A stretch of DNA of 64,000 bases from Clostridia bacterium. GTDB lineage: Bacteria; Bacillota; Clostridia; Christensenellales; UBA1242. A program made the translations under genes and the position numbers. The stretch covers positions 5,566-69,565 of the forward strand of contig JAFUJK010000050.1 in NCBI GenBank assembly GCA_017468205.1. Direction: 5' to 3'. How positions within the stretch are numbered: the stretch's first letter is position 1; each line of letters starts with the position of its first letter. This document shows positions 1 to 64,000 of this stretch, in pieces. Below the pieces are notes generated by a model that was not told the DNA's origin, searched no databases, and saw only the letters and a program-made list of their open reading frames with translations.

Positions 1-785
1 ACAAAAGTTGAATTTGCTCCAGTATTTACAACAGTTTCAAAGTTAGAACCTGCGTAGCGGGTTATTTTGATATTGTCAAACAACACAAAACCTTTACTAC
101 CGCTTACGCTTGATTTTTCACCAAGAAGGAGTTGCATTCCCATAGTGCTTGAAGTGTTTGCACCTGTGGCAATATAGAATACAACCTGTTGCCATCTAGA
201 ATATGTGTTGATATTTGTAATTTTAGCACTTTCGAGTTCGTCAAAGTCAGTTCCAGTTAAATAAACACTTGCGGTTGAAGCCGAGTCAGTGTAAACGTAT
301 AGGCTGATAGAGTAAAAACTATTAGCAACTAAACTGATATCTGTTTCGGTTTGATAACCATAGTTGCGATATTCATTATTAGCATTAATCATTAACACTG
401 ATTGTTCACTACCAGAACCTTGTGTTGCTGGTTGAGTGAAATTTTCAAGTCCATAATTTTTGTATTGTAATTTATAAATGTCGCCATTTAAGTCAATTAA
501 ACCTGCTTTGTGAGGAGTGCGTGATTCTGTACTCCAAACAGTCCACCCATCAGGTGTGCGAGGATAAGATGACGTGCCATCATATTCGCTAAAATTAGGG
601 TTTACGAGGCCAATACTTGATGTAACATCTTGTTGTGATGTCAAATCACTTGTAGCATCAAGAGAAGATTTTGTGTTTTGATTAATCCAACTTGCAAAAA
701 ACATTGAGTTTTGCATAAACAAGAAACTCATAACCAAAACGATTGTAAGAAGTAAAGTTTTAAGTGAGAAAGATTTTTTAGTCAT
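1..785 (-). CDS. secreted protein of unknown function, N-terminal part only (gene runs off the window start)
   Basis: Reverse-strand ATG at 785-783 follows an AAAGGT ribosome-binding site. I checked the reverse frame codon by codon and it stays open to position 3. The N-terminus MTKKSFSLKTLLLTIVLVMSFLFMQNSMFFA is a typical signal peptide. NPNFSE..PDGWTVW weakly resembles the start of CBM4/9-type beta-sandwich modules. It is absent from the ORF track because the window edge truncates it. Confidence 0.6.
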   Translation of the reverse strand, partial: MTKKSFSLKTLLLTIVLVMSFLFMQNSMFFASWINQNTKSSLDATSDLTSQQDVTSSIGLVNPNFSEYDGTSSYPRTPDGWTVWSTESRTPHKAGLIDLNGDIYKLQYKNYGLENFTQPATQGSGSEQSVLMINANNEYRNYGYQTETDISLVANSFYSISLYVYTDSASTASVYLTGTDFDELESAKITNINTYSRWQQVVFYIATGANTSSTMGMQLLLGEKSSVSGSKGFVLFDNIKITRYAGSNFETVVNTGANSTF

Positions 786-934
786 AGTAAATACCTTTTA
801 GATAGAGTGTGCGCGTATATTTTTTGCGCATAATATACAACCTATTATATATCATTACTAAAATAAATGCAAGTTTTTAAGCACATATAAAAATAAAATA
901 AGTCGAATTTTTTAGAAAAATCGGGGTAAATTGA

Positions 935-1291
935 ATGACAAAGAAAAAAGTTGGCGGTTTAATGGGCGCTGGAATCTTTATTGGCATTATAAATGGCTTC
1001 TTTGGCGGTGGGGGTGGAATGATTTGTGTTCCCGCGCTAATTTTACTTGGATTGTCGAATAAACAAGCGCAAGCAACGGCAATACTCATAATGCTCCCCA
1101 TAAGTATTGCCAGCGCAATCGTTTATTATTCAAGCGGGTTTGTGGATTGGAATAGTGTTTTATTTGTGTCGATAGGCTCTGTGATTGGTGGCATAGTTGG
1201 CGCGTATCTACTAAAAAAATTATCGAATAATGTTTTGCAATATGTTTTTGCGCTTGTAGTTGTGGCTGCTGGGGTCAGAATGTTGTTTTAA
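935..1291 (+). CDS. half-size TSUP (TauE/SafE, DUF81) family membrane permease, subunit 1
   Basis: 118 aa, about 4 TM segments. The N-terminal motif GFFGGGGGMICVPALILL matches the G-rich VP(x)L signature of TSUP repeat units. Confidence 0.7.
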   Translation: MTKKKVGGLMGAGIFIGIINGFFGGGGGMICVPALILLGLSNKQAQATAILIMLPISIASAIVYYSSGFVDWNSVLFVSIGSVIGGIVGAYLLKKLSNNVLQYVFALVVVAAGVRMLF

Positions 1292-1303
1292 GGAGGAAAT
1301 ATT

Positions 1304-1741
1304 ATGTTGTGGTATTACTTATCGCTAGCGGGGCTATTTGGAGGCTTGGTAGGCGGAATGGGAATGGGAGGTGGAACTTTACTCATTCCAATTTTAACAA
1401 TGTTTTTAGGCGTGGACCAGCATTTAGCACAAGCAATAAATCTTCTAGTGTTTATTCCCACAGGTATAATTGCGGTCATTATTCACGCTAAAAATAAATT
1501 GATAGATTATAAAGTTTTTGGCATTATAATTTTCCCTGCAATGGCAACAGCGGTTGGTGCTGCTTTACTAGTTGGGAAATTGGAAAGTGATTTACTTAAA
1601 ATTTTATTTGGTGTTTTTCTTGTCCTTATCGGTATTTTTCAGTTATATCAAGCAATAAAAGCATCTATTGATAGAAAAAAGAAAATAACAAGACCAGTTT
1701 TAAAGCATAATCTCTATCCTCCTAGAAACAAAGATTTTTAA
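1304..1741 (+). CDS. half-size TSUP (TauE/SafE, DUF81) family membrane permease, subunit 2
   Basis: 145 aa, about 4 TM segments. The motif GGMGMGGGTLLIPIL is the second TSUP repeat signature. It has its own strong RBS, TAAGGAGGAAATATTATG, 12 nt after the stop of subunit 1. Confidence 0.7.
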   Translation: MLWYYLSLAGLFGGLVGGMGMGGGTLLIPILTMFLGVDQHLAQAINLLVFIPTGIIAVIIHAKNKLIDYKVFGIIIFPAMATAVGAALLVGKLESDLLKILFGVFLVLIGIFQLYQAIKASIDRKKKITRPVLKHNLYPPRNKDF

Positions 1742-1806
1742 TTTGGACAAGCAAGTCAAAGCGTTCATCTTCATATATCTATTTATTATAATTGGGAGGT
1801 GCGCGC

Positions 1807-2514
1807 TTGATAATTGAAACCTTTGTTACGTTTATGAACAAAATAATGCTTTTTTCTTCGTATGTGGACCACGCGTCCAGTTTTCCGAAAACCTTGACAG
1901 CGGACGAGGAGAAAAAATACATTGAGAGGTTAAAAAACGGGGATACAGAGGCAAAAAGTATTTTAGTATCGCACAACTTGCGTTTAGTTGCGCATATTGT
2001 AAAGAAATATAGTAATAGTTCAAAAGAAGCAGATGATTTAATTTCCGTTGGTGCAATCGGATTGATTAAGGCAATAAACAGTTATTCTCCCGATAAAGGA
2101 GCGCAACTTTCGACTTATGCTGCTCGTTGTATTGAAAATGAAATATTAATGTTGTTTAGAGCGAATAAGAAACATCAAGGTAATATATCATTAGAGGAAA
2201 CTATAGGAACAGAAAAAGATGGCAACGAAATAATGCTAGCGGACGTAATTTGCGATATTGACACTGACGTAATGGAAATGGTTGAGAATAATATTCTAAC
2301 TGAAAAACTTATAAATATTATAAAAGATTCACTTTCCGAACGTGAATATAAAATATTGTGTATGCGGTATGGCATTGGGGGAAGTATTGCATATACACAG
2401 CGAGAAGTTGCAAAAAAATTGGGTATTTCACGCAGTTATATTAGTCGCCTTGAAAAAAAAGCGTTAATTACAGTACGTGAACAAGTTAAGTTAAAAAAAT
2501 TGTATGTTGATTAA
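1807..2514 (+). CDS. sigK: sporulation sigma factor SigK (pro-sigma-K), uninterrupted
   Basis: FPKTLTADEEKKYIERLKNGD, HNLRLVAHIVKKY, DLISVGAIGLIKAI, YAARCIENEILM and ISRSYISRLEKKAL match Bacillus SigK better than SigE. An N-terminal pro-sequence ends in ..SSYVDHASSFP. The in-frame TTG at 1807 sits 8 nt after GGGAGG and is the more likely start; the track ATG at 1792 overlaps that RBS. CATATATCT at 1772-1780 loosely resembles a mother-cell -10 (CATA...T); this is weak. Confidence 0.85.
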   Translation: MIIETFVTFMNKIMLFSSYVDHASSFPKTLTADEEKKYIERLKNGDTEAKSILVSHNLRLVAHIVKKYSNSSKEADDLISVGAIGLIKAINSYSPDKGAQLSTYAARCIENEILMLFRANKKHQGNISLEETIGTEKDGNEIMLADVICDIDTDVMEMVENNILTEKLINIIKDSLSEREYKILCMRYGIGGSIAYTQREVAKKLGISRSYISRLEKKALITVREQVKLKKLYVD

Positions 2515-2588
2515 AAATTTGTAATATTTTATTTACTTTTGGACAAAATAATTGTAGAATATATGAAATTCTATAAAAGGAGAATTTT

Positions 2589-2891
2589 ATGGCTGAATCA
2601 AAGAAAAGTTCAAGCAGTAGTTCAAAGAAAAAGTCTTGGAGTTTAAACGAGATTTGTTTCTACGTTATTGGCGCTGTTGCAATCTTATACCTTCTTGGTG
2701 TAATTTTGGCAGCTTGTGGCTTAGGTGCTGTTGTAGGCTGGCTTCAAGGTGTGGCAACTGCTATTATGATTAGTATTGTGGCTTTCTTGGGGTGGAAGTT
2801 TGTTGCTTCTAAACCTATGGTATGGAAAGTGCTATACGTTGTATTTTTGCTTGTAGTATTGATTGGTATTATCATTCCATTGGTATTATAA
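2589..2891 (+). CDS. small integral membrane protein, unknown function
   Basis: 100 aa. RBS AAAGGAGAATTTTATG. Ser/Lys-rich N-terminus followed by about 3 hydrophobic helices. Confidence 0.55.
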   Translation: MAESKKSSSSSSKKKSWSLNEICFYVIGAVAILYLLGVILAACGLGAVVGWLQGVATAIMISIVAFLGWKFVASKPMVWKVLYVVFLLVVLIGIIIPLVL

Positions 2892-2988
2892 GAAATTGGC
2901 ATAACTATTGTTGTGCCTTTTTTTATTATATATAATATATGAAAGGGAAAAAAATTTAAAAATTTTTCAAAAAAGTGTGTATTTTTTG

Positions 2989-3017
2989 TTGACAATGGAA
3001 TAATATAGTAGTACAAT
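2989..3017 (+). promoter_or_regulatory. sigma-A type promoter of the hrcA operon
   Basis: TTGACA (2989-2994), 17-nt spacer, TACAAT (3012-3017), immediately upstream of CIRCE. Confidence 0.7.
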
Positions 3018-3018
3018 A

Positions 3019-3045
3019 TTAGCAGTCAAGAGGTGAGAGTGCTAA
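3019..3045 (+). promoter_or_regulatory. CIRCE operator (HrcA binding site)
   Basis: TTAGCAGTC-N9-GAGTGCTAA, one mismatch to the consensus TTAGCACTC-N9-GAGTGCTAA. It lies at the expected position between the promoter and hrcA. Confidence 0.9.
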
Positions 3046-3114
3046 CACATAAACCACAAAAGTGCTAGCGCTCGTGCTGGATTAGGGGGTGAGCATATTT
3101 TTGACGAAGAGCAA

Positions 3115-4176
3115 TTGAGCGACAGAAAAAGGGATATTTTGCTTGGAGCGGTTGAAGATTATATTCAAAACGCAAGCCCTATTACAAGTAGCAATGTGAA
3201 AACTCGCTATTGTGCTGATTTGTCTACGGCAACTTTGCGAAATGAGTTAAATGCGCTGGAAGCAATGGGCTATCTTCGACAAATACATACATCGAGTGGG
3301 CGTGTTCCAACTGCGAAAGGATATAGGTATTTTGTTGATTCAATTATGGGCGATGTTCCTTTGGATAAAAAAATACTTGACGAAATTCACGGGATTTTCC
3401 AGAATCGAACAGTGTATCTTGGTGATATGGTAAATGAAATCGCGGATATTGTAAGCAAAGCAACTAACTATCCAACTGTCGTTATGCTGAAAGGTTTTGA
3501 AAAATTGTTAATCCAAAACGTTAAAATCATTCCTCTAATGACAGGGCAGGCATTGATATTGATTGAAACTAATAGTGGTATAATTAACAACTTTATGCCT
3601 GCAAATGCTGAAACGCCGATGCAAACGTACGTTGATGCAAGTAACTTTTTGACAACAACATTTAAAGAGCATACTGTGGCGGATATGATTCAAAACATCG
3701 AGAACTATCGCACGCAAATGGGACAGGATTTGCTTGATTTTAGTGGCTTATTTGATACAATGATTGACTCGTTGAAAAAACTTTGCGACAAAATCGCAAG
3801 TTCGGGTGGTTTTACCGCTCGTGGGCAATTGAGACTTTTGAATAGTCCTGAATATCAAGATTTGGATAAGGCAAAACGTGTTATAGATGTTTTGGATAAG
3901 CCAGAGGAACTTGGTCAAATCTTTGAAAATAAAAATATAAGCGAAGATGAAGTAAGTTTCAAAATTGGTTCAGAGATTCCAGTGGTCGACTTGCAGGAAT
4001 GTGCGGTTGCGTGTGCGGATTACACCGTTGATGGCGAAAGTATTGCAAGCATTGGGATTATTGGACCACAGCGTATGGATTATGCGAAAATTGCCAGTGC
4101 TCTGAAATTTGTAGTAGGAGAATTTGCGAATCTTAAAGCACTTGATTCTAAAAGAGGAGAAGATGATGAGCAATGA
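3115..4176 (+). CDS. hrcA: heat-inducible transcription repressor HrcA
   Basis: 353 aa. It is the first gene of an hrcA-grpE-dnaK-dnaJ block behind CIRCE, with a typical HrcA N-terminal wHTH (RKRDILLGAVEDYI...LRNELNALEAMGYL). TTG start; the exact start is uncertain. Confidence 0.9.
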   Translation: MSDRKRDILLGAVEDYIQNASPITSSNVKTRYCADLSTATLRNELNALEAMGYLRQIHTSSGRVPTAKGYRYFVDSIMGDVPLDKKILDEIHGIFQNRTVYLGDMVNEIADIVSKATNYPTVVMLKGFEKLLIQNVKIIPLMTGQALILIETNSGIINNFMPANAETPMQTYVDASNFLTTTFKEHTVADMIQNIENYRTQMGQDLLDFSGLFDTMIDSLKKLCDKIASSGGFTARGQLRLLNSPEYQDLDKAKRVIDVLDKPEELGQIFENKNISEDEVSFKIGSEIPVVDLQECAVACADYTVDGESIASIGIIGPQRMDYAKIASALKFVVGEFANLKALDSKRGEDDEQ

Positions 4177-4723
4177 AGAAAAATTAAATGATGAAGTCGT
4201 AAATGACGGCATCAATGTTGGTCAGCAAGATGACCTGGTAGCGGGGGATGAATGTGGAGACGATTTATCGCCACCACAAGATTTAAACTTAAAACTTCAA
4301 TTAGAAAAAGAAAACAGTATAGCATTAACTAAAATGCTTCAACAATTACAAGCGGATTTCTCAAATTATAGAAAGCGCAATGCTAATTTAGCAACGGAGT
4401 CAAGGCAAAGTGGAATTATGGAAGCAGTAAATGCTCTTTTGCCTGCATTTGATGCATTGACTTCTGCAAGCAAGCATATAACCGATGAGGAAACACTTAA
4501 AGGCTTGAAAATGATAGAACGTGAATTCTTAAATAATCTAAAATCACTCGAAATTACACAAATCGAAAGTGTGGGAACACAATTTGACCCTAATCTACAC
4601 AATGTTGTAGTTGCTGATGAAGTTGAGGGTGTTGAGAGTGGGCAGATTGTAGAGGAATATAAATCAGGCTTCATTAGCCCTAATGGTGTAGTCCGCGTGG
4701 CAATGGTTAAGATAGCAAAATAG
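4163..4723 (+). CDS. grpE: nucleotide exchange factor GrpE
   Basis: Sits between hrcA and dnaK. The DFSNYRKR motif and C-terminal beta domain are GrpE-like. AGAGGAGA lies at 4153-4160, with candidate ATG starts at 4163 and 4166. The track start at 4124 lies inside hrcA and is less likely. Confidence 0.9.
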   Translation: MMSNEEKLNDEVVNDGINVGQQDDLVAGDECGDDLSPPQDLNLKLQLEKENSIALTKMLQQLQADFSNYRKRNANLATESRQSGIMEAVNALLPAFDALTSASKHITDEETLKGLKMIEREFLNNLKSLEITQIESVGTQFDPNLHNVVVADEVEGVESGQIVEEYKSGFISPNGVVRVAMVKIAK

Positions 4724-4772
4724 TTTGGCTATTAGAAATATTTAATTATCAATTTTTAAGGAGAATTTTATT

Positions 4773-6593
4773 ATGGCAAAAATTATAGGTATTGACTTAG
4801 GAACAACTAACTCATGTGTGGCTGTTATGGAAGGTGGAGAGCCAGTTGTAATCCCTAACGCAGAAGGAATGCGCACAACTCCTAGTGTTGTGGCTTTCTC
4901 AAAAGACGGCGAACGTCTTGTAGGTCAGGTGGCAAAGCGTCAAGCTGTTGCAAATCCTGATAAAACCGTTTTGAGTATTAAGCGCGAAATGGGTACTGAT
5001 TACAAAGTTACTATTGACGAAAAACAATATTCACCACAAGAAATCAGTGCAATGATTTTGACAAAATTAAAGAATGATGCAGAGGCTTACTTGGGACAAA
5101 AAGTAACCCAAGCGGTTATTACAGTTCCAGCTTACTTTACTGACAGTCAACGTCAGGCAACAAAAGATGCTGGTAAAATCGCTGGTCTTGAAGTGCTTCG
5201 TATTATCAACGAACCAACCGCAGCAGCGCTTGCTTATGGTCTTGACAAGGCTGAAAATGCTAACCAAAAATTGTTAGTATTTGACCTTGGTGGTGGTACA
5301 TTTGACGTTTCTATTCTTGAAATTGGTGATGGCGTATTTGAAGTAATCGCTACAAAGGGTAACAACCGCCTTGGTGGTGATGACTTTGACCAACGTATTA
5401 TTGACTTGTTACAAAAAGAATTTAAAGCGCAAACTGGAATCGACCTTTCAGGCGACAAAACCGCTATGCAACGTTTGAAAGAAGCAGCGGAAAAGGCAAA
5501 AATTGACTTGTCTGCTTCTATGAAGACTACAATTTCACTTCCATTCATTTCAGCAGATTCAACAGGTCCAAAGCACCTTGAATATGAACTCTCTCGTGCT
5601 AAATTTGACGACATTACAAGTGATTTAGTTCAACAAACAATCGACCTTACATCTGCAGCACTTAAAGATGCAGGTTTAAGCAAAGACCAAGTGAACAAAA
5701 TCATAATGGTTGGTGGTAGCACGCGTATTCCAGCTGTTTGCGAAGCTGTAAAGAACTTTGCAGGCAAGGAAGGTTTTAAGGGTATTAACCCAGACGAATG
5801 TGTTGCAATAGGTGCTGCTATTCAAGGTGGTGTACTTGGCGGTGATGTTAAAGATGTATTATTGCTTGACGTAACTCCACTTTCACTTGGTATTGAAACA
5901 TTGGGTGGTGTGTTCACTCGTATTATCGACCGTAACACAACAATTCCTACAAAGAAATCCCAAGTATTCTCAACAGCTGCTGACAATCAGCCTGGCGTAG
6001 AAATTCACGTATTGCAAGGTGAACGCGAATTTGCAAAGGATAACAAAACTCTCGGCAGATTTAACTTGACAGACATTCCACCAGCGCCACGTGGTGTTCC
6101 TCAAATTGAGGTAACATTTGATATTGATGCTAATGGTATTGTAAACGTAAGCGCAAAGGACTTGGGAACAGGTAAGCAACAGCAAATCACAATTACTTCA
6201 AGTTCAAATATGAAAGAAGACGAAATTAACGAAGCAATCAAAAATGCGGAAAAGTATGCAAAAGAAGACAAAGAACGTCGCGAGATTATTGAGCAACGTA
6301 ACCAAGCTGATTCATTGATTTTAGGCTTGGAGAAAACCATGCGCGAAAGTGGCGATAAGATTAGCGAAGAAGACAAGAAAAAGTTGACCGAAGCAATCGA
6401 AAAGGCTAAGGAAGAGATTAAAGTTGACGACAAAGACAAGATTATGAAAGCAGTTGACGAGTTGTCAAAATCTAGCCAAGACATCATTACTAAACTTTAT
6501 CAAGCAAACCAAGCAGAGGCTAGTGCAAACGAAGACAAGAAAGACGAGCCAGAAGTAGAAGTTAAAGATGCCGATGCCAAAAAAGCAGACTAA
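4773..6593 (+). CDS. dnaK: molecular chaperone DnaK (Hsp70)
   Basis: [23 protein letters not shown] and [11 protein letters not shown]-like Hsp70 signatures; 606 aa. Confidence 0.98.
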
Positions 6594-6614
6594 ATAAAAT
6601 AAACGGAGTTTAAA

Positions 6615-7736
6615 TTGGCTCAAAATTATTATGATATTTTAGGGGTAGATAAAAATGCGAGTGCGGACGATATTAAGTCCGCTTATCGCAAGTTAGCAAA
6701 AAAATATCACCCGGATTTAAATAAGGATAATCCAGAAGCGGCAACAAAGTTTAAGGAAATTAACGAGGCATATGAAGTACTCAGTGACTCACAGAAACGC
6801 TCAAACTATGACCAATATGGGAGTGCGGATGGTCCAAACCCTAATGATTTCTTTGGTGGAAATCAAGGTGGAGGCGGATTTGGTTTTAACTTTGGTGATA
6901 TATTTGGTGATATATTCGGCGGTTTTGGAGGTGGTTCTGCCAAGACAGCCAATGCGGTACAAGGGCACGATATCAACGTAAAAGTAAATCTTACCTTTGA
7001 AGAAGCAGCGAAGGGCGTTAAGCGCGATATTACTTATATGTGTACACAAGAATGTACAGAGTGTAATGGAACAGGCGCAAAAGGTGGCACGGAATACACA
7101 ACCTGTCCTGATTGTCAGGGAACTGGACGTGTGCGCTATGCTCGCGATACTGTATTTGGTCGTATGGTTAATGAATCAATCTGTAAAAACTGTAACGGAA
7201 CTGGAAAAGCAATAAAAGAACGTTGCGGTACTTGTGGTGGTGCTGGTGTAAAACGAAGCCAACGCTCGACTACAATTAATATTCCAGCAGGTATTGACGA
7301 TGGGCAAACAGTTGTGGCTCGTGGTTATGGTGAAGCTGGAATACGCGGAGGTCCAGCGGGTGATTTGCTTATAACTGTTAATATTGCAAAGCATCAATTA
7401 TTAAAACGCGATGGATTTGATGTTCTTCTTGACGTTCCTGTACCTTTCACAATCGCTATGTTTGGTGGAAAGGTGATTATTCCAAGTTTGGAAGGAAAGC
7501 TTGAACTGAATATACCAGAGAATACGCAACCTGGAACTGTTCTTAAACTAAAAGGTAAAGGTATCAAGCAACTTAATAGAAGTGGCTATGGTGATATGCT
7601 TATTACGGTGAAAGTTGAATTGCCAAAAGTAAATGGTAGAGCCAAAAAAGACATTCAACTTTCCCTTGAAGAGCAATTCCCATTAGATAAGTTTGATAAG
7701 TTTAATAATTATAACAAATCAGTGAAATCACTTTAA
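6615..7736 (+). CDS. dnaJ: co-chaperone DnaJ
   Basis: J-domain with KYHPDLNK, a G/F-rich linker and four CxxCxGxG zinc-finger repeats. TTG start after an ACGGAG RBS. Confidence 0.97.
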
Positions 7737-7754
7737 TAGAAGTAATTTATATAA

Positions 7755-7780
7755 ACAGCTCCAATTTGGCGCTGTTTTTT
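7755..7780 (+). terminator. intrinsic terminator after dnaJ
   Basis: ACAGCTCC-AATTT-GGCGCTGT hairpin followed by TTTTTT. Confidence 0.6.
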
Positions 7781-7859
7781 GCATTTTTTTAAGGATTGGG
7801 TATTGACTTTTTGGGCTTTTTGTGATATACTTTTAACATAAAAAGGGAGGTTAGTTGTT

Positions 7860-8132
7860 ATGTCGGAAGGGAAGAAACAACAAAATTCTAGGGAAAGTTT
7901 GTTTGCTAGCATTTGGAAGTGTGGGCTTGGCAATATTGTCGAAACACTTGCACCTGTTGAGAAAGTAAAGAATTTTACTGATGGGTTTGGAAAGGGCGTT
8001 CCAGTTATAAGTTGGGTTTCTAAAAAATGCGACGAAGAATTGGATAGACGTAAACTTGAAGAACTTAAAAAAGAGATGCGAATGAGACGTCAAATAGAGC
8101 GCGAACTTGACCAAGAAGAAATGAGTAGATAA
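7860..8132 (+). CDS. hypothetical small protein with a charged C-terminal helix
   Basis: 90 aa. Own promoter (TTGACT..TGtGATATACT) and RBS AAAGGGAGG. A terminator hairpin at about 8143-8168 follows. No family recognised. Confidence 0.5.
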   Translation: MSEGKKQQNSRESLFASIWKCGLGNIVETLAPVEKVKNFTDGFGKGVPVISWVSKKCDEELDRRKLEELKKEMRMRRQIERELDQEEMSR

Positions 8133-8314
8133 TGAAGTCTTACAGACCTTGAAAAGGGTCTGTTTTTCTTTGAATATAACCGAACTCTGCGCAAAAATTT
8201 ATGCGTAACACCTTGCATAGTATGTGTTTTTTTGTAAAATTTTAATTAATATTGAGTTTGAAATTGCATTCCGCATTGTTTTATGATATAATGGAATAAA
8301 TAAAGGAGAAAACA

Positions 8315-9049
8315 ATGGAAAGACCAAGATTTTTTGTTGGTAGAGAATATAGATTTAATAATGAAATTATCATAAATGGCGACGAGTTTACGCATCTAAA
8401 TTCTGTCTTGCGCTTGCGTGCGGGGGAGCAAATTGATGTTTGTTTTAATGATGGCTGTGTCCATTTGTGTGAAATTGTAGCAGTTGAAAAGAAGCAAGCA
8501 ATTTGTAAAATTATCACAACTAATGAAGTTAAAAAGCGACATTCAAAAATTTCACTCTTTATTGCACTTACAAAAGCAGAGAGAATGGATTGGGCTGTGC
8601 AAAAGTGTACTGAACTTGGGATTGATGAAATAATCCCTTTCGCAAGTGAATTTTGTACAGTGAAAGATAAAGGTGGGAAAACTGATAGGTTAAAGCGAAT
8701 TGCACTTTCAGCAAGCAAGCAATCAGGTCGTGTGAATTTGCCTGAAATCTTGGACAACTTGACTTTTAATCAAGTGATTTTGAAATTGCAGGAATCCCCT
8801 CAAATTATTTTAGCCTATGAGAATGAAACGGCAAATGCAAAAGAGATTATTTCAAAATTAGATTGCTCAAAAGATACTGCCATAATCATAGGAAGCGAGG
8901 GTGGTTTTAGCGAAAAGGAAGTGCAAAATTTTGTTGATGCTGGCGCAAAAGTTGTTAGTTTAGGGGAAACAATTTTGCGTGCAGAAACTGCGTGTGTTGC
9001 GCTTGTAAGTGCTGTGAATTATGAATTTAATTTTTGGAAAAGGAAGTAA
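8315..9049 (+). CDS. rsmE: 16S rRNA (uracil1498-N3)-methyltransferase RsmE
   Basis: 244 aa. N-terminal PUA-like RFFV...G..I...GDEFTHLNSVLRLRAG pattern plus a SPOUT C-terminus. Lies next to mtaB, as yqeU-yqeV do in Bacillus. Confidence 0.85.
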   Translation: MERPRFFVGREYRFNNEIIINGDEFTHLNSVLRLRAGEQIDVCFNDGCVHLCEIVAVEKKQAICKIITTNEVKKRHSKISLFIALTKAERMDWAVQKCTELGIDEIIPFASEFCTVKDKGGKTDRLKRIALSASKQSGRVNLPEILDNLTFNQVILKLQESPQIILAYENETANAKEIISKLDCSKDTAIIIGSEGGFSEKEVQNFVDAGAKVVSLGETILRAETACVALVSAVNYEFNFWKRK

Positions 9050-9054
9050 TACGA

Positions 9055-10338
9055 ATGAAAATATCTATGCTTACTCTTGGCTGTAAAGTTAATCAGTATG
9101 AGGCTGATGAAATTGCGAGAGTTTTAAGAAAACGTGGACACGAGGTGTCAACAGAATTGGAACCAGCTGATTGTTTTATTTTGTCGACTTGTGCAGTTAC
9201 GAATGAGGCAGAGCGCAAATCTCGTCAAATGATTGCAAAACTCGAAAAAATATCACCTGATGCAAAAATTATTGTTTGTGGATGTGCAAGTCAAAACGAT
9301 TCAGTGAAGTTTGCAGACAAACCAAATGTTACCGTTGTTGTTGGTACTGGTGGAAAAATATGGATTCCTGACCTAGTGGAAGAAAAGGGAAATTATGTTG
9401 TTGAACCTGCGTATGATTATGAATATTTTGAGGAAAACACCGAGCGAGAACAAGTAAAGTTGAAACGTACGCGCGCTTATGTAAAAGTTCAAGATGGTTG
9501 CGATAACTATTGCTCTTATTGTCTAATTCCTTATTTGCGTGGCCGTAGTCGTAGTCGCGATTTGGAAAGTATCGTGGTTGAGGTTTTTAGGTTGGCAAAG
9601 ACACACCACGAGATTATTTTGACGGGTATCAATATTAGCGATTGGGGTAGAGATATCAAGTCTGATTTGGGGACCTTGCTATCATCGCTGTCAACAATCA
9701 ATGCGCGTATTAGATTGAGTTCGTTTGAAATGAATGTAATCACTTCGGATTTGATTAAAATAATGGTAAATATGCAGAATTTTTGCCCACATTTTCATTT
9801 GAGTATGCAGTCTGCTTGCGACCGAACTTTAAAGGCTATGAATCGCCATTATACAGTGAGCGAGTTTAAAAAGAAGGTAGAAATGCTTCGTGAGGCTTTT
9901 CCTCGTTGCGCTATAACTACTGATTTAATTGTTGGTTTCCCAGAAGAAACAGATGACGATTTCGCTGAAACTTTGAAAAATGTTGAGGAAATCGGTTTTG
10001 CTGATATGCATATTTTCCCATATTCTGTTAGAAAGGGAACAGTCGCTGCTGATATGGTGCAAGTAAACGGTGATGTGGTAAAAGAACGAGTACGTAAGAT
10101 TACTCAATTACGTAACAAAATGAAAACCGAATTTTTGAAGCGCGAACAGGGTATGATTTACGAAGTGCTGACCGAACAGGAAAAAGACGGATATGTCGTT
10201 GGGCATGCACGCAACTTTACAAAGGTTTATATTCCAAAAGAACAGATTGAGGCAAACACTCTTGCTATGGTAAGAATTGGCGAAGTTTATCAAGATGGTG
10301 TTTTGGGTGATGTTGTCGAAATTTGCAAGGAAGATTAG
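9055..10338 (+). CDS. mtaB: tRNA threonylcarbamoyladenosine methylthiotransferase MtaB (MiaB-like radical SAM)
   Basis: LGCKVNQYE N-terminal MTTase domain, CDNYCSYCLIP radical-SAM CxxxCxxC motif, and a TRAM-like C-terminus. The ATG at 9055 has the better RBS. Confidence 0.85.
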   Translation: MKISMLTLGCKVNQYEADEIARVLRKRGHEVSTELEPADCFILSTCAVTNEAERKSRQMIAKLEKISPDAKIIVCGCASQNDSVKFADKPNVTVVVGTGGKIWIPDLVEEKGNYVVEPAYDYEYFEENTEREQVKLKRTRAYVKVQDGCDNYCSYCLIPYLRGRSRSRDLESIVVEVFRLAKTHHEIILTGINISDWGRDIKSDLGTLLSSLSTINARIRLSSFEMNVITSDLIKIMVNMQNFCPHFHLSMQSACDRTLKAMNRHYTVSEFKKKVEMLREAFPRCAITTDLIVGFPEETDDDFAETLKNVEEIGFADMHIFPYSVRKGTVAADMVQVNGDVVKERVRKITQLRNKMKTEFLKREQGMIYEVLTEQEKDGYVVGHARNFTKVYIPKEQIEANTLAMVRIGEVYQDGVLGDVVEICKED

Positions 10339-10347
10339 GGGGTAACT

Positions 10348-10692
10348 ATGCAAGATTGCATTTTTTGTAAAATTATAAAAGGTGAAATACCTAGTAAATT
10401 GGTTTATGAAGATGAGGATTTTGTGATTTTTAATGATATTAATCCAAAGGCAAAACTACATTATTTGGCTGTTCCTCGCAAACATTTTGCGGTGCTAGCG
10501 GAAATGGAAAAGCAAGACGAGTTCTTGCTCGGCAGAATTTTGTCAAAAATTCCAACTTTGCAACAAAAACTTGGTTTGGAAAATGGATATAGATTAATTG
10601 TCAATCAAAAAGGTGAATGTGGCAACGATGCGTGTCAAGAAGTTATGCATTTGCATATCCATATTTTGGGCGGTGAAAAGTTAAGTATGTAA
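10348..10692 (+). CDS. HIT family (histidine triad) nucleotide hydrolase
   Basis: 114 aa. CIFCKII N-terminus and the histidine triad HLHIHILGG. Confidence 0.9.
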   Translation: MQDCIFCKIIKGEIPSKLVYEDEDFVIFNDINPKAKLHYLAVPRKHFAVLAEMEKQDEFLLGRILSKIPTLQQKLGLENGYRLIVNQKGECGNDACQEVMHLHIHILGGEKLSM

Positions 10693-10695
10693 AAG

Positions 10696-10721
10696 AAAAA
10701 CCCACATTATAGTGGGTTTTT
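10696..10721. terminator. bidirectional intrinsic terminator (HIT gene / SRP RNA)
   Basis: AAAAACCCAC-ATTATA-GTGGGTTTTT, with an A-run on one side and a T-run on the other, between convergent transcription units. Confidence 0.75.
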
Positions 10722-10744
10722 AATATTTAATATCATTATTTGCA

Positions 10745-11024
10745 AATTTACTGTGCAACCTTTTTTGTTGGGCTTGCATTGGGGAACTATCTAATATGAC
10801 GCTCCCGCAAGGCTACCTTATGGCACATATTACACACCACTTAATGCTGCTTGCTTCCGCACCTGACATGGTTCATGGGGCAATATTGCACAAGACCTTG
10901 ACGTTCATCACGGCAAATTAGACGTTCCACCAATCCAAGGACACCCCCTAGAAAGGCATTCGACCCTACTAAAGCGGATTGTAGGGTTAAGGGCACCGCT
11001 AGCTCCCCGTCTAGCACAGTAAGC
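10745..11024 (-). ncRNA. ffs: signal recognition particle RNA, long Bacillus/Clostridium type with Alu domain
   Basis: The reverse complement reads GTGCTAGACGGGGAGCTAGCGGTGCCCTTAACCCTACAATCCGCTTTAGTAGGG...CATGAACCATGTCAGGTGCGGAAGCAAGCAGCATTAAGTGG. This closely parallels B. subtilis scRNA, both the Alu 5' domain and the conserved domain IV. The 5' CTTACTGTGC pairs with the 3' GCACAGTAA. It forms a GC-rich island in AT-rich DNA. Ends are approximate to within about 5 nt. Confidence 0.9.
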
Positions 11025-11026
11025 AC

Positions 11027-11055
11027 ATTATATCATAAGATTTCATAAAAATCAA
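11027..11055 (-). promoter_or_regulatory. promoter of the SRP RNA gene
   Basis: On the reverse strand: TTGATT, 17 nt, TATAAT (preceded by TGA), ending about 6 nt before the predicted RNA 5' end. Confidence 0.65.
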
Positions 11056-11227
11056 GCAAAACACGTTATTATTTTGACATAATTACACGAAAAATCGAAT
11101 TTTGACGCTAATTTTTATAATATCAAGATTTACAAGAAGATTTCACTATTTTTTTAAATAAAAATGCGGTAAATTATTGTTATTTTGCACTATTTATGGT
11201 AAAATGTTATTTTAGTGAGGTATAAAT

Positions 11228-11950
11228 ATGGAAACAAATGCAGTTAGATTTATAAACGCATACAATCAAATAGACCAATCATTGCGTGCGATATACAACT
11301 TTAAACGTAATATAACTTTTAGTGATATGATTCGTAGGGCGGTATCTCTTAATAGCGTGGTACGTAAATATGAAGATAAACTTATTGACTATGCAAGATT
11401 GAGAAATGCAATCATTCACAATAGCAATGAAGATAAAATTATTGCGGAACCACACGATGAAGTGGTTGAAATTATGGAGAAAATTGCGGGATTAATTTCA
11501 CAACCGCCTTTGGCTCTTGAAACTGTTGCTACAAAAAACGTTTTGGTGCTTGATGGTAACACTTCAATTAAAAGCGCGCTTGAAACAATTTACAAAACAG
11601 GTTATAAAACTATCCCAGTTTTTGAAAACGAAGTGATTATGGGGGTTATAACCGCTAGCAGGATTGCAAATGTGCTTGGTGCCCAAATTGAGAAGGGAAG
11701 AAATATTGAGGAATTTGCTTCATTTACCGAAGTTGGAAGCGTAATTTCAGAGCAAGATGCGGGGTTGATTTTTACAATTTGCTCGCGAGAACTATCTGTG
11801 CAGGAAGCGCTTGATTTGTTCTTCCATAATCGCAAATTACTCGCGATAATTATTACTAAAAATGGCAACAATCTTGAACGCCCTTTGGGAATTATAACTG
11901 CTGCCGATATAATGGACTTAAATAAAGTCGTTGATGATTATGATGTATAA
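11228..11950 (+). CDS. CBS-pair protein with an N-terminal HEPN-like (Rx4H) domain
   Basis: 240 aa. Residues from about 95 to 240 contain two CBS motifs (VLVLDGNTSIKSALE..IPVF.. and ELSVQEALDLF..LAIIITKNG..GIITAADIM). The N-terminal ~95 aa are helical and carry YARLRNAIIHN, an R-x4-H motif typical of Swt1/Abi-type HEPN domains; that assignment is inference. Confidence 0.6.
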   Translation: METNAVRFINAYNQIDQSLRAIYNFKRNITFSDMIRRAVSLNSVVRKYEDKLIDYARLRNAIIHNSNEDKIIAEPHDEVVEIMEKIAGLISQPPLALETVATKNVLVLDGNTSIKSALETIYKTGYKTIPVFENEVIMGVITASRIANVLGAQIEKGRNIEEFASFTEVGSVISEQDAGLIFTICSRELSVQEALDLFFHNRKLLAIIITKNGNNLERPLGIITAADIMDLNKVVDDYDV

Positions 11951-11960
11951 GAGGATTTTT

Positions 11961-14900
11961 ATGTTTGACAAAGTAGATAGCAAGATGAATTTGCCCGAAT
12001 TGGACAAAAAAATGTTGGATTTTTGGGACAAAAATGATATTTTTAAAAAGAGTGAAGAATTAAGAAAAGATGCAGAGCCTTTTGTTTTCTATGAGGGACC
12101 TCCTGGAATGAATGGTTTGCCTCATATTGGACATGGTAGCACGAGAATTTATAAAGATACCATACTTCGTTACCATTCTATGTTAGGTAAAAGTATCACT
12201 CGTAAGGCTGGTTGGGACTGCCACGGTTTGCCTGTTGAATTAAAAGCTGAAAAGGATTTGGGCATAAAGAATAAGTTTGAGATTGAGAGTTTTGGCGTTC
12301 AGAAATTTGTGGACGAATGTAAGAAAATAATCACTCTTTATGAAAACGAATGGAGAACTTCAACTAGAAAACTTGGTTTTTGGGTTGATTTTGATAAAGC
12401 TTACAATACTAGTGATGATAATTATATCGAATCAGTTTGGTGGTCATTAAAGCAGTTGTTTAACAAGGGGGATATTTATGAGGGGTATCGTGTTGCGCCT
12501 TATTGTCCTCGTTGTGGTACAAGCCTTGCAAGTCATGAGGTTGCGCAAGGATATGAAACTGTTAAAGACCGTACAATCTATGTAAAGTTTGCCGTTAAAA
12601 ACGTTGAAAATACATATTTTATTGCGTGGACAACCACTCCTTGGACTTTGCCTAGCAATGTAGCTTTGGTTGTAAATCCTGAATTTGACTACATCAAAAT
12701 TTCGTTGCCAGAAAGCGAAGAAAAGTATATCCTATCTGCTAATCTTGTAGGAAATTTGTTTGAAGATTACACAATTCTAGAACAATACAAAGGCGCAGAT
12801 TTAGAAAAAATGGAGTATGACCCTTTATTTAAAATTGATGATGCATTGCTTGAAAACAAAAAGGCATATTATGTAACTTGTGCTGATTATGTTACGCTTT
12901 CTGATGGTACTGGAATTGTACACATAGCCCCAGCATTTGGTGAGGACGACTCAAAGGTAGGAAACAATTATGGGCTTCCTTTTGTTAAACTTATTAACGA
13001 AAAAGGTTGCTTTACGGACGATTTGCCAAAATATGCAGGGAAACGTAATATTGTAGCGAATGGCGAAATAATCGAGGACTTAAAGGTTCGTGGCGTTGTA
13101 GTTCGTGAACAAAGTTATGAACACGAATATCCACACTGTTGGCGTTGTCATACACCTCTTATTTACTGTGCGCGTGGCGGTTGGTTTGTTCGTATGAGCA
13201 AATATCGTGATGCAATGGTTAAAAATAATAGTGAAATTGCTTGGCACCCAGAGAATGTTCGTGATGGACGAATGGGTAATTTCTTAAAAAATGCCATAGA
13301 TTGGAACTTGTCGCGTGATAGATATTGGGGTACTCCACTCAATATTTGGAAATGTGATAAATGTGGCAAATTGCATTCGATAGGTAGCAAACAAGAACTT
13401 ATGGACTTGACAGGTGCAACTGAAATTAAGGACTTACACAAGCCATATATTGACCAATTCACTTTTGCGTGTGAATGTGGGGGAACTTATGCTCGTGTAC
13501 CTCAATTAATTGATTGCTGGTACGATAGCGGTGCTATGCCTTTTGCTCAATGGCACTATCCATTTGAGAATAAAGAAATATTTGAAAAACAATTTCCAGC
13601 CGATTTTATCTGTGAAGGGCAAGACCAAACTCGTGGTTGGTTCTACTCTTTGCAAGCGCTTGGCACAACCATTTTTGAGCGTTCGCCATACAAATCAGTT
13701 GTAATGACTAGCCATGTTTTGGATAAAAACGGCAAAAAAATGAGCAAATCACTCGGCAATGTTGTTGATGTTAATGAGTTAATTGATAAATATGGTGCGG
13801 ATTCTGTAAGATTGTATTTCTGTTCAAACTCTGCGCCTTGGTTAAGTATGCGTCTAGACGAAGATGGAATTATGGAAGTTCAAAGAAAAACTATTTCAAC
13901 TCTTTGGAATACTTATGCTTTCTTTGTGCTTTATGCAAACATTGACGATTTTAAGCCAAGTAATGTTTTTGATTGCGAGCTTAGCCTTATGGACAAGTGG
14001 TTGATATCTCAACTTAATGAGTTGGAATTGAAAATTAACAGCTTTATGAAGGACTTAAATTTCACTGATAGTGCGCGTGAGATTGCTGAATTTATTGAGA
14101 ATTTGTCTAACTGGTATGTTCGTCGCTGTCGTGAACGTTTTTGGATTGATGGAGAAAATGCTGATAAGACAGCTGCATTTAATACACTCTATCACGTTTT
14201 AGTAGAACTTACAAAAGTTAGTGCTCCGTTTATGCCATTTATAAGCGACCAAATCTATCAAAGTCTTACACGCGGACAAGAATGGGCTATGGAAAGTGTT
14301 CATTTGTGTGATTATCCAAAAGCAAATGAGAAACTTATTGATGAAAATCTCAACAAACAAATGCAAGAAATTATTGATATTGTTGCTCTTGGTAGAGCTG
14401 GACGTAATGCAAGTAACATTAAGAATCGTCAGCCTCTTGCTAACATGTATATTTATTCTGCAAATGGAATTGAATTGGGTGAGGATTTGATGGGAATAAT
14501 TGCCGATGACCTCAATGTTAAAAATGTGTCATCTATCAAAAATCCGTCTGACTATATTAATTTTGAATTGAAACCTCAATTAAAGACTTTGGGACCAAAA
14601 TATGGTAAAAATTTAGCAAAAATCCGTGAATTCTTCAATTCTTGCGATACTTATGATGTGGTTACAAAACTACAAAATGGAGAAATCGTCATTGTGGACA
14701 AAGAGCAAGATATAGTATTGGGAAGTGAAGATGTTCTAATTTATCCTCATAGCAAACCAGACTTTACGGCTGAAACCAATGCAGGAATTACCGTAATTCT
14801 TGACACTATCCTTACTCCTGAATTGATTGAAGAAGGATATGCGCGCGAATTTATCAGTAAAATTCAGAATATGCGCAAAGAATCAGGTTTTGAAGTTGAA

Positions 14901-15080
14901 GATAGAATAAATGTAATTTATGAAACTAATGATGATTTATATGTTGCGTTAACAAAACACAAGGAATTTATGTGTGGTGTAATTTTGGCGGATAGAGTGG
15001 AGCGCAGTGCCGGATTTGATGGCGTTGAAACAGATATAAACGGAATTAGTTGTAAAATAAAGATTAGTAAGGTGCAGTAA
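11961..15080 (+). CDS. ileS: isoleucine--tRNA ligase (long, type-2-like form)
   Basis: PHIGHG (HIGH), KMSKS, WHYPFEN and DQTRGWFYS motifs. RBS AAGAGGA precedes the ATG at 11961. No T-box leader lies upstream. Confidence 0.95.
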   Translation: MFDKVDSKMNLPELDKKMLDFWDKNDIFKKSEELRKDAEPFVFYEGPPGMNGLPHIGHGSTRIYKDTILRYHSMLGKSITRKAGWDCHGLPVELKAEKDLGIKNKFEIESFGVQKFVDECKKIITLYENEWRTSTRKLGFWVDFDKAYNTSDDNYIESVWWSLKQLFNKGDIYEGYRVAPYCPRCGTSLASHEVAQGYETVKDRTIYVKFAVKNVENTYFIAWTTTPWTLPSNVALVVNPEFDYIKISLPESEEKYILSANLVGNLFEDYTILEQYKGADLEKMEYDPLFKIDDALLENKKAYYVTCADYVTLSDGTGIVHIAPAFGEDDSKVGNNYGLPFVKLINEKGCFTDDLPKYAGKRNIVANGEIIEDLKVRGVVVREQSYEHEYPHCWRCHTPLIYCARGGWFVRMSKYRDAMVKNNSEIAWHPENVRDGRMGNFLKNAIDWNLSRDRYWGTPLNIWKCDKCGKLHSIGSKQELMDLTGATEIKDLHKPYIDQFTFACECGGTYARVPQLIDCWYDSGAMPFAQWHYPFENKEIFEKQFPADFICEGQDQTRGWFYSLQALGTTIFERSPYKSVVMTSHVLDKNGKKMSKSLGNVVDVNELIDKYGADSVRLYFCSNSAPWLSMRLDEDGIMEVQRKTISTLWNTYAFFVLYANIDDFKPSNVFDCELSLMDKWLISQLNELELKINSFMKDLNFTDSAREIAEFIENLSNWYVRRCRERFWIDGENADKTAAFNTLYHVLVELTKVSAPFMPFISDQIYQSLTRGQEWAMESVHLCDYPKANEKLIDENLNKQMQEIIDIVALGRAGRNASNIKNRQPLANMYIYSANGIELGEDLMGIIADDLNVKNVSSIKNPSDYINFELKPQLKTLGPKYGKNLAKIREFFNSCDTYDVVTKLQNGEIVIVDKEQDIVLGSEDVLIYPHSKPDFTAETNAGITVILDTILTPELIEEGYAREFISKIQNMRKESGFEVEDRINVIYETNDDLYVALTKHKEFMCGVILADRVERSAGFDGVETDINGISCKIKISKVQ

Positions 15081-15736
15081 TGAAAAATCTTATATTTAAA
15101 GAAGATGTCGATGTTGTCGTTGCTTATAAACAGCAAAACATTGCTATGAAAGATTTTGTAAACAGTTTGCAAGAATATTTTAATGATAATCAGGAATTAA
15201 AGCCAATTTATGATTTAGATTTGCTTTGTGGTGGTATTGTTGTATGTGCTCGAAATGAGCAAGCGTACAATAATCTCAAAGAAGCATATTGTAAAAATAA
15301 ATTTGAGTTTGATTTCTATGCTGTTACGGTAGGAACTCCAAAATTTGATAGTGGAACGTATTCTGCTCACGTAACTTTTGATAAAAAGTACAATAAACTT
15401 ACCCATATTCCGCAACTTAATGCTGGTGCAGAAGGTTTTGGATTGACTTATGCAACACTTGAACGTGTTCAACAAATTGCGCTTGTAGATATTAAATTAA
15501 ACACATTTATTCCAGAAACCATTCGTTTTGCAATGGCAGATTTGGGTATGCCTATTTTTGGTGATGCGGTTTACGGTGGTGATAGTCTAGCTAAAAATAC
15601 AAACACGGCATTTGTTTTAGGGAAAGTACGAATTGTTGAAGGTGAAGGCGATGAAGGTGGACAAACTTTCGTTGCAATGCCCCCATCAAGCAAGCCTTGG
15701 ACTTATTTTGACTTAACTAAAATTTCTAAATTATAA
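15080..15736 (+). CDS. RluA-family pseudouridine synthase-like protein, divergent motifs
   Basis: 218 aa, aligns by eye to E. coli RluA. YDLDLLCGGIVVCA corresponds to HRLDMATSGVIVVA, and IRFAMADLGMPIFGDAVY to LRVHMLALGHPILGDRFY. The catalytic Asp is retained but the GRxHQ motif is lost. The start overlaps the ileS stop (TAATG). Confidence 0.6.
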   Translation: MKNLIFKEDVDVVVAYKQQNIAMKDFVNSLQEYFNDNQELKPIYDLDLLCGGIVVCARNEQAYNNLKEAYCKNKFEFDFYAVTVGTPKFDSGTYSAHVTFDKKYNKLTHIPQLNAGAEGFGLTYATLERVQQIALVDIKLNTFIPETIRFAMADLGMPIFGDAVYGGDSLAKNTNTAFVLGKVRIVEGEGDEGGQTFVAMPPSSKPWTYFDLTKISKL

Positions 15737-15753
15737 AACAGGAGTATAATTTT

Positions 15754-16674
15754 ATGGCAAATACCTCAGCGGGAGTAATTGTTGCTAGAATTGTTGTTGT
15801 TTTAGTTATTTTAGGTATTATTGGCGCGTGCATTTACTTCTTTTTAATTAAAAATGATAATGTGCGTGGTCAAGTGTACGAGGAATTAACTATTACACTA
15901 AACTCGGAGCAACAAAAGACATTTGACCAAAATATTGGTTCTTCTTTGGAGAGTGGGACATACTATAACGTAGCAAAAAATTTGACAGCGGAGCAATTTT
16001 CTTTGTACAAATCACTTTATCTTGGATATTATATGGACAAGCTTATTTTGGATACTTATGATGACGTACTAGTTTATGTTGGAAATGCTGACAATGGAAA
16101 ACTTCAAGATATAGGCAGAAATGTGGAGAGTTATGAGCAAGCGCTATCAACAGCTGTTGCGAGCCAAGAACGCTTTAACGCTACTTATGAGGCTAACGAT
16201 GGCGCATTAACAACTGCGGTGTCTGCTGATTTTATGATTTTTGTTAATGATTTTAAAGCAATGCAGGAAATTTTTCATAGCATTTCAAATGCAACATTTG
16301 AATATAGTACAACACATTATTACAAAAATATGAACCCAATGCTTAGTCAAAAATATGCGCAAACATACATAGTTAATCAGCAATCTAATCTTTTAAGTAG
16401 CAAGATTTCAAGTTCTGTAAGTGACGCTTTATATGGAGATAGTAGGGCAATGATTGTTGCTTATAAAGATTTCAAAGAAAATGATTTTACTGACCAATCA
16501 AACGATGCCGATGTTTCTGCTTTTGTTATATTAGTATCTAATATGCAGAATGATTTTAGTGCATTTTATAGTGCCGAAAGCAAATCGGCTTACTACGCAA
16601 CAGCAAGTGATGCACTTAAACAGCAATTAAATGTTCTTGCACGTGGTGTGGGTCTTGAAGGGAGGTTAGTATAA
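15754..16674 (+). CDS. membrane-anchored extracytoplasmic protein, unknown function
   Basis: 306 aa. RBS AGGAG. A single N-terminal TM (VIVARIVVVLVILGIIGACIYFFLI) is followed by a helical, Tyr/Asn/Ser-rich ectodomain. Confidence 0.6.
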   Translation: MANTSAGVIVARIVVVLVILGIIGACIYFFLIKNDNVRGQVYEELTITLNSEQQKTFDQNIGSSLESGTYYNVAKNLTAEQFSLYKSLYLGYYMDKLILDTYDDVLVYVGNADNGKLQDIGRNVESYEQALSTAVASQERFNATYEANDGALTTAVSADFMIFVNDFKAMQEIFHSISNATFEYSTTHYYKNMNPMLSQKYAQTYIVNQQSNLLSSKISSSVSDALYGDSRAMIVAYKDFKENDFTDQSNDADVSAFVILVSNMQNDFSAFYSAESKSAYYATASDALKQQLNVLARGVGLEGRLV

Positions 16675-17753
16675 TGAAGAAATTTGTTTTATCAAGCCTT
16701 ATGATTGTTGCTGTGATGTTTTGTTCAATATCAATTTTTAGTGGTTGTAACAATACACAATATACTTATGCGGAATTTCAGTTAGCATATCAAGACTACA
16801 TATCGGACTATACCAATGAAGTTTTTGATGTAAATGGTGAAGTTGCAATAAATTATAAAAATGCAGATATGGTTGCAGTTATCAATAAAACTGATATTGA
16901 TAGTAAAATGACAAAGTTTACAAGACTTTCTGCCGACCCTAGGAGCAATCAAGCAATGTTTGAACCTACATTCAAGGCAAGTATGAAGTTTATAAATAAC
17001 TACATAAAGATTACTATTGGAGTGGATATTCCTACAAACGAGAGTACAAAACTGTACAATAGTTTGGAACAATTACGCCAAAAAACTGATACTTTTGTAA
17101 TTGAAAAAAGAAAGTTTGATACTCGTACAAACTTCGATGTGGACGGCGGTACTGAAAAGAGTTGGATTAATTCTTTATTGAATAAGTTTGTTGATTTAGT
17201 ATGTCAAGCAAATGAGTTTAGCAAGCAATATATTGAGATTTATAATAGATATAACACTTCTGCTACCGCTGATAGAACTGGTGGAAGACCTGCTCTTGGT
17301 AGTATTGAAAAATATTACCTTGAAACACTAACAACACTTGCTGATGTTTATATTAATGTTTATTTGATTAATATTTACGACGAATTTAGTCGTACAACAA
17401 GTGGTTTAGAAGATGAAGCAATTTCTGCACAAAATAGAAGCGAAGGTGTTAATAATGCTTTGATTTCTTATGAGAATATTGAGGCAAAAATTAAATCTTT
17501 TGAATCAAAAGAAGGCGAAATTACTGACGAAAAGGAAGCTAAAGCAATTTCCGCTTACAAATCAGCATTAAGTTATAATCCAATTTTTGAAAATGGATAT
17601 GAAATGACACTTGAAACTTATAAAAAAGTAAACTCTGAAAGTATTATTGGGCAAGGATTTATGGATAACGTAAATGACTTTTTTGCTTGTGAATATGCAA
17701 ATTTAGTCCTTATGTTGCAAGATTTATCACAAAAAATTGTACTTGCTGTATAG
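16674..17753 (+). CDS. lipoprotein, unknown function
   Basis: 359 aa. Signal peptide with lipobox (MFCSISIFSG-C). Translationally coupled to the upstream gene (TAATG overlap). Confidence 0.6.
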   Translation: MKKFVLSSLMIVAVMFCSISIFSGCNNTQYTYAEFQLAYQDYISDYTNEVFDVNGEVAINYKNADMVAVINKTDIDSKMTKFTRLSADPRSNQAMFEPTFKASMKFINNYIKITIGVDIPTNESTKLYNSLEQLRQKTDTFVIEKRKFDTRTNFDVDGGTEKSWINSLLNKFVDLVCQANEFSKQYIEIYNRYNTSATADRTGGRPALGSIEKYYLETLTTLADVYINVYLINIYDEFSRTTSGLEDEAISAQNRSEGVNNALISYENIEAKIKSFESKEGEITDEKEAKAISAYKSALSYNPIFENGYEMTLETYKKVNSESIIGQGFMDNVNDFFACEYANLVLMLQDLSQKIVLAV

Positions 17754-17779
17754 AAAAAGCCTTTTATATAAGGCTTTTT
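17754..17779 (+). terminator. intrinsic terminator after the lipoprotein gene
   Basis: AAAAAGCCTT-TTATAT-AAGGCTTTTT. Confidence 0.8.
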
Positions 17780-17822
17780 GTGCTTAAATTGAATATTTGG
17801 TACAATTTTTTTAAAAAAGGTA

Positions 17823-17851
17823 TTGCAATTTAATTTTAATTGTGGTATACT
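17823..17851 (+). promoter_or_regulatory. promoter of rnpB
   Basis: TTGCAA, 17 nt, TATACT with an upstream TG; it ends about 6 nt before the RNA 5' end. Confidence 0.65.
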
Positions 17852-17857
17852 ACCAAT

Positions 17858-18250
17858 GTAGCTAGTTAGACGGTCGAATTTGTTTTTGCAAATTAGGAAA
17901 GTCCGAGCACAGCAGGGCAGGGTGCAAGATAACGTCTTGTGGAGGCGACTCCAAGGATAGTGCAACAGAAATATACCGCCACTATTTGTCTATTTTTGTG
18001 TTTTTTGATATTTATATCATACCTCCTATTTTTTCACAAAAAGTTTAAGTGGTAAGGTTGGAAAGGTGGCTCAAGAGACCACCGGCGCGGTAGAGATATC
18101 GCGTGCTATGTAAACCCCACCTTGTGCAAGATAAGGGAGTTTAACGAGTTGCCCGCTCACTCCCGATATACATCGCTTGAGCGTTTTAGCGATAGAACGC
18201 CTAGATAGATGACCGTCCTTTGACAGAACTCGGCTTATAGGCTAGTCTAC
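17858..18250 (+). ncRNA. rnpB: RNase P RNA, bacterial type A
   Basis: GGAAAGTCCGAGCACAGCAGGGCAGGGTGCAAGATAACG..AGTGCAACAGAAATATACCGCC..GGTAAGGTTGGAAAGGTGG..GTAAACCCCACC..CTAGATAGATGACCGTCC..ACAGAACTCGGCTTATAGG follows the E. coli-type (A) consensus, not the Bacillus type B. P1/P2 pairing holds (GACGGTC/GACCGTC). The P12 arm is long and AT-rich. Confidence 0.92.
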
Positions 18251-18280
18251 AAGAACACACTTCGGTGTGTTCTTTTTCTT
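18251..18280 (+). terminator. intrinsic terminator after rnpB
   Basis: AAGAACACAC-TTCG-GTGTGTTCTT followed by a T-run. Confidence 0.85.
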
Positions 18281-18283
18281 TTT

Positions 18284-19930
18284 TTGTCAATACTTGTTTG
18301 TATGATTGGATTAATAATTTCTGCAAGTGTAAGTGTTTTTATATTTAGTGCTTTATTATTTAAAAATTTAAAACATAGAATTGTTTGTTATAAATATTTA
18401 AAATTAATACCTCAAAAAGTATCAATATATAAAAGTACAGTTTTTTCTAATGATAACGTTGATTTTATAATAATTCCTAATTCGTGCATTGATATAGTTT
18501 CGTCTAGATATCATTTAAAGTTAAATTTTGCTTGTGCTGATAAATTTATTTGTAATCCAAATTCGTGTACGATGGTTATTAATAATTTTGAAATAAAGAT
18601 TACTAGCAGTTCAATTTTTATTAGAGGAATAGGTGAGTTTAAATTTTCGATTTCTAAACCAAATTGTCAATATTTCTATAATTCGATAAAAAAAGAATTT
18701 ACAATAGAGAAGGATATTATAAACTTTAAGAATTTTGAATCAGTTGAGATATCAGGTAGTGAAGATTTAAGTTTTAAATGTGATATTAACGATTATGCTT
18801 TTTTAGATTTCAGCAGTTTTAATTTTGATAAAGTTTCAATATTTAGAAAAAACGAGGTATTGAGAAAATATTTTGGTTATTATGATACTGACGATTGGGA
18901 AAGTATTCCTGATTTTAAAGCTACTAATAAGCAGACTGATTTGCTTAAATTTAATTATCAAAAACAACTTCTTTTGCCTGCAAATAAAAAGATTTGTATT
19001 ATTAATGCGATTTTTTCTGAAGCGATTTGGCAGGATGATGGTCTATTGTTGTATAATAAAGTTTTGATTAATATAGACAAATTAGGCTTTTCTCAATTAA
19101 TTAGAATTAAGAAAAATAAAACGGGTATTAGATTAATCGACTTGTTAAGTGGGTTTGAAGTAATTATAAAAGCAGGCAAAGATGTTAATTATCAAAGATA
19201 TTGTTTTTTTAATACAAATTATTTGTTGATATATGCGCAAAGTAAAATAAATGCGGAAGTTGTTTTTTTGCCTCGATTTTTGTGTAATGTAAGTTTAAAA
19301 GTAAATTTGATTAAAGGTTATAATTTGGGTATTCCAAATATACAATCCTTTATGTCATATTTATATAATATAAACAGGCTTTTGTTGCACGGTGTTTTTA
19401 TTGATGTTTACAAAATGTATAAAATTTTAAAGTCCAGGTTTTTAAATAGTGATATTCAATTTATGTTGTGCCACACTTTATTAAATTATATTAATGTATT
19501 TGCTCGATATGAATTATTGTTAATAAAAGATGTGAGGTTGTTTTTAGAAAAAAATTTGAAATATGCTTTAAAAAATTTGAGCGTACGAAAATATATATTT
19601 TTAAAAAGAGCATTACCTTTAATTGTAAATTCTAAAATGAGCGATATTGTTTTGGACACCATTTTAGATTTAAAAGACAAATTTTCGGTTGAGGAATATG
19701 AATTTTGTCTAACAGAACGTATAGGTCTACGTTTGAGTAATGGAAAATTATTTTTAGAGCCTAGAAAGCAAGAGCTTTTTAATTTGTCAATTTGGGTTGC
19801 TGGACATAAAATTAATTTAAGTAAAAAGGGGTGTGGCGTAAATTTAAAAATAGATGGGATTATAATGAGAGGTGTTCAATTTATTGATTTAAGCAAATAT
19901 CCTAGCGAATTTAATATTGAATTTGTTTAG
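18284..19930 (+). CDS. orphan membrane-anchored protein, extremely AT-rich gene, unknown function
   Basis: A 548-codon open frame in very AT-rich DNA is unlikely by chance, because stop codons are themselves AT-rich. N-terminal TM (ILVCMIGLIISASVSVFIFSALLF). Rich in Lys/Asn/Ile/Phe with many Cys. No recognisable domain and no Shine-Dalgarno sequence. The start is uncertain (TTG 18284 or ATG 18302). Confidence 0.5.
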   Translation: MSILVCMIGLIISASVSVFIFSALLFKNLKHRIVCYKYLKLIPQKVSIYKSTVFSNDNVDFIIIPNSCIDIVSSRYHLKLNFACADKFICNPNSCTMVINNFEIKITSSSIFIRGIGEFKFSISKPNCQYFYNSIKKEFTIEKDIINFKNFESVEISGSEDLSFKCDINDYAFLDFSSFNFDKVSIFRKNEVLRKYFGYYDTDDWESIPDFKATNKQTDLLKFNYQKQLLLPANKKICIINAIFSEAIWQDDGLLLYNKVLINIDKLGFSQLIRIKKNKTGIRLIDLLSGFEVIIKAGKDVNYQRYCFFNTNYLLIYAQSKINAEVVFLPRFLCNVSLKVNLIKGYNLGIPNIQSFMSYLYNINRLLLHGVFIDVYKMYKILKSRFLNSDIQFMLCHTLLNYINVFARYELLLIKDVRLFLEKNLKYALKNLSVRKYIFLKRALPLIVNSKMSDIVLDTILDLKDKFSVEEYEFCLTERIGLRLSNGKLFLEPRKQELFNLSIWVAGHKINLSKKGCGVNLKIDGIIMRGVQFIDLSKYPSEFNIEFV

Positions 19931-19981
19931 TGGTTGATTTTATGTTTTATTTGTGGTAAAATTAAGAATAGAGGCGAATTT

Positions 19982-21259
19982 ATGAATTTATTTGAGAACA
20001 ATACCAAACAAAATGCACCACTTTATGAAAGAATGCGTCCACAAAACCTAGATGATTTTGTAGGTCAAGAACATATTGTAGGCAAGAATAGTTTGCTCAG
20101 ACGTGCAATTATGGGGGATATGTTAGGTAGTTGTATTTTTTATGGACCACCAGGAACAGGCAAAACGACACTTGCACATATTATAACACAAACTACAAAT
20201 TCTAGGTTTGTTAAATTAAATGCGGTTTCTAGTGGAGTTGCTGATGCAAAAAAAGTTATTGACGAAGCAAGGAATGAATATCAATTATTCGGAAGAAAGA
20301 CTTATTTATTGTTAGATGAATGTCATCGTTGGAACAAGGCACAAAGTGATAGTGTATTGGCTGCAATTGAAGAAGGTTGCATTGTTTTTATTGGTTCAAC
20401 AACGGAAAATCCACAATTTTCTATGACACCTGCTATTGTATCACGTTGCCGTATTTTCCAATTTAAACCTTTATCAGAAAAGAATATCATCACAGCACTT
20501 GAAAATGCGGTTAGAGATGAAGAACGCGGATTAGGTAAGTTGCGAGTAGAACTTTCAGATGAGGCAAAACAGCATTATGCATGGGCAAGTGGTGGAGATT
20601 TGAGAACTGCGCTTGGGGCACTTGAATTGGCAGCAAAAACAACACCACTAGACAAAGATGGAAAAATTGTTATAGATAAGATTGTAGCGGAACAATCCAT
20701 TCAATCGAAGGCACTTAGCGTTGATGAGAATATTTTTTATGATATGCTTTCAGCTTTTTGCAAAAGTTTGAGAGGAAGTGATGCAGAAGCTGCTTTATTT
20801 TGGGCAAATCGATTGATTGAGGCGGGGTGCGAGCCTTTGATTATAGCGCGTAGGCTGATGGCACACGCAAGTGAAGACGTGGGAATGGCGGATAGTAATG
20901 CATTACTTTTGGCAACTTGCGCATTAGTTTCAATAAAAAATCTAGGTATGCCAGAGGGGAATCTTGCTTTAACGCATGCAATTATTTATGTTTGCGAAGC
21001 GCCAAAATCGAATAGTGTAGTGATGGCAATGGAACGTGCAAAAGATGATGCAAAAAATGCTCGCAATGATTTTGTGCCAGAGCATTTAAAAAATTACCAC
21101 ATTCACAAAAACACCCCAAAGTATAAATATCCTCATGATTTTGGCGGGTATGTTTATCAGCAATATATGCCTGATGGACTAATAGATAGGATTTATTATG
21201 AGCCTAGCAATAATGGGCGGGAGAAGGATTTTAAACGCAAAAAGATTTGGAAAAAATGA
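19982..21259 (+). CDS. rarA: replication-associated recombination protein A (RarA/MgsA AAA+ ATPase)
   Basis: PLYERMRPQNLDDFVGQEH, Walker A GPPGTGKTT and Walker B LLLDECHRWNKAQSD, plus a MgsA C-terminal domain. The ATG at 19982 has the RBS. Confidence 0.92.
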   Translation: MNLFENNTKQNAPLYERMRPQNLDDFVGQEHIVGKNSLLRRAIMGDMLGSCIFYGPPGTGKTTLAHIITQTTNSRFVKLNAVSSGVADAKKVIDEARNEYQLFGRKTYLLLDECHRWNKAQSDSVLAAIEEGCIVFIGSTTENPQFSMTPAIVSRCRIFQFKPLSEKNIITALENAVRDEERGLGKLRVELSDEAKQHYAWASGGDLRTALGALELAAKTTPLDKDGKIVIDKIVAEQSIQSKALSVDENIFYDMLSAFCKSLRGSDAEAALFWANRLIEAGCEPLIIARRLMAHASEDVGMADSNALLLATCALVSIKNLGMPEGNLALTHAIIYVCEAPKSNSVVMAMERAKDDAKNARNDFVPEHLKNYHIHKNTPKYKYPHDFGGYVYQQYMPDGLIDRIYYEPSNNGREKDFKRKKIWKK

Positions 21260-21327
21260 TATCAAATAATTGATTTTGTATTGAATTTTTGATATAATAC
21301 ACCTAATTCTATTCAAAGGAGAATAAT

Positions 21328-21879
21328 ATGGAATTAAAAAAAATTGAGGCCTTGAAAGGCACCAAAACAGAACAAAATTTGATGACCGCATTTGCTGGTG
21401 AAAGTCAAGCACGAAACAAATATGATTTCTTTGCTTCAATTGCGAAGAAGGAAGGTTTTGTACAAATTGCTAACTATTTTACAGAAACAGCAAACAATGA
21501 AAAAGAACACGCAAAGATTTGGTTTAAGCTTTTCCATGGTATGGGAACAACTGCGCAATGTCTTGAATGGGCAGCAGAGGGTGAAAACTATGAGTGGACA
21601 GATATGTACGCATCTTTTGCTAAAACTGCTCGTGAGGAAGGTTTTGATGAGATTGCCAACCTTTTTGAGGGTGTTGCAGCTATTGAAAAAGACCACGAGC
21701 AACGTTTTAAAGACCTGCTTGCAAATGTTAAGACGGGTGAAGTTTTTGCGCGTGTAGACGAAATGGAATGGGTTTGTTTAAATTGTGGTAACCACTATTT
21801 CGGCAAAGAGCCACCAGAAGAATGTCCAGTTTGCGCGCACCCAAAAGCATATTATGCACTTTTGAAAAAAGATTACTAG
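21328..21879 (+). CDS. rbr: rubrerythrin
   Basis: Ferritin-like diiron domain ([19 protein letters not shown]) and a C-terminal rubredoxin CxxC..CPVC. A terminator hairpin, AGCGGA-AAAA-TCCGCT plus T-run, lies at about 21885-21910. Confidence 0.93.
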
Positions 21880-22046
21880 AATTAGCGGAAAAATCCGCTT
21901 TTCTTTTTTATTTTATTTACATATAAGTATATTTGTATTATAAATAATAAAAATAAAAAACATTTTGCAAAAATAGCCTTTTTTGTTTGATTATTTTTTT
22001 AAATTTAGTTATAATAATAATAAAGTGTAAAAAAGGAGAGATATTT

Positions 22047-22523
22047 GTGAATAAAACTTATAAAAATAGTTTTTCTATGGCTTTTCCAATTTTGTGTGCA
22101 ATTTTAATCGCGTTAACTGCAACTTTGTGTGTAACTTCGTTTAATAAATCAAATAACGCAAGTGCCGCAACTGCTAATACATTGACTATATCGTTTTATC
22201 AAACGTATGGTTCTTATTCTTATATAAATGATAACGATGAAGCAAGCAAAAATGCTAAATTAGTTTTTCAGTTAAGCAATGGAAATAGTCATGTGATTAC
22301 TTATTCGGGTGGCACTCCAAGTTCATTTTCTTTTGCAGGTTTAACTACAGGGGAAACATATACATTAACGGTTATTGCTCCTACATTTGCAACAGTAAGT
22401 TTCCGCTCACCAGCATTAACTTATAACTCAATAACATTTACATTACCTTCAGCGGGTATGGACTTAACTTGTCAGGTTGTTTTAGATCAAGAAACGTGGT
22501 TTACAAATACAAACATTATTTAA
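22047..22523 (+). CDS. small secreted protein, unknown function
   Basis: GTG start 7 nt after AAAGGAGAG. Signal peptide ending ..NNASA. The mature part is Thr/Ser-rich and beta-strand-like. A terminator, AGACGGA-TTT-CCGTCT plus T-run, lies at 22528-22548. Confidence 0.55.
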   Translation: MNKTYKNSFSMAFPILCAILIALTATLCVTSFNKSNNASAATANTLTISFYQTYGSYSYINDNDEASKNAKLVFQLSNGNSHVITYSGGTPSSFSFAGLTTGETYTLTVIAPTFATVSFRSPALTYNSITFTLPSAGMDLTCQVVLDQETWFTNTNII

Positions 22524-22617
22524 GAATAGACGGATTTCCGTCTTTTTCTTTATTTTTTAAAATTGTGTGTATTAAATTTTAAAATTGCATACACTAGGCT
22601 TAACCAAAGGAGAATTT

Positions 22618-23361
22618 ATGTGGGAGTTTGAAGTAATAAGCGACCAATCAGGGCGAGAATACATAAAATATTTACAAGCAAATTTGGGTGAGCTGGTTTC
22701 TAAATTGAATGGTGTAATGGCGATTATGACCGATGGTGAAAATTTATTTTTGTCGATTGGAGCAAAACAAGAAAATGCTCCTGAAATAAAAGCACATTTA
22801 AGACTATTGCTTTGCGATATATTTTGTGAAAAAATGAAATTGGTATATATATCGGATAATTTGGACTTGCCAGAGAATAAACAGGATTTAATGACTACTT
22901 TTGTTAAAGTTTGTACTTATTTTGATAGAGAAACAGAACGTCAAATCGTTATGAAAACCCTATTGTTAAAAGATAAAAAGATGCATCTACAAAGCTTTTT
23001 GCGATTTAAATTACAGGGATTAATGCAAAAATGGCAAGAATTGTGCGACTTGGTAAATCAGAATTCCGGTACGATTTTAAAACAAGAGAATTTTATTGAA
23101 TTATTAAGGTTTCTTCTTAATAGTATTGACTCAAAATGCCAAAGTGTTATATTGGAATTACATGACAAATGTCTTATTTATCACGATATTAAAAGTGATT
23201 TCGATGTTATAACTGCCATTGATGTTGAAAATATGTATGATATCCTTTCTAAAATTATCGACTTAAACCCTTATTTAATAAAAATTTATGCAACTCAGGA
23301 TAATAGCGAACTCGTTAGCCTTTTGCGGTCAGTTTTTGACGATAAAGTGCAGTTAGGATAA
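22618..23361 (+). CDS. ytxC: sporulation protein YtxC-like
   Basis: About 247 aa, immediately upstream of the thrS T-box, as in Bacillus ytxC-thrS. SFLRFKLQG...FIELLRFLL resembles the YtxC ESFTKFRLK..FIEHLRQYL region as I recall it. The ATG at 22618 follows AAAGGAGAA. Confidence 0.6.
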   Translation: MWEFEVISDQSGREYIKYLQANLGELVSKLNGVMAIMTDGENLFLSIGAKQENAPEIKAHLRLLLCDIFCEKMKLVYISDNLDLPENKQDLMTTFVKVCTYFDRETERQIVMKTLLLKDKKMHLQSFLRFKLQGLMQKWQELCDLVNQNSGTILKQENFIELLRFLLNSIDSKCQSVILELHDKCLIYHDIKSDFDVITAIDVENMYDILSKIIDLNPYLIKIYATQDNSELVSLLRSVFDDKVQLG

Positions 23362-23378
23362 AATTTGGGCTAAATTAG

Positions 23379-23407
23379 TTGACAAAATTTATTTTTTGGT
23401 GTATATT
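23379..23407 (+). promoter_or_regulatory. promoter of the thrS leader
   Basis: TTGACA, 17 nt, TATATT. Confidence 0.65.
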
Positions 23408-23414
23408 ATTACTA

Positions 23415-23628
23415 ATCATAGTATGACAAAGGACAAGTAACTTCTTGGGACTGCTTATAGAGAGATGCGTCACGGCTGGAAGCGCATCAGTAAGCCATTT
23501 AGTGAAACTACCTTTGGACTATCGCGCTTAACTTTTGCGTTAAAAAGAAAAAGAGTGGCTTTTTTAGCAACGAAGGTGGAACCGCGGGATAAAACTCGTC
23601 CTTTGAATTTCAAGGGGCGAGTTTTTTC
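23415..23628 (+). promoter_or_regulatory. T-box riboswitch leader, threonine specifier
   Basis: AGAGAG box; a specifier region GUGAAACUACCUUUGG with the Thr codons ACU (23507-23509) and ACC (23510-23512); the conserved T-box AAGGTGGAACCGCGGG (23573-23588); and a terminator AACTCGTCCTTT..AAGGGGCGAGTT plus T-run (23593-23628). Confidence 0.9.
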
Positions 23629-23649
23629 GTCCTATAAAAGGAGAAAATT

Positions 23650-25563
23650 ATGTTTGTTTCTATTAAAGACGGCACTAAAATCGAAATTGAACAGGGCGCA
23701 AGTGTTTTAGATGTCGCTAAAAAAATTAGCGAAGGCTTAGCAAGAAATGCTATTGCTGGTCGCGTTAATGGCACAATGTGTCAATTATCTAGCCTTGTAA
23801 AAGAAGATGATGTTGTAGAAATTATCACCTTAAAAGATAAGGAAGGAATGGAAGTTTTCCGTCACTCTACTGCTCATATTTTGGCGCTAGCTGTTAAGCG
23901 TTTGTATCCAAATGTGAAAATTAGTATTGGACCTGCTATCGAAAATGGATTTTATTATGACTTTGACTTTGAAAGTCCAGTAGGTCAAGATGATTTGCCT
24001 AAAATCGAAGAAGAAATGTCAAAAATTATTAAGGAAAAGCTTGTTTTTGAATGCCTTGAAGTAACTCGCAGTGAGGCTGAAAAGATTTTTACAGAACTAA
24101 ATGAGCCTTATAAGCTTGATATTCTAGCCGATATTCCAGCTGACGAAATTCTTACTTTGTACAAACTTGGTGAACTAACAGACTTGTGTCGTGGTCCTCA
24201 TTTGGAAGATATAAGTATTGTAAAAGCATTTAAATTACAATCTGTTACAGGTGCTTATTTTAAAGGTGATGAGCATAATAAAATGCTTTCACGTATATAC
24301 GGAACTTCTTTCCCTAAAAAGAGCGAATTGGACGAGTATTTGACTATGCTTGAAGAGGCAAAAAAACGCGACCACAGAAAGTTGGGTAAAGAATTAGGTT
24401 TATTCTTTATTAGCGATTATGCACTTGGTATGCCTTTTTATATGCCAAAAGGCACGATTTTGCGTAATGAGTTGATTAAGTACTGGAGAGAGATTCACAA
24501 AAAAGCAGGTTATGTAGAGATAGAGACTCCTACTGCTATGAGTAGGGAATTGTGGGAAGTAAGTGGCCACTGGGAGCATTATAGACAAAATATGTATACT
24601 TTCAAGGCAGACGAAGACAAAGATTATGCGGTAAAACCTATGAACTGCCCTGGTTGTATGCTATATTATAAAGAGTTTATGCATTCTTACAAAGACTTCC
24701 CATTGCGTGTAGGCGAGTTAGGTAAAGTACACCGCAGAGAGGCGAGCGGTACTTTGCATGGTCTATTTAGGGTGCGTGCACTTACTCAAGATGATGCACA
24801 CATCTTTATGCTGCCTAGCCAGATTGAATCAGAAATCGCCAATGTACTAAAATTAATTGATGAGGCATACAAAGTGTTTAATCTTTCTTCTTATCACTTG
24901 GAATTGAGCACTATGCCAGATGACCACATAGGCGATGTAGCAGATTGGGAAGCGGTAGAAACTTCACTTAAAAATGTGTTGGAGCGTTTGGGCAAAGGAT
25001 ATGTGATAAATTCGGGTGATGGCGCTTTCTATGGTCCTAAAATTGATATCCACGTCAAAGATTCTATTGGTAGGTCATGGCAATGTGGTACTATCCAACT
25101 TGATATGCAACTTCCAAAGCGTTTTGAATTGTCTTATATTGATGCAGATGGTAGCAAAAAAGAACCTGTTATGATTCACCGCGTGATTTTTGGTTCTATT
25201 GAGAGAATTATGGGTATTATAACCGAAAACTTCGCTGGCGCATTCCCATTGTGGCTTGCTCCTGTTCAGGTTCAAGTTATAACAATTTCAGAAAAGCAAA
25301 ATGAATATGCCGAACTTGTTCGTCAAAAACTTGACGATGCAGGAATTCGCGTTGAATTTGATAGTCGTAATGAAAAAGTTGGCTACAAGATTCGCGAAGC
25401 ACAGTTGCAAAAAGTTCCTTATATGGTTATTTTGGGCGACGATGAAGTTAGTGAGCAAGTTGTTTCTGTTCGTCACCGTAAAGAGGGTGATTTAGGTAAA
25501 TTCTCTCTCGATGAATTCATTGAAAACCTTAAAAATGAAATCAAAACAAAAGAAATTAGATAA
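23650..25563 (+). CDS. thrS: threonine--tRNA ligase
   Basis: 637 aa with a TGS N-terminal domain, an HSTAHIL editing domain, class II core motifs (FRVRALTQDDAHIF, GAFYGPKID) and an anticodon-binding C-terminus. Confidence 0.97.
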   Translation: MFVSIKDGTKIEIEQGASVLDVAKKISEGLARNAIAGRVNGTMCQLSSLVKEDDVVEIITLKDKEGMEVFRHSTAHILALAVKRLYPNVKISIGPAIENGFYYDFDFESPVGQDDLPKIEEEMSKIIKEKLVFECLEVTRSEAEKIFTELNEPYKLDILADIPADEILTLYKLGELTDLCRGPHLEDISIVKAFKLQSVTGAYFKGDEHNKMLSRIYGTSFPKKSELDEYLTMLEEAKKRDHRKLGKELGLFFISDYALGMPFYMPKGTILRNELIKYWREIHKKAGYVEIETPTAMSRELWEVSGHWEHYRQNMYTFKADEDKDYAVKPMNCPGCMLYYKEFMHSYKDFPLRVGELGKVHRREASGTLHGLFRVRALTQDDAHIFMLPSQIESEIANVLKLIDEAYKVFNLSSYHLELSTMPDDHIGDVADWEAVETSLKNVLERLGKGYVINSGDGAFYGPKIDIHVKDSIGRSWQCGTIQLDMQLPKRFELSYIDADGSKKEPVMIHRVIFGSIERIMGIITENFAGAFPLWLAPVQVQVITISEKQNEYAELVRQKLDDAGIRVEFDSRNEKVGYKIREAQLQKVPYMVILGDDEVSEQVVSVRHRKEGDLGKFSLDEFIENLKNEIKTKEIR

Positions 25564-25566
25564 TAT

Positions 25567-25594
25567 AAAAATATCCCTTTTTGGGATATTTTTT
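25567..25594 (+). terminator. intrinsic terminator after thrS
   Basis: AAAATATCCC-TTTT-TGGGATATTTTTT. Confidence 0.85.
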
Positions 25595-25911
25595 GCTTTT
25601 ATAGGACTAAATTTTTGAATAATAATTATCATACTTGTATAAAATAAAAATTTTTAATAAATATTTACAAATATTCGTTTTTTTGTTAGTATTTTGTCGA
25701 ATTTTGTGATATAATAAAATTGTTAAAAACGAAGAAAAAGTCTTTTAATTCCCTCTGTGTCATTGCGAAGTGCTGTCAGCCTAACACAATCTATCAATCA
25801 AACATAAACAATAAGGTTGGCAACTTGTTATACTCGTTGTGTACAATCTCGGCAACTTGTTGTCGAACGGGGAAAAGACAATTAAAATCCTTAAAAAATG
25901 GAGGGAAAACA

Positions 25912-28104
25912 ATGGAAAAAGACCTGATTTCCACCCCAAAAATCCCGCGGGGGGGGGGGGCGCTAAATAGCGAAAAAATTGCTGAAAAAGCCGATAAAAA
26001 CGGCACTTTCAGCGATTTAAAAATTGAAAAAAAGACCCTAAAAAAAGAACAAAAAAGAGGTAAAATAATTGCCTTAATTCTCTCCATAATATTTCTTTTC
26101 ACCGTCCTAGTTGGTGGTAGTGTATTTTTGTTTGTTAATCATATAAACAAAATAAATGCAAGCACCACAACAACTACAACATTAGCAAATATTTATACCA
26201 CAAATGGCACGCTTGATAAAAATGCCGTTATTGCTTTACTTGATGCAGTTGGTTACTGGGACAATCCAAGCGACACAGGCACATACACGGCGCACAACAT
26301 AGCCTCACGTGGGACAAGTGGAAGCGATAATACAATAATATTTCCAATGGGATACTATGTTGATGCAAGCGGAAATATGGACACGTCAAAGCCGATTTTA
26401 TGGCAAGCTACATATCTTTGGAATAACTACCTTACGGTTTGGATGAACACAAACTATGTTGTTGAATATTATAATAACAGCGGTACAGAAAAAACGGGCT
26501 TTGGTAATGGCACATCTTATTCGTTATATTCAAACTACTCAAAATCAACTCTCCGTGATGTAACAAACAACATATACGCAAAGTTGAACGGAAAATTGGA
26601 AAGTTTTAGTAGTATTATCCAATCACCAAAAAATGCAGATGCAACTTGGCAAAAGACACAACCAGAGGACGTACATACTTATACAAGTAGTAATTACGAC
26701 CACCACAATGGATTGTATAGTTATGGTGGAGTGTATACAGGTTGGGCAAATAGTAACTGGAATACATCAAATCCACCATATAATGATAATTTTTGGATAC
26801 CAAGTAGTGTAGAAGTGTTTAATATAACTCCAAAAACTACCTCTACAACGGCACAAGTAAACAATGGTTTATGGGGCTTAACAGCTGCTGACAGAGGATT
26901 TGATACAACAACAATAGAAGGAAGCGGTACAACATCATATTGCTGGCTGCGCTCCGGCCTCTCTGGCAATAACTACATTGCGATGCAAGTGGGCTCCTCG
27001 GGCTCCGCTAACTTCAACCCTGTGAACGGTAGCTACGGCGTCCGTCCTGCCGCTCACATCTCCTTGAGCGCGCTGAAAGATGCCGCAAAATTTAATGCAA
27101 CAACAAGTGTTATTAATTCTTCTATGGGAACTGCAACGGGTGGTATATATCATTACAACACCACCGTAACAATCACCGCTACCCCTAATGCGGGCTACTT
27201 ATTTGATTATTGGATGATTGATGGGGTAAGAGTTGAATATAATCCATATTCTTTTGTAATAACTGCTGATGTAACTGCGCTTGCATATTTTAAAGCGGGA
27301 GTATTAATCACCGCAAACACTTCTAATTCTACTTATGGTACAGCAAGTGGTGGTGGAACATTTGAAAGTGGTGATTTAGTATCATTAACAGCATCACCTA
27401 AAACTGGTTATGCCTTTGCTTATTGGCAGGATAGCGGTGGAGGAACTTATGAAAGCAATCCTCTAACAATAACCGCGAGCAGTGCGCAGACTTATACTGC
27501 ATATTTCATAAAATATTACACAGCAAACATAACAGGCTCACAAACATTTACAAGCGACTTTTCACGCGACAAGAATCACACACTTACATACTATTTGACC
27601 GCTTCAAGTGGATACTATTTTAGCACGGTTACAATAGATTCAATTACTACAACTTTTGAGTATGTGAGTGGAGCTCTTATGAGTGCAAATTGCCTTGGTA
27701 TAGAATACCTTTTGAATAGTTCAGGCAATGAATTAATGTTGAGAATTAATCGAATTAAGGCTGATTTTGCAATTTCTTTAAACTTTATCAACACCGCGCC
27801 CGTTCTTAAAGAGGCAGGAGGGCTGAACATTGAAGGTGTCGCCGTGCAAGCGACCAATGGCGGAGAAGTGCGTTTAACTGGCTCGGACTTGACCGATGAT
27901 AGCGACACGGTCGTGTGTATGGCGGTTGCGTATGCGGGCTATCAGTTTGACGGCTGGACAGACAGCGACGGAAATGACCTTGGCACCGATTTAAGTGTGC
28001 GCCTTACAAAGGAACAAGTTGAAGGAAAAATTATAACCGCTAATTTTGTAAAAATAGAAGCAAATATCAACACAGATACGAGCAACACGGATAAGTTGAC
28101 GTAA
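25912..28104 (+). CDS. membrane-anchored surface protein with a DUF6273-like domain and Listeria-Bacteroides (InlB B-type) repeats
   Basis: The ATG at 25912 follows GGAGGG; the track start at 25720 has no RBS. Lys-rich cytoplasmic N-terminus, then one TM (IIALILSIIFLFTVLVGGSVFLFV) and a poly-Thr linker. ..YCWLRSG...GSYGVRPAAHISL resembles DUF6273. At least 3 repeats carry the G-Y-x-F-x-x-W signature (NAGYLFDYW, KTGYAFAYW, YAGYQFDGW). Confidence 0.75.
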   Translation: MEKDLISTPKIPRGGGALNSEKIAEKADKNGTFSDLKIEKKTLKKEQKRGKIIALILSIIFLFTVLVGGSVFLFVNHINKINASTTTTTTLANIYTTNGTLDKNAVIALLDAVGYWDNPSDTGTYTAHNIASRGTSGSDNTIIFPMGYYVDASGNMDTSKPILWQATYLWNNYLTVWMNTNYVVEYYNNSGTEKTGFGNGTSYSLYSNYSKSTLRDVTNNIYAKLNGKLESFSSIIQSPKNADATWQKTQPEDVHTYTSSNYDHHNGLYSYGGVYTGWANSNWNTSNPPYNDNFWIPSSVEVFNITPKTTSTTAQVNNGLWGLTAADRGFDTTTIEGSGTTSYCWLRSGLSGNNYIAMQVGSSGSANFNPVNGSYGVRPAAHISLSALKDAAKFNATTSVINSSMGTATGGIYHYNTTVTITATPNAGYLFDYWMIDGVRVEYNPYSFVITADVTALAYFKAGVLITANTSNSTYGTASGGGTFESGDLVSLTASPKTGYAFAYWQDSGGGTYESNPLTITASSAQTYTAYFIKYYTANITGSQTFTSDFSRDKNHTLTYYLTASSGYYFSTVTIDSITTTFEYVSGALMSANCLGIEYLLNSSGNELMLRINRIKADFAISLNFINTAPVLKEAGGLNIEGVAVQATNGGEVRLTGSDLTDDSDTVVCMAVAYAGYQFDGWTDSDGNDLGTDLSVRLTKEQVEGKIITANFVKIEANINTDTSNTDKLT
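25949..25960 (+). repeat. homopolymeric G12 tract inside the 5' end of the surface-protein CDS
   Basis: Counted directly: cgc-GGGGGGGGGGGG-cgc, covering codons 13-17 (R-G-G-G-A). Confidence 0.95.
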
Positions 28105-28180
28105 AGAACTTTTAATTTAAAGGCGAGATTGCAAATTTGCAGAGATTTCCTACGCTTACTCGAAATGACACATAAAAAAC

Positions 28181-28207
28181 AAAAAAAGAGCGAAATCGCT
28201 CTTTTTT
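28181..28207. terminator. bidirectional terminator between the surface-protein gene and rpsU
   Basis: AAAAAAAGAGCG-AAAT-CGCTCTTTTTT between convergent genes. Confidence 0.8.
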
Positions 28208-28209
28208 AA

Positions 28210-28386
28210 TTACTTGCGGTTGCGTTTACGAGCAGCCTCGCTCTTTTTCTTACGCTTTACGCTAGGTTTCTCGTATGCTTCGTGCTTACGCAAATCACCG
28301 ATGATGCCATCTTTTTGGCACTTGCGCTTAAATCTCTTCAATGCGCTTTCGATTGATTCGTCCTTGCCGACTACTACCATTGTCAT
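28210..28386 (-). CDS. rpsU: 30S ribosomal protein S21
   Basis: Not in the ORF track because it is under 60 aa. Reverse translation gives [58 protein letters not shown], which closely matches B. subtilis S21 (..ESLEDALRRFKR...[18 protein letters not shown]). RBS GAAGGTGGTGA. Confidence 0.93.
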
Positions 28387-28628
28387 CTTTTCTCACCACC
28401 TTCGCGTAAAATATTTAATCAATCATAGCATATTTTATCAAATAAATCAAGTAGTTAGACCAATTTATTGTGAATTTTTGCACAAATTTTAACTTTTTTG
28501 CTCAAAATTTTATAAAAATCTTGAAATTTTTGTCAAAAGTTGTATGTTTATATATATTAACCAAAGTTTACTGCTAAATCATTTGCAAAAAAAAGATAAA
28601 GTTGATAAACTTAAACAAAGGAGAGAAA

Positions 28629-30164
28629 ATGTTAGCGAAAGTTAAATCCCTTGGGCTAAATGGTATTGAGGGTTTTGAGGTAAGGGTGGAAGCAGATGTG
28701 AACAATGGTTTGCCTAAATTTGACATTGTAGGTTTACCAGATACTGCTATTAAAGAAAGCAAAGAGCGCATTAGAAGTGCTATAAAGAATTCGTGCTTAA
28801 AATTTCCTATGCTAAAACTTACAATCAACCTAGCACCAGCGGATAAGAAGAAAGAAGGGCCTATTTATGATTTGCCGATTGCTGTTGCGTTGCTAGTTTG
28901 TACTGGGGAAATTAAAAATGAAAATGTTGAGAAATTTACTTTTATTGGTGAATTAAGCCTAGATGGTGCAACTCACCGCGCGACAGGCGTACTTCCTTTA
29001 TTAATATCGGCGCGCGTGTTGGGACACAAAACTATTTTTGTTCCTGCGGAAAATGCCGCGGAGGCAAGTTTTATAGATGGAATTGATGTATATCCAATCA
29101 AAAATCTTGCAGAATTGGTGCAATTTTTAAACGGAGAAACTATTTTACAACCAGTTCCAAAGCGTAGTTTTGAAGATGCTCAACAAAACCAAGTTGAAAT
29201 CAATGACTTTTGTTATGTCAAAGGTCAGGAGAGGGCAAAGCGTGCGATGGAAGTTGCTGCAGCTGGTGGACATAATATTATGATGATAGGCCCACCTGGA
29301 GCGGGTAAGACAATGCTTGCCCGTTGTTTACCAAGTATTTTGCCGACACTTTCATTTGAAGAGGCACTTGAAGTAACTAAAATTCATAGTGTAGCAGGGG
29401 TTTTAGATGCGCGAGAGGGTATTGTATGGAAACGTCCATTCCGTTCGCCACATCACACAACTACACCAGTAACTCTTACAGGTGGTGGAAATCGCTCAAA
29501 ACCAGGAGAGATTAGCCTTGCACATAGTGGAGTGTTATTTTTAGATGAGTTGCCTGAATATAATCGTAAGACTCTTGAAACATTGCGCCAGCCGTTGGAA
29601 GATGGAGTAATAACGGTTGCGCGTGTTAATTCAACGGTAGAATATCCAGCGGAATTTATGCTTGTGTCAAGTATGAACCCTTGTCCTTGTGGTAACTATG
29701 GTTCAAAAACTCGCGAATGCCGTTGTAGCCCAACTCAAATACACAAATATTTAGAAAAATTGAGTGGCCCGCTTATGGATAGAATTGATTTGCACATTGA
29801 AGTAGATGGAATTTCGTTTGAGGAATTGACAGCGGTGCAAGGCACAGAAGAACCAAGTTCCGTTATACGTGAACGCGTAAATTATGCGCGTGCTCGTCAA
29901 CGTGAGAGATTTAAGGGAACAAAAACAAAGTGTAATGCAAAGATGAATTCAAAGCAAGTAGCTCAATATTGTGCGTTAGATGAAGAAAGTCAAAGCCTTA
30001 TGAAAGAGGCTTTTGAAGCATTTAATCTTTCAGCGCGTGCGCATAATCGAATTTTGAAAGTTGCTCGCACAATCGCTGATATAGAAGGTAGCGAAAATAT
30101 TGGACTTTATCATTTGGCTGAGGCACTGGGGTATAGAAAACTAGATAAAAAGTACTGGATATAG
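28629..30164 (+). CDS. comM: Mg-chelatase-like AAA+ protein ComM/YifB
   Basis: N-terminal Lon-like domain, Walker A GPPGAGKTM, LFLDELPEY, a Cys cluster CPCGNYGSKTRECRC, and a Mg_chelatase C-terminus. Lies adjacent to dprA. Confidence 0.9.
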   Translation: MLAKVKSLGLNGIEGFEVRVEADVNNGLPKFDIVGLPDTAIKESKERIRSAIKNSCLKFPMLKLTINLAPADKKKEGPIYDLPIAVALLVCTGEIKNENVEKFTFIGELSLDGATHRATGVLPLLISARVLGHKTIFVPAENAAEASFIDGIDVYPIKNLAELVQFLNGETILQPVPKRSFEDAQQNQVEINDFCYVKGQERAKRAMEVAAAGGHNIMMIGPPGAGKTMLARCLPSILPTLSFEEALEVTKIHSVAGVLDAREGIVWKRPFRSPHHTTTPVTLTGGGNRSKPGEISLAHSGVLFLDELPEYNRKTLETLRQPLEDGVITVARVNSTVEYPAEFMLVSSMNPCPCGNYGSKTRECRCSPTQIHKYLEKLSGPLMDRIDLHIEVDGISFEELTAVQGTEEPSSVIRERVNYARARQRERFKGTKTKCNAKMNSKQVAQYCALDEESQSLMKEAFEAFNLSARAHNRILKVARTIADIEGSENIGLYHLAEALGYRKLDKKYWI

Positions 30165-30166
30165 AA

Positions 30167-31270
30167 ATGAATTTGGATAAAATTTTTATTTGGCTGTCTA
30201 TGAGTGATATGCCAGTGAAAAAGTTATATGACTGGGTGTTATCGTATGACAACTTGGAAGATTTGTGGGAAGTAAAAAGATACGACAATCACGTAATGCA
30301 ATATTTAGATGGTGACGAATTTCAAGAATTAATGACAATCCGTGATGGTGGTAAACTAGATAGAATGATTGAACATATTGAAAATTCAAGAATAAAATAT
30401 GTTACTCCGCTTAGTAAGGATTATCCTAAATGTTTTAATGGACTTGAAGTTCCGCCACTTATCATATATTATATAGGTGATATTAGTTTACTAGATACGC
30501 GCTGTTTTACTATTGTAGGTTCACGTGTTTGTACGCGTTATGGTGTGGAGCAAACAGAACGTTTCGCAAGTGCGTTAAGCAAAGCGGGTTTTGCAATTGT
30601 TAGTGGTTTGGCGGAAGGAATTGATGGACACGCTCATGTTGGGACATTGGCGGTAAAAGGAAAGGCAATAGGTGTTCTAGCGGGCGGACTGGATTACATT
30701 TATCCAGCAATCAACGTTCAACTTGCACGTGATATAGTTAGTAATGGTGGAGTGATTATTTCTGAAAAAGCACCCGATGTAAATCCTAAAAATTTCACCT
30801 TTGTGCAAAGAAATAGGCTCATCGCTGCAATAGGAGAAGGGATTTTGGTTACTGAAGCTGGAGAGAAAAGCGGAGCATTACATACTGTAAATTTTGCACT
30901 TGATTTAGGGAAAGACTTGTTTGTTATTCCTGGAAATTGCAACAGCAAATCAAGCGAAGGCTCAAACAATCTTATAAAACAATTTTATTCTTGTTGTGTA
31001 ACAAAACCTGAAGAGATTATATCTATTATTAATCAAAACTATGTGGAAACGACGGATGCTTCAAAGCAAAAAATCGAACGCAAACTATTGTTAAGCACGG
31101 ATGAGCAAGCAATTCTGGCAGTTTTGAAGGATGAAGACAAACATTTTGACGAAATTTTAGAAAAAACGCAAATAACTACAAAAAATTTGCTTGGACTGTT
31201 GACAACAATGGAAATTCGTGGTTTAATTAAGAAGTTACCAAGTAATTTTTATGGATTGAAGGATAAATAA
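30167..31270 (+). CDS. dprA: DNA processing protein DprA (Smf)
   Basis: GSRVCTRYG...VSGLAEGIDGHAH...GGLDYIYP...FVQRNRLIA...SGALHT Rossmann-fold DprA signature, followed by topA as in Bacillus. Confidence 0.92.
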   Translation: MNLDKIFIWLSMSDMPVKKLYDWVLSYDNLEDLWEVKRYDNHVMQYLDGDEFQELMTIRDGGKLDRMIEHIENSRIKYVTPLSKDYPKCFNGLEVPPLIIYYIGDISLLDTRCFTIVGSRVCTRYGVEQTERFASALSKAGFAIVSGLAEGIDGHAHVGTLAVKGKAIGVLAGGLDYIYPAINVQLARDIVSNGGVIISEKAPDVNPKNFTFVQRNRLIAAIGEGILVTEAGEKSGALHTVNFALDLGKDLFVIPGNCNSKSSEGSNNLIKQFYSCCVTKPEEIISIINQNYVETTDASKQKIERKLLLSTDEQAILAVLKDEDKHFDEILEKTQITTKNLLGLLTTMEIRGLIKKLPSNFYGLKDK

Positions 31271-31362
31271 TGTATTATGAAATGTTACTTGTCGTTTTTG
31301 CCGGCTTTTGGATTATAAAATGGATTGTTGATAGGTAAAAACGAAAATTTGGGAGGATATTG

Positions 31363-33723
31363 ATGAAATTAGTAGTTATAGAGGGTCCTGGTAAGCGAGA
31401 GACTATAAAGAAATATCTCGGCTCAGACTATGAGGTTTTTGCGACAAAAGGGCATGTTCGCGACCTGCCTGTAAAAGGTTTTGGTATTGATTTTAACAAT
31501 GCTTTTGAGCCTAAATATGAAATTTTGGCTGATAAGAAAGAGGTTATTCAGACTTTAAAGCAAGTTGCTTCTCGTGCGGACAAAGTTTTGTTGGCGACCG
31601 ACCCTGACCGCGAAGGTGAGGCGATTTCGTGGCACGTGGCGAATGTTTTGGGACTTAATCCAAACGACAATATTCGTATTGAGTTTAATGAAATTTCAAA
31701 AAATGCGGTTAATTCTGCTATTAATAAGCCTCGCGTTATTGATACAAATCTTGTGAACGCGCAACAGGCGCGCAGAGTGTTGGATAGAATCGTTGGTTAT
31801 AAACTTTCACCAATTCTTTGTAGAAAAATTCAACCAAAGTTGAGTGCAGGGCGTGTTCAGTCTGTTACTTTAAAACTCGTGGTTGACCGCGAACGCGAAA
31901 TTCTAAACTTTAAGCCAGAAGAATGGTGGGCTATCACCGCTAATCTCGCAAAACAAGGTGAGGGTGATAAAAAATTTACTGCTACGCTGTTGAATAAAGA
32001 TGGCAAGAAGTTTAAAGTTACTTCGGCGCAAGAAAAAGATGAGTTCTTAAACGATATTGCAAACCAGACTTGGAAAGTTGGGAATATTAAAAAATCAGTT
32101 ACAAAATCACATCCACCAGCACCATATATAACGAGTACAATGCAACAAGATGCACTTAATAAACTGGGAATGTCATTAAAACGCACTACACTTGCTGCGC
32201 AAAACTTGTATGAAGGTGTAGATATTGCTGGAAAAGGCAAGACTGCACTTATTACATATATCCGTACAGACTCTGTTCGTGTTTCGCCTGAAGCTCAAAA
32301 TGCCGCAAGGGCTTATATTGTACAAAAATATGGTGATAAATATTGCCCTGCAACTCCAAACCTCTTTAAATCTAAAAAATCTGCTCAAGATGCCCACGAG
32401 GCAATCCGACCAATTTACATTGATATTCGTCCAGAAGATGTCAAGGATAGTTTGTCGGGAGATAACTTTAAATTATACAAGTTGATTTATGAGCGCTTTT
32501 TGGCGAGTCAAATGTCTGACGCAACTTATAATTCTGTTTCGCTTGATATTGATGTTAAAAACTATACATTTAGAGCAACAGGACGCACTCCTATTTTTGC
32601 TGGATACACAATTTTGTATCAAGAATATGTCGCAAAGGATAAAGATGAGGAGGAAACACAAAGCGCAATTCCTCCATTGACAGATGGCGAACTTTTAGAC
32701 CTAATGGGCTTGAAGACTGAACAAAAATTTACAAAACCACCAGCTCGATTTACTGAGGCTAGTCTTGTTAAGGCAATGGAAGAACGAGGAATTGGGCGTC
32801 CTGCTACTTATACTCCAACGATAACTGTTCTTTTTAATCGAAAGTATATAGAAAATGAAGGTCGTTATATGAAACCGACCGAATTAGGTTGCTCGTGTAC
32901 GGATTTACTCGTTGAATATTTCCCTGAAATTATGGACGTTGCATTTACAGCAAATATGGAAGATGACCTTGATGAAATTGCTTGTGGCAATAAAGAGTGG
33001 CGACACGTAATATCAGACTTTTATGAGGGCTTTAAGGCTGAAATGAGCAAAGCAAATGAGGCATTAAACACATTTGTTGAGGATACTGATGAAGTTTGTG
33101 AAAAATGTGGCAACCCAATGATTATTAGACAGGGAAAATATGGCAAATTTATGGCTTGTAGCAACTATCCAAAGTGTAAAAATATTAAAAACTTGGATAG
33201 TGAAAGCGAAACATCGGTTGAAGAAACCGACGAAATTTGCCCAGAGTGTAACAATAAACTTGTTATCAAAACTGGTAAATTTGGAAAATTTTTAGCTTGT
33301 AGCAATTATCCAGAATGTGCTTATAAGAAAAATTTGAGCGAAAATTCGCCAATTGTAGAAACGGATAAGGTATGCGAGAAGTGTGGCCACAAAATGGTTG
33401 AGCGCGTGGGTAAATACGGCAAGTTTTTAGCTTGTAGTAATTATCCTAATTGTAAAAATGTTGTTTCATTAAGCAAAAGTGTTGGCACTTGTCCAAATTG
33501 TGGTAAAGACGTAGTGGAAAAACGCAATAAAAAAGGCGAAGTTTTCTATGGTTGCTCGGGGTATCCTGCTTGTACGTTCATATTTAAAGATAAGCCAACA
33601 GGCGAGCAGTGCCCAAATTGCAAAAGTGCTATTTTGCGTAAAGAAACAAAGTCTTATATTCACGATTATTGCTCTAATTCTAGTTGTAGTTATCAAAAAA
33701 ATATATCTAAAAAGGAAGAATAA
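31363..33723 (+). CDS. topA: DNA topoisomerase I with multiple C-terminal C4 zinc ribbons
   Basis: TOPRIM (LVVIEGPGK..ATDPDREGE), the catalytic-Tyr region ITYIRTDS, and five CxxC...CxxC zinc-ribbon repeats in the C-terminus. Confidence 0.96.
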   Translation: MKLVVIEGPGKRETIKKYLGSDYEVFATKGHVRDLPVKGFGIDFNNAFEPKYEILADKKEVIQTLKQVASRADKVLLATDPDREGEAISWHVANVLGLNPNDNIRIEFNEISKNAVNSAINKPRVIDTNLVNAQQARRVLDRIVGYKLSPILCRKIQPKLSAGRVQSVTLKLVVDREREILNFKPEEWWAITANLAKQGEGDKKFTATLLNKDGKKFKVTSAQEKDEFLNDIANQTWKVGNIKKSVTKSHPPAPYITSTMQQDALNKLGMSLKRTTLAAQNLYEGVDIAGKGKTALITYIRTDSVRVSPEAQNAARAYIVQKYGDKYCPATPNLFKSKKSAQDAHEAIRPIYIDIRPEDVKDSLSGDNFKLYKLIYERFLASQMSDATYNSVSLDIDVKNYTFRATGRTPIFAGYTILYQEYVAKDKDEEETQSAIPPLTDGELLDLMGLKTEQKFTKPPARFTEASLVKAMEERGIGRPATYTPTITVLFNRKYIENEGRYMKPTELGCSCTDLLVEYFPEIMDVAFTANMEDDLDEIACGNKEWRHVISDFYEGFKAEMSKANEALNTFVEDTDEVCEKCGNPMIIRQGKYGKFMACSNYPKCKNIKNLDSESETSVEETDEICPECNNKLVIKTGKFGKFLACSNYPECAYKKNLSENSPIVETDKVCEKCGHKMVERVGKYGKFLACSNYPNCKNVVSLSKSVGTCPNCGKDVVEKRNKKGEVFYGCSGYPACTFIFKDKPTGEQCPNCKSAILRKETKSYIHDYCSNSSCSYQKNISKKEE

Positions 33724-35022
33724 GTGCAAAAAGTAACCATTATTGGCGCGGGGCTTGCAGGCGCAGAATGTGCGTATCAACTGGCAAAACGCGGTGTAGA
33801 GGTTGATTTGATTGAAATGAAGCCAAGCAAATTCACCCCCGCACATCATAATCCAAATTTTGCGGAATTGGTTTGTTCCAATTCTCTTAAAAATGATACT
33901 CTTGATTTTGCGACAGGGGTGCTCAAAGCGGAAATGCGTGCTTTGGGCTCTTTTGTGTTGCAATGCGCGGATGAAGCACGTATTCCAGCGGGAAATGCCT
34001 TAACTGTTGATAGAGATAAATTTGCAGAAATTGTTACGAAGCGTTTGCGTGCTATGTCAAATATTAATATCATTGAGCGAGAGGCTATTGATTTTGATAT
34101 TGATGCACCAACTGTTATTTGTGCAGGGCCTTTGTGTACTGATAGTTTGTCTAAATATATCCAATCATTGACAGGTGAAAGTTTATATTTTTATGATGCT
34201 GTTGCTCCTATTGTTTCGGCGGATAGCATAGATTATAATCACGCGTTTTTTCAAGACCGCTTTGGACAAGGTGAAGGAGATTACCTAAATTGTCCATTGA
34301 ATAAGGAAGAATATATTGCGTTTTGGGAAGAATTATGCAAGGCGGAACGTGTTGAACTTCATACTTTTGAAAATGAGGTCAATTTTGAAGGTTGCTTACC
34401 TGTTGAAGTTATGGCGAAACGTGGGGTAGATGTTTTGCGCTGTGGGCCTATGAAACCTGACGGGATAAAGTATAACGGACAAACGCCTTATGCGGTGGTT
34501 CAATTAAGACGAGAAAATTGTGCAGGGGAAATGTATAATCTAGTAGGCTTTCAGACCAACCTCACATTTCCCGAGCAGAAACGTATTTGGTCAATGATTC
34601 CTGCGTTAAAAAATGCGGAATGGCTTCGACTCGGAGTGATGCACAGAAATACTTTTATCAATGCTCCCAAGTATCTAAACCACCACTTTCAGTTAAAAAC
34701 ACACCCCAATATTATGTTTGCGGGACAAATAAGTGGTGTAGAAGGTTATACTGAAAGTGTCGCAAGTGGTTTACTTTGTGGTTTAAATATGCTAAAATAT
34801 ATTAGCAATCAACCTTTGATTGAGTTTGGAATAGAAACTTGTTTAGGTGCTTTGGGGAATTATCTTGAAGCGGGCAACCCTAACTCTTTTCAACCAATGC
34901 ATATTAATTGGGGATTGTTGAAACCTATTGATGTTCCCAAAAAGGACAAAAAGCAAGCTTTAGCTAAGCGGGCTTTAAGTAAAATCGCAATAATAAAGGA
35001 GGACTTAGCAAATGGAATTTAG
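33724..35022 (+). CDS. trmFO: methylenetetrahydrofolate--tRNA-(uracil54-C5)-methyltransferase TrmFO
   Basis: GTG start after AAGGAAGA. VTIIGAGLAGAECAYQLA FAD-binding fold. topA-trmFO-hslVU synteny as in Bacillus. Confidence 0.92.
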   Translation: MQKVTIIGAGLAGAECAYQLAKRGVEVDLIEMKPSKFTPAHHNPNFAELVCSNSLKNDTLDFATGVLKAEMRALGSFVLQCADEARIPAGNALTVDRDKFAEIVTKRLRAMSNINIIEREAIDFDIDAPTVICAGPLCTDSLSKYIQSLTGESLYFYDAVAPIVSADSIDYNHAFFQDRFGQGEGDYLNCPLNKEEYIAFWEELCKAERVELHTFENEVNFEGCLPVEVMAKRGVDVLRCGPMKPDGIKYNGQTPYAVVQLRRENCAGEMYNLVGFQTNLTFPEQKRIWSMIPALKNAEWLRLGVMHRNTFINAPKYLNHHFQLKTHPNIMFAGQISGVEGYTESVASGLLCGLNMLKYISNQPLIEFGIETCLGALGNYLEAGNPNSFQPMHINWGLLKPIDVPKKDKKQALAKRALSKIAIIKEDLANGI

Positions 35023-35548
35023 AGGAACTACTATTGTGGCTGTAAAGCGCGACGGCAAGACCGTATTTGGTGCGGACAGTCAAGCAACATTGGATACAAT
35101 GGTTTTTAAAGATGGTGTAAAAAAATTACACAAAATCTATAATGATAAAATTTTGGTGGGCTTTGCCGGGGCTGTTGCTCCTGCGTTTGCTGTTTTGCGC
35201 CTACTTGAAGAAAACTTGAACAAATATTCAGGAAATCTTCAACGCGCACTTGTAGAGTTGTCATCAGGTTGGCAAAACCTTAATGCTATGCGTAGCGGAG
35301 TTGAAGTTATGATGATAATTGCTAATAAGGAAGATATTTTTGTCTTTACTGGCGATGGAATGGTAACTCGTCCTAATGATGACTTTGTTTCAGTTGGGTC
35401 GGGAAGTAAATATGCTCTTGGGGCGGCTCGTGCGTTGTTTGAGAATACAAAATTGAGCGCAAAAGATATTGCAGAAAAATCACTACAAATTGCAAGTGAA
35501 TACTGCATTTACACTAACAATCATTTATTCTTTGAGGAGGTGAAATAG
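35012..35548 (+). CDS. hslV: ATP-dependent protease subunit HslV (ClpQ)
   Basis: 178 aa. N-terminal ..GTTIVAVKRDG Ntn-hydrolase start, and GSGSKYALGAARAL. Confidence 0.9.
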   Translation: MEFRGTTIVAVKRDGKTVFGADSQATLDTMVFKDGVKKLHKIYNDKILVGFAGAVAPAFAVLRLLEENLNKYSGNLQRALVELSSGWQNLNAMRSGVEVMMIIANKEDIFVFTGDGMVTRPNDDFVSVGSGSKYALGAARALFENTKLSAKDIAEKSLQIASEYCIYTNNHLFFEEVK

Positions 35549-35549
35549 T

Positions 35550-36908
35550 ATGGAACTTATGACACCTAAGGAAATTGTAGCGGAATTGGATAAGTATATA
35601 ATTGGACAGAATAAGGCTAAACGTGCCGTTGCTGTTGCATTGCGCAATCGTTATCGTCGTAGTCAGTTGCCAGACAAAGTCCGCGAGGAGATAACTCCTA
35701 AAAATATATTAATGAAGGGACCCACTGGTGTAGGTAAGACAGAAATTGCTCGTCGTCTTGCTAAACTTGTACGTGCTCCTTTTGTTAAAGTCGAGGCTAC
35801 CAAGTATACCGAGGTTGGTTATGTTGGACGCGATGTTGAAAGTATGATAAAAGACCTTGTTGAAACATCAATTCGCCTTGTCAAGGATGAAAAGTTTGAA
35901 CAAGTAAAGGAAACTGCGACCATCAATGCTAATAAAAAAATTCGTGATATGATATTGAAAAAACGTAAACCAGCAACCACTAAAACAACAACTCAAGAAT
36001 CAGATGGTGCTGTTGAAATTGTTGTAGAAGACAAAGCAAAATCTGACTCTGCTCAATTGTTAAAAGACATCGAATCAGGCAAGATGGATAAAGAAATAAT
36101 CGAAATTGAAATGGTGGAAACTCCACACGTTGTAGAACTTATCCCAGGAAATCAGGACACAAACATTTCAGACATTTTAGGTGGATTTTTCCCTAAAAAT
36201 AAGAAAATGCGCAAAGTAACAGTTGAGCAGGCTCGTAGGGCAATTGTAAATGAAGAAGCTAGCCGACTTATTGATATGGATGCTGTGAATGAAGAGGGTA
36301 TTCGTAGAGCGGAGCAGGAAGGTATTATCTTTATTGATGAAATAGACAAAATTGCAATTTCAAGTCGCGCACACAATGGCGCAGATGTTTCTCGCGAGGG
36401 TGTGCAACGTGATATTTTGCCTTTTGTTGAAGGTTGTACAGTAAACACAAAGTATGGTATTATTAGAACTGACTACATTCTATTTATTGCTGCTGGTGCA
36501 TTCCACATCGCAAAAGTTGAGGATTTAATTCCAGAATTGCAAGGACGTTTCCCAATACGAGTTGAACTTGAAAATCTTACTTCAAAAGAGTTCTATAAAA
36601 TCTTAACTCAACCGAAAAATGCAATTACAAAGCAACAGGCTGAACTTTTGAAAGTTGATAACATTGAATTGTCATTTGATGAAGATGCGTTAAAGGAAAT
36701 TGCGAGAATTGCGGAACTAGAAAATGAAAACAATGAAAATATCGGAGCTCGTAGATTGCACACAATTATGGAAACATTGCTTGAAGATATTAGTTTTGAA
36801 GCATGTGGTAAGCATCCGATGAGTCAAGTAGTTATAACAAAAGACTTTGTTTTAAAGGCATTAGAGCAGACTATGAAGAAATATGACATCAGCCGTTATA
36901 TTATGTAA
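35550..36908 (+). CDS. hslU: ATP-dependent protease ATPase subunit HslU (ClpY)
   Basis: TPKEIVAELDKYIIGQ, Walker A GPTGVGKTEIARRLA, IIFIDEIDKI, and an I-domain insertion. Confidence 0.95.
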   Translation: MELMTPKEIVAELDKYIIGQNKAKRAVAVALRNRYRRSQLPDKVREEITPKNILMKGPTGVGKTEIARRLAKLVRAPFVKVEATKYTEVGYVGRDVESMIKDLVETSIRLVKDEKFEQVKETATINANKKIRDMILKKRKPATTKTTTQESDGAVEIVVEDKAKSDSAQLLKDIESGKMDKEIIEIEMVETPHVVELIPGNQDTNISDILGGFFPKNKKMRKVTVEQARRAIVNEEASRLIDMDAVNEEGIRRAEQEGIIFIDEIDKIAISSRAHNGADVSREGVQRDILPFVEGCTVNTKYGIIRTDYILFIAAGAFHIAKVEDLIPELQGRFPIRVELENLTSKEFYKILTQPKNAITKQQAELLKVDNIELSFDEDALKEIARIAELENENNENIGARRLHTIMETLLEDISFEACGKHPMSQVVITKDFVLKALEQTMKKYDISRYIM

Positions 36909-36920
36909 TGGGAGAATTAT

Positions 36921-38144
36921 ATGAATTATCAAAAGCCGAAAGGCACTCGCGATATTTTACCGCAAACTGCTTTAAAATGGCAGTTTATGGAAGAAAAAGC
37001 TCGTGAGGTTGCAAGGTTAAATAATTATGGTGAAATTCGTACACCTACATTTGAAGATAGCGCGTTATATTTACGTAGCGTAGGCGATACGAGCGATATA
37101 GTTTCAAAGGAAATGTATGAGTTTAAAGACAAAGCGGAAAGGAATTTGGCGCTTAGACCTGAGGGTACTGCTGGCGTGGTGCGTGCTGTTGTGGAAAATG
37201 GAATTTTAAATGAGGCACTTCCTGCGAAATTGTACTATTTTTCAAACTGTTTCCGCTATGAAAACACTCAAAAAGGACGTTATCGCGAGTTTAGCCAGTT
37301 TGGGTTAGAATGTTTTGGTGCTGAAAACCCTGAAGCAGATGCAGAACTTATCATTATGGTTGATAAATATCTGCGTAGTGTTGGCATACAAAATAGTACA
37401 CTATTGCTAAATTCTATTGGCTGTCCGCATTGTAGAGCAGAATTTAACAAAGCTTTGCGCGAGTTTGCTTCTAAACATACAGACGAATGGTGCGTTGATT
37501 GTAAGCGTAGGGCGGTGGAAAATCCTTTGAGAATGCTGGATTGTAAAAAAGACAGTTGTCAGGATATCTTGAAGAATGCCCCTAGCATTTTGGATTATTT
37601 ATGCCCTGAATGTAAAGAGCATTTTGCAAAAGTGCAAGCGGTGCTTTTAAGTGCTGGTGTCAAGTTTATCCTTGACGATAGGTTGGTTCGCGGATTAGAT
37701 TATTATACTAAAACAGTTTTCGAGTTTGTTCACGAAGGTTTTGATGGGAAAACTTTGACGATTGCTGCGGGCGGAAGATATGATAACCTTGTTGAGCAAA
37801 TTGGAGGAAAGTCTTGTCCTGCAATTGGTGTAGGAATTGGTCTAGATAGAGTTGTAGAACTTGTTGACGAATCTTTAATGACGAAGCAAGGACTTTTGTT
37901 TGTGGCGAATATGGACGATGTTGAAGTTTCTAAAATAATTCCAATAGCAACCCTTTTGAGAAATAATGGGAATAAAGTTGAAATTAATCTAAATAATCGC
38001 AGTTTTAAGGCGCAAATGAAATATGCAAATACTATTGGAGCGAAATATCTAATTGTTGTCGGTCAAGCTGAACTTGAACAGCGTCAGTTGAAGGTTAAAA
38101 ACCTTGAAACAGGCGAATATTTGAACGAAACAATAAAATTTTAA
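36921..38144 (+). CDS. hisS: histidine--tRNA ligase
   Basis: GTRD, LRPEGTA, FRYENTQKGRYREFSQ (motif 2), AAGGRYDNL and an anticodon-binding C-terminus. No T-box leader precedes it. Confidence 0.93.
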   Translation: MNYQKPKGTRDILPQTALKWQFMEEKAREVARLNNYGEIRTPTFEDSALYLRSVGDTSDIVSKEMYEFKDKAERNLALRPEGTAGVVRAVVENGILNEALPAKLYYFSNCFRYENTQKGRYREFSQFGLECFGAENPEADAELIIMVDKYLRSVGIQNSTLLLNSIGCPHCRAEFNKALREFASKHTDEWCVDCKRRAVENPLRMLDCKKDSCQDILKNAPSILDYLCPECKEHFAKVQAVLLSAGVKFILDDRLVRGLDYYTKTVFEFVHEGFDGKTLTIAAGGRYDNLVEQIGGKSCPAIGVGIGLDRVVELVDESLMTKQGLLFVANMDDVEVSKIIPIATLLRNNGNKVEINLNNRSFKAQMKYANTIGAKYLIVVGQAELEQRQLKVKNLETGEYLNETIKF

Positions 38145-38222
38145 AAAATTGTGTTGTTTTGTTGGTATTTTGCCAATAATTTGCTATAATTACAATTACC
38201 AAAATAAAGGAGAAATACTAAA

Positions 38223-38546
38223 ATGGCTATTATTCACGTAAACAAAGAGAATTTTGAAGAGATTATCGTTAAGGGCGACAAGCCAGTTCTTGCTGATTTT
38301 TTTGCAACATGGTGTGGTCCTTGTAAGATGCTTTCACCTATTCTTGAACAAATTGAACAAGAAATGGGCGACCGCGTTGTTGTTGCAAAAATTGACATTG
38401 ACGAATGTATGGATATTGCTCAACAATATGGAATTATGAGTGTTCCAACAATGATATTGTTCCAAAATGGTGCTGAAATTGAACGCGCTGTTGGTTTTAG
38501 ACAAAAAACTCAAATTGAAGAATTAATTAAAAATAAATTAGATTAA
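38223..38546 (+). CDS. trxA: thioredoxin
   Basis: 107 aa with the WCGPCK active site. A terminator hairpin plus T-run lies at about 38554-38581. Confidence 0.95.
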   Translation: MAIIHVNKENFEEIIVKGDKPVLADFFATWCGPCKMLSPILEQIEQEMGDRVVVAKIDIDECMDIAQQYGIMSVPTMILFQNGAEIERAVGFRQKTQIEELIKNKLD

Positions 38547-38672
38547 TCGAAGAAGGATTACTACTGTGTAGTCCTTTTTTTGACCTATTGAGTGAAGAGT
38601 ATTGACTTTTTTGTGAAAAAGTGATATAATATTATATAAAGAAAAAACATAGGATAAAAAAGGAGCGCATAA

Positions 38673-39854
38673 ATGAACAAAATTTATCTTGATAATGCAG
38701 CAACAACGCCATTGTCTAGTGAAGTTCTTAATGAGATGATGCCTTATTTAACTGGCGATTTCGGCAATCCAAATAGTTTGCATAGTTTTGGTAGAACTGC
38801 AAAATCTGCGATTGAACTTGCTCGCGAACGAATCGCTCGCGCTATAGGTTGTGAGCCTAGTGAGGTTTATTTTACTAGTGGAGCGACAGAATCGAATAAC
38901 TGGGCATTGAATGGTATTGCGAAGGCTAATCGCCACAAGGGCAATCACATAATCACAAGTAAAATTGAGCATCCAAGCATTCTAGAAACTTGCAAGAAAT
39001 TAGAACGCGAAGGATTTAGGGTAACTTATCTTGATGTTGACGAAATGGGATTAGTTCGCATCGATCAGTTACTTCATTACATTGGTGCGGATACAATTTT
39101 AATTTCAATTATGTCTGCTAATAACGAAGTTGGTACTATTCAAAATATCCAAGCAATCGCAAATATCGCAAAAGAAAAGAACGTTATTTTCCATACTGAC
39201 GCTACACAAGCTGTAGGTGCTGTTAGTTTTAGTGTGCGCGAAATGGGAATTGATGCTATGAGTATTAGTGGACATAAATTGAATGGGCCAAAGGGCGTAG
39301 GTGCTCTTTATGTTCACGACGGAGTCGTAATCACTCCTTTTATGAATGGAGGAGAACAAGAGTCTGGTTTGCGTGCTGGTACAAGTAATGTTCCGGGCAT
39401 TGTTGGTTTAGGTAAAGCCGTTGAAATTGCGACTCGCGACATAATGGCAAACAGTAAGAAAGTACGCGAATTAAGAGATTATTTTATTAAAAAGGTTGTG
39501 GAACTTATCCCGATGACTCAACTTAATGGACACCCAGTTCAAAGATTGCCAAACAACATAAATTTGTCTTTTGGTATGGTTGAGGGCGAAAGTTTGATGT
39601 ATTTGCTGGACTTGAACGGAATTGCTGTTTCAACTGGTTCAGCGTGCTCATCTGGCTCGGTTGAAAACAGCCACGTTCTTTCTGCAATGGGGATTGCTCC
39701 TGACCTTGCGCAGGGGGCTGTGCGTTTTAGTCTTGGAAGAAATACAACAAAGCAAGATATTGAATATGTAATAGAAAAACTTGTTGAGTGTGTTGAAAAA
39801 TTACGTAAAATTTCAGCAATGAGTAAATCACAAGTAGGAAAGGAGGATGAGTAA
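38673..39854 (+). CDS. nifS: cysteine desulfurase (NifS/IscS type)
   Basis: LDNAATTP, the PLP lysine in SGHKLNGPKG, and the active-site loop STGSACSSG. Confidence 0.93.
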   Translation: MNKIYLDNAATTPLSSEVLNEMMPYLTGDFGNPNSLHSFGRTAKSAIELARERIARAIGCEPSEVYFTSGATESNNWALNGIAKANRHKGNHIITSKIEHPSILETCKKLEREGFRVTYLDVDEMGLVRIDQLLHYIGADTILISIMSANNEVGTIQNIQAIANIAKEKNVIFHTDATQAVGAVSFSVREMGIDAMSISGHKLNGPKGVGALYVHDGVVITPFMNGGEQESGLRAGTSNVPGIVGLGKAVEIATRDIMANSKKVRELRDYFIKKVVELIPMTQLNGHPVQRLPNNINLSFGMVEGESLMYLLDLNGIAVSTGSACSSGSVENSHVLSAMGIAPDLAQGAVRFSLGRNTTKQDIEYVIEKLVECVEKLRKISAMSKSQVGKEDE

Positions 39855-39855
39855 T

Positions 39856-40248
39856 ATGTATAACCCTAAAATTATGGAAATATTGCAAAATCCTCAAAAT
39901 GCTGGTATGTTGCGCGGTGCAAATGCTATTGGTCGTGCTGATAGTGATATTTGTAGCGATATTGTAAAGTTCTATATTCAAATAGAGGACGGCAGAGTTG
40001 TTGATGCAAAATTCAAGACTTTTGGTGGCGCTACACTTATTGCCGTATGTTCTACAACTGCCAATATGATTATTGGATTAACTGTTGATGAATTGTTGAG
40101 TTTTAATATTCGCGACGTACTTGATGAATTGGGCGAAATTGCACCGCAAAAGGACTACTGCTTGAACCTGTCTAGTCAAGCATTGACTAATGCGGTAGAG
40201 GATTATTATAAAAGATTAGAGAAAGAAGCAAAAGCAAGCAAGGAATAA
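39856..40248 (+). CDS. nifU: NifU/IscU-like Fe-S scaffold protein with an atypical Cys pattern
   Basis: NPQNAGML.., C-S-D in place of CGD, KTFGGATLIA in place of GCGSAIA, and YCLNL in place of HCS. The ATG at 39856 is better spaced from AAGGAGG than the track ATG at 39847. Confidence 0.75.
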   Translation: MYNPKIMEILQNPQNAGMLRGANAIGRADSDICSDIVKFYIQIEDGRVVDAKFKTFGGATLIAVCSTTANMIIGLTVDELLSFNIRDVLDELGEIAPQKDYCLNLSSQALTNAVEDYYKRLEKEAKASKE

Positions 40249-40321
40249 TTTACACCATTTTACTCTTTTAATTCGACATTAACTACACAAAATAGTTATA
40301 GAAAATAAAGGAGGGGAAATT

Positions 40322-40456
40322 ATGTGTGATGGCATTCTTGTGGGTATGGTTCTTGGCGCTCTCGCTGGTGCTGTACTCGTGCAAACTTGCAAGCCTGTCC
40401 GCGATGCAGTGGAAAAAGGCAAGCAAAAAATTAAAGACCAAGTTGCAAAAATGTAA
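40322..40456 (+). CDS. 44-aa small membrane peptide (not in the ORF track)
   Basis: Strong RBS AAAGGAGGGGAAATTATG. Translates to MCDGILVGMVLGALAGAVLVQTCKPVRDAVEKGKQKIKDQVAKM, one Gly/Ala-zipper TM plus a basic amphipathic tail. A terminator-like hairpin lies at 40465-40494. Confidence 0.5.
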   Translation: MCDGILVGMVLGALAGAVLVQTCKPVRDAVEKGKQKIKDQVAKM

Positions 40457-40507
40457 TTTGGTTGGGGCAAACTAGACAGGTTTGTCCTTTTATTTTAGGA
40501 GGAAGAT

Positions 40508-41503
40508 ATGGAAGAACAGGGGTCTTATATAAGAAAATATGCGCTTGATAAGAATGATTATCGAGTTTTGGAAGATGGTACAAAGGTTTATCGTATTGTC
40601 GCATTAAAACATATTCCAAACCCAATAAGGGATATTGAAGCAGGTGAGCGTGGGGGATATGTTCAAAGTAAGGATAATCTTGATAAATATTCGCCAGCGT
40701 GGATTTTTGATAATTCTATTGTTCACGGTGATGCAATCGTTCGTGGGAAAAGTTCGATTTTGGGTGATAGTGAAATTAGTGGGAATGTTTTAATAACTAA
40801 TACAGTTAGTGTAAAAGATTCGTTGCTTTGTGATAATGTAGTTGCTTGTGGATATTCCAGATTTTACAAATCACTTATCGCAAATGATGCTGTGGTTGGT
40901 GGATATACTTGGGTAATAAAGTCCAAAATATGGGATAAAAGTACAGTTTTTGAGCGTAATTTACCTAGACGTGCTACAATAATAGACTGCGTTGGTAAAT
41001 ATGATTTTAAATCACCAGAGGAGCGCGTTGCTAAATATTTGCTTATTCCTGAAGGAGATATGTTTAGAATTATGGCGTTACGCGACATTGAAACCCGAGA
41101 AGGTCTTGTGAAAGAAGGCGAACTTGGGGGACTTGTATCGAGTATTCACAATCTTTCTCAATTCAATACTAGTTGGATTTTCCCTGATTCCGTCGTTCGT
41201 AATAATGCGACAGTCCAAGATGATGCCGTAGTTATGGGCAAATCTTTGCTTGAAGATGATGTGGTTGCTTGCGAACACGCAAAAATATGTAATTGTAAGT
41301 TAGATTCACGCATAATTGTTGGTGGAAGTGCTGAATTGTCGGATTTTGATATGTCAGGAAATATCAGAATTTTCAGTAGTACTAGAGTAAAAAGCGGTGA
41401 TAATTTACCACGTCAAATTAAATATAAAGGTGAAAAACCTCTTACTTTCTTAACACCAACTGAATTTAAACGAGTTTTTAGCACTAATGAAAAACAAATT
41501 TAA
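40508..41503 (+). CDS. YdcK-like left-handed beta-helix (hexapeptide-repeat) protein, internally duplicated
   Basis: 331 aa. Two copies of the module (Y/F)RI(V/M)AL..I....GE.GG.V.S..NL....WIF..S.V...A.V, each followed by hexapeptide-like repeats. This parallels E. coli YdcK ([29 protein letters not shown]..CWIYD) as I recall it. Confidence 0.6.
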   Translation: MEEQGSYIRKYALDKNDYRVLEDGTKVYRIVALKHIPNPIRDIEAGERGGYVQSKDNLDKYSPAWIFDNSIVHGDAIVRGKSSILGDSEISGNVLITNTVSVKDSLLCDNVVACGYSRFYKSLIANDAVVGGYTWVIKSKIWDKSTVFERNLPRRATIIDCVGKYDFKSPEERVAKYLLIPEGDMFRIMALRDIETREGLVKEGELGGLVSSIHNLSQFNTSWIFPDSVVRNNATVQDDAVVMGKSLLEDDVVACEHAKICNCKLDSRIIVGGSAELSDFDMSGNIRIFSSTRVKSGDNLPRQIKYKGEKPLTFLTPTEFKRVFSTNEKQI

Positions 41504-41597
41504 TTTATTTGATAAAATGTGCTTAAATAATTGCAAAAAGTTAAATATTATGGTATATTATATTTAACAAATCTTTTGCTTTTAACGAGGTTTCAAA

Positions 41598-42011
41598 ATG
41601 GCACGTAAAATGGGTTTAGACTTGGGTAATGTAAACATAGGCATCGCTTTTAGCGACCCTTTGGGTATGTTTGCCAGTGGTTTTTTGAACTATCGTAGAC
41701 AATCTCTTGAGCAAGATTTGCAATATTTGGCAGATTTAGTTAAAGAAAAAGATGTCGATACTATTGTAGTTGGGCTTCCTAAAAATATGGACGGCTCTGA
41801 CGGTGAACGCGTAAAATTTACCTATGATTTTTGCGAGAAATTAGCATCTAGCACTCCTGCACAAATTGTTTATCAAGATGAGCGATTAAGTACAGTTAGT
41901 GCTGAAAAGATGTTGATTGAAGCTGATGTTAGGAGAGATAAGCGCAAGCAAGTTATCGACAAAGTAGCGGCTAGCATTATTCTGCAAAATTATTTAGATA
42001 AGAAATTTTAA
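41598..42011 (+). CDS. ruvX: Holliday-junction-resolvase-like pre-16S rRNA nuclease RuvX/YqgF
   Basis: 137 aa. GLDLGNVNIGIAFSD, VVGLPKNMDGS and IILQNYLD. Confidence 0.9.
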   Translation: MARKMGLDLGNVNIGIAFSDPLGMFASGFLNYRRQSLEQDLQYLADLVKEKDVDTIVVGLPKNMDGSDGERVKFTYDFCEKLASSTPAQIVYQDERLSTVSAEKMLIEADVRRDKRKQVIDKVAASIILQNYLDKKF

Positions 42012-42026
42012 GGAGATTTTAGAATT

Positions 42027-42353
42027 ATGGCAAAGAAAAATGAAGAATTAGACAACCCAATTTTGCAACTTCTTGACCCAGAAAACAGTGACCCAATCAC
42101 TCTTTACGATGAGAACGAGAAGCCTGTTGAGTTTGAGCAAATCGCTCTTATTCCTTACAATGAAAAATTGTACGCAATTTTGAAACCAATCAACAAGATG
42201 GACGGCGTTGCTGACGATGAGGCTATTGTATTCTCATTTGAAGAGGACGACAACGAGGACCAAATGCTTGTTGTTGAGGAAAGTGATGCAATTATTGACG
42301 AAGTTTTTGCAATTTACAACAAATTGCTTGAAGAACAAGGTATTGCTGAGTAA
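42027..42353 (+). CDS. DUF1292 (YrzB-like) acidic small protein
   Basis: 108 aa, acidic. ITLYDENEKPVEFEQIALIPYNEKLYAIL pattern. Follows ruvX, as yrrK-yrzB do in Bacillus. Terminator GACCC-TTTT-GGGTC plus T-run at 42369-42390. Confidence 0.8.
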   Translation: MAKKNEELDNPILQLLDPENSDPITLYDENEKPVEFEQIALIPYNEKLYAILKPINKMDGVADDEAIVFSFEEDDNEDQMLVVEESDAIIDEVFAIYNKLLEEQGIAE

Positions 42354-42467
42354 AAATTGACCCTTTTGGGTCTTTTTTTTATAAAATTTAAAAAAAGGTA
42401 TTGCATTTTTTAAATCGTTGTGCTATTATGAAAAAGCATTTTTACAAAAAATGTAGAATTTTATCGA

Positions 42468-42517
42468 GGTTTGCGACAATATAAAATTAAATATTTATGT
42501 TGTTGCAAGCCTTTTTT
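42468..42517 (+). terminator. terminator-like hairpin within the 5' leader of the ABC exporter (candidate attenuator)
   Basis: GGTTTGCGACAA (42468-42479) pairs with TTGTTGCAAGCC (42500-42511): 12 bp, of which 2 are G-U. TTTTTTA follows, about 25 nt upstream of the exporter RBS. It lies downstream of a promoter-like TTGCAT-17-TGcTATTAT (about 42399-42427). Confidence 0.45.
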
Positions 42518-42542
42518 ATTTGCATTACGAGGAGGTGAGGAG

Positions 42543-44456
42543 ATGCAAAAGAAAGATTTGAACATTGATGCGACTTTAGATGTACAAGAAAAGATTTTGA
42601 CCGAAAAACAAAAACAACGCTTGGAGCGAAAACAGCAAAAACTGCTTAAAAAAGACGAGGCGCACAAGGAAAAGTATGGTTTGACTTATTCTGAAGTGTT
42701 GGGGAAAATGCCAAACAGAACAATTAAGTATCAAAAAGGCAATTTTAGCAAATTTTTTAGGTATTTTTCCAAGTACTGGGTATCAATTTTATTCATAGTG
42801 TTGATTTCGATTATTGCTATTGGCACAAATTATTTGGTAATGCCACTAACACAAAATGCGATTGATTCTATGGTAGTATTAGATTTTACGAAAGCGATTA
42901 TATGTTGTGCATTGCTTGCCGGGGCTGTCATATTGAATCGTATATTTAGCTGTATTCAGGGCATTTGTTTTGGAAATTTAAGCGCAAAGGGAGTTAAAGC
43001 ATTACGCGAAGATTTGGCACAAAAAGCATTGAGCACAAAAAGTCAGGCATACAAATTATTGCCTTCAGGCGAAATTGTTTATCGAGTAAGTACAGAACCT
43101 GCTGATTTCTCAAATTCATTAATTGGCTTCTATGAGCATTTTGATGGAATTTTGAATTCTTGTGCTTTCTTAATTTACTTCTCAATAACAAATATTTGGA
43201 TAGGTTTAGCTTTTTTTGTAGTGCTAATAATTGATATGATTGCGCTTAATTTTCAGTTGAAAGGGCGAAAATATCGTCAACGTAGAAGCAAGCTATTACA
43301 CGAAAATATGAATAGTTATGTTAACGAATTTGTTCGTGGTTCTGATGATGTTAAAAGTTTAAATTTAAAGCAATCAACTTTTGATATAGTAAAAAATCAT
43401 ACTTTACATCGTAAAAATAATATGTTTAGCAATACTGCTTATAATAATGTGTTTGATTCTACTAGAGGTGTTGTTCGTACTTTACTTGTTATGGGAATTG
43501 TGATTTTGGGTGTTTACTTTGCTTCAATCGAGGCTATTAGTATTGGTATGGCGGTGTTAGTTTTGCAATATCGTTCAATTCCAGCACAACTTAGCAAATC
43601 TATTAACAATTGTGCAAATGCGGTGCAGGATTGTAAGATTTCTTGCGAGCGTCTTGCTAAACTTTATGATAATAGTATATATCCACAAGAAAATTTTGGC
43701 TATAAAGATTTGGCTAATTTTAAAGGTAATATTTCATTCAAAAATGTTAGTTTCGGATACGGAGAGCAAAAAGTACTGGATAATATTTCTTTTGAAGTGC
43801 CAGCAAATCACTCACTTGGTATTGTTGGAAAATCAGGTGAAGGCAAAAGTACTATTTTAGGGCTTGTGAATAGGTTGAATGATTGTGATTCTGGGGAAAT
43901 TCTGCTAGATGGAGTAGACAATAAAGAATTAACCGAAGAAGCTTTGAGAAATAACGTATGTTTAGTGCCACAGATGCCTTATATTTTTAACACGACAATT
44001 CGTGAAAATTTGAAATATGCGAAACAAGATGCGACTGAGGAAGAAATGGTCGATGTGCTTAAAAAAGCGCAATTTTATGACTTTGTGATGTCAAAACCAG
44101 ATGGGTTAGACACTATTGTTGGGGAAGGTGGTGTTGTGTTGAGCGGTGGACAGCGTCAACGTCTTGCAATTGCTCGCGCTTTCCTAACTCCAAGCAAGGT
44201 TCTTATGCTAGATGAGGCAACAAGCGCGTTGGATAATGAAAATCAAGAGGGCATAAAAAACGTGATTAAGGAAATGAAAAATCAATGTTCATTTATTATT
44301 GTTGCACACAGGTTAAGCACTATTGTCGACTGCGATGAAATTATTGTTCTTGATGGACATAAAATTGTGGCTAAAGGGACTCATCAAGAATTGATGAAAC
44401 ATTGTCCAATATATATCGATTTATATAAACTTGAAAAGAAACAATCTAAAGAATAA
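42543..44456 (+). CDS. ABC exporter, fused permease/ATPase (MsbA/MdlB-type)
   Basis: The ATG at 42543 follows GAGGAGGTGAGGAG. Six-TM exporter domain, Walker A GKSGEGKST, signature LSGGQRQRLAIARA, and Walker B LMLDEATSALD. Confidence 0.9.
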   Translation: MQKKDLNIDATLDVQEKILTEKQKQRLERKQQKLLKKDEAHKEKYGLTYSEVLGKMPNRTIKYQKGNFSKFFRYFSKYWVSILFIVLISIIAIGTNYLVMPLTQNAIDSMVVLDFTKAIICCALLAGAVILNRIFSCIQGICFGNLSAKGVKALREDLAQKALSTKSQAYKLLPSGEIVYRVSTEPADFSNSLIGFYEHFDGILNSCAFLIYFSITNIWIGLAFFVVLIIDMIALNFQLKGRKYRQRRSKLLHENMNSYVNEFVRGSDDVKSLNLKQSTFDIVKNHTLHRKNNMFSNTAYNNVFDSTRGVVRTLLVMGIVILGVYFASIEAISIGMAVLVLQYRSIPAQLSKSINNCANAVQDCKISCERLAKLYDNSIYPQENFGYKDLANFKGNISFKNVSFGYGEQKVLDNISFEVPANHSLGIVGKSGEGKSTILGLVNRLNDCDSGEILLDGVDNKELTEEALRNNVCLVPQMPYIFNTTIRENLKYAKQDATEEEMVDVLKKAQFYDFVMSKPDGLDTIVGEGGVVLSGGQRQRLAIARAFLTPSKVLMLDEATSALDNENQEGIKNVIKEMKNQCSFIIVAHRLSTIVDCDEIIVLDGHKIVAKGTHQELMKHCPIYIDLYKLEKKQSKE

Positions 44457-44457
44457 C

Positions 44458-44488
44458 AAAAAAAATAGACGATTACGTCTATTTTTTG
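44458..44488. terminator. bidirectional terminator between the ABC exporter and the kinase-like gene
   Basis: AAAAAATAGACG-ATTA-CGTCTATTTTTT. Confidence 0.8.
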
Positions 44489-45178
44489 TTAAACTAATTC
44501 TACAATTTGTTGGTTGGTAGAATTTTTGGCGTTTTCTGGTATTGATTTACCAGTAACGCGTTCGTATTCGTGTTTTATAATGCCAACAACTTCGTTTATG
44601 GCTGTTTCAAGGTCGTTATTCATTACACGATAATCGTATTTTGAATGATTTTTGATAACTCTATCTTTTATTAATTCTTGTTCGCGTGCGCTCACATCTG
44701 TGTTGTCATGGCGGTTTTTCATACGCGCAATAAGTTGGTCATCTGGTGCATCTATTAAAATAGACACTATGTGAAGTGGTTCTCTACCATTCTTTTCACG
44801 AATATAATTTATTCGCTTTTTTGCATTTGCATAACCTTCGACATCATAATCTTTCATCGCGATTGGAGTATGCAACAAAGTGTCTTCAATCACTTTTATA
44901 TCGGTTCCGTATAGATTGTTATAAACTTTTTTAAGTTCAACAATACGATGTTCTTTTACAAGTGCAAACATTTCTTCCTTAGTCATAAAAAAATGCTCTC
45001 TGCCGTGCATTTCACTTTCGCGAATAGGACGAGTTGTGCACGAAGGGAAGTGTTTAATAAAATCTTCCCCAAATTCATATTTAACTCTATCCATAATAGT
45101 ATTTTTGCCTGCTCCTGCACTTCCGACAATCATTACAATTAATTTATTATCAGAGTGCAAGTTTTGTTCGCGATTCAT
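44489..45178 (-). CDS. guanylate kinase-like P-loop kinase
   Basis: P-loop GSAGAGKNT, SCTTRPIRESEMHGREHFF (compare S-TTR-R-GE-G-Y-F of Gmk), and ..NNLYGT. The ATG at 45178 follows AAGAGG. It is not in the usual gmk-rpoZ context, so the substrate is uncertain. Confidence 0.65.
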   Translation of the reverse strand: MNREQNLHSDNKLIVMIVGSAGAGKNTIMDRVKYEFGEDFIKHFPSCTTRPIRESEMHGREHFFMTKEEMFALVKEHRIVELKKVYNNLYGTDIKVIEDTLLHTPIAMKDYDVEGYANAKKRINYIREKNGREPLHIVSILIDAPDDQLIARMKNRHDNTDVSAREQELIKDRVIKNHSKYDYRVMNNDLETAINEVVGIIKHEYERVTGKSIPENAKNSTNQQIVELV

Positions 45179-45306
45179 AAATAAACCTCTTAAGTAAGTA
45201 AAATTGTGCAAATATTATATCAAATTAAACAAAAAAAGTCAACTCAATAATTACGTTAAAGTTCATATAATATAAAATTTTATAATAGAATATAGAGGGA
45301 GGCAGT

Positions 45307-46020
45307 ATGGATAAAAAATTCCGAGTTTTTAGAAATATTGGTGTAAATTTCGTAATAGTTTTTATGTTAGGGTTTTTATGTGTGTTGACAATTAACAATG
45401 ATGTTCGCAGTGTATTTAATCCGAGTTTGGCGAATGTAGTTTATCGAGGAAATGAAAGTCAAAATAATGTTTCGCTTATGATAAATGTCTATTGGGGGAA
45501 TGAATATCTACCCAGTATGTTGAAAAACTTTGATAATTTTGGCGTTAAAACAACTTTTTTTGTTGGTGGAATGTGGGTGTCGAAATATCCCGAAGAACTT
45601 ATCAATTTAAGCAATAAGGGACACGAGATAGGAAATCACGGTTTTTTTCATAAAGACCACGATAAGTTAAATTATCAAGATAATCAGAAAGAGATTATGA
45701 ATACGCACAAGTTGGTAAAGCAATATATAGGGCAGGAAATGACGCTTTTTGCACCACCATCGGGGGCTTTTAATAATGATACATTGAATAGTGCTGACGA
45801 TTTAGGATATCAAGTGATTATGTGGAGTCGGGACACGATAGATTGGCGCGACCAAGATGCAAATTTAATTTATGAGCGCGCGACTAAAAAACTTTCAAAT
45901 GGTGAACTTGTTTTAATGCATCCAACACTAAAAACTGCGGAAGCTCTTCCTAGAATTTTGCAATATTGCAAGGATAATAATCTAAATGTTGTGCCTGTTT
46001 CAAGTGCTTTGTTGGCTTAA
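45307..46020 (+). CDS. ylxY: polysaccharide deacetylase family sporulation protein, YlxY-like
   Basis: N-terminal TM. NVSLMINVYWGNEYLPSML..VKTTFFVGGMWV..KGHEIGNHGFFH..FAPPSGAF..MWSRDTIDW..LMHP aligns closely by eye with B. subtilis YlxY. It is followed by an M16 peptidase, as ylxY-mlpA are in Bacillus. Confidence 0.8.
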   Translation: MDKKFRVFRNIGVNFVIVFMLGFLCVLTINNDVRSVFNPSLANVVYRGNESQNNVSLMINVYWGNEYLPSMLKNFDNFGVKTTFFVGGMWVSKYPEELINLSNKGHEIGNHGFFHKDHDKLNYQDNQKEIMNTHKLVKQYIGQEMTLFAPPSGAFNNDTLNSADDLGYQVIMWSRDTIDWRDQDANLIYERATKKLSNGELVLMHPTLKTAEALPRILQYCKDNNLNVVPVSSALLA

Positions 46021-46081
46021 TTTTGTTGCTTAATTGCTCTAACTATGCTATACTAGAACTACTATCTATAAGGAGAGCAAA

Positions 46082-47353
46082 ATGTATAATTTAAAAACTT
46101 ATAAGAATGGGTTAAGACTTATTCACAACTATGACACTAGTAGTAAAGCTGTTTCAGTCAATTTCTTCGTTATGGCAGGTGGAAAAGATGAGGACGATAC
46201 AAATAGAGGAATTGCTCACTTGGCTGAACATATGTTTTTCAAGGGAACAGAAAAAAGAACAAGCAAGGATATTATTTTTGAAATGGATAGGCTTGGATTA
46301 CAAAATAATGCTTACACATCGCAAGATTTGACGTGTTTTTATGCAGAAGGCTTGAATGATAATGTTGATGCTATTTTTGATATTTTAGCAGATTGTTTTT
46401 TCAATTCTAACTATCCTTTGGAGGAACTGGCGAACGAAAAGAAAATTGTTTGCAGTGAATTGGAAATGTATTTAGATGATAACAGGGATTTGATTGTCCA
46501 AAAGGGAGCAGTACTAGGAATGCAAGGCACACCTTATGCTTATGTTTTGGGCGGGACGGTTGAATCAGTCAGCAAAATTGAGCAAGCAGATTTATTGAAA
46601 TATAAAAAAGCATTTTACACACCTAACAGATTGATAATTTCAGTTAGTGGCGATGTTTCGCAAGACAAAATAGAAGCCCTTGTCGAAAAATATGTACTTC
46701 CTTTATGTGGCGATATAGAGCAAGAACCTCTATATTTTGAGTTACCAACACAAGAAATTGCAAGAGATGAAAGGTACTTGTTTACTTCAAAGGATACTGA
46801 CCAATATTATTGTTTCATTTCATTTAAAAGTTTTTACAAAAGTAATAAAGATGAGTATGCAAAGTATGTTACAATGCTTCAAGCACTGGGTGGAACGCTT
46901 AGTTCAAGGTTATATCAAAAAGTTAGAGAAGAAAAAGGTTTAGTTTACATTATACAATCGGTTTACAGTCAATATAATATGGGGAATAATGGAATTCTTT
47001 TTATTTGTAATACCAACAATGCAGAAGAAACATTCAAAGCCATTAGGGAAGTTATTGACGATTTGAGAAATAAAGGTTTTACGCAAGATGAGTTGACTAT
47101 ATCTCAAAATTTATTAAAAACAAACTATGCTTTAAGCGCGATTACTCCTTCTAGCAAGGCACAAAAAGCGGCTCACGCAATAATGTATAATAGAGAAATA
47201 TACGACATAGAAAAATCTCTTGAAAGAGTATCAAAAGTTACTGTAGATGATATGAATTCTATGTTTAAAAAATATTTTGATAATAAAGATTTGGCTGTTG
47301 CTGTTGTAGCAAAAGAGGACAATATCAAGCCTTTAAAAATACTCACTGAATAA
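46082..47353 (+). CDS. M16 family zinc peptidase (MlpA/YmxG-like)
   Basis: 423 aa. Inverted zinc motif HLAEH..FKGT, in ylxY-mlpA synteny. Confidence 0.85.
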   Translation: MYNLKTYKNGLRLIHNYDTSSKAVSVNFFVMAGGKDEDDTNRGIAHLAEHMFFKGTEKRTSKDIIFEMDRLGLQNNAYTSQDLTCFYAEGLNDNVDAIFDILADCFFNSNYPLEELANEKKIVCSELEMYLDDNRDLIVQKGAVLGMQGTPYAYVLGGTVESVSKIEQADLLKYKKAFYTPNRLIISVSGDVSQDKIEALVEKYVLPLCGDIEQEPLYFELPTQEIARDERYLFTSKDTDQYYCFISFKSFYKSNKDEYAKYVTMLQALGGTLSSRLYQKVREEKGLVYIIQSVYSQYNMGNNGILFICNTNNAEETFKAIREVIDDLRNKGFTQDELTISQNLLKTNYALSAITPSSKAQKAAHAIMYNREIYDIEKSLERVSKVTVDDMNSMFKKYFDNKDLAVAVVAKEDNIKPLKILTE

Positions 47354-47474
47354 AACATTTAAGAAAAACACAAACATCAGGGCGGAAATTGAAAAAAGTC
47401 GCTTGTTTTGTTTGTGTTTTTTTGGAAAAAATGATATTATAAACTTATAAATAAGATAAAAATGGAGGTTTATT

Positions 47475-50168
47475 TTGAGAAATTATACCGACAGAAATGT
47501 AGGAGGAAATAAAAATAAACTTTCAAGGCGCACTTCTTGGGGTATTGCCGTTTTAGTTTGCGCTGTTTTCTTACTTTTTTGTATGATATTAAATTTCCTG
47601 CCATTTATCAGAAGTTTTATTCTCGGTGCTTTTGGTTTGGCGGCTTATCCTATTTTAGCAGTTGTGCTTGCTATTGGGATAATTCTTATTAGTAAAAAGA
47701 GTTATAGCATTGCTAAAAATTATGTTATCAGCGTTTGCGTTTTATATTTTATAATTGTTTGTGTTCTTCAAACTGCGCTAACTAATATTGCTGGGCTTGG
47801 AATGGGGGACTATTTAAGCGAGATTTATAATGCAAAAACTACACCTGGTGGTGCTCTTGCGGGGATTTTTGCTTATGGTTTTGGCAATTTATTTAATTAT
47901 GTTGGTGCATATATTCTATTTGCTATTGGGTCTATAATTTGCGTTGCATTTATGGTTGATTATTTCTTAAAGATGAAAGATTATAAAAAAATCAATGCGC
48001 GTACAGTTAGCTATCCAATTGAAAAAGAAAGTCCTATGCAAGCGAGAAATGAGAAAATTGCTGTTGAGGTTCAAACTTCAAAAAAGAAAGGACTTTTTGA
48101 GCATTTTAAGAAAGAAAAAATTGAAAGCGACCCTGTTAATATAACGCTTGATGCAGAACGTGAAATGGCTACGGTGGCGCACGCATCAAATGCACAAAAT
48201 GAAATGGCGGAAGAGATTTTTGGTGGCGATTATAGTTCGCTCGTAGGAAATGATAGTACGGCTCAACAAAAGAGTGAAGATGCTTATTCTATCGATGATT
48301 TTATCAACAAAGTCAACCAAAATTCGTTTGAGAATTTTAACAAAAAATATGACCAAGCTCCTCAATATACTCCAACGGGCTATCGTGGTGCTGATGCAAG
48401 AGATAATATGCCTAAATTTGAACAAAAACCAGTTAAACCTCAATCAACATTTAGTGCTGATTTAAAGTTGGAGCCACTAGAACCGATGAGACGTGAGCCT
48501 ATCAATGTTTCGTTTGATGATGAGCCAGAAAGTGATTCAATATTGGATAACTTGAATAAAATTATGAATGAAGTTCCTACTTCGGTTGCTCCACCAATTC
48601 AAAAGAATGATTTTAAATCGAGAGACGAACAAAAGGCTACACAACTTGAAATGCAACAAACAAAGCCTACCCCTAATCCAACAACGACTTACAAACGTCC
48701 AAGCCCTTATGTGCGTCCACCTGTGAATATGTTGACTACGCAATCAAGCAAACAAGAGGGGAATGAGGCAGACTTCAAGCAAAAAGCACGTATTCTTGAA
48801 GAAACACTTGCAAGCTTCAAAATTCAAGCGACAGTTGTTGGAATTACACGTGGTCCTGCGGTAACGAGGTATGAAATCCAAATGCCCGCGGGTATTTCAG
48901 TAAAGAAAATTTCTCAACATAGCGATGACATTGCTATGATGATGCAATCGTATGGTGGTGTGCGTATTGAAGCGCCTATTCCTGGGAAAAACCTTGTTGG
49001 TATTGAAATTCCTAATGAAAAAATTGCCACTATTGGTTTAATGGATATTATCAATTCGCCAGAATTTCATAACAGCAAATCGCCATTGACCGTGGCATTA
49101 GGTAAGGATATTGCGGGTTCTGTTAAGGTCTGCGACCTTGCGGCTATGCCACACTTGTTGGTTGCAGGTTCAACTGGTTCGGGTAAATCTGTCTGCCTTA
49201 ATGTGATTCTTATCAGTTTATTGTATAAACTCGGCATGGACGATTTAAGACTGATTTTGATTGACCCTAAACGTGTTGAATTTACAAGTTACAATGGGGT
49301 GCCACACTTGCTAACACCTGAAGTTATTTGTCAACCTAAACAGGCACTTAATGCTTTTGATTGGGCAATTTTGGAAATGGAAACACGTTTTGACACCTTC
49401 CAAAGATTGCGTGTCCGTGATATAAACGAATATAACTCGCTTGAAGCGGTTTACAAAGGCAGAGAGCCAAAGTTACCTCGTATTGTTATTATTGTGGACG
49501 AGTTGGCGGACCTTATGATGATGGCTCGCAAGGAGTTAGAAGATAAAATTATGCGTATTGCTCAATTATCACGTGCTGCCGGTATTCACTTAATTCTAGC
49601 TACTCAAAGACCATCGGTAAATGTTATTACAGGTACAATTAAAGCCAATTTGCCTTCGCGTATTGCTTTCTCTGTTAACAACTTTGCCGATTCAAACACA
49701 ATCATTAACCAAGGTGGTGCGGAGAAATTGCTTGGAAAAGGTGATATGCTCTATGCTCCTCAAAACCTGCCAGAACCTGTGCGTATTCAGTGTCCATATA
49801 TAGGAAATACGGAGGTTTTAAATATCGTGGATTTCATTAAAAACAACAATGAATGTGATTTTGATGCCGAAAGAACAAGTCAAATTCTTGATGGCAAAGG
49901 TAATAGTGGGGGAGCAGGCGGAGATGCAGACACCGATGGTATTGAGTACGACCCAATACTTCCAAAAGCATTGTTTGATTTTATTAGGGCGGGGACTGGC
50001 TCAATTTCTGCTATTCAACGCCGTTATTCCGTTGGTTATGCTCGTGCCGCTCGTATTGTTGACCAAATGGAACAAGCAGGTTTTATTTCTGCGCCTGATG
50101 GAACAAATAAAAACAGACAAATTTTAATTGATGAAATGAAATATAATGAACTTTTTTCAAATGAATAA
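47475..50168 (+). CDS. ftsK: DNA translocase FtsK/SpoIIIE
   Basis: N-terminal 4-TM domain and a long low-complexity linker. Motor domain with Walker A AGSTGSGKSV and IVIIVDELADLMM. C-terminal gamma wHTH (ISAIQRRYSVGYARAARIVDQME). TTG start after GGAGG. Confidence 0.95.
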   Translation: MRNYTDRNVGGNKNKLSRRTSWGIAVLVCAVFLLFCMILNFLPFIRSFILGAFGLAAYPILAVVLAIGIILISKKSYSIAKNYVISVCVLYFIIVCVLQTALTNIAGLGMGDYLSEIYNAKTTPGGALAGIFAYGFGNLFNYVGAYILFAIGSIICVAFMVDYFLKMKDYKKINARTVSYPIEKESPMQARNEKIAVEVQTSKKKGLFEHFKKEKIESDPVNITLDAEREMATVAHASNAQNEMAEEIFGGDYSSLVGNDSTAQQKSEDAYSIDDFINKVNQNSFENFNKKYDQAPQYTPTGYRGADARDNMPKFEQKPVKPQSTFSADLKLEPLEPMRREPINVSFDDEPESDSILDNLNKIMNEVPTSVAPPIQKNDFKSRDEQKATQLEMQQTKPTPNPTTTYKRPSPYVRPPVNMLTTQSSKQEGNEADFKQKARILEETLASFKIQATVVGITRGPAVTRYEIQMPAGISVKKISQHSDDIAMMMQSYGGVRIEAPIPGKNLVGIEIPNEKIATIGLMDIINSPEFHNSKSPLTVALGKDIAGSVKVCDLAAMPHLLVAGSTGSGKSVCLNVILISLLYKLGMDDLRLILIDPKRVEFTSYNGVPHLLTPEVICQPKQALNAFDWAILEMETRFDTFQRLRVRDINEYNSLEAVYKGREPKLPRIVIIVDELADLMMMARKELEDKIMRIAQLSRAAGIHLILATQRPSVNVITGTIKANLPSRIAFSVNNFADSNTIINQGGAEKLLGKGDMLYAPQNLPEPVRIQCPYIGNTEVLNIVDFIKNNNECDFDAERTSQILDGKGNSGGAGGDADTDGIEYDPILPKALFDFIRAGTGSISAIQRRYSVGYARAARIVDQMEQAGFISAPDGTNKNRQILIDEMKYNELFSNE

Positions 50169-50192
50169 AAACCTTTAATCAAGGAGCTTAAA

Positions 50193-50915
50193 ATGAATTT
50201 ACCAAATAAATTGTCAATTTTAAGAATAGTATTAGTTCCTCTAATAATGTTCTTTTATCTTGCAACATTTATTCCTTATGGCAAAATTGTTGCTATTGTA
50301 TTATTTATTGCCGCTGCATTAACTGATATGTTTGATGGCAAAATCGCAAGAAAAAAAGGTCTTGTAACAGACCTAGGGAAATTACTCGACCCGATTGCAG
50401 ATAAAATGCTTATTACTTTAAGTTTGTTAGTAGTAGTTATTGATGGGACTATTGCTCACCCATGGGGTATTATTGCTTTTTCAATCCTTTTTACTCGTGA
50501 TTGTATTGTAAATGGTGTACGTCAAGTTGCTGCGCTCAATGGTGTTGCAGTTGCTGCAAGTTGGAGTGGAAAGGTTAAGGCTATTCTCGCATACATTTAC
50601 ATTCCAATGTTTATGTTCCTTGCACAACTCAACATTCTCGGTTATGAAATGTTTGCAGGTTCTGCAATTTTTGATACTATAACTCTTGTATTCAGTATTC
50701 TATGTTATGTAGTAATGGGGGCTGCAACCTTGATTACTGCATACTCTGCTGTTGATTATGTTGTTAGAAATAAAGCTGTAATTTTGCCAAAAGAAACAAA
50801 GAAAGATGAAGAAAATGAAGAAAAAATAGAGCAAGTTAATTCAGACGAAATTGTCGAAGAAAACGAAAAACAAGAAGCAATAAATGCTGAAAAAGAGGAC
50901 GATAAGGAAGAATAA
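50193..50915 (+). CDS. pgsA: CDP-diacylglycerol--glycerol-3-phosphate 3-phosphatidyltransferase
   Basis: CDP-alcohol phosphatidyltransferase motif DMFDGKIARKKGLVTDLGKLLDPIADK. It carries an acidic C-terminal extension of about 50 aa. Confidence 0.92.
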   Translation: MNLPNKLSILRIVLVPLIMFFYLATFIPYGKIVAIVLFIAAALTDMFDGKIARKKGLVTDLGKLLDPIADKMLITLSLLVVVIDGTIAHPWGIIAFSILFTRDCIVNGVRQVAALNGVAVAASWSGKVKAILAYIYIPMFMFLAQLNILGYEMFAGSAIFDTITLVFSILCYVVMGAATLITAYSAVDYVVRNKAVILPKETKKDEENEEKIEQVNSDEIVEENEKQEAINAEKEDDKEE

Positions 50916-51910
50916 TGCAAGCGAATTTGCTGTTATTTTATGATGAGGGCAACAACGATTTTGTAAACAGGTCAGTTAAACCGCTAATATGCCAGCAATT
51001 TAGTCGAGCGATGCTTGATATTGCTTGGATTACTGCGATGCCTGTTTATTCGAAAGTGCCTAATATAATGAAAAACTTGACCGACCACTCCATTATAGTG
51101 GTTGGTTTTTGTGAAGAATACTGTTTTAATAATATAAAATCAGCACTGAATACCTACTATCAAACTGCGCCAATTCTAACTAGTTTTGGTTTGTTTTACA
51201 AAATAGGCAACAAAACTTGTAGTGTCGTAGATTTAGGTCAACCTGATTTAAGTAATATTAATTACGACGTGTTAAGCACTTTATATAACTCGGAACGTTC
51301 CTTTTGCTTGAAGTTTTTTGGTATTAATGAATTTGACTTGCTTAAACAATTAAATAATATTGAATATATCAACAATTTTGAGTTTACTCATATTTCACAT
51401 TTTGGAGAAATTCAACTTACTTTTAGAGCGGTAAACGAAGTTGGAGAGCAGAGGAAAAAGGACTTTAAGCGTGCTTTATACGAGGTTTTTGGTGATTATA
51501 TTTTTAGTGATGAATCAAAAAGTTTGATTGAATGTGTAAATGAGATTGCAGAGGTTCGCAGACAAAATTTTGCAGTTATTGACCTGATTTCAAATGGTGA
51601 AATTATTGCAGACCTTAATAGGTACTCCGCTTTACGACAATTAAAACAAAACCTTTCTATTGACGAAATTCATCAATTATTAAATGAAAACAACGGTTCA
51701 AATATTATTTTAGAAAAATACAATTTAGACTTTATTGTTTTGATTGTTGGTAGTTTGAGCAATGCGCAAATTTTACTAATTGATGGCATAGGAATTCATA
51801 GATTTAACTATAACGAATTAAAAGACCCCAATTTTAACAAAAAGTATATTTTCAACTTGATTTTGTCAAAAATTTTCATAAAATTTCGTAAAAACTATTT
51901 ATTTTTTTAA
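50915..51910 (+). CDS. hypothetical protein in the cinA position (possible highly diverged CinA-like)
   Basis: 331 aa, between pgsA and recA where Bacillus and Clostridium carry cinA. Only faint parallels exist: FAVIDLISNGEIIADL where CinA has ..AESCTGGLLA.., and the catalytic-looking residues are not conserved. Confidence 0.4.
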   Translation: MQANLLLFYDEGNNDFVNRSVKPLICQQFSRAMLDIAWITAMPVYSKVPNIMKNLTDHSIIVVGFCEEYCFNNIKSALNTYYQTAPILTSFGLFYKIGNKTCSVVDLGQPDLSNINYDVLSTLYNSERSFCLKFFGINEFDLLKQLNNIEYINNFEFTHISHFGEIQLTFRAVNEVGEQRKKDFKRALYEVFGDYIFSDESKSLIECVNEIAEVRRQNFAVIDLISNGEIIADLNRYSALRQLKQNLSIDEIHQLLNENNGSNIILEKYNLDFIVLIVGSLSNAQILLIDGIGIHRFNYNELKDPNFNKKYIFNLILSKIFIKFRKNYLFF

Positions 51911-51955
51911 TAAAGTATAGTATAATGTTTACAAAAGTACTGAGGAGTTGCGAAA

Positions 51956-53002
51956 GTGGCTGAAAAGGAAAAAGACGAAAAGAAAACAAGTTTGGAAGAA
52001 GTTATTGCTCAAATTGAAAAGCAATTTGGTAAAGGCTCAATTATGCGCCTTGGTGATACCGCCCGTCAAATTGTTGATGTTATTCCAACAGGGTGTTTGA
52101 CACTTGACTTGGCGCTTGGTATTGGCGGTATGCCTCGTGGTCGTATTGTAGAAATTTATGGACCAGAATCGTCTGGTAAAACTACGGTAGCATTACACGT
52201 AGTTGCTGAAGCACAAAAAATGGGGTGTACTGCTGCTTTTATTGATGCGGAGCACGCACTTGACCCAGTTTATGCTGGTAATTTGGGTGTTGATATTAAT
52301 TCACTCTATATTTCCCAACCTGATAATGGTGAGCAAGCACTTGATATTACTGAAAGTTTGGTTCGTAGTGGTAGTATTGATTTGATTGTTATTGACTCTG
52401 TGGCGGCTCTTACTCCAAAGGCGGAATTAGACGGCGAAATGGGTGATGCTCACGTAGGTTTGCTTGCTCGCTTGATGAGCCAAGCGATGCGCAAATTGAC
52501 GGCATACATTAATAAATCTAATGTTTGTGTAATCTTTATTAATCAGTTGCGCGAAAAAGTCGGCGTTATGTTCGGTAATCCTGAAACAACTACTGGTGGT
52601 AAGGCATTGAAATTCTATTCAAGCATTCGTCTTGATGTTCGTAAGTCCGAAGCAATTAAAGAGGGTGCTGAAATTGTGGGCAATCGCACAAAAGTTAAGG
52701 TTGTGAAAAACAAACTTGCACCTCCATTTAGGTCTTGTGAGTTTGACATTGTCTATGGAAAGGGTATTTCTAAAGAAGGATGTGTACTTGACCTTGCTCT
52801 TGAATTTGGAATAATCCAAAAGAGCGGAAGTTGGTTCGCTTATAAAGGCGAAAAAATCGGTCAAGGCAAGGAAAATGTAAAGCAATATTTGGCTGATAAT
52901 TCTAACATTTATGCCGAGGTTGAAAGTGCAATCAAGGATAAACTTTCCCCAAAAGATGCAACTATTGATATTGAAATTAAAGATAATGAAGAAGAAGCGT
53001 AA
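51956..53002 (+). CDS. recA: recombinase RecA
   Basis: GTG start after [22 protein letters not shown], Walker [10 protein letters not shown] and IDSVAAL. Terminator AGCGT-AAAGAT-ACGCT plus T-run at 52996-53019. Confidence 0.98.
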
Positions 53003-53180
53003 AGATACGCTCTTTTTTGTTTAGAAATTTTAGTATTGTTTATAATTAATTTAGTATTTAACAAGTTTTAACTTGACTTTTTGACAAATTTATTCTAAAA
53101 TTGTAAAGTATATAAAATTTATGATTTTATATCAACCTAATTTTAGGTTTTCAAATAAATTAAAAGAGAGGAAAAAACCA

Positions 53181-54779
53181 ATGCTTAACTCTTTGATTGG
53201 GTTGCTTGGTTTTCAAATGAGCACTGCTGTATTGGTGGTAACCATTTTGGGGTGCTTGATTGTTGGTGCTGTCGTAGGTGTTTTTGTTTTTCGTGCAATA
53301 GTAAGCAAAAAAATAAACAACGCTAAAAATTCAGCCAAAAGTATAATCGAAGATGCTCATTTAGAAGCTAAGACAATCTTAAAAGAGGCGAGTCTTTCAG
53401 CTCAAGAAGAATCTTTAAAAATCAAAACAGAAACCGAAAATGAGTTGAAAGAACGTCGAATTGAAATCGAAAAATTGAATAATAGATTTTTGCAACGTGA
53501 GGAGTTTATTAACAATCGCGAGCAATCATTAGACAAGAAAAACGATGCGCTTGAAAGTTTTAAAGAAAAGTTAGAATCGCAAGAAAAGCAAATTGTTGAA
53601 AAACAAAATGAAATTGCCAAAATTCAGGAAGAAGCCAGCAAAGAATTACAACGCATCGCAGGGCTTACAAAAGAGGAGGCAAAGAGCGCGCTCATAGCTC
53701 AAATTACAGACGAAGCAAAATATGATGCTGCTGTTAAATTGAAAGAAATTGAGCAAGAAATGAACGACAATGCGCACAAATATGCAACTGAAATCATATC
53801 TAATGCTATACAGAAGTATTCTGCTGATTTAACCAGCGAGGCAACTGTAACAACTGTAACATTGCCAAGCGATGATATGAAAGGTCGTTTGATAGGTAGA
53901 GAAGGACGCAACATTAAGGCGCTTGAACAGGCTACTGGAATTGATATTATTATTGATGATACGCCAGAAGCGATAGTTTTGTCTGGATTTGATCCGATTC
54001 GTCGTGAAATTGCACGTATTGCAATTACAAAGTTAATTCAAGATGGTCGTATACATCCTGCAAGAATTGAAGAAACAGTTACTAAAACACGTCGCGATAT
54101 TGAGCACGATATAAAAGAGGCGGGCGAGTCAGCAATTTTGGAAACAGGTGTAATAGGTTTGCACCCTGAACTTGTAAAAACATTGGGGCGACTTAAATAT
54201 CGAACAAGTTATGGTCAAAACGTGCTTCGCCATGCTGTGGAAGTTTCATTCATAGCTGGAATGCTTGCAAGCGAACTAGGTTGCGATGAAATGGTTGCAA
54301 AACGTGGTGGCTTGCTTCACGATATTGGTAAAGCAGTTGACCATGAAGTTGAGGGCACACACGTTAGCATAGGTGTGCAACTTGCACGCAAATACAAGGA
54401 AAACGATAAAGTTATTAACTGTATTGAAGCACATCACGGCGATGTTGAATTTGCTTGTATTGAGGCAATATTGGTGCAGGCTGCTGATACTATTTCGAGT
54501 GCTCGACCTGGCGCAAGACGTGAATCAATTGAGAATTATGTTAAGCGTTTAGAGAAATTGGAGCAAATTTCAAGTAGTTTTTCAGGCGTTGAAAAGGCAT
54601 ATGCAATTCAAGCGGGTCGTGAAATCCGTATTATTGTAAAACCAGAGGAAGTAACCGACCAGCAAGCGATTATTCTTGCACGTGATATTGCTAAAAAGAT
54701 TGAAAGTGAACTTGAATATCCAGGACAAATTAAGGTTAATGTTATCAGAGAAACACGTTCTGTAGATTTTGCTAAATAA
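53181..54779 (+). CDS. rny: ribonuclease Y
   Basis: N-terminal TM, coiled coil, KH domain ([15 protein letters not shown]) and HD domain (LLHDIGKA). The ATG at 53181 follows AGAGAGGAAAAAA. Confidence 0.96.
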
Positions 54780-54788
54780 GAGGTAGCT

Positions 54789-55634
54789 ATGCAGATTTGT
54801 GATGCTCACAATGATATGTTAATGAATCTTAATTCAATTGATGAGATTAATAAATATTTGAATAAATATTGTTATAATAATAAGGTCGTAAATATTTTTA
54901 CGGCCTATTATGTTAGTCAGTCGGAAGAAAAAAAGCTTTCTGCCAACGAAATTTTAGAAAAGATAAAGTATAAATTTGCATTATTAAAAAATTTTAATTG
55001 CTTAACCCCCACACTTGAAAATATTGGATTTATCAACAATGAAGAAACGCTTGAGCAAGTTATTAAATTAAAGCCGTTTTGCGCGACATTGACTTGGAAC
55101 TATGATAATAATTTAGCAGGTGGCGCGTATGGTGAGAGTGGCTTAACTTCTTGGGGTAGGGAAGTGGTTGCTCAATTAGAGGCAAATGGTATAGTGGTTG
55201 ATATAGCTCATTTAAATAAGCGTACGTTTTTGGAGTTTTCAAAAATTACAAAATATCCTATTTTTTGCTCTCATACATCAAGTCGAGATGTTTATAATAT
55301 ACCGCGAGCATTGGATAGCGAACAGTTGGAAATTATAAAAAGCACGAATGGGTATGTGGGGTTATGCCTTTATTCAACATTGTTAGGTGATAGAAAAGCC
55401 GATTTAACTGAAATTTTAAAGCATTTCAGTGCATTAATTAAAATTTTAGGCAAAAATTGCTTGGGTTTAGGCACAGATTTTAATGCAACTGGTGAATGTA
55501 ATCCGATAGATTTTGACATAGATTATAATGGTGTCCCTTATTTGTTAAATGAAATTATAAACAAATATGGTAGAAAAACAGCAGAGCAATTTGCTGGAAA
55601 AAATTTGAAAGATTTTATAAGAAAAATTAAGTAA
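54789..55634 (+). CDS. membrane-dipeptidase (M19) family protein, short form
   Basis: N-terminal ICDAHNDML (H-x-D metal ligands), VVDIAHLN, and PIFCSHTSSRDVYNIPRALDSEQLEIIK..GYVGL, which parallels the renal-dipeptidase family. Confidence 0.65.
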   Translation: MQICDAHNDMLMNLNSIDEINKYLNKYCYNNKVVNIFTAYYVSQSEEKKLSANEILEKIKYKFALLKNFNCLTPTLENIGFINNEETLEQVIKLKPFCATLTWNYDNNLAGGAYGESGLTSWGREVVAQLEANGIVVDIAHLNKRTFLEFSKITKYPIFCSHTSSRDVYNIPRALDSEQLEIIKSTNGYVGLCLYSTLLGDRKADLTEILKHFSALIKILGKNCLGLGTDFNATGECNPIDFDIDYNGVPYLLNEIINKYGRKTAEQFAGKNLKDFIRKIK

Positions 55635-55648
55635 TTTGATGTAAATAG

Positions 55649-55677
55649 TTGACAAAAGTTAATTTATTTAGTACAAT
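55649..55677 (+). promoter_or_regulatory. promoter of tRNA-Trp
   Basis: TTGACA, 17 nt, TACAAT; it ends about 14 nt before the tRNA. Confidence 0.65.
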
Positions 55678-55691
55678 TAAATTACTTTTAC

Positions 55692-55765
55692 AGGGGAATG
55701 GCTTAACGGTAGAGTAGTGGTCTCCAAAACCATTGGTCAGAGTTCGATTCTCTGTTCCCCTGCCA
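55692..55765 (+). tRNA. trnW: tRNA-Trp (anticodon CCA), 3' CCA encoded
   Basis: AGGGGAA acceptor stem pairing with TTCCCCT, anticodon loop CUCCAAA, T-loop GTTCGATTC. It closely matches B. subtilis tRNA-Trp. Confidence 0.93.
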
Positions 55766-55825
55766 ATAACGAAATGGCTTGTTGCCATTTTTCTTATATA
55801 AAGTCATATATTGTTTGAGGTAAGT

Positions 55826-56290
55826 ATGAAAAAGGTTACAATTTATACTGATGGTGCTTGCAGTGTAAATCCGGGTCCCGGAGGATGGGGGTGTGTCCTG
55901 ATTTACAACGGTGTAGAGCGCGAATTCAGTGGTTTTGTTAATGATACCACAAATAATCGTATGGAAATGTTTGCGGTAATTGAAGCACTGAAAAAATTGA
56001 AAGAACCTTGCGATATTGACCTTTACAGCGATTCTGCTTATGTTGTTAATGCTTTTTTGCAAAAATGGATTGACTCTTGGAAAATTAAGGATTGGAAAAC
56101 TTCGGATAATAAACCTGTAAAAAATTTAGATTTATGGCTAGAATTAGATAATTTATTACAAATACACAAAGTCTATTGGCACAAAGTCAAAGGGCATAGC
56201 ACTGATGTTTACAATAATCGTTGCGATGCTCTTGCACGTGGTGAGGTTGATAGATATTTAAAAGAAAAAAGTGAAGAAAATAAAAATTAA
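55826..56290 (+). CDS. rnhA: ribonuclease HI
   Basis: VTIYTDGAC..NPGPGGWG..TNNRMEM..DSAYV..WK..W..VKGHS..N..D.LA matches the RNase H type 1 catalytic DEDD pattern. A terminator lies at about 56291-56316. Confidence 0.9.
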   Translation: MKKVTIYTDGACSVNPGPGGWGCVLIYNGVEREFSGFVNDTTNNRMEMFAVIEALKKLKEPCDIDLYSDSAYVVNAFLQKWIDSWKIKDWKTSDNKPVKNLDLWLELDNLLQIHKVYWHKVKGHSTDVYNNRCDALARGEVDRYLKEKSEENKN

Positions 56291-56324
56291 AAAGACGAAT
56301 TTTTCGCCTTTTTTTGTTAGGTGG

Positions 56325-58115
56325 TTATTTAATTTCACGTTTTTTGAAAACTGTGTAACTTAATATTGTCATTATTATCATACTTGCAAGAACTGTAACT
56401 CCGCTTATAATAAGATTTGAATTAAAGAACATTGGACTTGAGAACGCAATTGCAAGTGGGTTTGCTGTGGTCGCGCCAAATGCTCCACCAAAGAATTTAA
56501 ACAAATCGATGCCAGCAAAAGGTAAGTATGCGTACCAAGTAGACGATACAAAAAGTACGGAGAATAATGCGGTTATAAAGTATACGAAGATAGATACCGC
56601 AACGGCACCAACATTACTCCTAAATACAGTTGAAATCATTGTAGCAAGAAGTACGAAGAATAATATTTTTATAATCATTAATGCTAAATATATAAGCAAG
56701 AGTACAATAGGTGAGGCAATAAACACGCTTGAAGCATTGAACACGGCCATAATCGGCGTCATATCAAGTCCATAAATTGCAAATCCTGTTATGAACAACA
56801 CAAGCGCGCTAAATATCATAAATATTATACCAAAAATTAAAGTTGCCAATATTTTTGATGTAAGAATTTTGTTTCGAGAGAATGGGCGAGTAGCAAGAAC
56901 TTTTAAGGTACCATTAGATTGTTCTCCCGCAATCATACCAGCGGCAAGCACAACACAGAATATAAGAATTATAAAACTGCAAATTTCAAGTCCGAAATAC
57001 ACCAAATCAAATGCTCCGACATTTTCACCAGAAGAAGTGGTAGCAGTGAACACAGAAGCAAATTGATTTGTAGTCAAATTATTGCTAATCAAATAGTTGT
57101 TTTTAGTAATTTTTTCTTGAATTTCATACAAGTGGATATCAGAATATCCTATATATTGGTGTGCGGTTGAGTCTTTCATATTTTTTACTGGCTCGAAAAG
57201 AGCAGTATCGCTAACAAGCAAGCTAAATTGTTCAGCCGTGTAGTAATATTTTAAAATTTCTTCTTTTAATACACCAGTTGTTATTTTTTCATCAGCACTA
57301 TATTTGTTGATATTTTCAAGTGTTGTAGCCATAAATTCTGTGGCTTTTTTATATTGCTCATCAAGATTTTTTGAAGTTTCCTCTGACAATGCAATATCTT
57401 CAACTTCCTTGTAGGTAAGCGTTTTTAATTTATCGAAATAAGTAATACCATCAACATTACCAAATCCATTTGCTTTTTCCAAATCTTGATAAATTTTTAT
57501 GTGTGTAGTAAGCAAATTTAAGTCTGCGCCTTTTGCATCAAGATAAAACAAAGCATTGCTGGAAAGTGTAATGTAGTCTTCAAAACTTGTTTTTGTCATC
57601 AAAACTGTAAGAGATTCTTTGTTTGTAGCATTTGAAATTATTGTTTTTGCTTCGGTTACAACTTCAATCATTTCGGTACGAATATCTTTAAGATAGGCTG
57701 TTGCGAGAGTTTGACCTGATGCTTGCAAGTCTTGTATAGCAGCAATATAATTTGAAAGCAATTTTTGCGCGCCAGCCCTTGAAGTTGAACCATCTCCAAC
57801 AAGCAATTTTAATTGAGCCGATACTGATGTTTCTGCATTTGAATTTAAATTTTGATAATAGGTGAGTTGAGTGTGTGCAGAAGAAATCCTATTTTCAGCG
57901 ATTGTTTTATTCATTGTTTTTGCCGACACAAATTCTGCCATAACTTCGGTTTTTGTGCTTCCATCAACAGAATATTGATAACCACGATTTTCCATATTCA
58001 TTAAAGTTGCAGAGAAGAATAAAGCAAGTACAATAATGCCCGTAAAAACATATAAAATAGGGCGCATTAAGATTTTATTCAATTCTCCACGTAATAATCT
58101 ACTCATTTTTGACAT
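56325..58115 (-). CDS. ABC-2 type transporter permease with a large extracytoplasmic domain
   Basis: 596 aa. One N-terminal TM, a helical ectodomain of about 330 aa, then five C-terminal TM helices typical of the ABC-2 family. It lies directly downstream of its ATPase gene. Confidence 0.7.
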   Translation of the reverse strand: MSKMSRLLRGELNKILMRPILYVFTGIIVLALFFSATLMNMENRGYQYSVDGSTKTEVMAEFVSAKTMNKTIAENRISSAHTQLTYYQNLNSNAETSVSAQLKLLVGDGSTSRAGAQKLLSNYIAAIQDLQASGQTLATAYLKDIRTEMIEVVTEAKTIISNATNKESLTVLMTKTSFEDYITLSSNALFYLDAKGADLNLLTTHIKIYQDLEKANGFGNVDGITYFDKLKTLTYKEVEDIALSEETSKNLDEQYKKATEFMATTLENINKYSADEKITTGVLKEEILKYYYTAEQFSLLVSDTALFEPVKNMKDSTAHQYIGYSDIHLYEIQEKITKNNYLISNNLTTNQFASVFTATTSSGENVGAFDLVYFGLEICSFIILIFCVVLAAGMIAGEQSNGTLKVLATRPFSRNKILTSKILATLIFGIIFMIFSALVLFITGFAIYGLDMTPIMAVFNASSVFIASPIVLLLIYLALMIIKILFFVLLATMISTVFRSNVGAVAVSIFVYFITALFSVLFVSSTWYAYLPFAGIDLFKFFGGAFGATTANPLAIAFSSPMFFNSNLIISGVTVLASMIIMTILSYTVFKKREIK

Positions 58116-58126
58116 AGATTTTTCTC

Positions 58127-59059
58127 CTAAGAAATTTTGCCATAACGGCGTTCTTTTAATATATCAAGATAAATATCTTCAAGAGTTTTTGTTACAACGG
58201 TAGTGCCATAAATTGTTAAGTTTCGCTTTTTTAAATCTTGAATTATATCATCATAAATTTCGGGAATAAAGGGAATAATGATTGAATTGCCCGCAAGTTC
58301 GATGTCCAAGCCATATTTAAGTGCAACAATTTTGCCTGCATAGTTTGGATAATCTGTACGAATTCTAAATCGCTTTTGCGCTTGTCCATTGTTTTGAAAA
58401 TCAGCAAGGGTACGCATTTCAAGTATGCTTCCACGGTCAAAGATTGCAACAGTATCGCATAATTGTTCCAACTCTGAAAGAACGTGGCTACTTAAAAATA
58501 TGCCCATATTTTCTTTTGCTGCAAGAACTTTGAGTGTTTGTCGCAATTCAATCACACCATTTACATCAAGCCCATTTGTAGGTTCGTCTAAAATTAGCAG
58601 TTGAGGCTTATTTAAAAGTGCTTGAGCAAGTCCAATTCGTTGGCGCATACCATAAGAATAGTTTTTTACTTTATCGTCAATACGATTTTCCATTCCTACA
58701 ATTTTTATAACTCTTTGTATGTCGTCCTTGGTTATGCCTTTAATCAAACTTGCATAATATTGCAAATTTTGACGTCCTGTCATATAAGTATATAATTGGC
58801 AATTTTCCATAACTACACCAATGTTTGAAACTGCTTTTTCAAAATTTTTTTGAACAGATTGCCCACATACAAACACTTCACCCGAGGTAGGGGAGGTTAA
58901 GCCACTAATAATTCTAATCAAAGTTGATTTTCCAGCCCCATTTGGACCAATAAAGCCAAAAATTTCTCCTGCATAAACCTCAAAACTTAAATTTCTAAGA
59001 ACTTTTCTGTCGCCATAAGATTTATTTAGCCCAACAATGTTTAAAACTTTCTTATTCAA
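58127..59059 (-). CDS. ABC transporter ATP-binding protein
   Basis: TTG start 9 nt after GGGAGGG. Walker A GPNGAGKST, signature YSYGMRQRIGLAQA, and Walker B LILDEPTNGLD. Confidence 0.9.
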   Translation of the reverse strand: MNKKVLNIVGLNKSYGDRKVLRNLSFEVYAGEIFGFIGPNGAGKSTLIRIISGLTSPTSGEVFVCGQSVQKNFEKAVSNIGVVMENCQLYTYMTGRQNLQYYASLIKGITKDDIQRVIKIVGMENRIDDKVKNYSYGMRQRIGLAQALLNKPQLLILDEPTNGLDVNGVIELRQTLKVLAAKENMGIFLSSHVLSELEQLCDTVAIFDRGSILEMRTLADFQNNGQAQKRFRIRTDYPNYAGKIVALKYGLDIELAGNSIIIPFIPEIYDDIIQDLKKRNLTIYGTTVVTKTLEDIYLDILKERRYGKIS

Positions 59060-59142
59060 TTAACAAAACCCTCCCAGAATCAACAAATTTTTGTTATTAT
59101 CACATAAATTTTAGCATATTATAAAATAAAAGTAAAGTATTA

Positions 59143-59171
59143 TTGACTTTGTTAGTATTTTTTAATATAAT
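59143..59171 (+). promoter_or_regulatory. promoter positioned for a leaderless transcript of the TVP38-family gene
   Basis: TTGACT (59143-59148), 17 nt, TATAAT (59166-59171). The ATG at 59178 begins 7 nt after the -10 and has no Shine-Dalgarno sequence. Confidence 0.5.
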
Positions 59172-59177
59172 ATTAGT

Positions 59178-60275
59178 ATGAGTAAAAAAGATATAGAAAA
59201 TGTCAATTCGGACAAAAATATTGAATCCGAAAATAAAGAAATAAAAAAATTGCCAATGTTTACGCACACTACGGTTATGCTGATAGGGGCAATATTGTTG
59301 TTTTGTGCGTTAGACATCTGGTGTTATGCAGGATTGTTAGTTGAAAGTCCGCTTATTTTATGGGCTGCGGGAATCGTGAATGTAATTTTGATGGGACTTG
59401 GTATAGTTTTTCTTCTTTTACGCAAATATGGTTGGTTGAAAGCAACATTTATAGTTACACTTGTGGTTGCTGTTGTAACATGGGGATATTATCTTATTGC
59501 AGAATTTAACATATTAGAGTATTTTACTGATGCTAATAAAATGCAAGAAATGCTTGAAAGTGTGGGGTGGTGGAAGTATCTTTTATTCTTCCTTTTCCAA
59601 TTCTTGCAAGTAACATTTTTACCATTACCAGCAATGGCAACAACCATAGTTGGGACATTAATGTTCGGTCCATTCATTGCAACATTGCTTAGTTTTGCTG
59701 GCATTATGCTTGGGTCTATCGTGGCATTTATCATTGGTGATAAATGTGGTGAAAAGGTAGTAGCGTGGATTGTGGGTAAGGAGAAAATGGAGAAGTACTC
59801 CGCATTGCTTTTCGACAAAGGAAAGTATATGTTCTTCCTTATGATGCTGTTCCCAATTTTCCCTGATGATATTCTTTGTTTGGTTGCAGGTATGACTTCG
59901 ATGTCATATAAATTCTTCCTTACAACAATATTCTTGACTCGTCCTATCGGAATTGTAATGACGTGTTACCTCGGTTCTGGTGAAATTATTCCATTTACAG
60001 GTTGGGGACTCGCTGTTTGGGGCGTGCTGATTGCAATAATGGTAGCACTTTTCTGGTGTGCATATCGCTACAAAGATAAAATTGAAGAAATAATCAACAA
60101 ATTAGGCGAAAAACTCAAATGGACTTTTATGAGTAAGAAGGATAAATTATTTGCTATGATGGATATAAATCCAGATGTAAAATTGCTTCCAGAAAACACT
60201 CAAACAGATTCAAACGATAGCAAAAAAATTGAAATAAAATCAAAAACGAACAAAGTTAATAAGAAAAAAGAATAA
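59178..60275 (+). CDS. TVP38/TMEM64 (DedA-superfamily, SNARE-associated) membrane protein
   Basis: Core region FLQVTFLPLPAMATTIVGTLMFGPFIATLLSFAGIMLGSIVAFIIGDKCG typical of the YdjX/TVP38 family. It has extra N-terminal TMs and a Lys-rich C-terminal tail. Confidence 0.75.
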   Translation: MSKKDIENVNSDKNIESENKEIKKLPMFTHTTVMLIGAILLFCALDIWCYAGLLVESPLILWAAGIVNVILMGLGIVFLLLRKYGWLKATFIVTLVVAVVTWGYYLIAEFNILEYFTDANKMQEMLESVGWWKYLLFFLFQFLQVTFLPLPAMATTIVGTLMFGPFIATLLSFAGIMLGSIVAFIIGDKCGEKVVAWIVGKEKMEKYSALLFDKGKYMFFLMMLFPIFPDDILCLVAGMTSMSYKFFLTTIFLTRPIGIVMTCYLGSGEIIPFTGWGLAVWGVLIAIMVALFWCAYRYKDKIEEIINKLGEKLKWTFMSKKDKLFAMMDINPDVKLLPENTQTDSNDSKKIEIKSKTNKVNKKKE

Positions 60276-60306
60276 AAAAAACCACCTCATTGAGGTGATT
60301 TTTTTA
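60274..60306. terminator. bidirectional terminator (TVP38 gene / PadR-like gene)
   Basis: AAAAAAAACCACCTCA-T-TGAGGTGATTTTTTT. Confidence 0.85.
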
Positions 60307-61791
60307 AACTCTAAAACGTTTTGTTGCAAAAATAATGATTCCAACAACCCAAGAGAGAAGTAAATCAATTATTGCAAGTAAAGGAATATACCACAATGTG
60401 AAAAATTCAATTTCCAGTGGGGCAGCCATACCCAGACACAAGCAAATTGCAACAACAAAAGTAATTAATACTATAGCTAACATAAATCTATAGAGTAAAT
60501 CCATTGCCCAGTTTATATCTTTTATGCGTGTTTTCCTATGAATATCTTTAAGAGTAAGCATCAACATAATACCAAAATATACAAGTCCTAGCACTCCATA
60601 TAATATGTAAAGGAAAGCGTGAGGTTCATAAATCATTCCTGCATCTTTTAGAATAAAGTATGATACTATCAATTCAATCAGAAAAATAAATGTCATAATG
60701 CCTGCACGGCACAAATTTAATTTATTTTTGTCTAGAAAATTTTTAGAATTAAAGCTTGATACATCTGTTTTTGTGTAAGATTTTACTGTAATATTATCCT
60801 GTTTTATGTGGGTGTAACCTACGGAATTTGTGGCTATTTTATGTACAGGTTCAGTTCGATTTGAAGCATTTGCTGGGTCTTTTCCCAAGTGATAACGCTT
60901 GTTAATTTCGTCCATAAGAGCTTGATTTTGGACAGAATAGAGGTCAGAAACACTCTTTTTAGGGCTGTTTTCTTGTTTGACTTTCTTATCAGAACGCAAT
61001 ATTTCAGCAATTTGTTTTGAATATTCGGACTGTTTTTTAGGAGTTTGAGGCTCTTGAGCAACTTGATTTTGTGCTGTTTGAGTGAAGTCTTGCTTGATAC
61101 TAACGGGTTCCTCAACCAAATCGGCATCTAAATCGCCTAAAATATCTTTATAGTTAATATCATCTTTGCTGGTTTTGTGGTCTTCAATTGTTTCTGCTTG
61201 CGTTTCTTGTGATAGGGTATCAGCAAAAAATAAATTTGATTGGCTTTCAGGTGTCCGTTCTTCTTGTGGGGTAGGGGAGAGGGCTTTTTCTTCGTTTAAT
61301 TCGTCAGGCTCAATATACTCACGCATTTGTTGAGTAAAACTTTGTTTTGTTGATATGTTTTCATTTGGGTTAAACTGCTCATACTCAACTTTATTTATAA
61401 TTATTTCAGGTACTTGTTCTTCTTTTGACAATTCGTCAACCGGTTCAAGATTAATAATAGGGTCAGGAATTTCCTTCATAACAGGCTCTACAAATGACTC
61501 TTTGCTTACAGGAGATGGAGTAGAAATTGGTTCGGACGATTTAGCAACTTCTTTTTTTCCAAGATTTGTAAGCGAATAATAGTGGCGACGACCTCCAATT
61601 GCGCTATCTTGCCAAAATGAAGAAATTAAGCCTTTTTTCTCCATACGCGACAAAGCACTATAAAGGCTAGGTTGCTTTATAGAAGTTTCACCATTGGTCA
61701 TATCTTCAATTTTTTTAATAATTTCGAGACCATATTGGTCACCATCTGCTAGCGCTTGTAGGATAAGTTTGTTAATTTGACTGCCATTCAT
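60304..61791 (-). CDS. membrane-tethered PadR-family transcriptional regulator
   Basis: N-terminal PadR wHTH (ILQALADGDQYGLEIIKKIE...KQPSLYSALSRMEKKGLISSFW...RRHYYSLT). A long acidic, Pro/Gln/Glu-rich linker follows, then about 4 C-terminal TM helices. RBS GGAGG. Confidence 0.75.
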   Translation of the reverse strand: MNGSQINKLILQALADGDQYGLEIIKKIEDMTNGETSIKQPSLYSALSRMEKKGLISSFWQDSAIGGRRHYYSLTNLGKKEVAKSSEPISTPSPVSKESFVEPVMKEIPDPIINLEPVDELSKEEQVPEIIINKVEYEQFNPNENISTKQSFTQQMREYIEPDELNEEKALSPTPQEERTPESQSNLFFADTLSQETQAETIEDHKTSKDDINYKDILGDLDADLVEEPVSIKQDFTQTAQNQVAQEPQTPKKQSEYSKQIAEILRSDKKVKQENSPKKSVSDLYSVQNQALMDEINKRYHLGKDPANASNRTEPVHKIATNSVGYTHIKQDNITVKSYTKTDVSSFNSKNFLDKNKLNLCRAGIMTFIFLIELIVSYFILKDAGMIYEPHAFLYILYGVLGLVYFGIMLMLTLKDIHRKTRIKDINWAMDLLYRFMLAIVLITFVVAICLCLGMAAPLEIEFFTLWYIPLLAIIDLLLSWVVGIIIFATKRFRV

Positions 61792-61979
61792 AAATTAAGC
61801 CTCCATAAATCTAACAATATTTTATAAAATTTGTCGCAACTTGTCAATCATTTTTAAGCATATTATGCAATGTATTATGTAACAAAACTCCTTATTTTTT
61901 AGCAAAAATTATCAATTTTTTGTTTGTCATAACCATATTTTTGTGCTATCATTAAATAAAAAAGGCAGGAAATTGCATT

Positions 61980-62651
61980 TTGGTTAACATTGATGTATTA
62001 ATTCGGACAAAACGCAGGTCAGTATCCATTTCAATCTCACAAAAAGGTGAAGTTATAATTAAAGCACCACAAAGTTGTTCTATGACGCAAATTCAATCAA
62101 TTGTTGACAAGAAGGAAAGCTGGATTTCACTACATAAACAACGTATTTTGGATAATCAAAATTTAAACAAAAACATTTTTAATTACAATGATATTCTTTT
62201 TTGTGGGCAAGTTTATCATATTTTATATGACGAAAGTGCGCGTAAGATTGAACTAAAAGATGATTATTGTATAGTGCCAGCAAAATTTACTGGTCAAGTA
62301 AGTAAGCAATTATCTAAATGGTTTAAAAATATAGGCACCTCAATTTTGTGGGGTAGGGTACAATATTTTAGCAATTTAATGCAACTAAATCCCAGCAAAG
62401 TTCGTTTGAGTAATGCAAAAGGGTGCTGGGGCTCGTGCAATAGCGCAGGGGTCATTTCGCTAAATTGGCGTCTTATAATGATGCCACACGATTTAATAGA
62501 CTATGTTGTGGTACACGAATTATCGCATTTGCTACAAATGAATCACTCTAATTTATTTTGGAATGTTGTAAAAAGTGTGTTACCAGATTATAAAAATCGC
62601 CGTGTATTACTTAAGAAAGGCGACTATTTATTGACTTTATATAGATATTAA
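61980..62651 (+). CDS. YgjP-like metal-dependent hydrolase (DUF45 / M48-like, HExxH)
   Basis: 223 aa. RRSVSISI.., WGSCNS.G.I.LNWRLI, and the zinc motif VVHELSHLLQMNHSNLFW. TTG start. Confidence 0.8.
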   Translation: MVNIDVLIRTKRRSVSISISQKGEVIIKAPQSCSMTQIQSIVDKKESWISLHKQRILDNQNLNKNIFNYNDILFCGQVYHILYDESARKIELKDDYCIVPAKFTGQVSKQLSKWFKNIGTSILWGRVQYFSNLMQLNPSKVRLSNAKGCWGSCNSAGVISLNWRLIMMPHDLIDYVVVHELSHLLQMNHSNLFWNVVKSVLPDYKNRRVLLKKGDYLLTLYRY

Positions 62652-62686
62652 TTAGGGGATAGATTTTTAAAATCATTTTCAATAAC

Positions 62687-62714
62687 TATGCGTAAAAGAC
62701 AAGTTTTACGCATA
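62687..62714. repeat. perfect 11-bp-arm palindrome TATGCGTAAAA-N6-TTTTACGCATA
   Basis: Read directly. A third exact copy of TTTTACGCATA lies at 63081-63091, just upstream of the recombinase promoter. Confidence 0.9.
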
Positions 62715-62833
62715 ATTAATAACAAAAAACAAGCAAATTTAACTAAATTATAATTTGTCTTATTCAATTCAATTATAATAAATTAGTTTGTTTGAAATCA
62801 ACTCTCTATAAACTCATTTTAAAATTGTTTTAA

Positions 62834-62986
62834 ACAGAGTTAATTTAAAATGCGTTCAGACAGATTATTTTATTTTTAATGAACAGATGTCCATTTATTT
62901 AAATTGATTTATACAGAGTCATTTCAATTTATCTAAAATTTTTAATACTTTAATACTATGCGAAATTAAAATGCGTTGACACAGAG
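62834..62986 (+). repeat. array of short direct repeats (ACAGAG/ACAGAT x5; TTAAAATGCGTT x2)
   Basis: ACAGA(G/T) occurs at 62834, 62860, 62883, 62913 and 62981. The 12-mer TTAAAATGCGTT occurs at 62845-62856 and 62966-62977, each time followed by xA(G/C)ACAGA. All lie in a non-coding AT-rich spacer. Confidence 0.8.
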
Positions 62987-63105
62987 TGTTTTAAATTTGC
63001 ATATGTCAAAAATGACAATTTTAATCAAAATCAAAATCAATTTCAATCGTCAAAAATTGAGCAAGTCTCACATCAAAAAATTTTACGCATACTTTGCAGA
63101 AACAT

Positions 63106-63134
63106 TTTACAATCAAAATCAAATTTGCTATAAT
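63106..63134 (+). promoter_or_regulatory. promoter of the tyrosine recombinase gene
   Basis: TTTACA, 17 nt, TGcTATAAT (extended -10). The spacer contains AATCAAAATCAAA, which also occurs at 63023-63035. Confidence 0.55.
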
Positions 63135-63155
63135 CATTTGTAGAGGTATTTTACA

Positions 63156-64000
63156 ATGTCAGAAAAATATTATGTACAACGAAACGATAAAAATACAATG
63201 CGCTTGCGTGAACTTAAACAAGAACTACCCTATTTTTGTAGCGAGTTTTTCGTAGGAGTTGAGAACCAGACAACGCCTCTAACACGCTTAAACTATGCGT
63301 ATGATTTGCGCATATTTTTCCATTATCTGTGTACCCAGTTACCCCAATTTTCGGGTCGCAATCCAAAGCAAATTTCTGTGATGGACTTAAATATGATTGA
63401 GGCTCAACAGATTGAGAACTTTCTTGAATATCTAAATATGTATGAGTTCAATGGAAAGACTTATCACAATAATGAGAAAGCGAAATCTCGTAAACTCTCC
63501 ACATTACGCTCATTTTTTAGTTATTACTTTAAGAAAGAGCGTATTGATAGAAATGTTACAGAGAAAGTAGATTTACCTAAATTGCACGAGAAAAACATAG
63601 TTCGTCTTGAAGTAAATGAGATGGTAGATTTACTTGATATGGCTGAAACTGGTTATGCGCTCTCCCCTACCCAACAAGCTTTTCATAGGCATACTGACTC
63701 ACGTGATTATGCAATTTTAGCGCTTTTATTGGGAACTGGAATACGTGTGAGCGAGTGCGTTGGACTTGATGTTGAGGATATTGATTTTAACATAAATGGT
63801 TTTAAGGTCATTCGTAAAGGCGGAGCGCAGGTTGTGCTGTATTTCTCTGATGAAGTCGCCACGGCTTTGAGAAAATATTTAGAAGACCGTGCAGAGATTG
63901 CAGGACTTGACCCAAATGAGCATGCTTTGTTCTTGTCGCTACAAAAACGTCGTATTTCAACGCGTGCTGTGCAGAACCTTGTCAAAAAATATAGTAATCT
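63156..64000 (+). CDS. tyrosine site-specific recombinase, Xer family (XerS-like), 3'-truncated by the window end
   Basis: ATG at 63156 after GAGG. The frame is open to the window end (checked). An N-terminal SAM-like core-binding domain (LTRLNYAYDLRIFFHYL, KLSTLRSFFSYY) is followed by the catalytic-domain start RDYAILALLLGTGIRVSECVGL..RKGG. By eye it parallels streptococcal XerS ([22 protein letters not shown]..RKGG). It is absent from the ORF track because of the window edge. Confidence 0.8.
   Translation, partial: MSEKYYVQRNDKNTMRLRELKQELPYFCSEFFVGVENQTTPLTRLNYAYDLRIFFHYLCTQLPQFSGRNPKQISVMDLNMIEAQQIENFLEYLNMYEFNGKTYHNNEKAKSRKLSTLRSFFSYYFKKERIDRNVTEKVDLPKLHEKNIVRLEVNEMVDLLDMAETGYALSPTQQAFHRHTDSRDYAILALLLGTGIRVSECVGLDVEDIDFNINGFKVIRKGGAQVVLYFSDEVATALRKYLEDRAEIAGLDPNEHALFLSLQKRRISTRAVQNLVKKYSN

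Follow-up and report, generated by a model that had tools for sequence, protein, structure and literature searches.

A symmetric 28-bp dif-like site beside a XerS-like recombinase gene at a terminus-like locus in Clostridia

The single-recombinase Xer systems named in reviews and later papers are XerS of streptococci and lactococci, XerH of epsilonproteobacteria, XerL of Legionellales and XerA of archaea. XerS and its site difSL have been described in streptococci and lactococci (Le Bourgeois et al. 2007, PMC1914069; Nolivos et al. 2010, PMC2965235), and the literature treats XerS as specific to Streptococcaceae and its origin as unknown. From Clostridia, a large study predicting dif sites took in no genera other than Clostridium and Desulfitobacterium, and it predicted a canonical-type dif for both. 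Here we analysed 64,000 nucleotides of DNA from a Clostridia bacterium (hereafter the window) and identified a 28-bp palindrome at positions 62687-62714, which we interpret as the recombination site of the tyrosine recombinase encoded 442 bp downstream, the two together probably forming a XerS-type Xer/dif module located at the terminus; from the sequence evidence set out below, we put the probability of this reading at roughly 0.8. An initial annotation of the window had suggested that the XerS-like recombinase gene might be preceded by a dimer-resolution site and lie at the terminus, and this suggestion gained support from the conservation of the palindrome beside a homologous gene, from the switch of skew and gene strand at the locus and from a microvirus inserted at the site in a related genome.

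The palindrome lies within a spacer (62652-63155) bounded on the left by an open reading frame for a YgjP-like metallopeptidase (61980-62651, + strand) and on the right by the recombinase frame, which begins with the ATG at 63156. GC content is 22.4% over the 504 bp of the spacer and 35.5% over the window. The length of the spacer, initially regarded as unusual, is not exceptional, because other gaps of about 500-540 bp between open reading frames are present in the window. The repeats originally listed for the spacer were all recovered, with a single coordinate wrong by one. Counting both orientations, the 64 kb contain TTTTACGCATA three times and no more, at 62704, at 63081 and, as the reverse complement, at 62687; when the spacer was simulated 2000 times with a first-order Markov model, 0.35% of the runs produced a perfect 11-6-11 palindrome. 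TTAAAATGCGTT occurs at 62845 and 62966, 121 bp apart, with no further copy in the window, while ACAGA[GT] occurs five times (62834, 62860, 62883, 62913 and 62981), on the + strand every time, compared with a simulated mean of 0.23 and with five copies reached in no simulation. AATCAAAATCAAA is present at 63023 and 63111. Of the two short palindromes reported, TGTCAAAAATGACA was confirmed at 63004-63017, whereas AAATTATAATTT lies at 62745-62756 and not at 62746-62757. A search of the spacer against Rfam (E <= 1) gave no match, and no intrinsic terminators were found in it.

Comparison with related genomes separated these repeats into three groups: the TTTTACGCATA repeat is kept class-wide, TTAAAATGCGTT and ACAGA[GT] are kept in close relatives only, and AATCAAAATCAAA and the two short palindromes are not conserved and look incidental. 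The idea of a core site accompanied by accessory sites was thus borne out for the core, which corresponds to the class-wide repeat, and not for the remainder, which proved clade-specific or unconserved. Alignment of the spacers among relatives, which had been proposed as a way of finding a conserved core, returned the 28-bp palindrome as the most conserved block.

This putative dif-type core site (62687-62714, no strand assigned) is a perfect palindrome consisting of the left arm TATGCGTAAAA (62687-62697), the centre GACAAG (62698-62703) and the right arm TTTTACGCATA (62704-62714). Its symmetry reaches outward to AACTATGCGTAAAA and TTTTACGCATAATT (62684-62717), and the GACAAG centre is the sole asymmetric part. 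The site is intergenic and occurs once in 64 kb; no second full site was found in the window or in the locus extended by 10 kb past position 64000 (L001). It displays the generic properties given for dif sites, namely a length of about 28-31 bp, AT richness, partial palindromy, a non-coding and unique position near the terminus, and conservation amid varying flanking genes (PMC9765430).

A scan based on the family alignment, with one genome per species, yielded 80 loci at 51-81% protein identity from Christensenellales, Lachnospiraceae (Roseburia, Coprococcus, Blautia), Caldicoprobacterales and other Clostridia. One high-scoring site each was detected in 54 of the 80, and together with three closer relatives fetched separately this gave 57 loci, not phylogenetically independent, that carry the pattern TAT[GT]CG[CT][AT]AAA-N6-TTT[AT][AG]CG[AC]ATA. 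The site is upstream of the gene in all of them except L079 (56/57), at distances from 20 bp to 9 kb; where it is kilobases away, ordinary chromosomal genes lie between the site and the recombinase gene, and the neighbours differ among loci. The consensus of the symmetric site is TATKCGYWAAA-NACARS-TTTWRCGMATA, with the centre conserved as N-A-C-A-R-S. Within the arms, positions 5 and 9-11 never vary. At position 4 the two arms change together: 39 sites have T:A, 9 have G:C and 6 are mixed, and no site combines T with C. Position 7 is a pyrimidine in both arms and is not strictly complementary, so that many of the sites are near-palindromes rather than perfect ones. We considered compensatory changes along the whole arm and rejected them, since only position 4 co-varies and position 7 is a pyrimidine on both sides. 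Four further loci contain palindromic variants with other outer bases. The site was absent from the fetched DNA in about 20 of the 80 loci, several of which had too little upstream sequence to judge, and a relaxed arm pattern combined with centres of 5-9 bp recovered no sites in these loci.

The surroundings of the site resemble a replication terminus. Genes in positions 1-56000 are almost all on the + strand, with a GC skew of about +0.2; beyond the recombinase the skew is negative, and the gene strand switches after the recombinase. Cumulative GC skew, a calculation called for by the initial annotation, peaks at about 65000 in the stitched 74.2 kb, approximately 2 kb from the palindrome. The KOPS-type motif GAAGAAG favours the + strand by 14:0 to the left of the site and by 3:2 to its right, where only 11 kb is available, a count that is confounded with the coding strand. 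Of the 44 related loci with at least 4 kb on either side, 32 show positive skew to the left of the site and negative skew to its right, and 1 shows the opposite. These data, which cover no more than 74 kb in this genome and 21 kb in each related locus, make the locus look like a terminus, with skew and gene strand confounded at the 74-kb scale.

The window contains the 5' 845 nt of the recombinase gene (63156-64000, + strand), and the full gene, which encodes 348 aa, would end at about 64202. A full-length protein (P0001, 348 aa), 100% identical to the window product, is present on several metagenomic contigs. Its predicted catalytic residues R197, K221, H292, R295, H318 and Y328 (R-K-H-R-H-Y) are intact and invariant in an alignment of 17 homologues. 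Against NCBIfam profiles, P0001 scored 201 bits for XerS, 160 for XerC, 160 for XerA and 151 for XerD; the XerS profile, its best match, aligned end to end, but the equivalog cut-off of 267 bits (NF003462) was not reached, and three other family members scored 169-193 bits against the same profile. Pneumococcal XerS (P0124) shares 29% identity with P0001 over 354 residues. The best fold matches of an AlphaFold model (pLDDT 84.5) were XerA, IntI4, XerH and XerD, and among solved structures XerA is nearest in both sequence and fold. In the source annotation these proteins are called 'tyrosine-type recombinase/integrase' and nothing more specific. Because XerS is the best profile while the score is 201 rather than 267 bits and the identity 29%, the protein is, judging by these comparisons, a Xer-type enzyme nearest to XerS and not a XerS equivalog. 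The earlier description of the product as XerS-like therefore stands as to the best family match, whereas the equivalog score was missed and the site is not difSL.

The resemblance to XerS/difSL extends to the organisation of the locus: in both cases, a single recombinase of about 350 aa is encoded directly 3' of its site, the module lies at a switch of strand and skew, and inner A and T tracts of the arms flank the centre. The xerS locus of S. suis (L210) has the same layout, with difSL, ATCTTTCCGAAAAACTATAATTTTCTTGAAA, about 55 bp upstream of xerS. However, the arms of the 31-bp difSL are unequal (TTTCCGAAAA and TTTTCTTGAAA) and enclose a longer centre, as opposed to 28 bp in an 11-6-11 arrangement with identical arms, and its hosts are Streptococcaceae, whereas the present hosts are Clostridia with a protein only distantly related to XerS. 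The XerH/difH system of Helicobacter and Campylobacter likewise relies on one recombinase, of about 355-362 aa, whose gene is close to a site with rather symmetric arms, but the sequence similarity is weak (phmmer E = 1.7e-6, confined to the catalytic domain) and the site sequence is different. XerA of archaea also works as a single recombinase on a 28-bp dif, but is shorter (about 280-290 aa), archaeal and reported to act without FtsK. XerL/dif of Legionellales (PMC9765430), compared here in site and layout, combines a single recombinase with long uninterrupted inverted-repeat arms, and its site, as here, was revealed through a mobile element that integrates there; its hosts are Proteobacteria, and in L. 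pneumophila xerL is more than 400 kb from dif, whereas site and gene are adjacent in the window.

By analogy with these systems, one recombinase monomer would bind each of the identical 11-bp arms, and two sites on a dimeric chromosome would synapse as a tetramer. Tyr328 would cut at the borders of the 6-bp GACAAG, which would give the site its polarity, and two sequential strand exchanges via a Holliday junction would convert the dimer into monomers, with a septal FtsK-type translocase as the probable trigger. Chromosome dimer resolution would then be the physiological role of the module, as we infer from the likeness to its described counterparts.

Related genomes contain viral insertions at the site. 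Mobile elements that integrate via the Xer recombinase of their host are known as IMEX. In L086, whose recombinase is 89% identical and whose flanks are syntenic, a complete 5.5-kb microvirus encoding a major capsid protein, a scaffold protein, a DNA pilot protein, a replication initiator, a DNA-binding protein and a holin-like protein is located exactly at the position of the palindrome in the window. The left junction (attL) reads TATGCGCAAAA-GACAAG-TTATGTGTATA and the right junction (attR) TCTGCGTAAAA-GACAAG-TTTTGCGCATA, so that both are hybrids with host arms outside, virus arms inside and GACAAG as the common centre. Arms swapped in this way about an unchanged centre are what a site-specific exchange in the centre, or at its borders, would be expected to leave behind, as with IMEX. 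L087, a second sample, has the attR junction as well. Another microvirus, with a capsid protein 49% identical, lies between a dif-like site and the recombinase gene in L017, where the left junction is 65 bp from the contig end and the host flank on that side falls outside the contig. Hybrid dif-like flanks around an integrase-less element, by which an IMEX target is recognised, are thus present in these two relatives and not in the window. These junction sequences show that integrase-less microviruses integrate through this site in an IMEX-like manner in the relatives.

IMEX-type microvirus proviruses of Bacteroidetes and an enterobacterial gokushovirus reportedly use XerC/XerD-type dif sites. 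The elements in L086 and L017 resemble them in being integrase-less microviruses at a dif-type site with dif-like flanks, and differ in their hosts, which are Clostridia, and in their target, a symmetric site belonging to a XerS-like enzyme. A 2022 abstract lists microvirus prophages for Bacteroidales, Hyphomicrobiales and Enterobacteriaceae only. The palindromic pattern is present in at least 120 viral contigs. An exact pattern search of viral contigs returned no free phage genome with the predicted attP, and in 80 IMG/VR microviruses (43-49% VP1 identity) the site was no commoner than in shuffled controls.

The microvirus prophages at the site in two genomes and the occurrence of the pattern in so many viral contigs are also what would be expected if the module were a domesticated or selfish integration module, serving mainly as a landing pad for integrase-less elements and having no part in dimer resolution. 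We regard this as improbable: the site keeps a consistent position at the skew switch, many species retain it, with a single copy in each locus fetched, and the module mirrors xerS-difSL, for which dimer resolution was shown experimentally.

The gene upstream of which the site lies has a strong candidate promoter, TTTACA-17-TGcTATAAT, with a TG extension (63106-63134, + strand; 11 of 12 consensus positions), whose hexamers are kept in four of five aligned relatives, followed by a ribosome-binding site, AGAGG, read from the sequence 9 nt 5' of the ATG (63142-63146, + strand), in which GAGG is conserved in the alignment. An isolated half-site identical to the right arm, TTTTACGCATA, is located at 63081-63091 (+ strand), 75 bp 5' of the ATG, and ends 15 bp before the -35 hexamer; the equivalent half-site in L086 is TTTTGCGCATA, which matches the arm of that genome. 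Half-sites within 200 bp 5' of the ATG were found in 16 of the 57 loci, mostly at -52 to -81, as compared with about 0.02 expected per 200 bp. This excess of approximately 14-fold over background agrees with the autoregulatory sites originally postulated for the spacer, and it is a reasonable inference that the half-site is a candidate autoregulatory binding site, at which a recombinase monomer just 5' of the -35 hexamer probably regulates its own gene.

With a half-site at the promoter, the full palindrome itself might be taken for an operator and nothing else, bound by the recombinase or by another regulator with no recombination taking place there; palindromes 5' of genes are typical of operators, and in some loci the full site is merely 20-60 bp from the ATG. 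In other genomes, however, the site is 1-9 kb from the gene, with unrelated genes between, and therefore too far away for an operator. Moreover, the microvirus in L086 is inserted precisely there, between junctions whose arms are exchanged and whose centre is the same, which is the pattern of site-specific recombination, and the site tracks the skew switch. An operator-only function is accordingly highly improbable.

It is equally hard to credit that the palindrome is a true recombination site on which another enzyme acts, such as XerC/XerD encoded elsewhere, with the adjacent recombinase having a different role. The 28-bp 11-6-11 layout at a terminus is indeed that of canonical dif, but canonical dif has non-identical arms and is served by two paralogous recombinases, whereas the identical arms here fit one recombinase better than two paralogues. 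The site differs from B. subtilis dif at 16 of 28 positions and is unlike the dif predicted for Clostridium and Desulfitobacterium. Furthermore, the linkage of site and gene is kept across more than 50 genomes, and the half-site at the promoter varies in step with the arms from genome to genome. Searches of the window and of the stitched 74.2 kb turned up no canonical dif of the B. subtilis type and no tyrosine recombinase besides the XerS-like enzyme.

That the spacer might instead be the att or arm region of a prophage or ICE beyond position 64000, with the recombinase as its integrase, is a notion prompted by the likeness of a site directly 5' of a tyrosine recombinase gene to integration modules (a likeness that the authors of the XerS work also remarked on for xerS-difSL), and we consider it close to negligible and refuted for this locus, since the 10 kb past position 64000 (L001) contain no mobile-element genes and the recombinase is followed by housekeeping genes (a small acetyltransferase-like gene, then miaA, mutL, mutS and miaB on the opposite strand and a PBP gene), the same synteny is kept in relatives with 84-89% identical recombinases, the module lies at skew switches across orders of Clostridia, and a second full site is lacking in the window and L001.

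Returning to the Xer/dif reading, we found no description of the module or of the arm sequence in Clostridia in the literature, as far as text search extends to sequences outside figures, and the module seems undescribed so far in this class. We tentatively propose, with slightly more doubt than belief, that much of the class Clostridia, including Christensenellales, Lachnospiraceae and others, may resolve chromosome dimers by an unnamed single-recombinase Xer system, in which a sister family to streptococcal XerS would provide the enzyme and a symmetric 28-bp dif the site, with a 22-bp array that in this genus may bind an accessory protein. If so, it would fill a gap in how dominant gut Clostridia keep their chromosomes monomeric, and would bear on the origin of XerS/difSL as a plausible relative or source of that system. 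The site would also supply a terminus sequence marker for fragmented metagenome-assembled genomes. For gut microviruses, and perhaps for many tailed phages, it would represent an integrase-free route to lysogeny in Firmicutes; Clostridiales are the predicted gut hosts of gokushovirus-type microviruses, to which the site would offer an attachment site there. A symmetric site with an asymmetric 6-bp centre could, in addition, serve as a compact recombination tool.

The clade-specific repeats of the spacer merit separate description. TTAAAATGCGTT and ACAGA[GT] turned out to be the two ends of one 22-bp motif, TTTAAAAYGCGYTNASACAGAG, which is present in four to five copies in the spacer and nowhere else in 64 kb. 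Two copies of TTTAAAAYGCGYTNASACAGAG form a head-to-head pair at 62802-62839 (no strand assigned), with one copy at 62802-62823 on the - strand, the other at 62818-62839 on the + strand and the central TTTAAA common to both. The best copy, TTTAAAATGCGTTCAGACAGAT (62844-62865, + strand, one mismatch), lies in the block of the spacer alignment that ranks second in conservation; a degenerate copy, ATTTAAATTGATTTATACAGAG (62897-62918, + strand, repeat family D1), and a further copy with one mismatch to the motif, ATTAAAATGCGTTGACACAGAG (62965-62986, + strand), complete the series. Only the four closest relatives also carry the motif around the site, in some cases flanking it on both sides; none of the 80 distant loci has it, and five distant loci examined for comparable repeat families around the site had none. 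A metagenome scan for the motif gave two chance matches, in unrelated DNA of 41% and 50% GC.

After the best copy of the motif comes an imperfect palindrome, AATGAACAGATGTCCATT (62878-62895, no strand assigned), which is conserved in all five aligned spacers, with the consensus AATGAnCAnnTGnTCATT in the relatives. A LexA box at these positions was considered and rejected, as the likeness to GAAC-N4-GTTC is seen in the window only and not in the relatives. The head-to-head arrangement of the 22-bp motif recurs in L004, L084, L086 and L088, and the array around the site may, in this genus, bind an accessory or terminus-organising protein.

Two different Clostridia each carry a complete microvirus prophage integrated at the dif-like site adjoining the XerS-like gene. 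One prophage occupies positions 4039-9542 of L086, a close relative of the window's organism, and is also present in L087, a second sample carrying the same attR junction; the other lies at positions 66-5331 of the clostridial locus L017. The gene content of the L086 and L017 elements comprises capsid, scaffold, pilot, replication and DNA-binding proteins. The microvirus prophages listed in a 2022 abstract are confined to Bacteroidales, Hyphomicrobiales and Enterobacteriaceae.

The exact pattern of the site, TATKCGYWAAA-N6-TTTWRCGMATA, was also present in at least 120 IMG/VR viral contigs (L090-L209), a count far above chance. The pattern-bearing contigs that we examined were for the most part fragments of tailed phages, with terminase or portal genes, and no tyrosine recombinase gene was detected within 1.5 kb of the site in the pattern-bearing IMG/VR contigs. 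The centres of the viral-contig sites were unlike those of the host sites, with GTGTAG, for example, occurring 22 times. These viral sites could be mimics that serve as attP, the phage-side recombination site, or they could be phage dimer-resolution sites served by a host Xer enzyme.

Some genomes carried paired dif-like sites upstream of the recombinase gene at a spacing of 0.3-1.9 kb, as seen at positions 7936 and 9802 of L077, 8801 and 9886 of L074, and 558 and 898 of L032. The segment between the two sites of L077 contained small ORFs of unknown function and nothing else. Such paired-site segments could represent small dif-flanked modules or the remnants of integrated elements. For roughly 20 homologous loci out of 80 (L009, L011, L022, L026, L030, L031 and about 14 more), the DNA retrieved contained no site that could be recognised, even after the search was relaxed to other outer bases in the arms and to centres 5-9 bp long. 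The site in these genomes may lie far from the recombinase gene or may have diverged.

With regard to the polarity of the surrounding DNA, GAAGAAG is described as the KOPS motif of Lactococcus (PMC3384302). To the left of the site (window positions 1-62686), this motif occurred 14 times on the plus strand and 0 times on the minus strand, the stretch to the right being short.

Two genes upstream of the site, and kept in all close relatives, is the gene for a 495-aa protein (window positions 60304-61791, minus strand) with a PadR winged-helix domain at its N-terminus, joined by a long linker of low complexity to a hydrophobic region at the C-terminus; the protein may be a membrane-anchored transcription factor. 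On the other side of the module, a same-strand lexA follows the recombinase gene in the close relatives L084, L086 and L088 (about positions 11124-11780), and its position is taken by an acetyltransferase-like gene in the window's genome. Xer expression might be tied to the SOS response.

Between two metagenomic samples of the window's organism, the call of the mismatch-repair gene mutS differed: it is predicted as a pair of ORFs, of 264 and 596 aa, in L001 (positions 14299-16911) and as a single intact 870-aa gene in L002 (positions 14296-16908). Either a frameshift variant or a misassembly could account for this difference.
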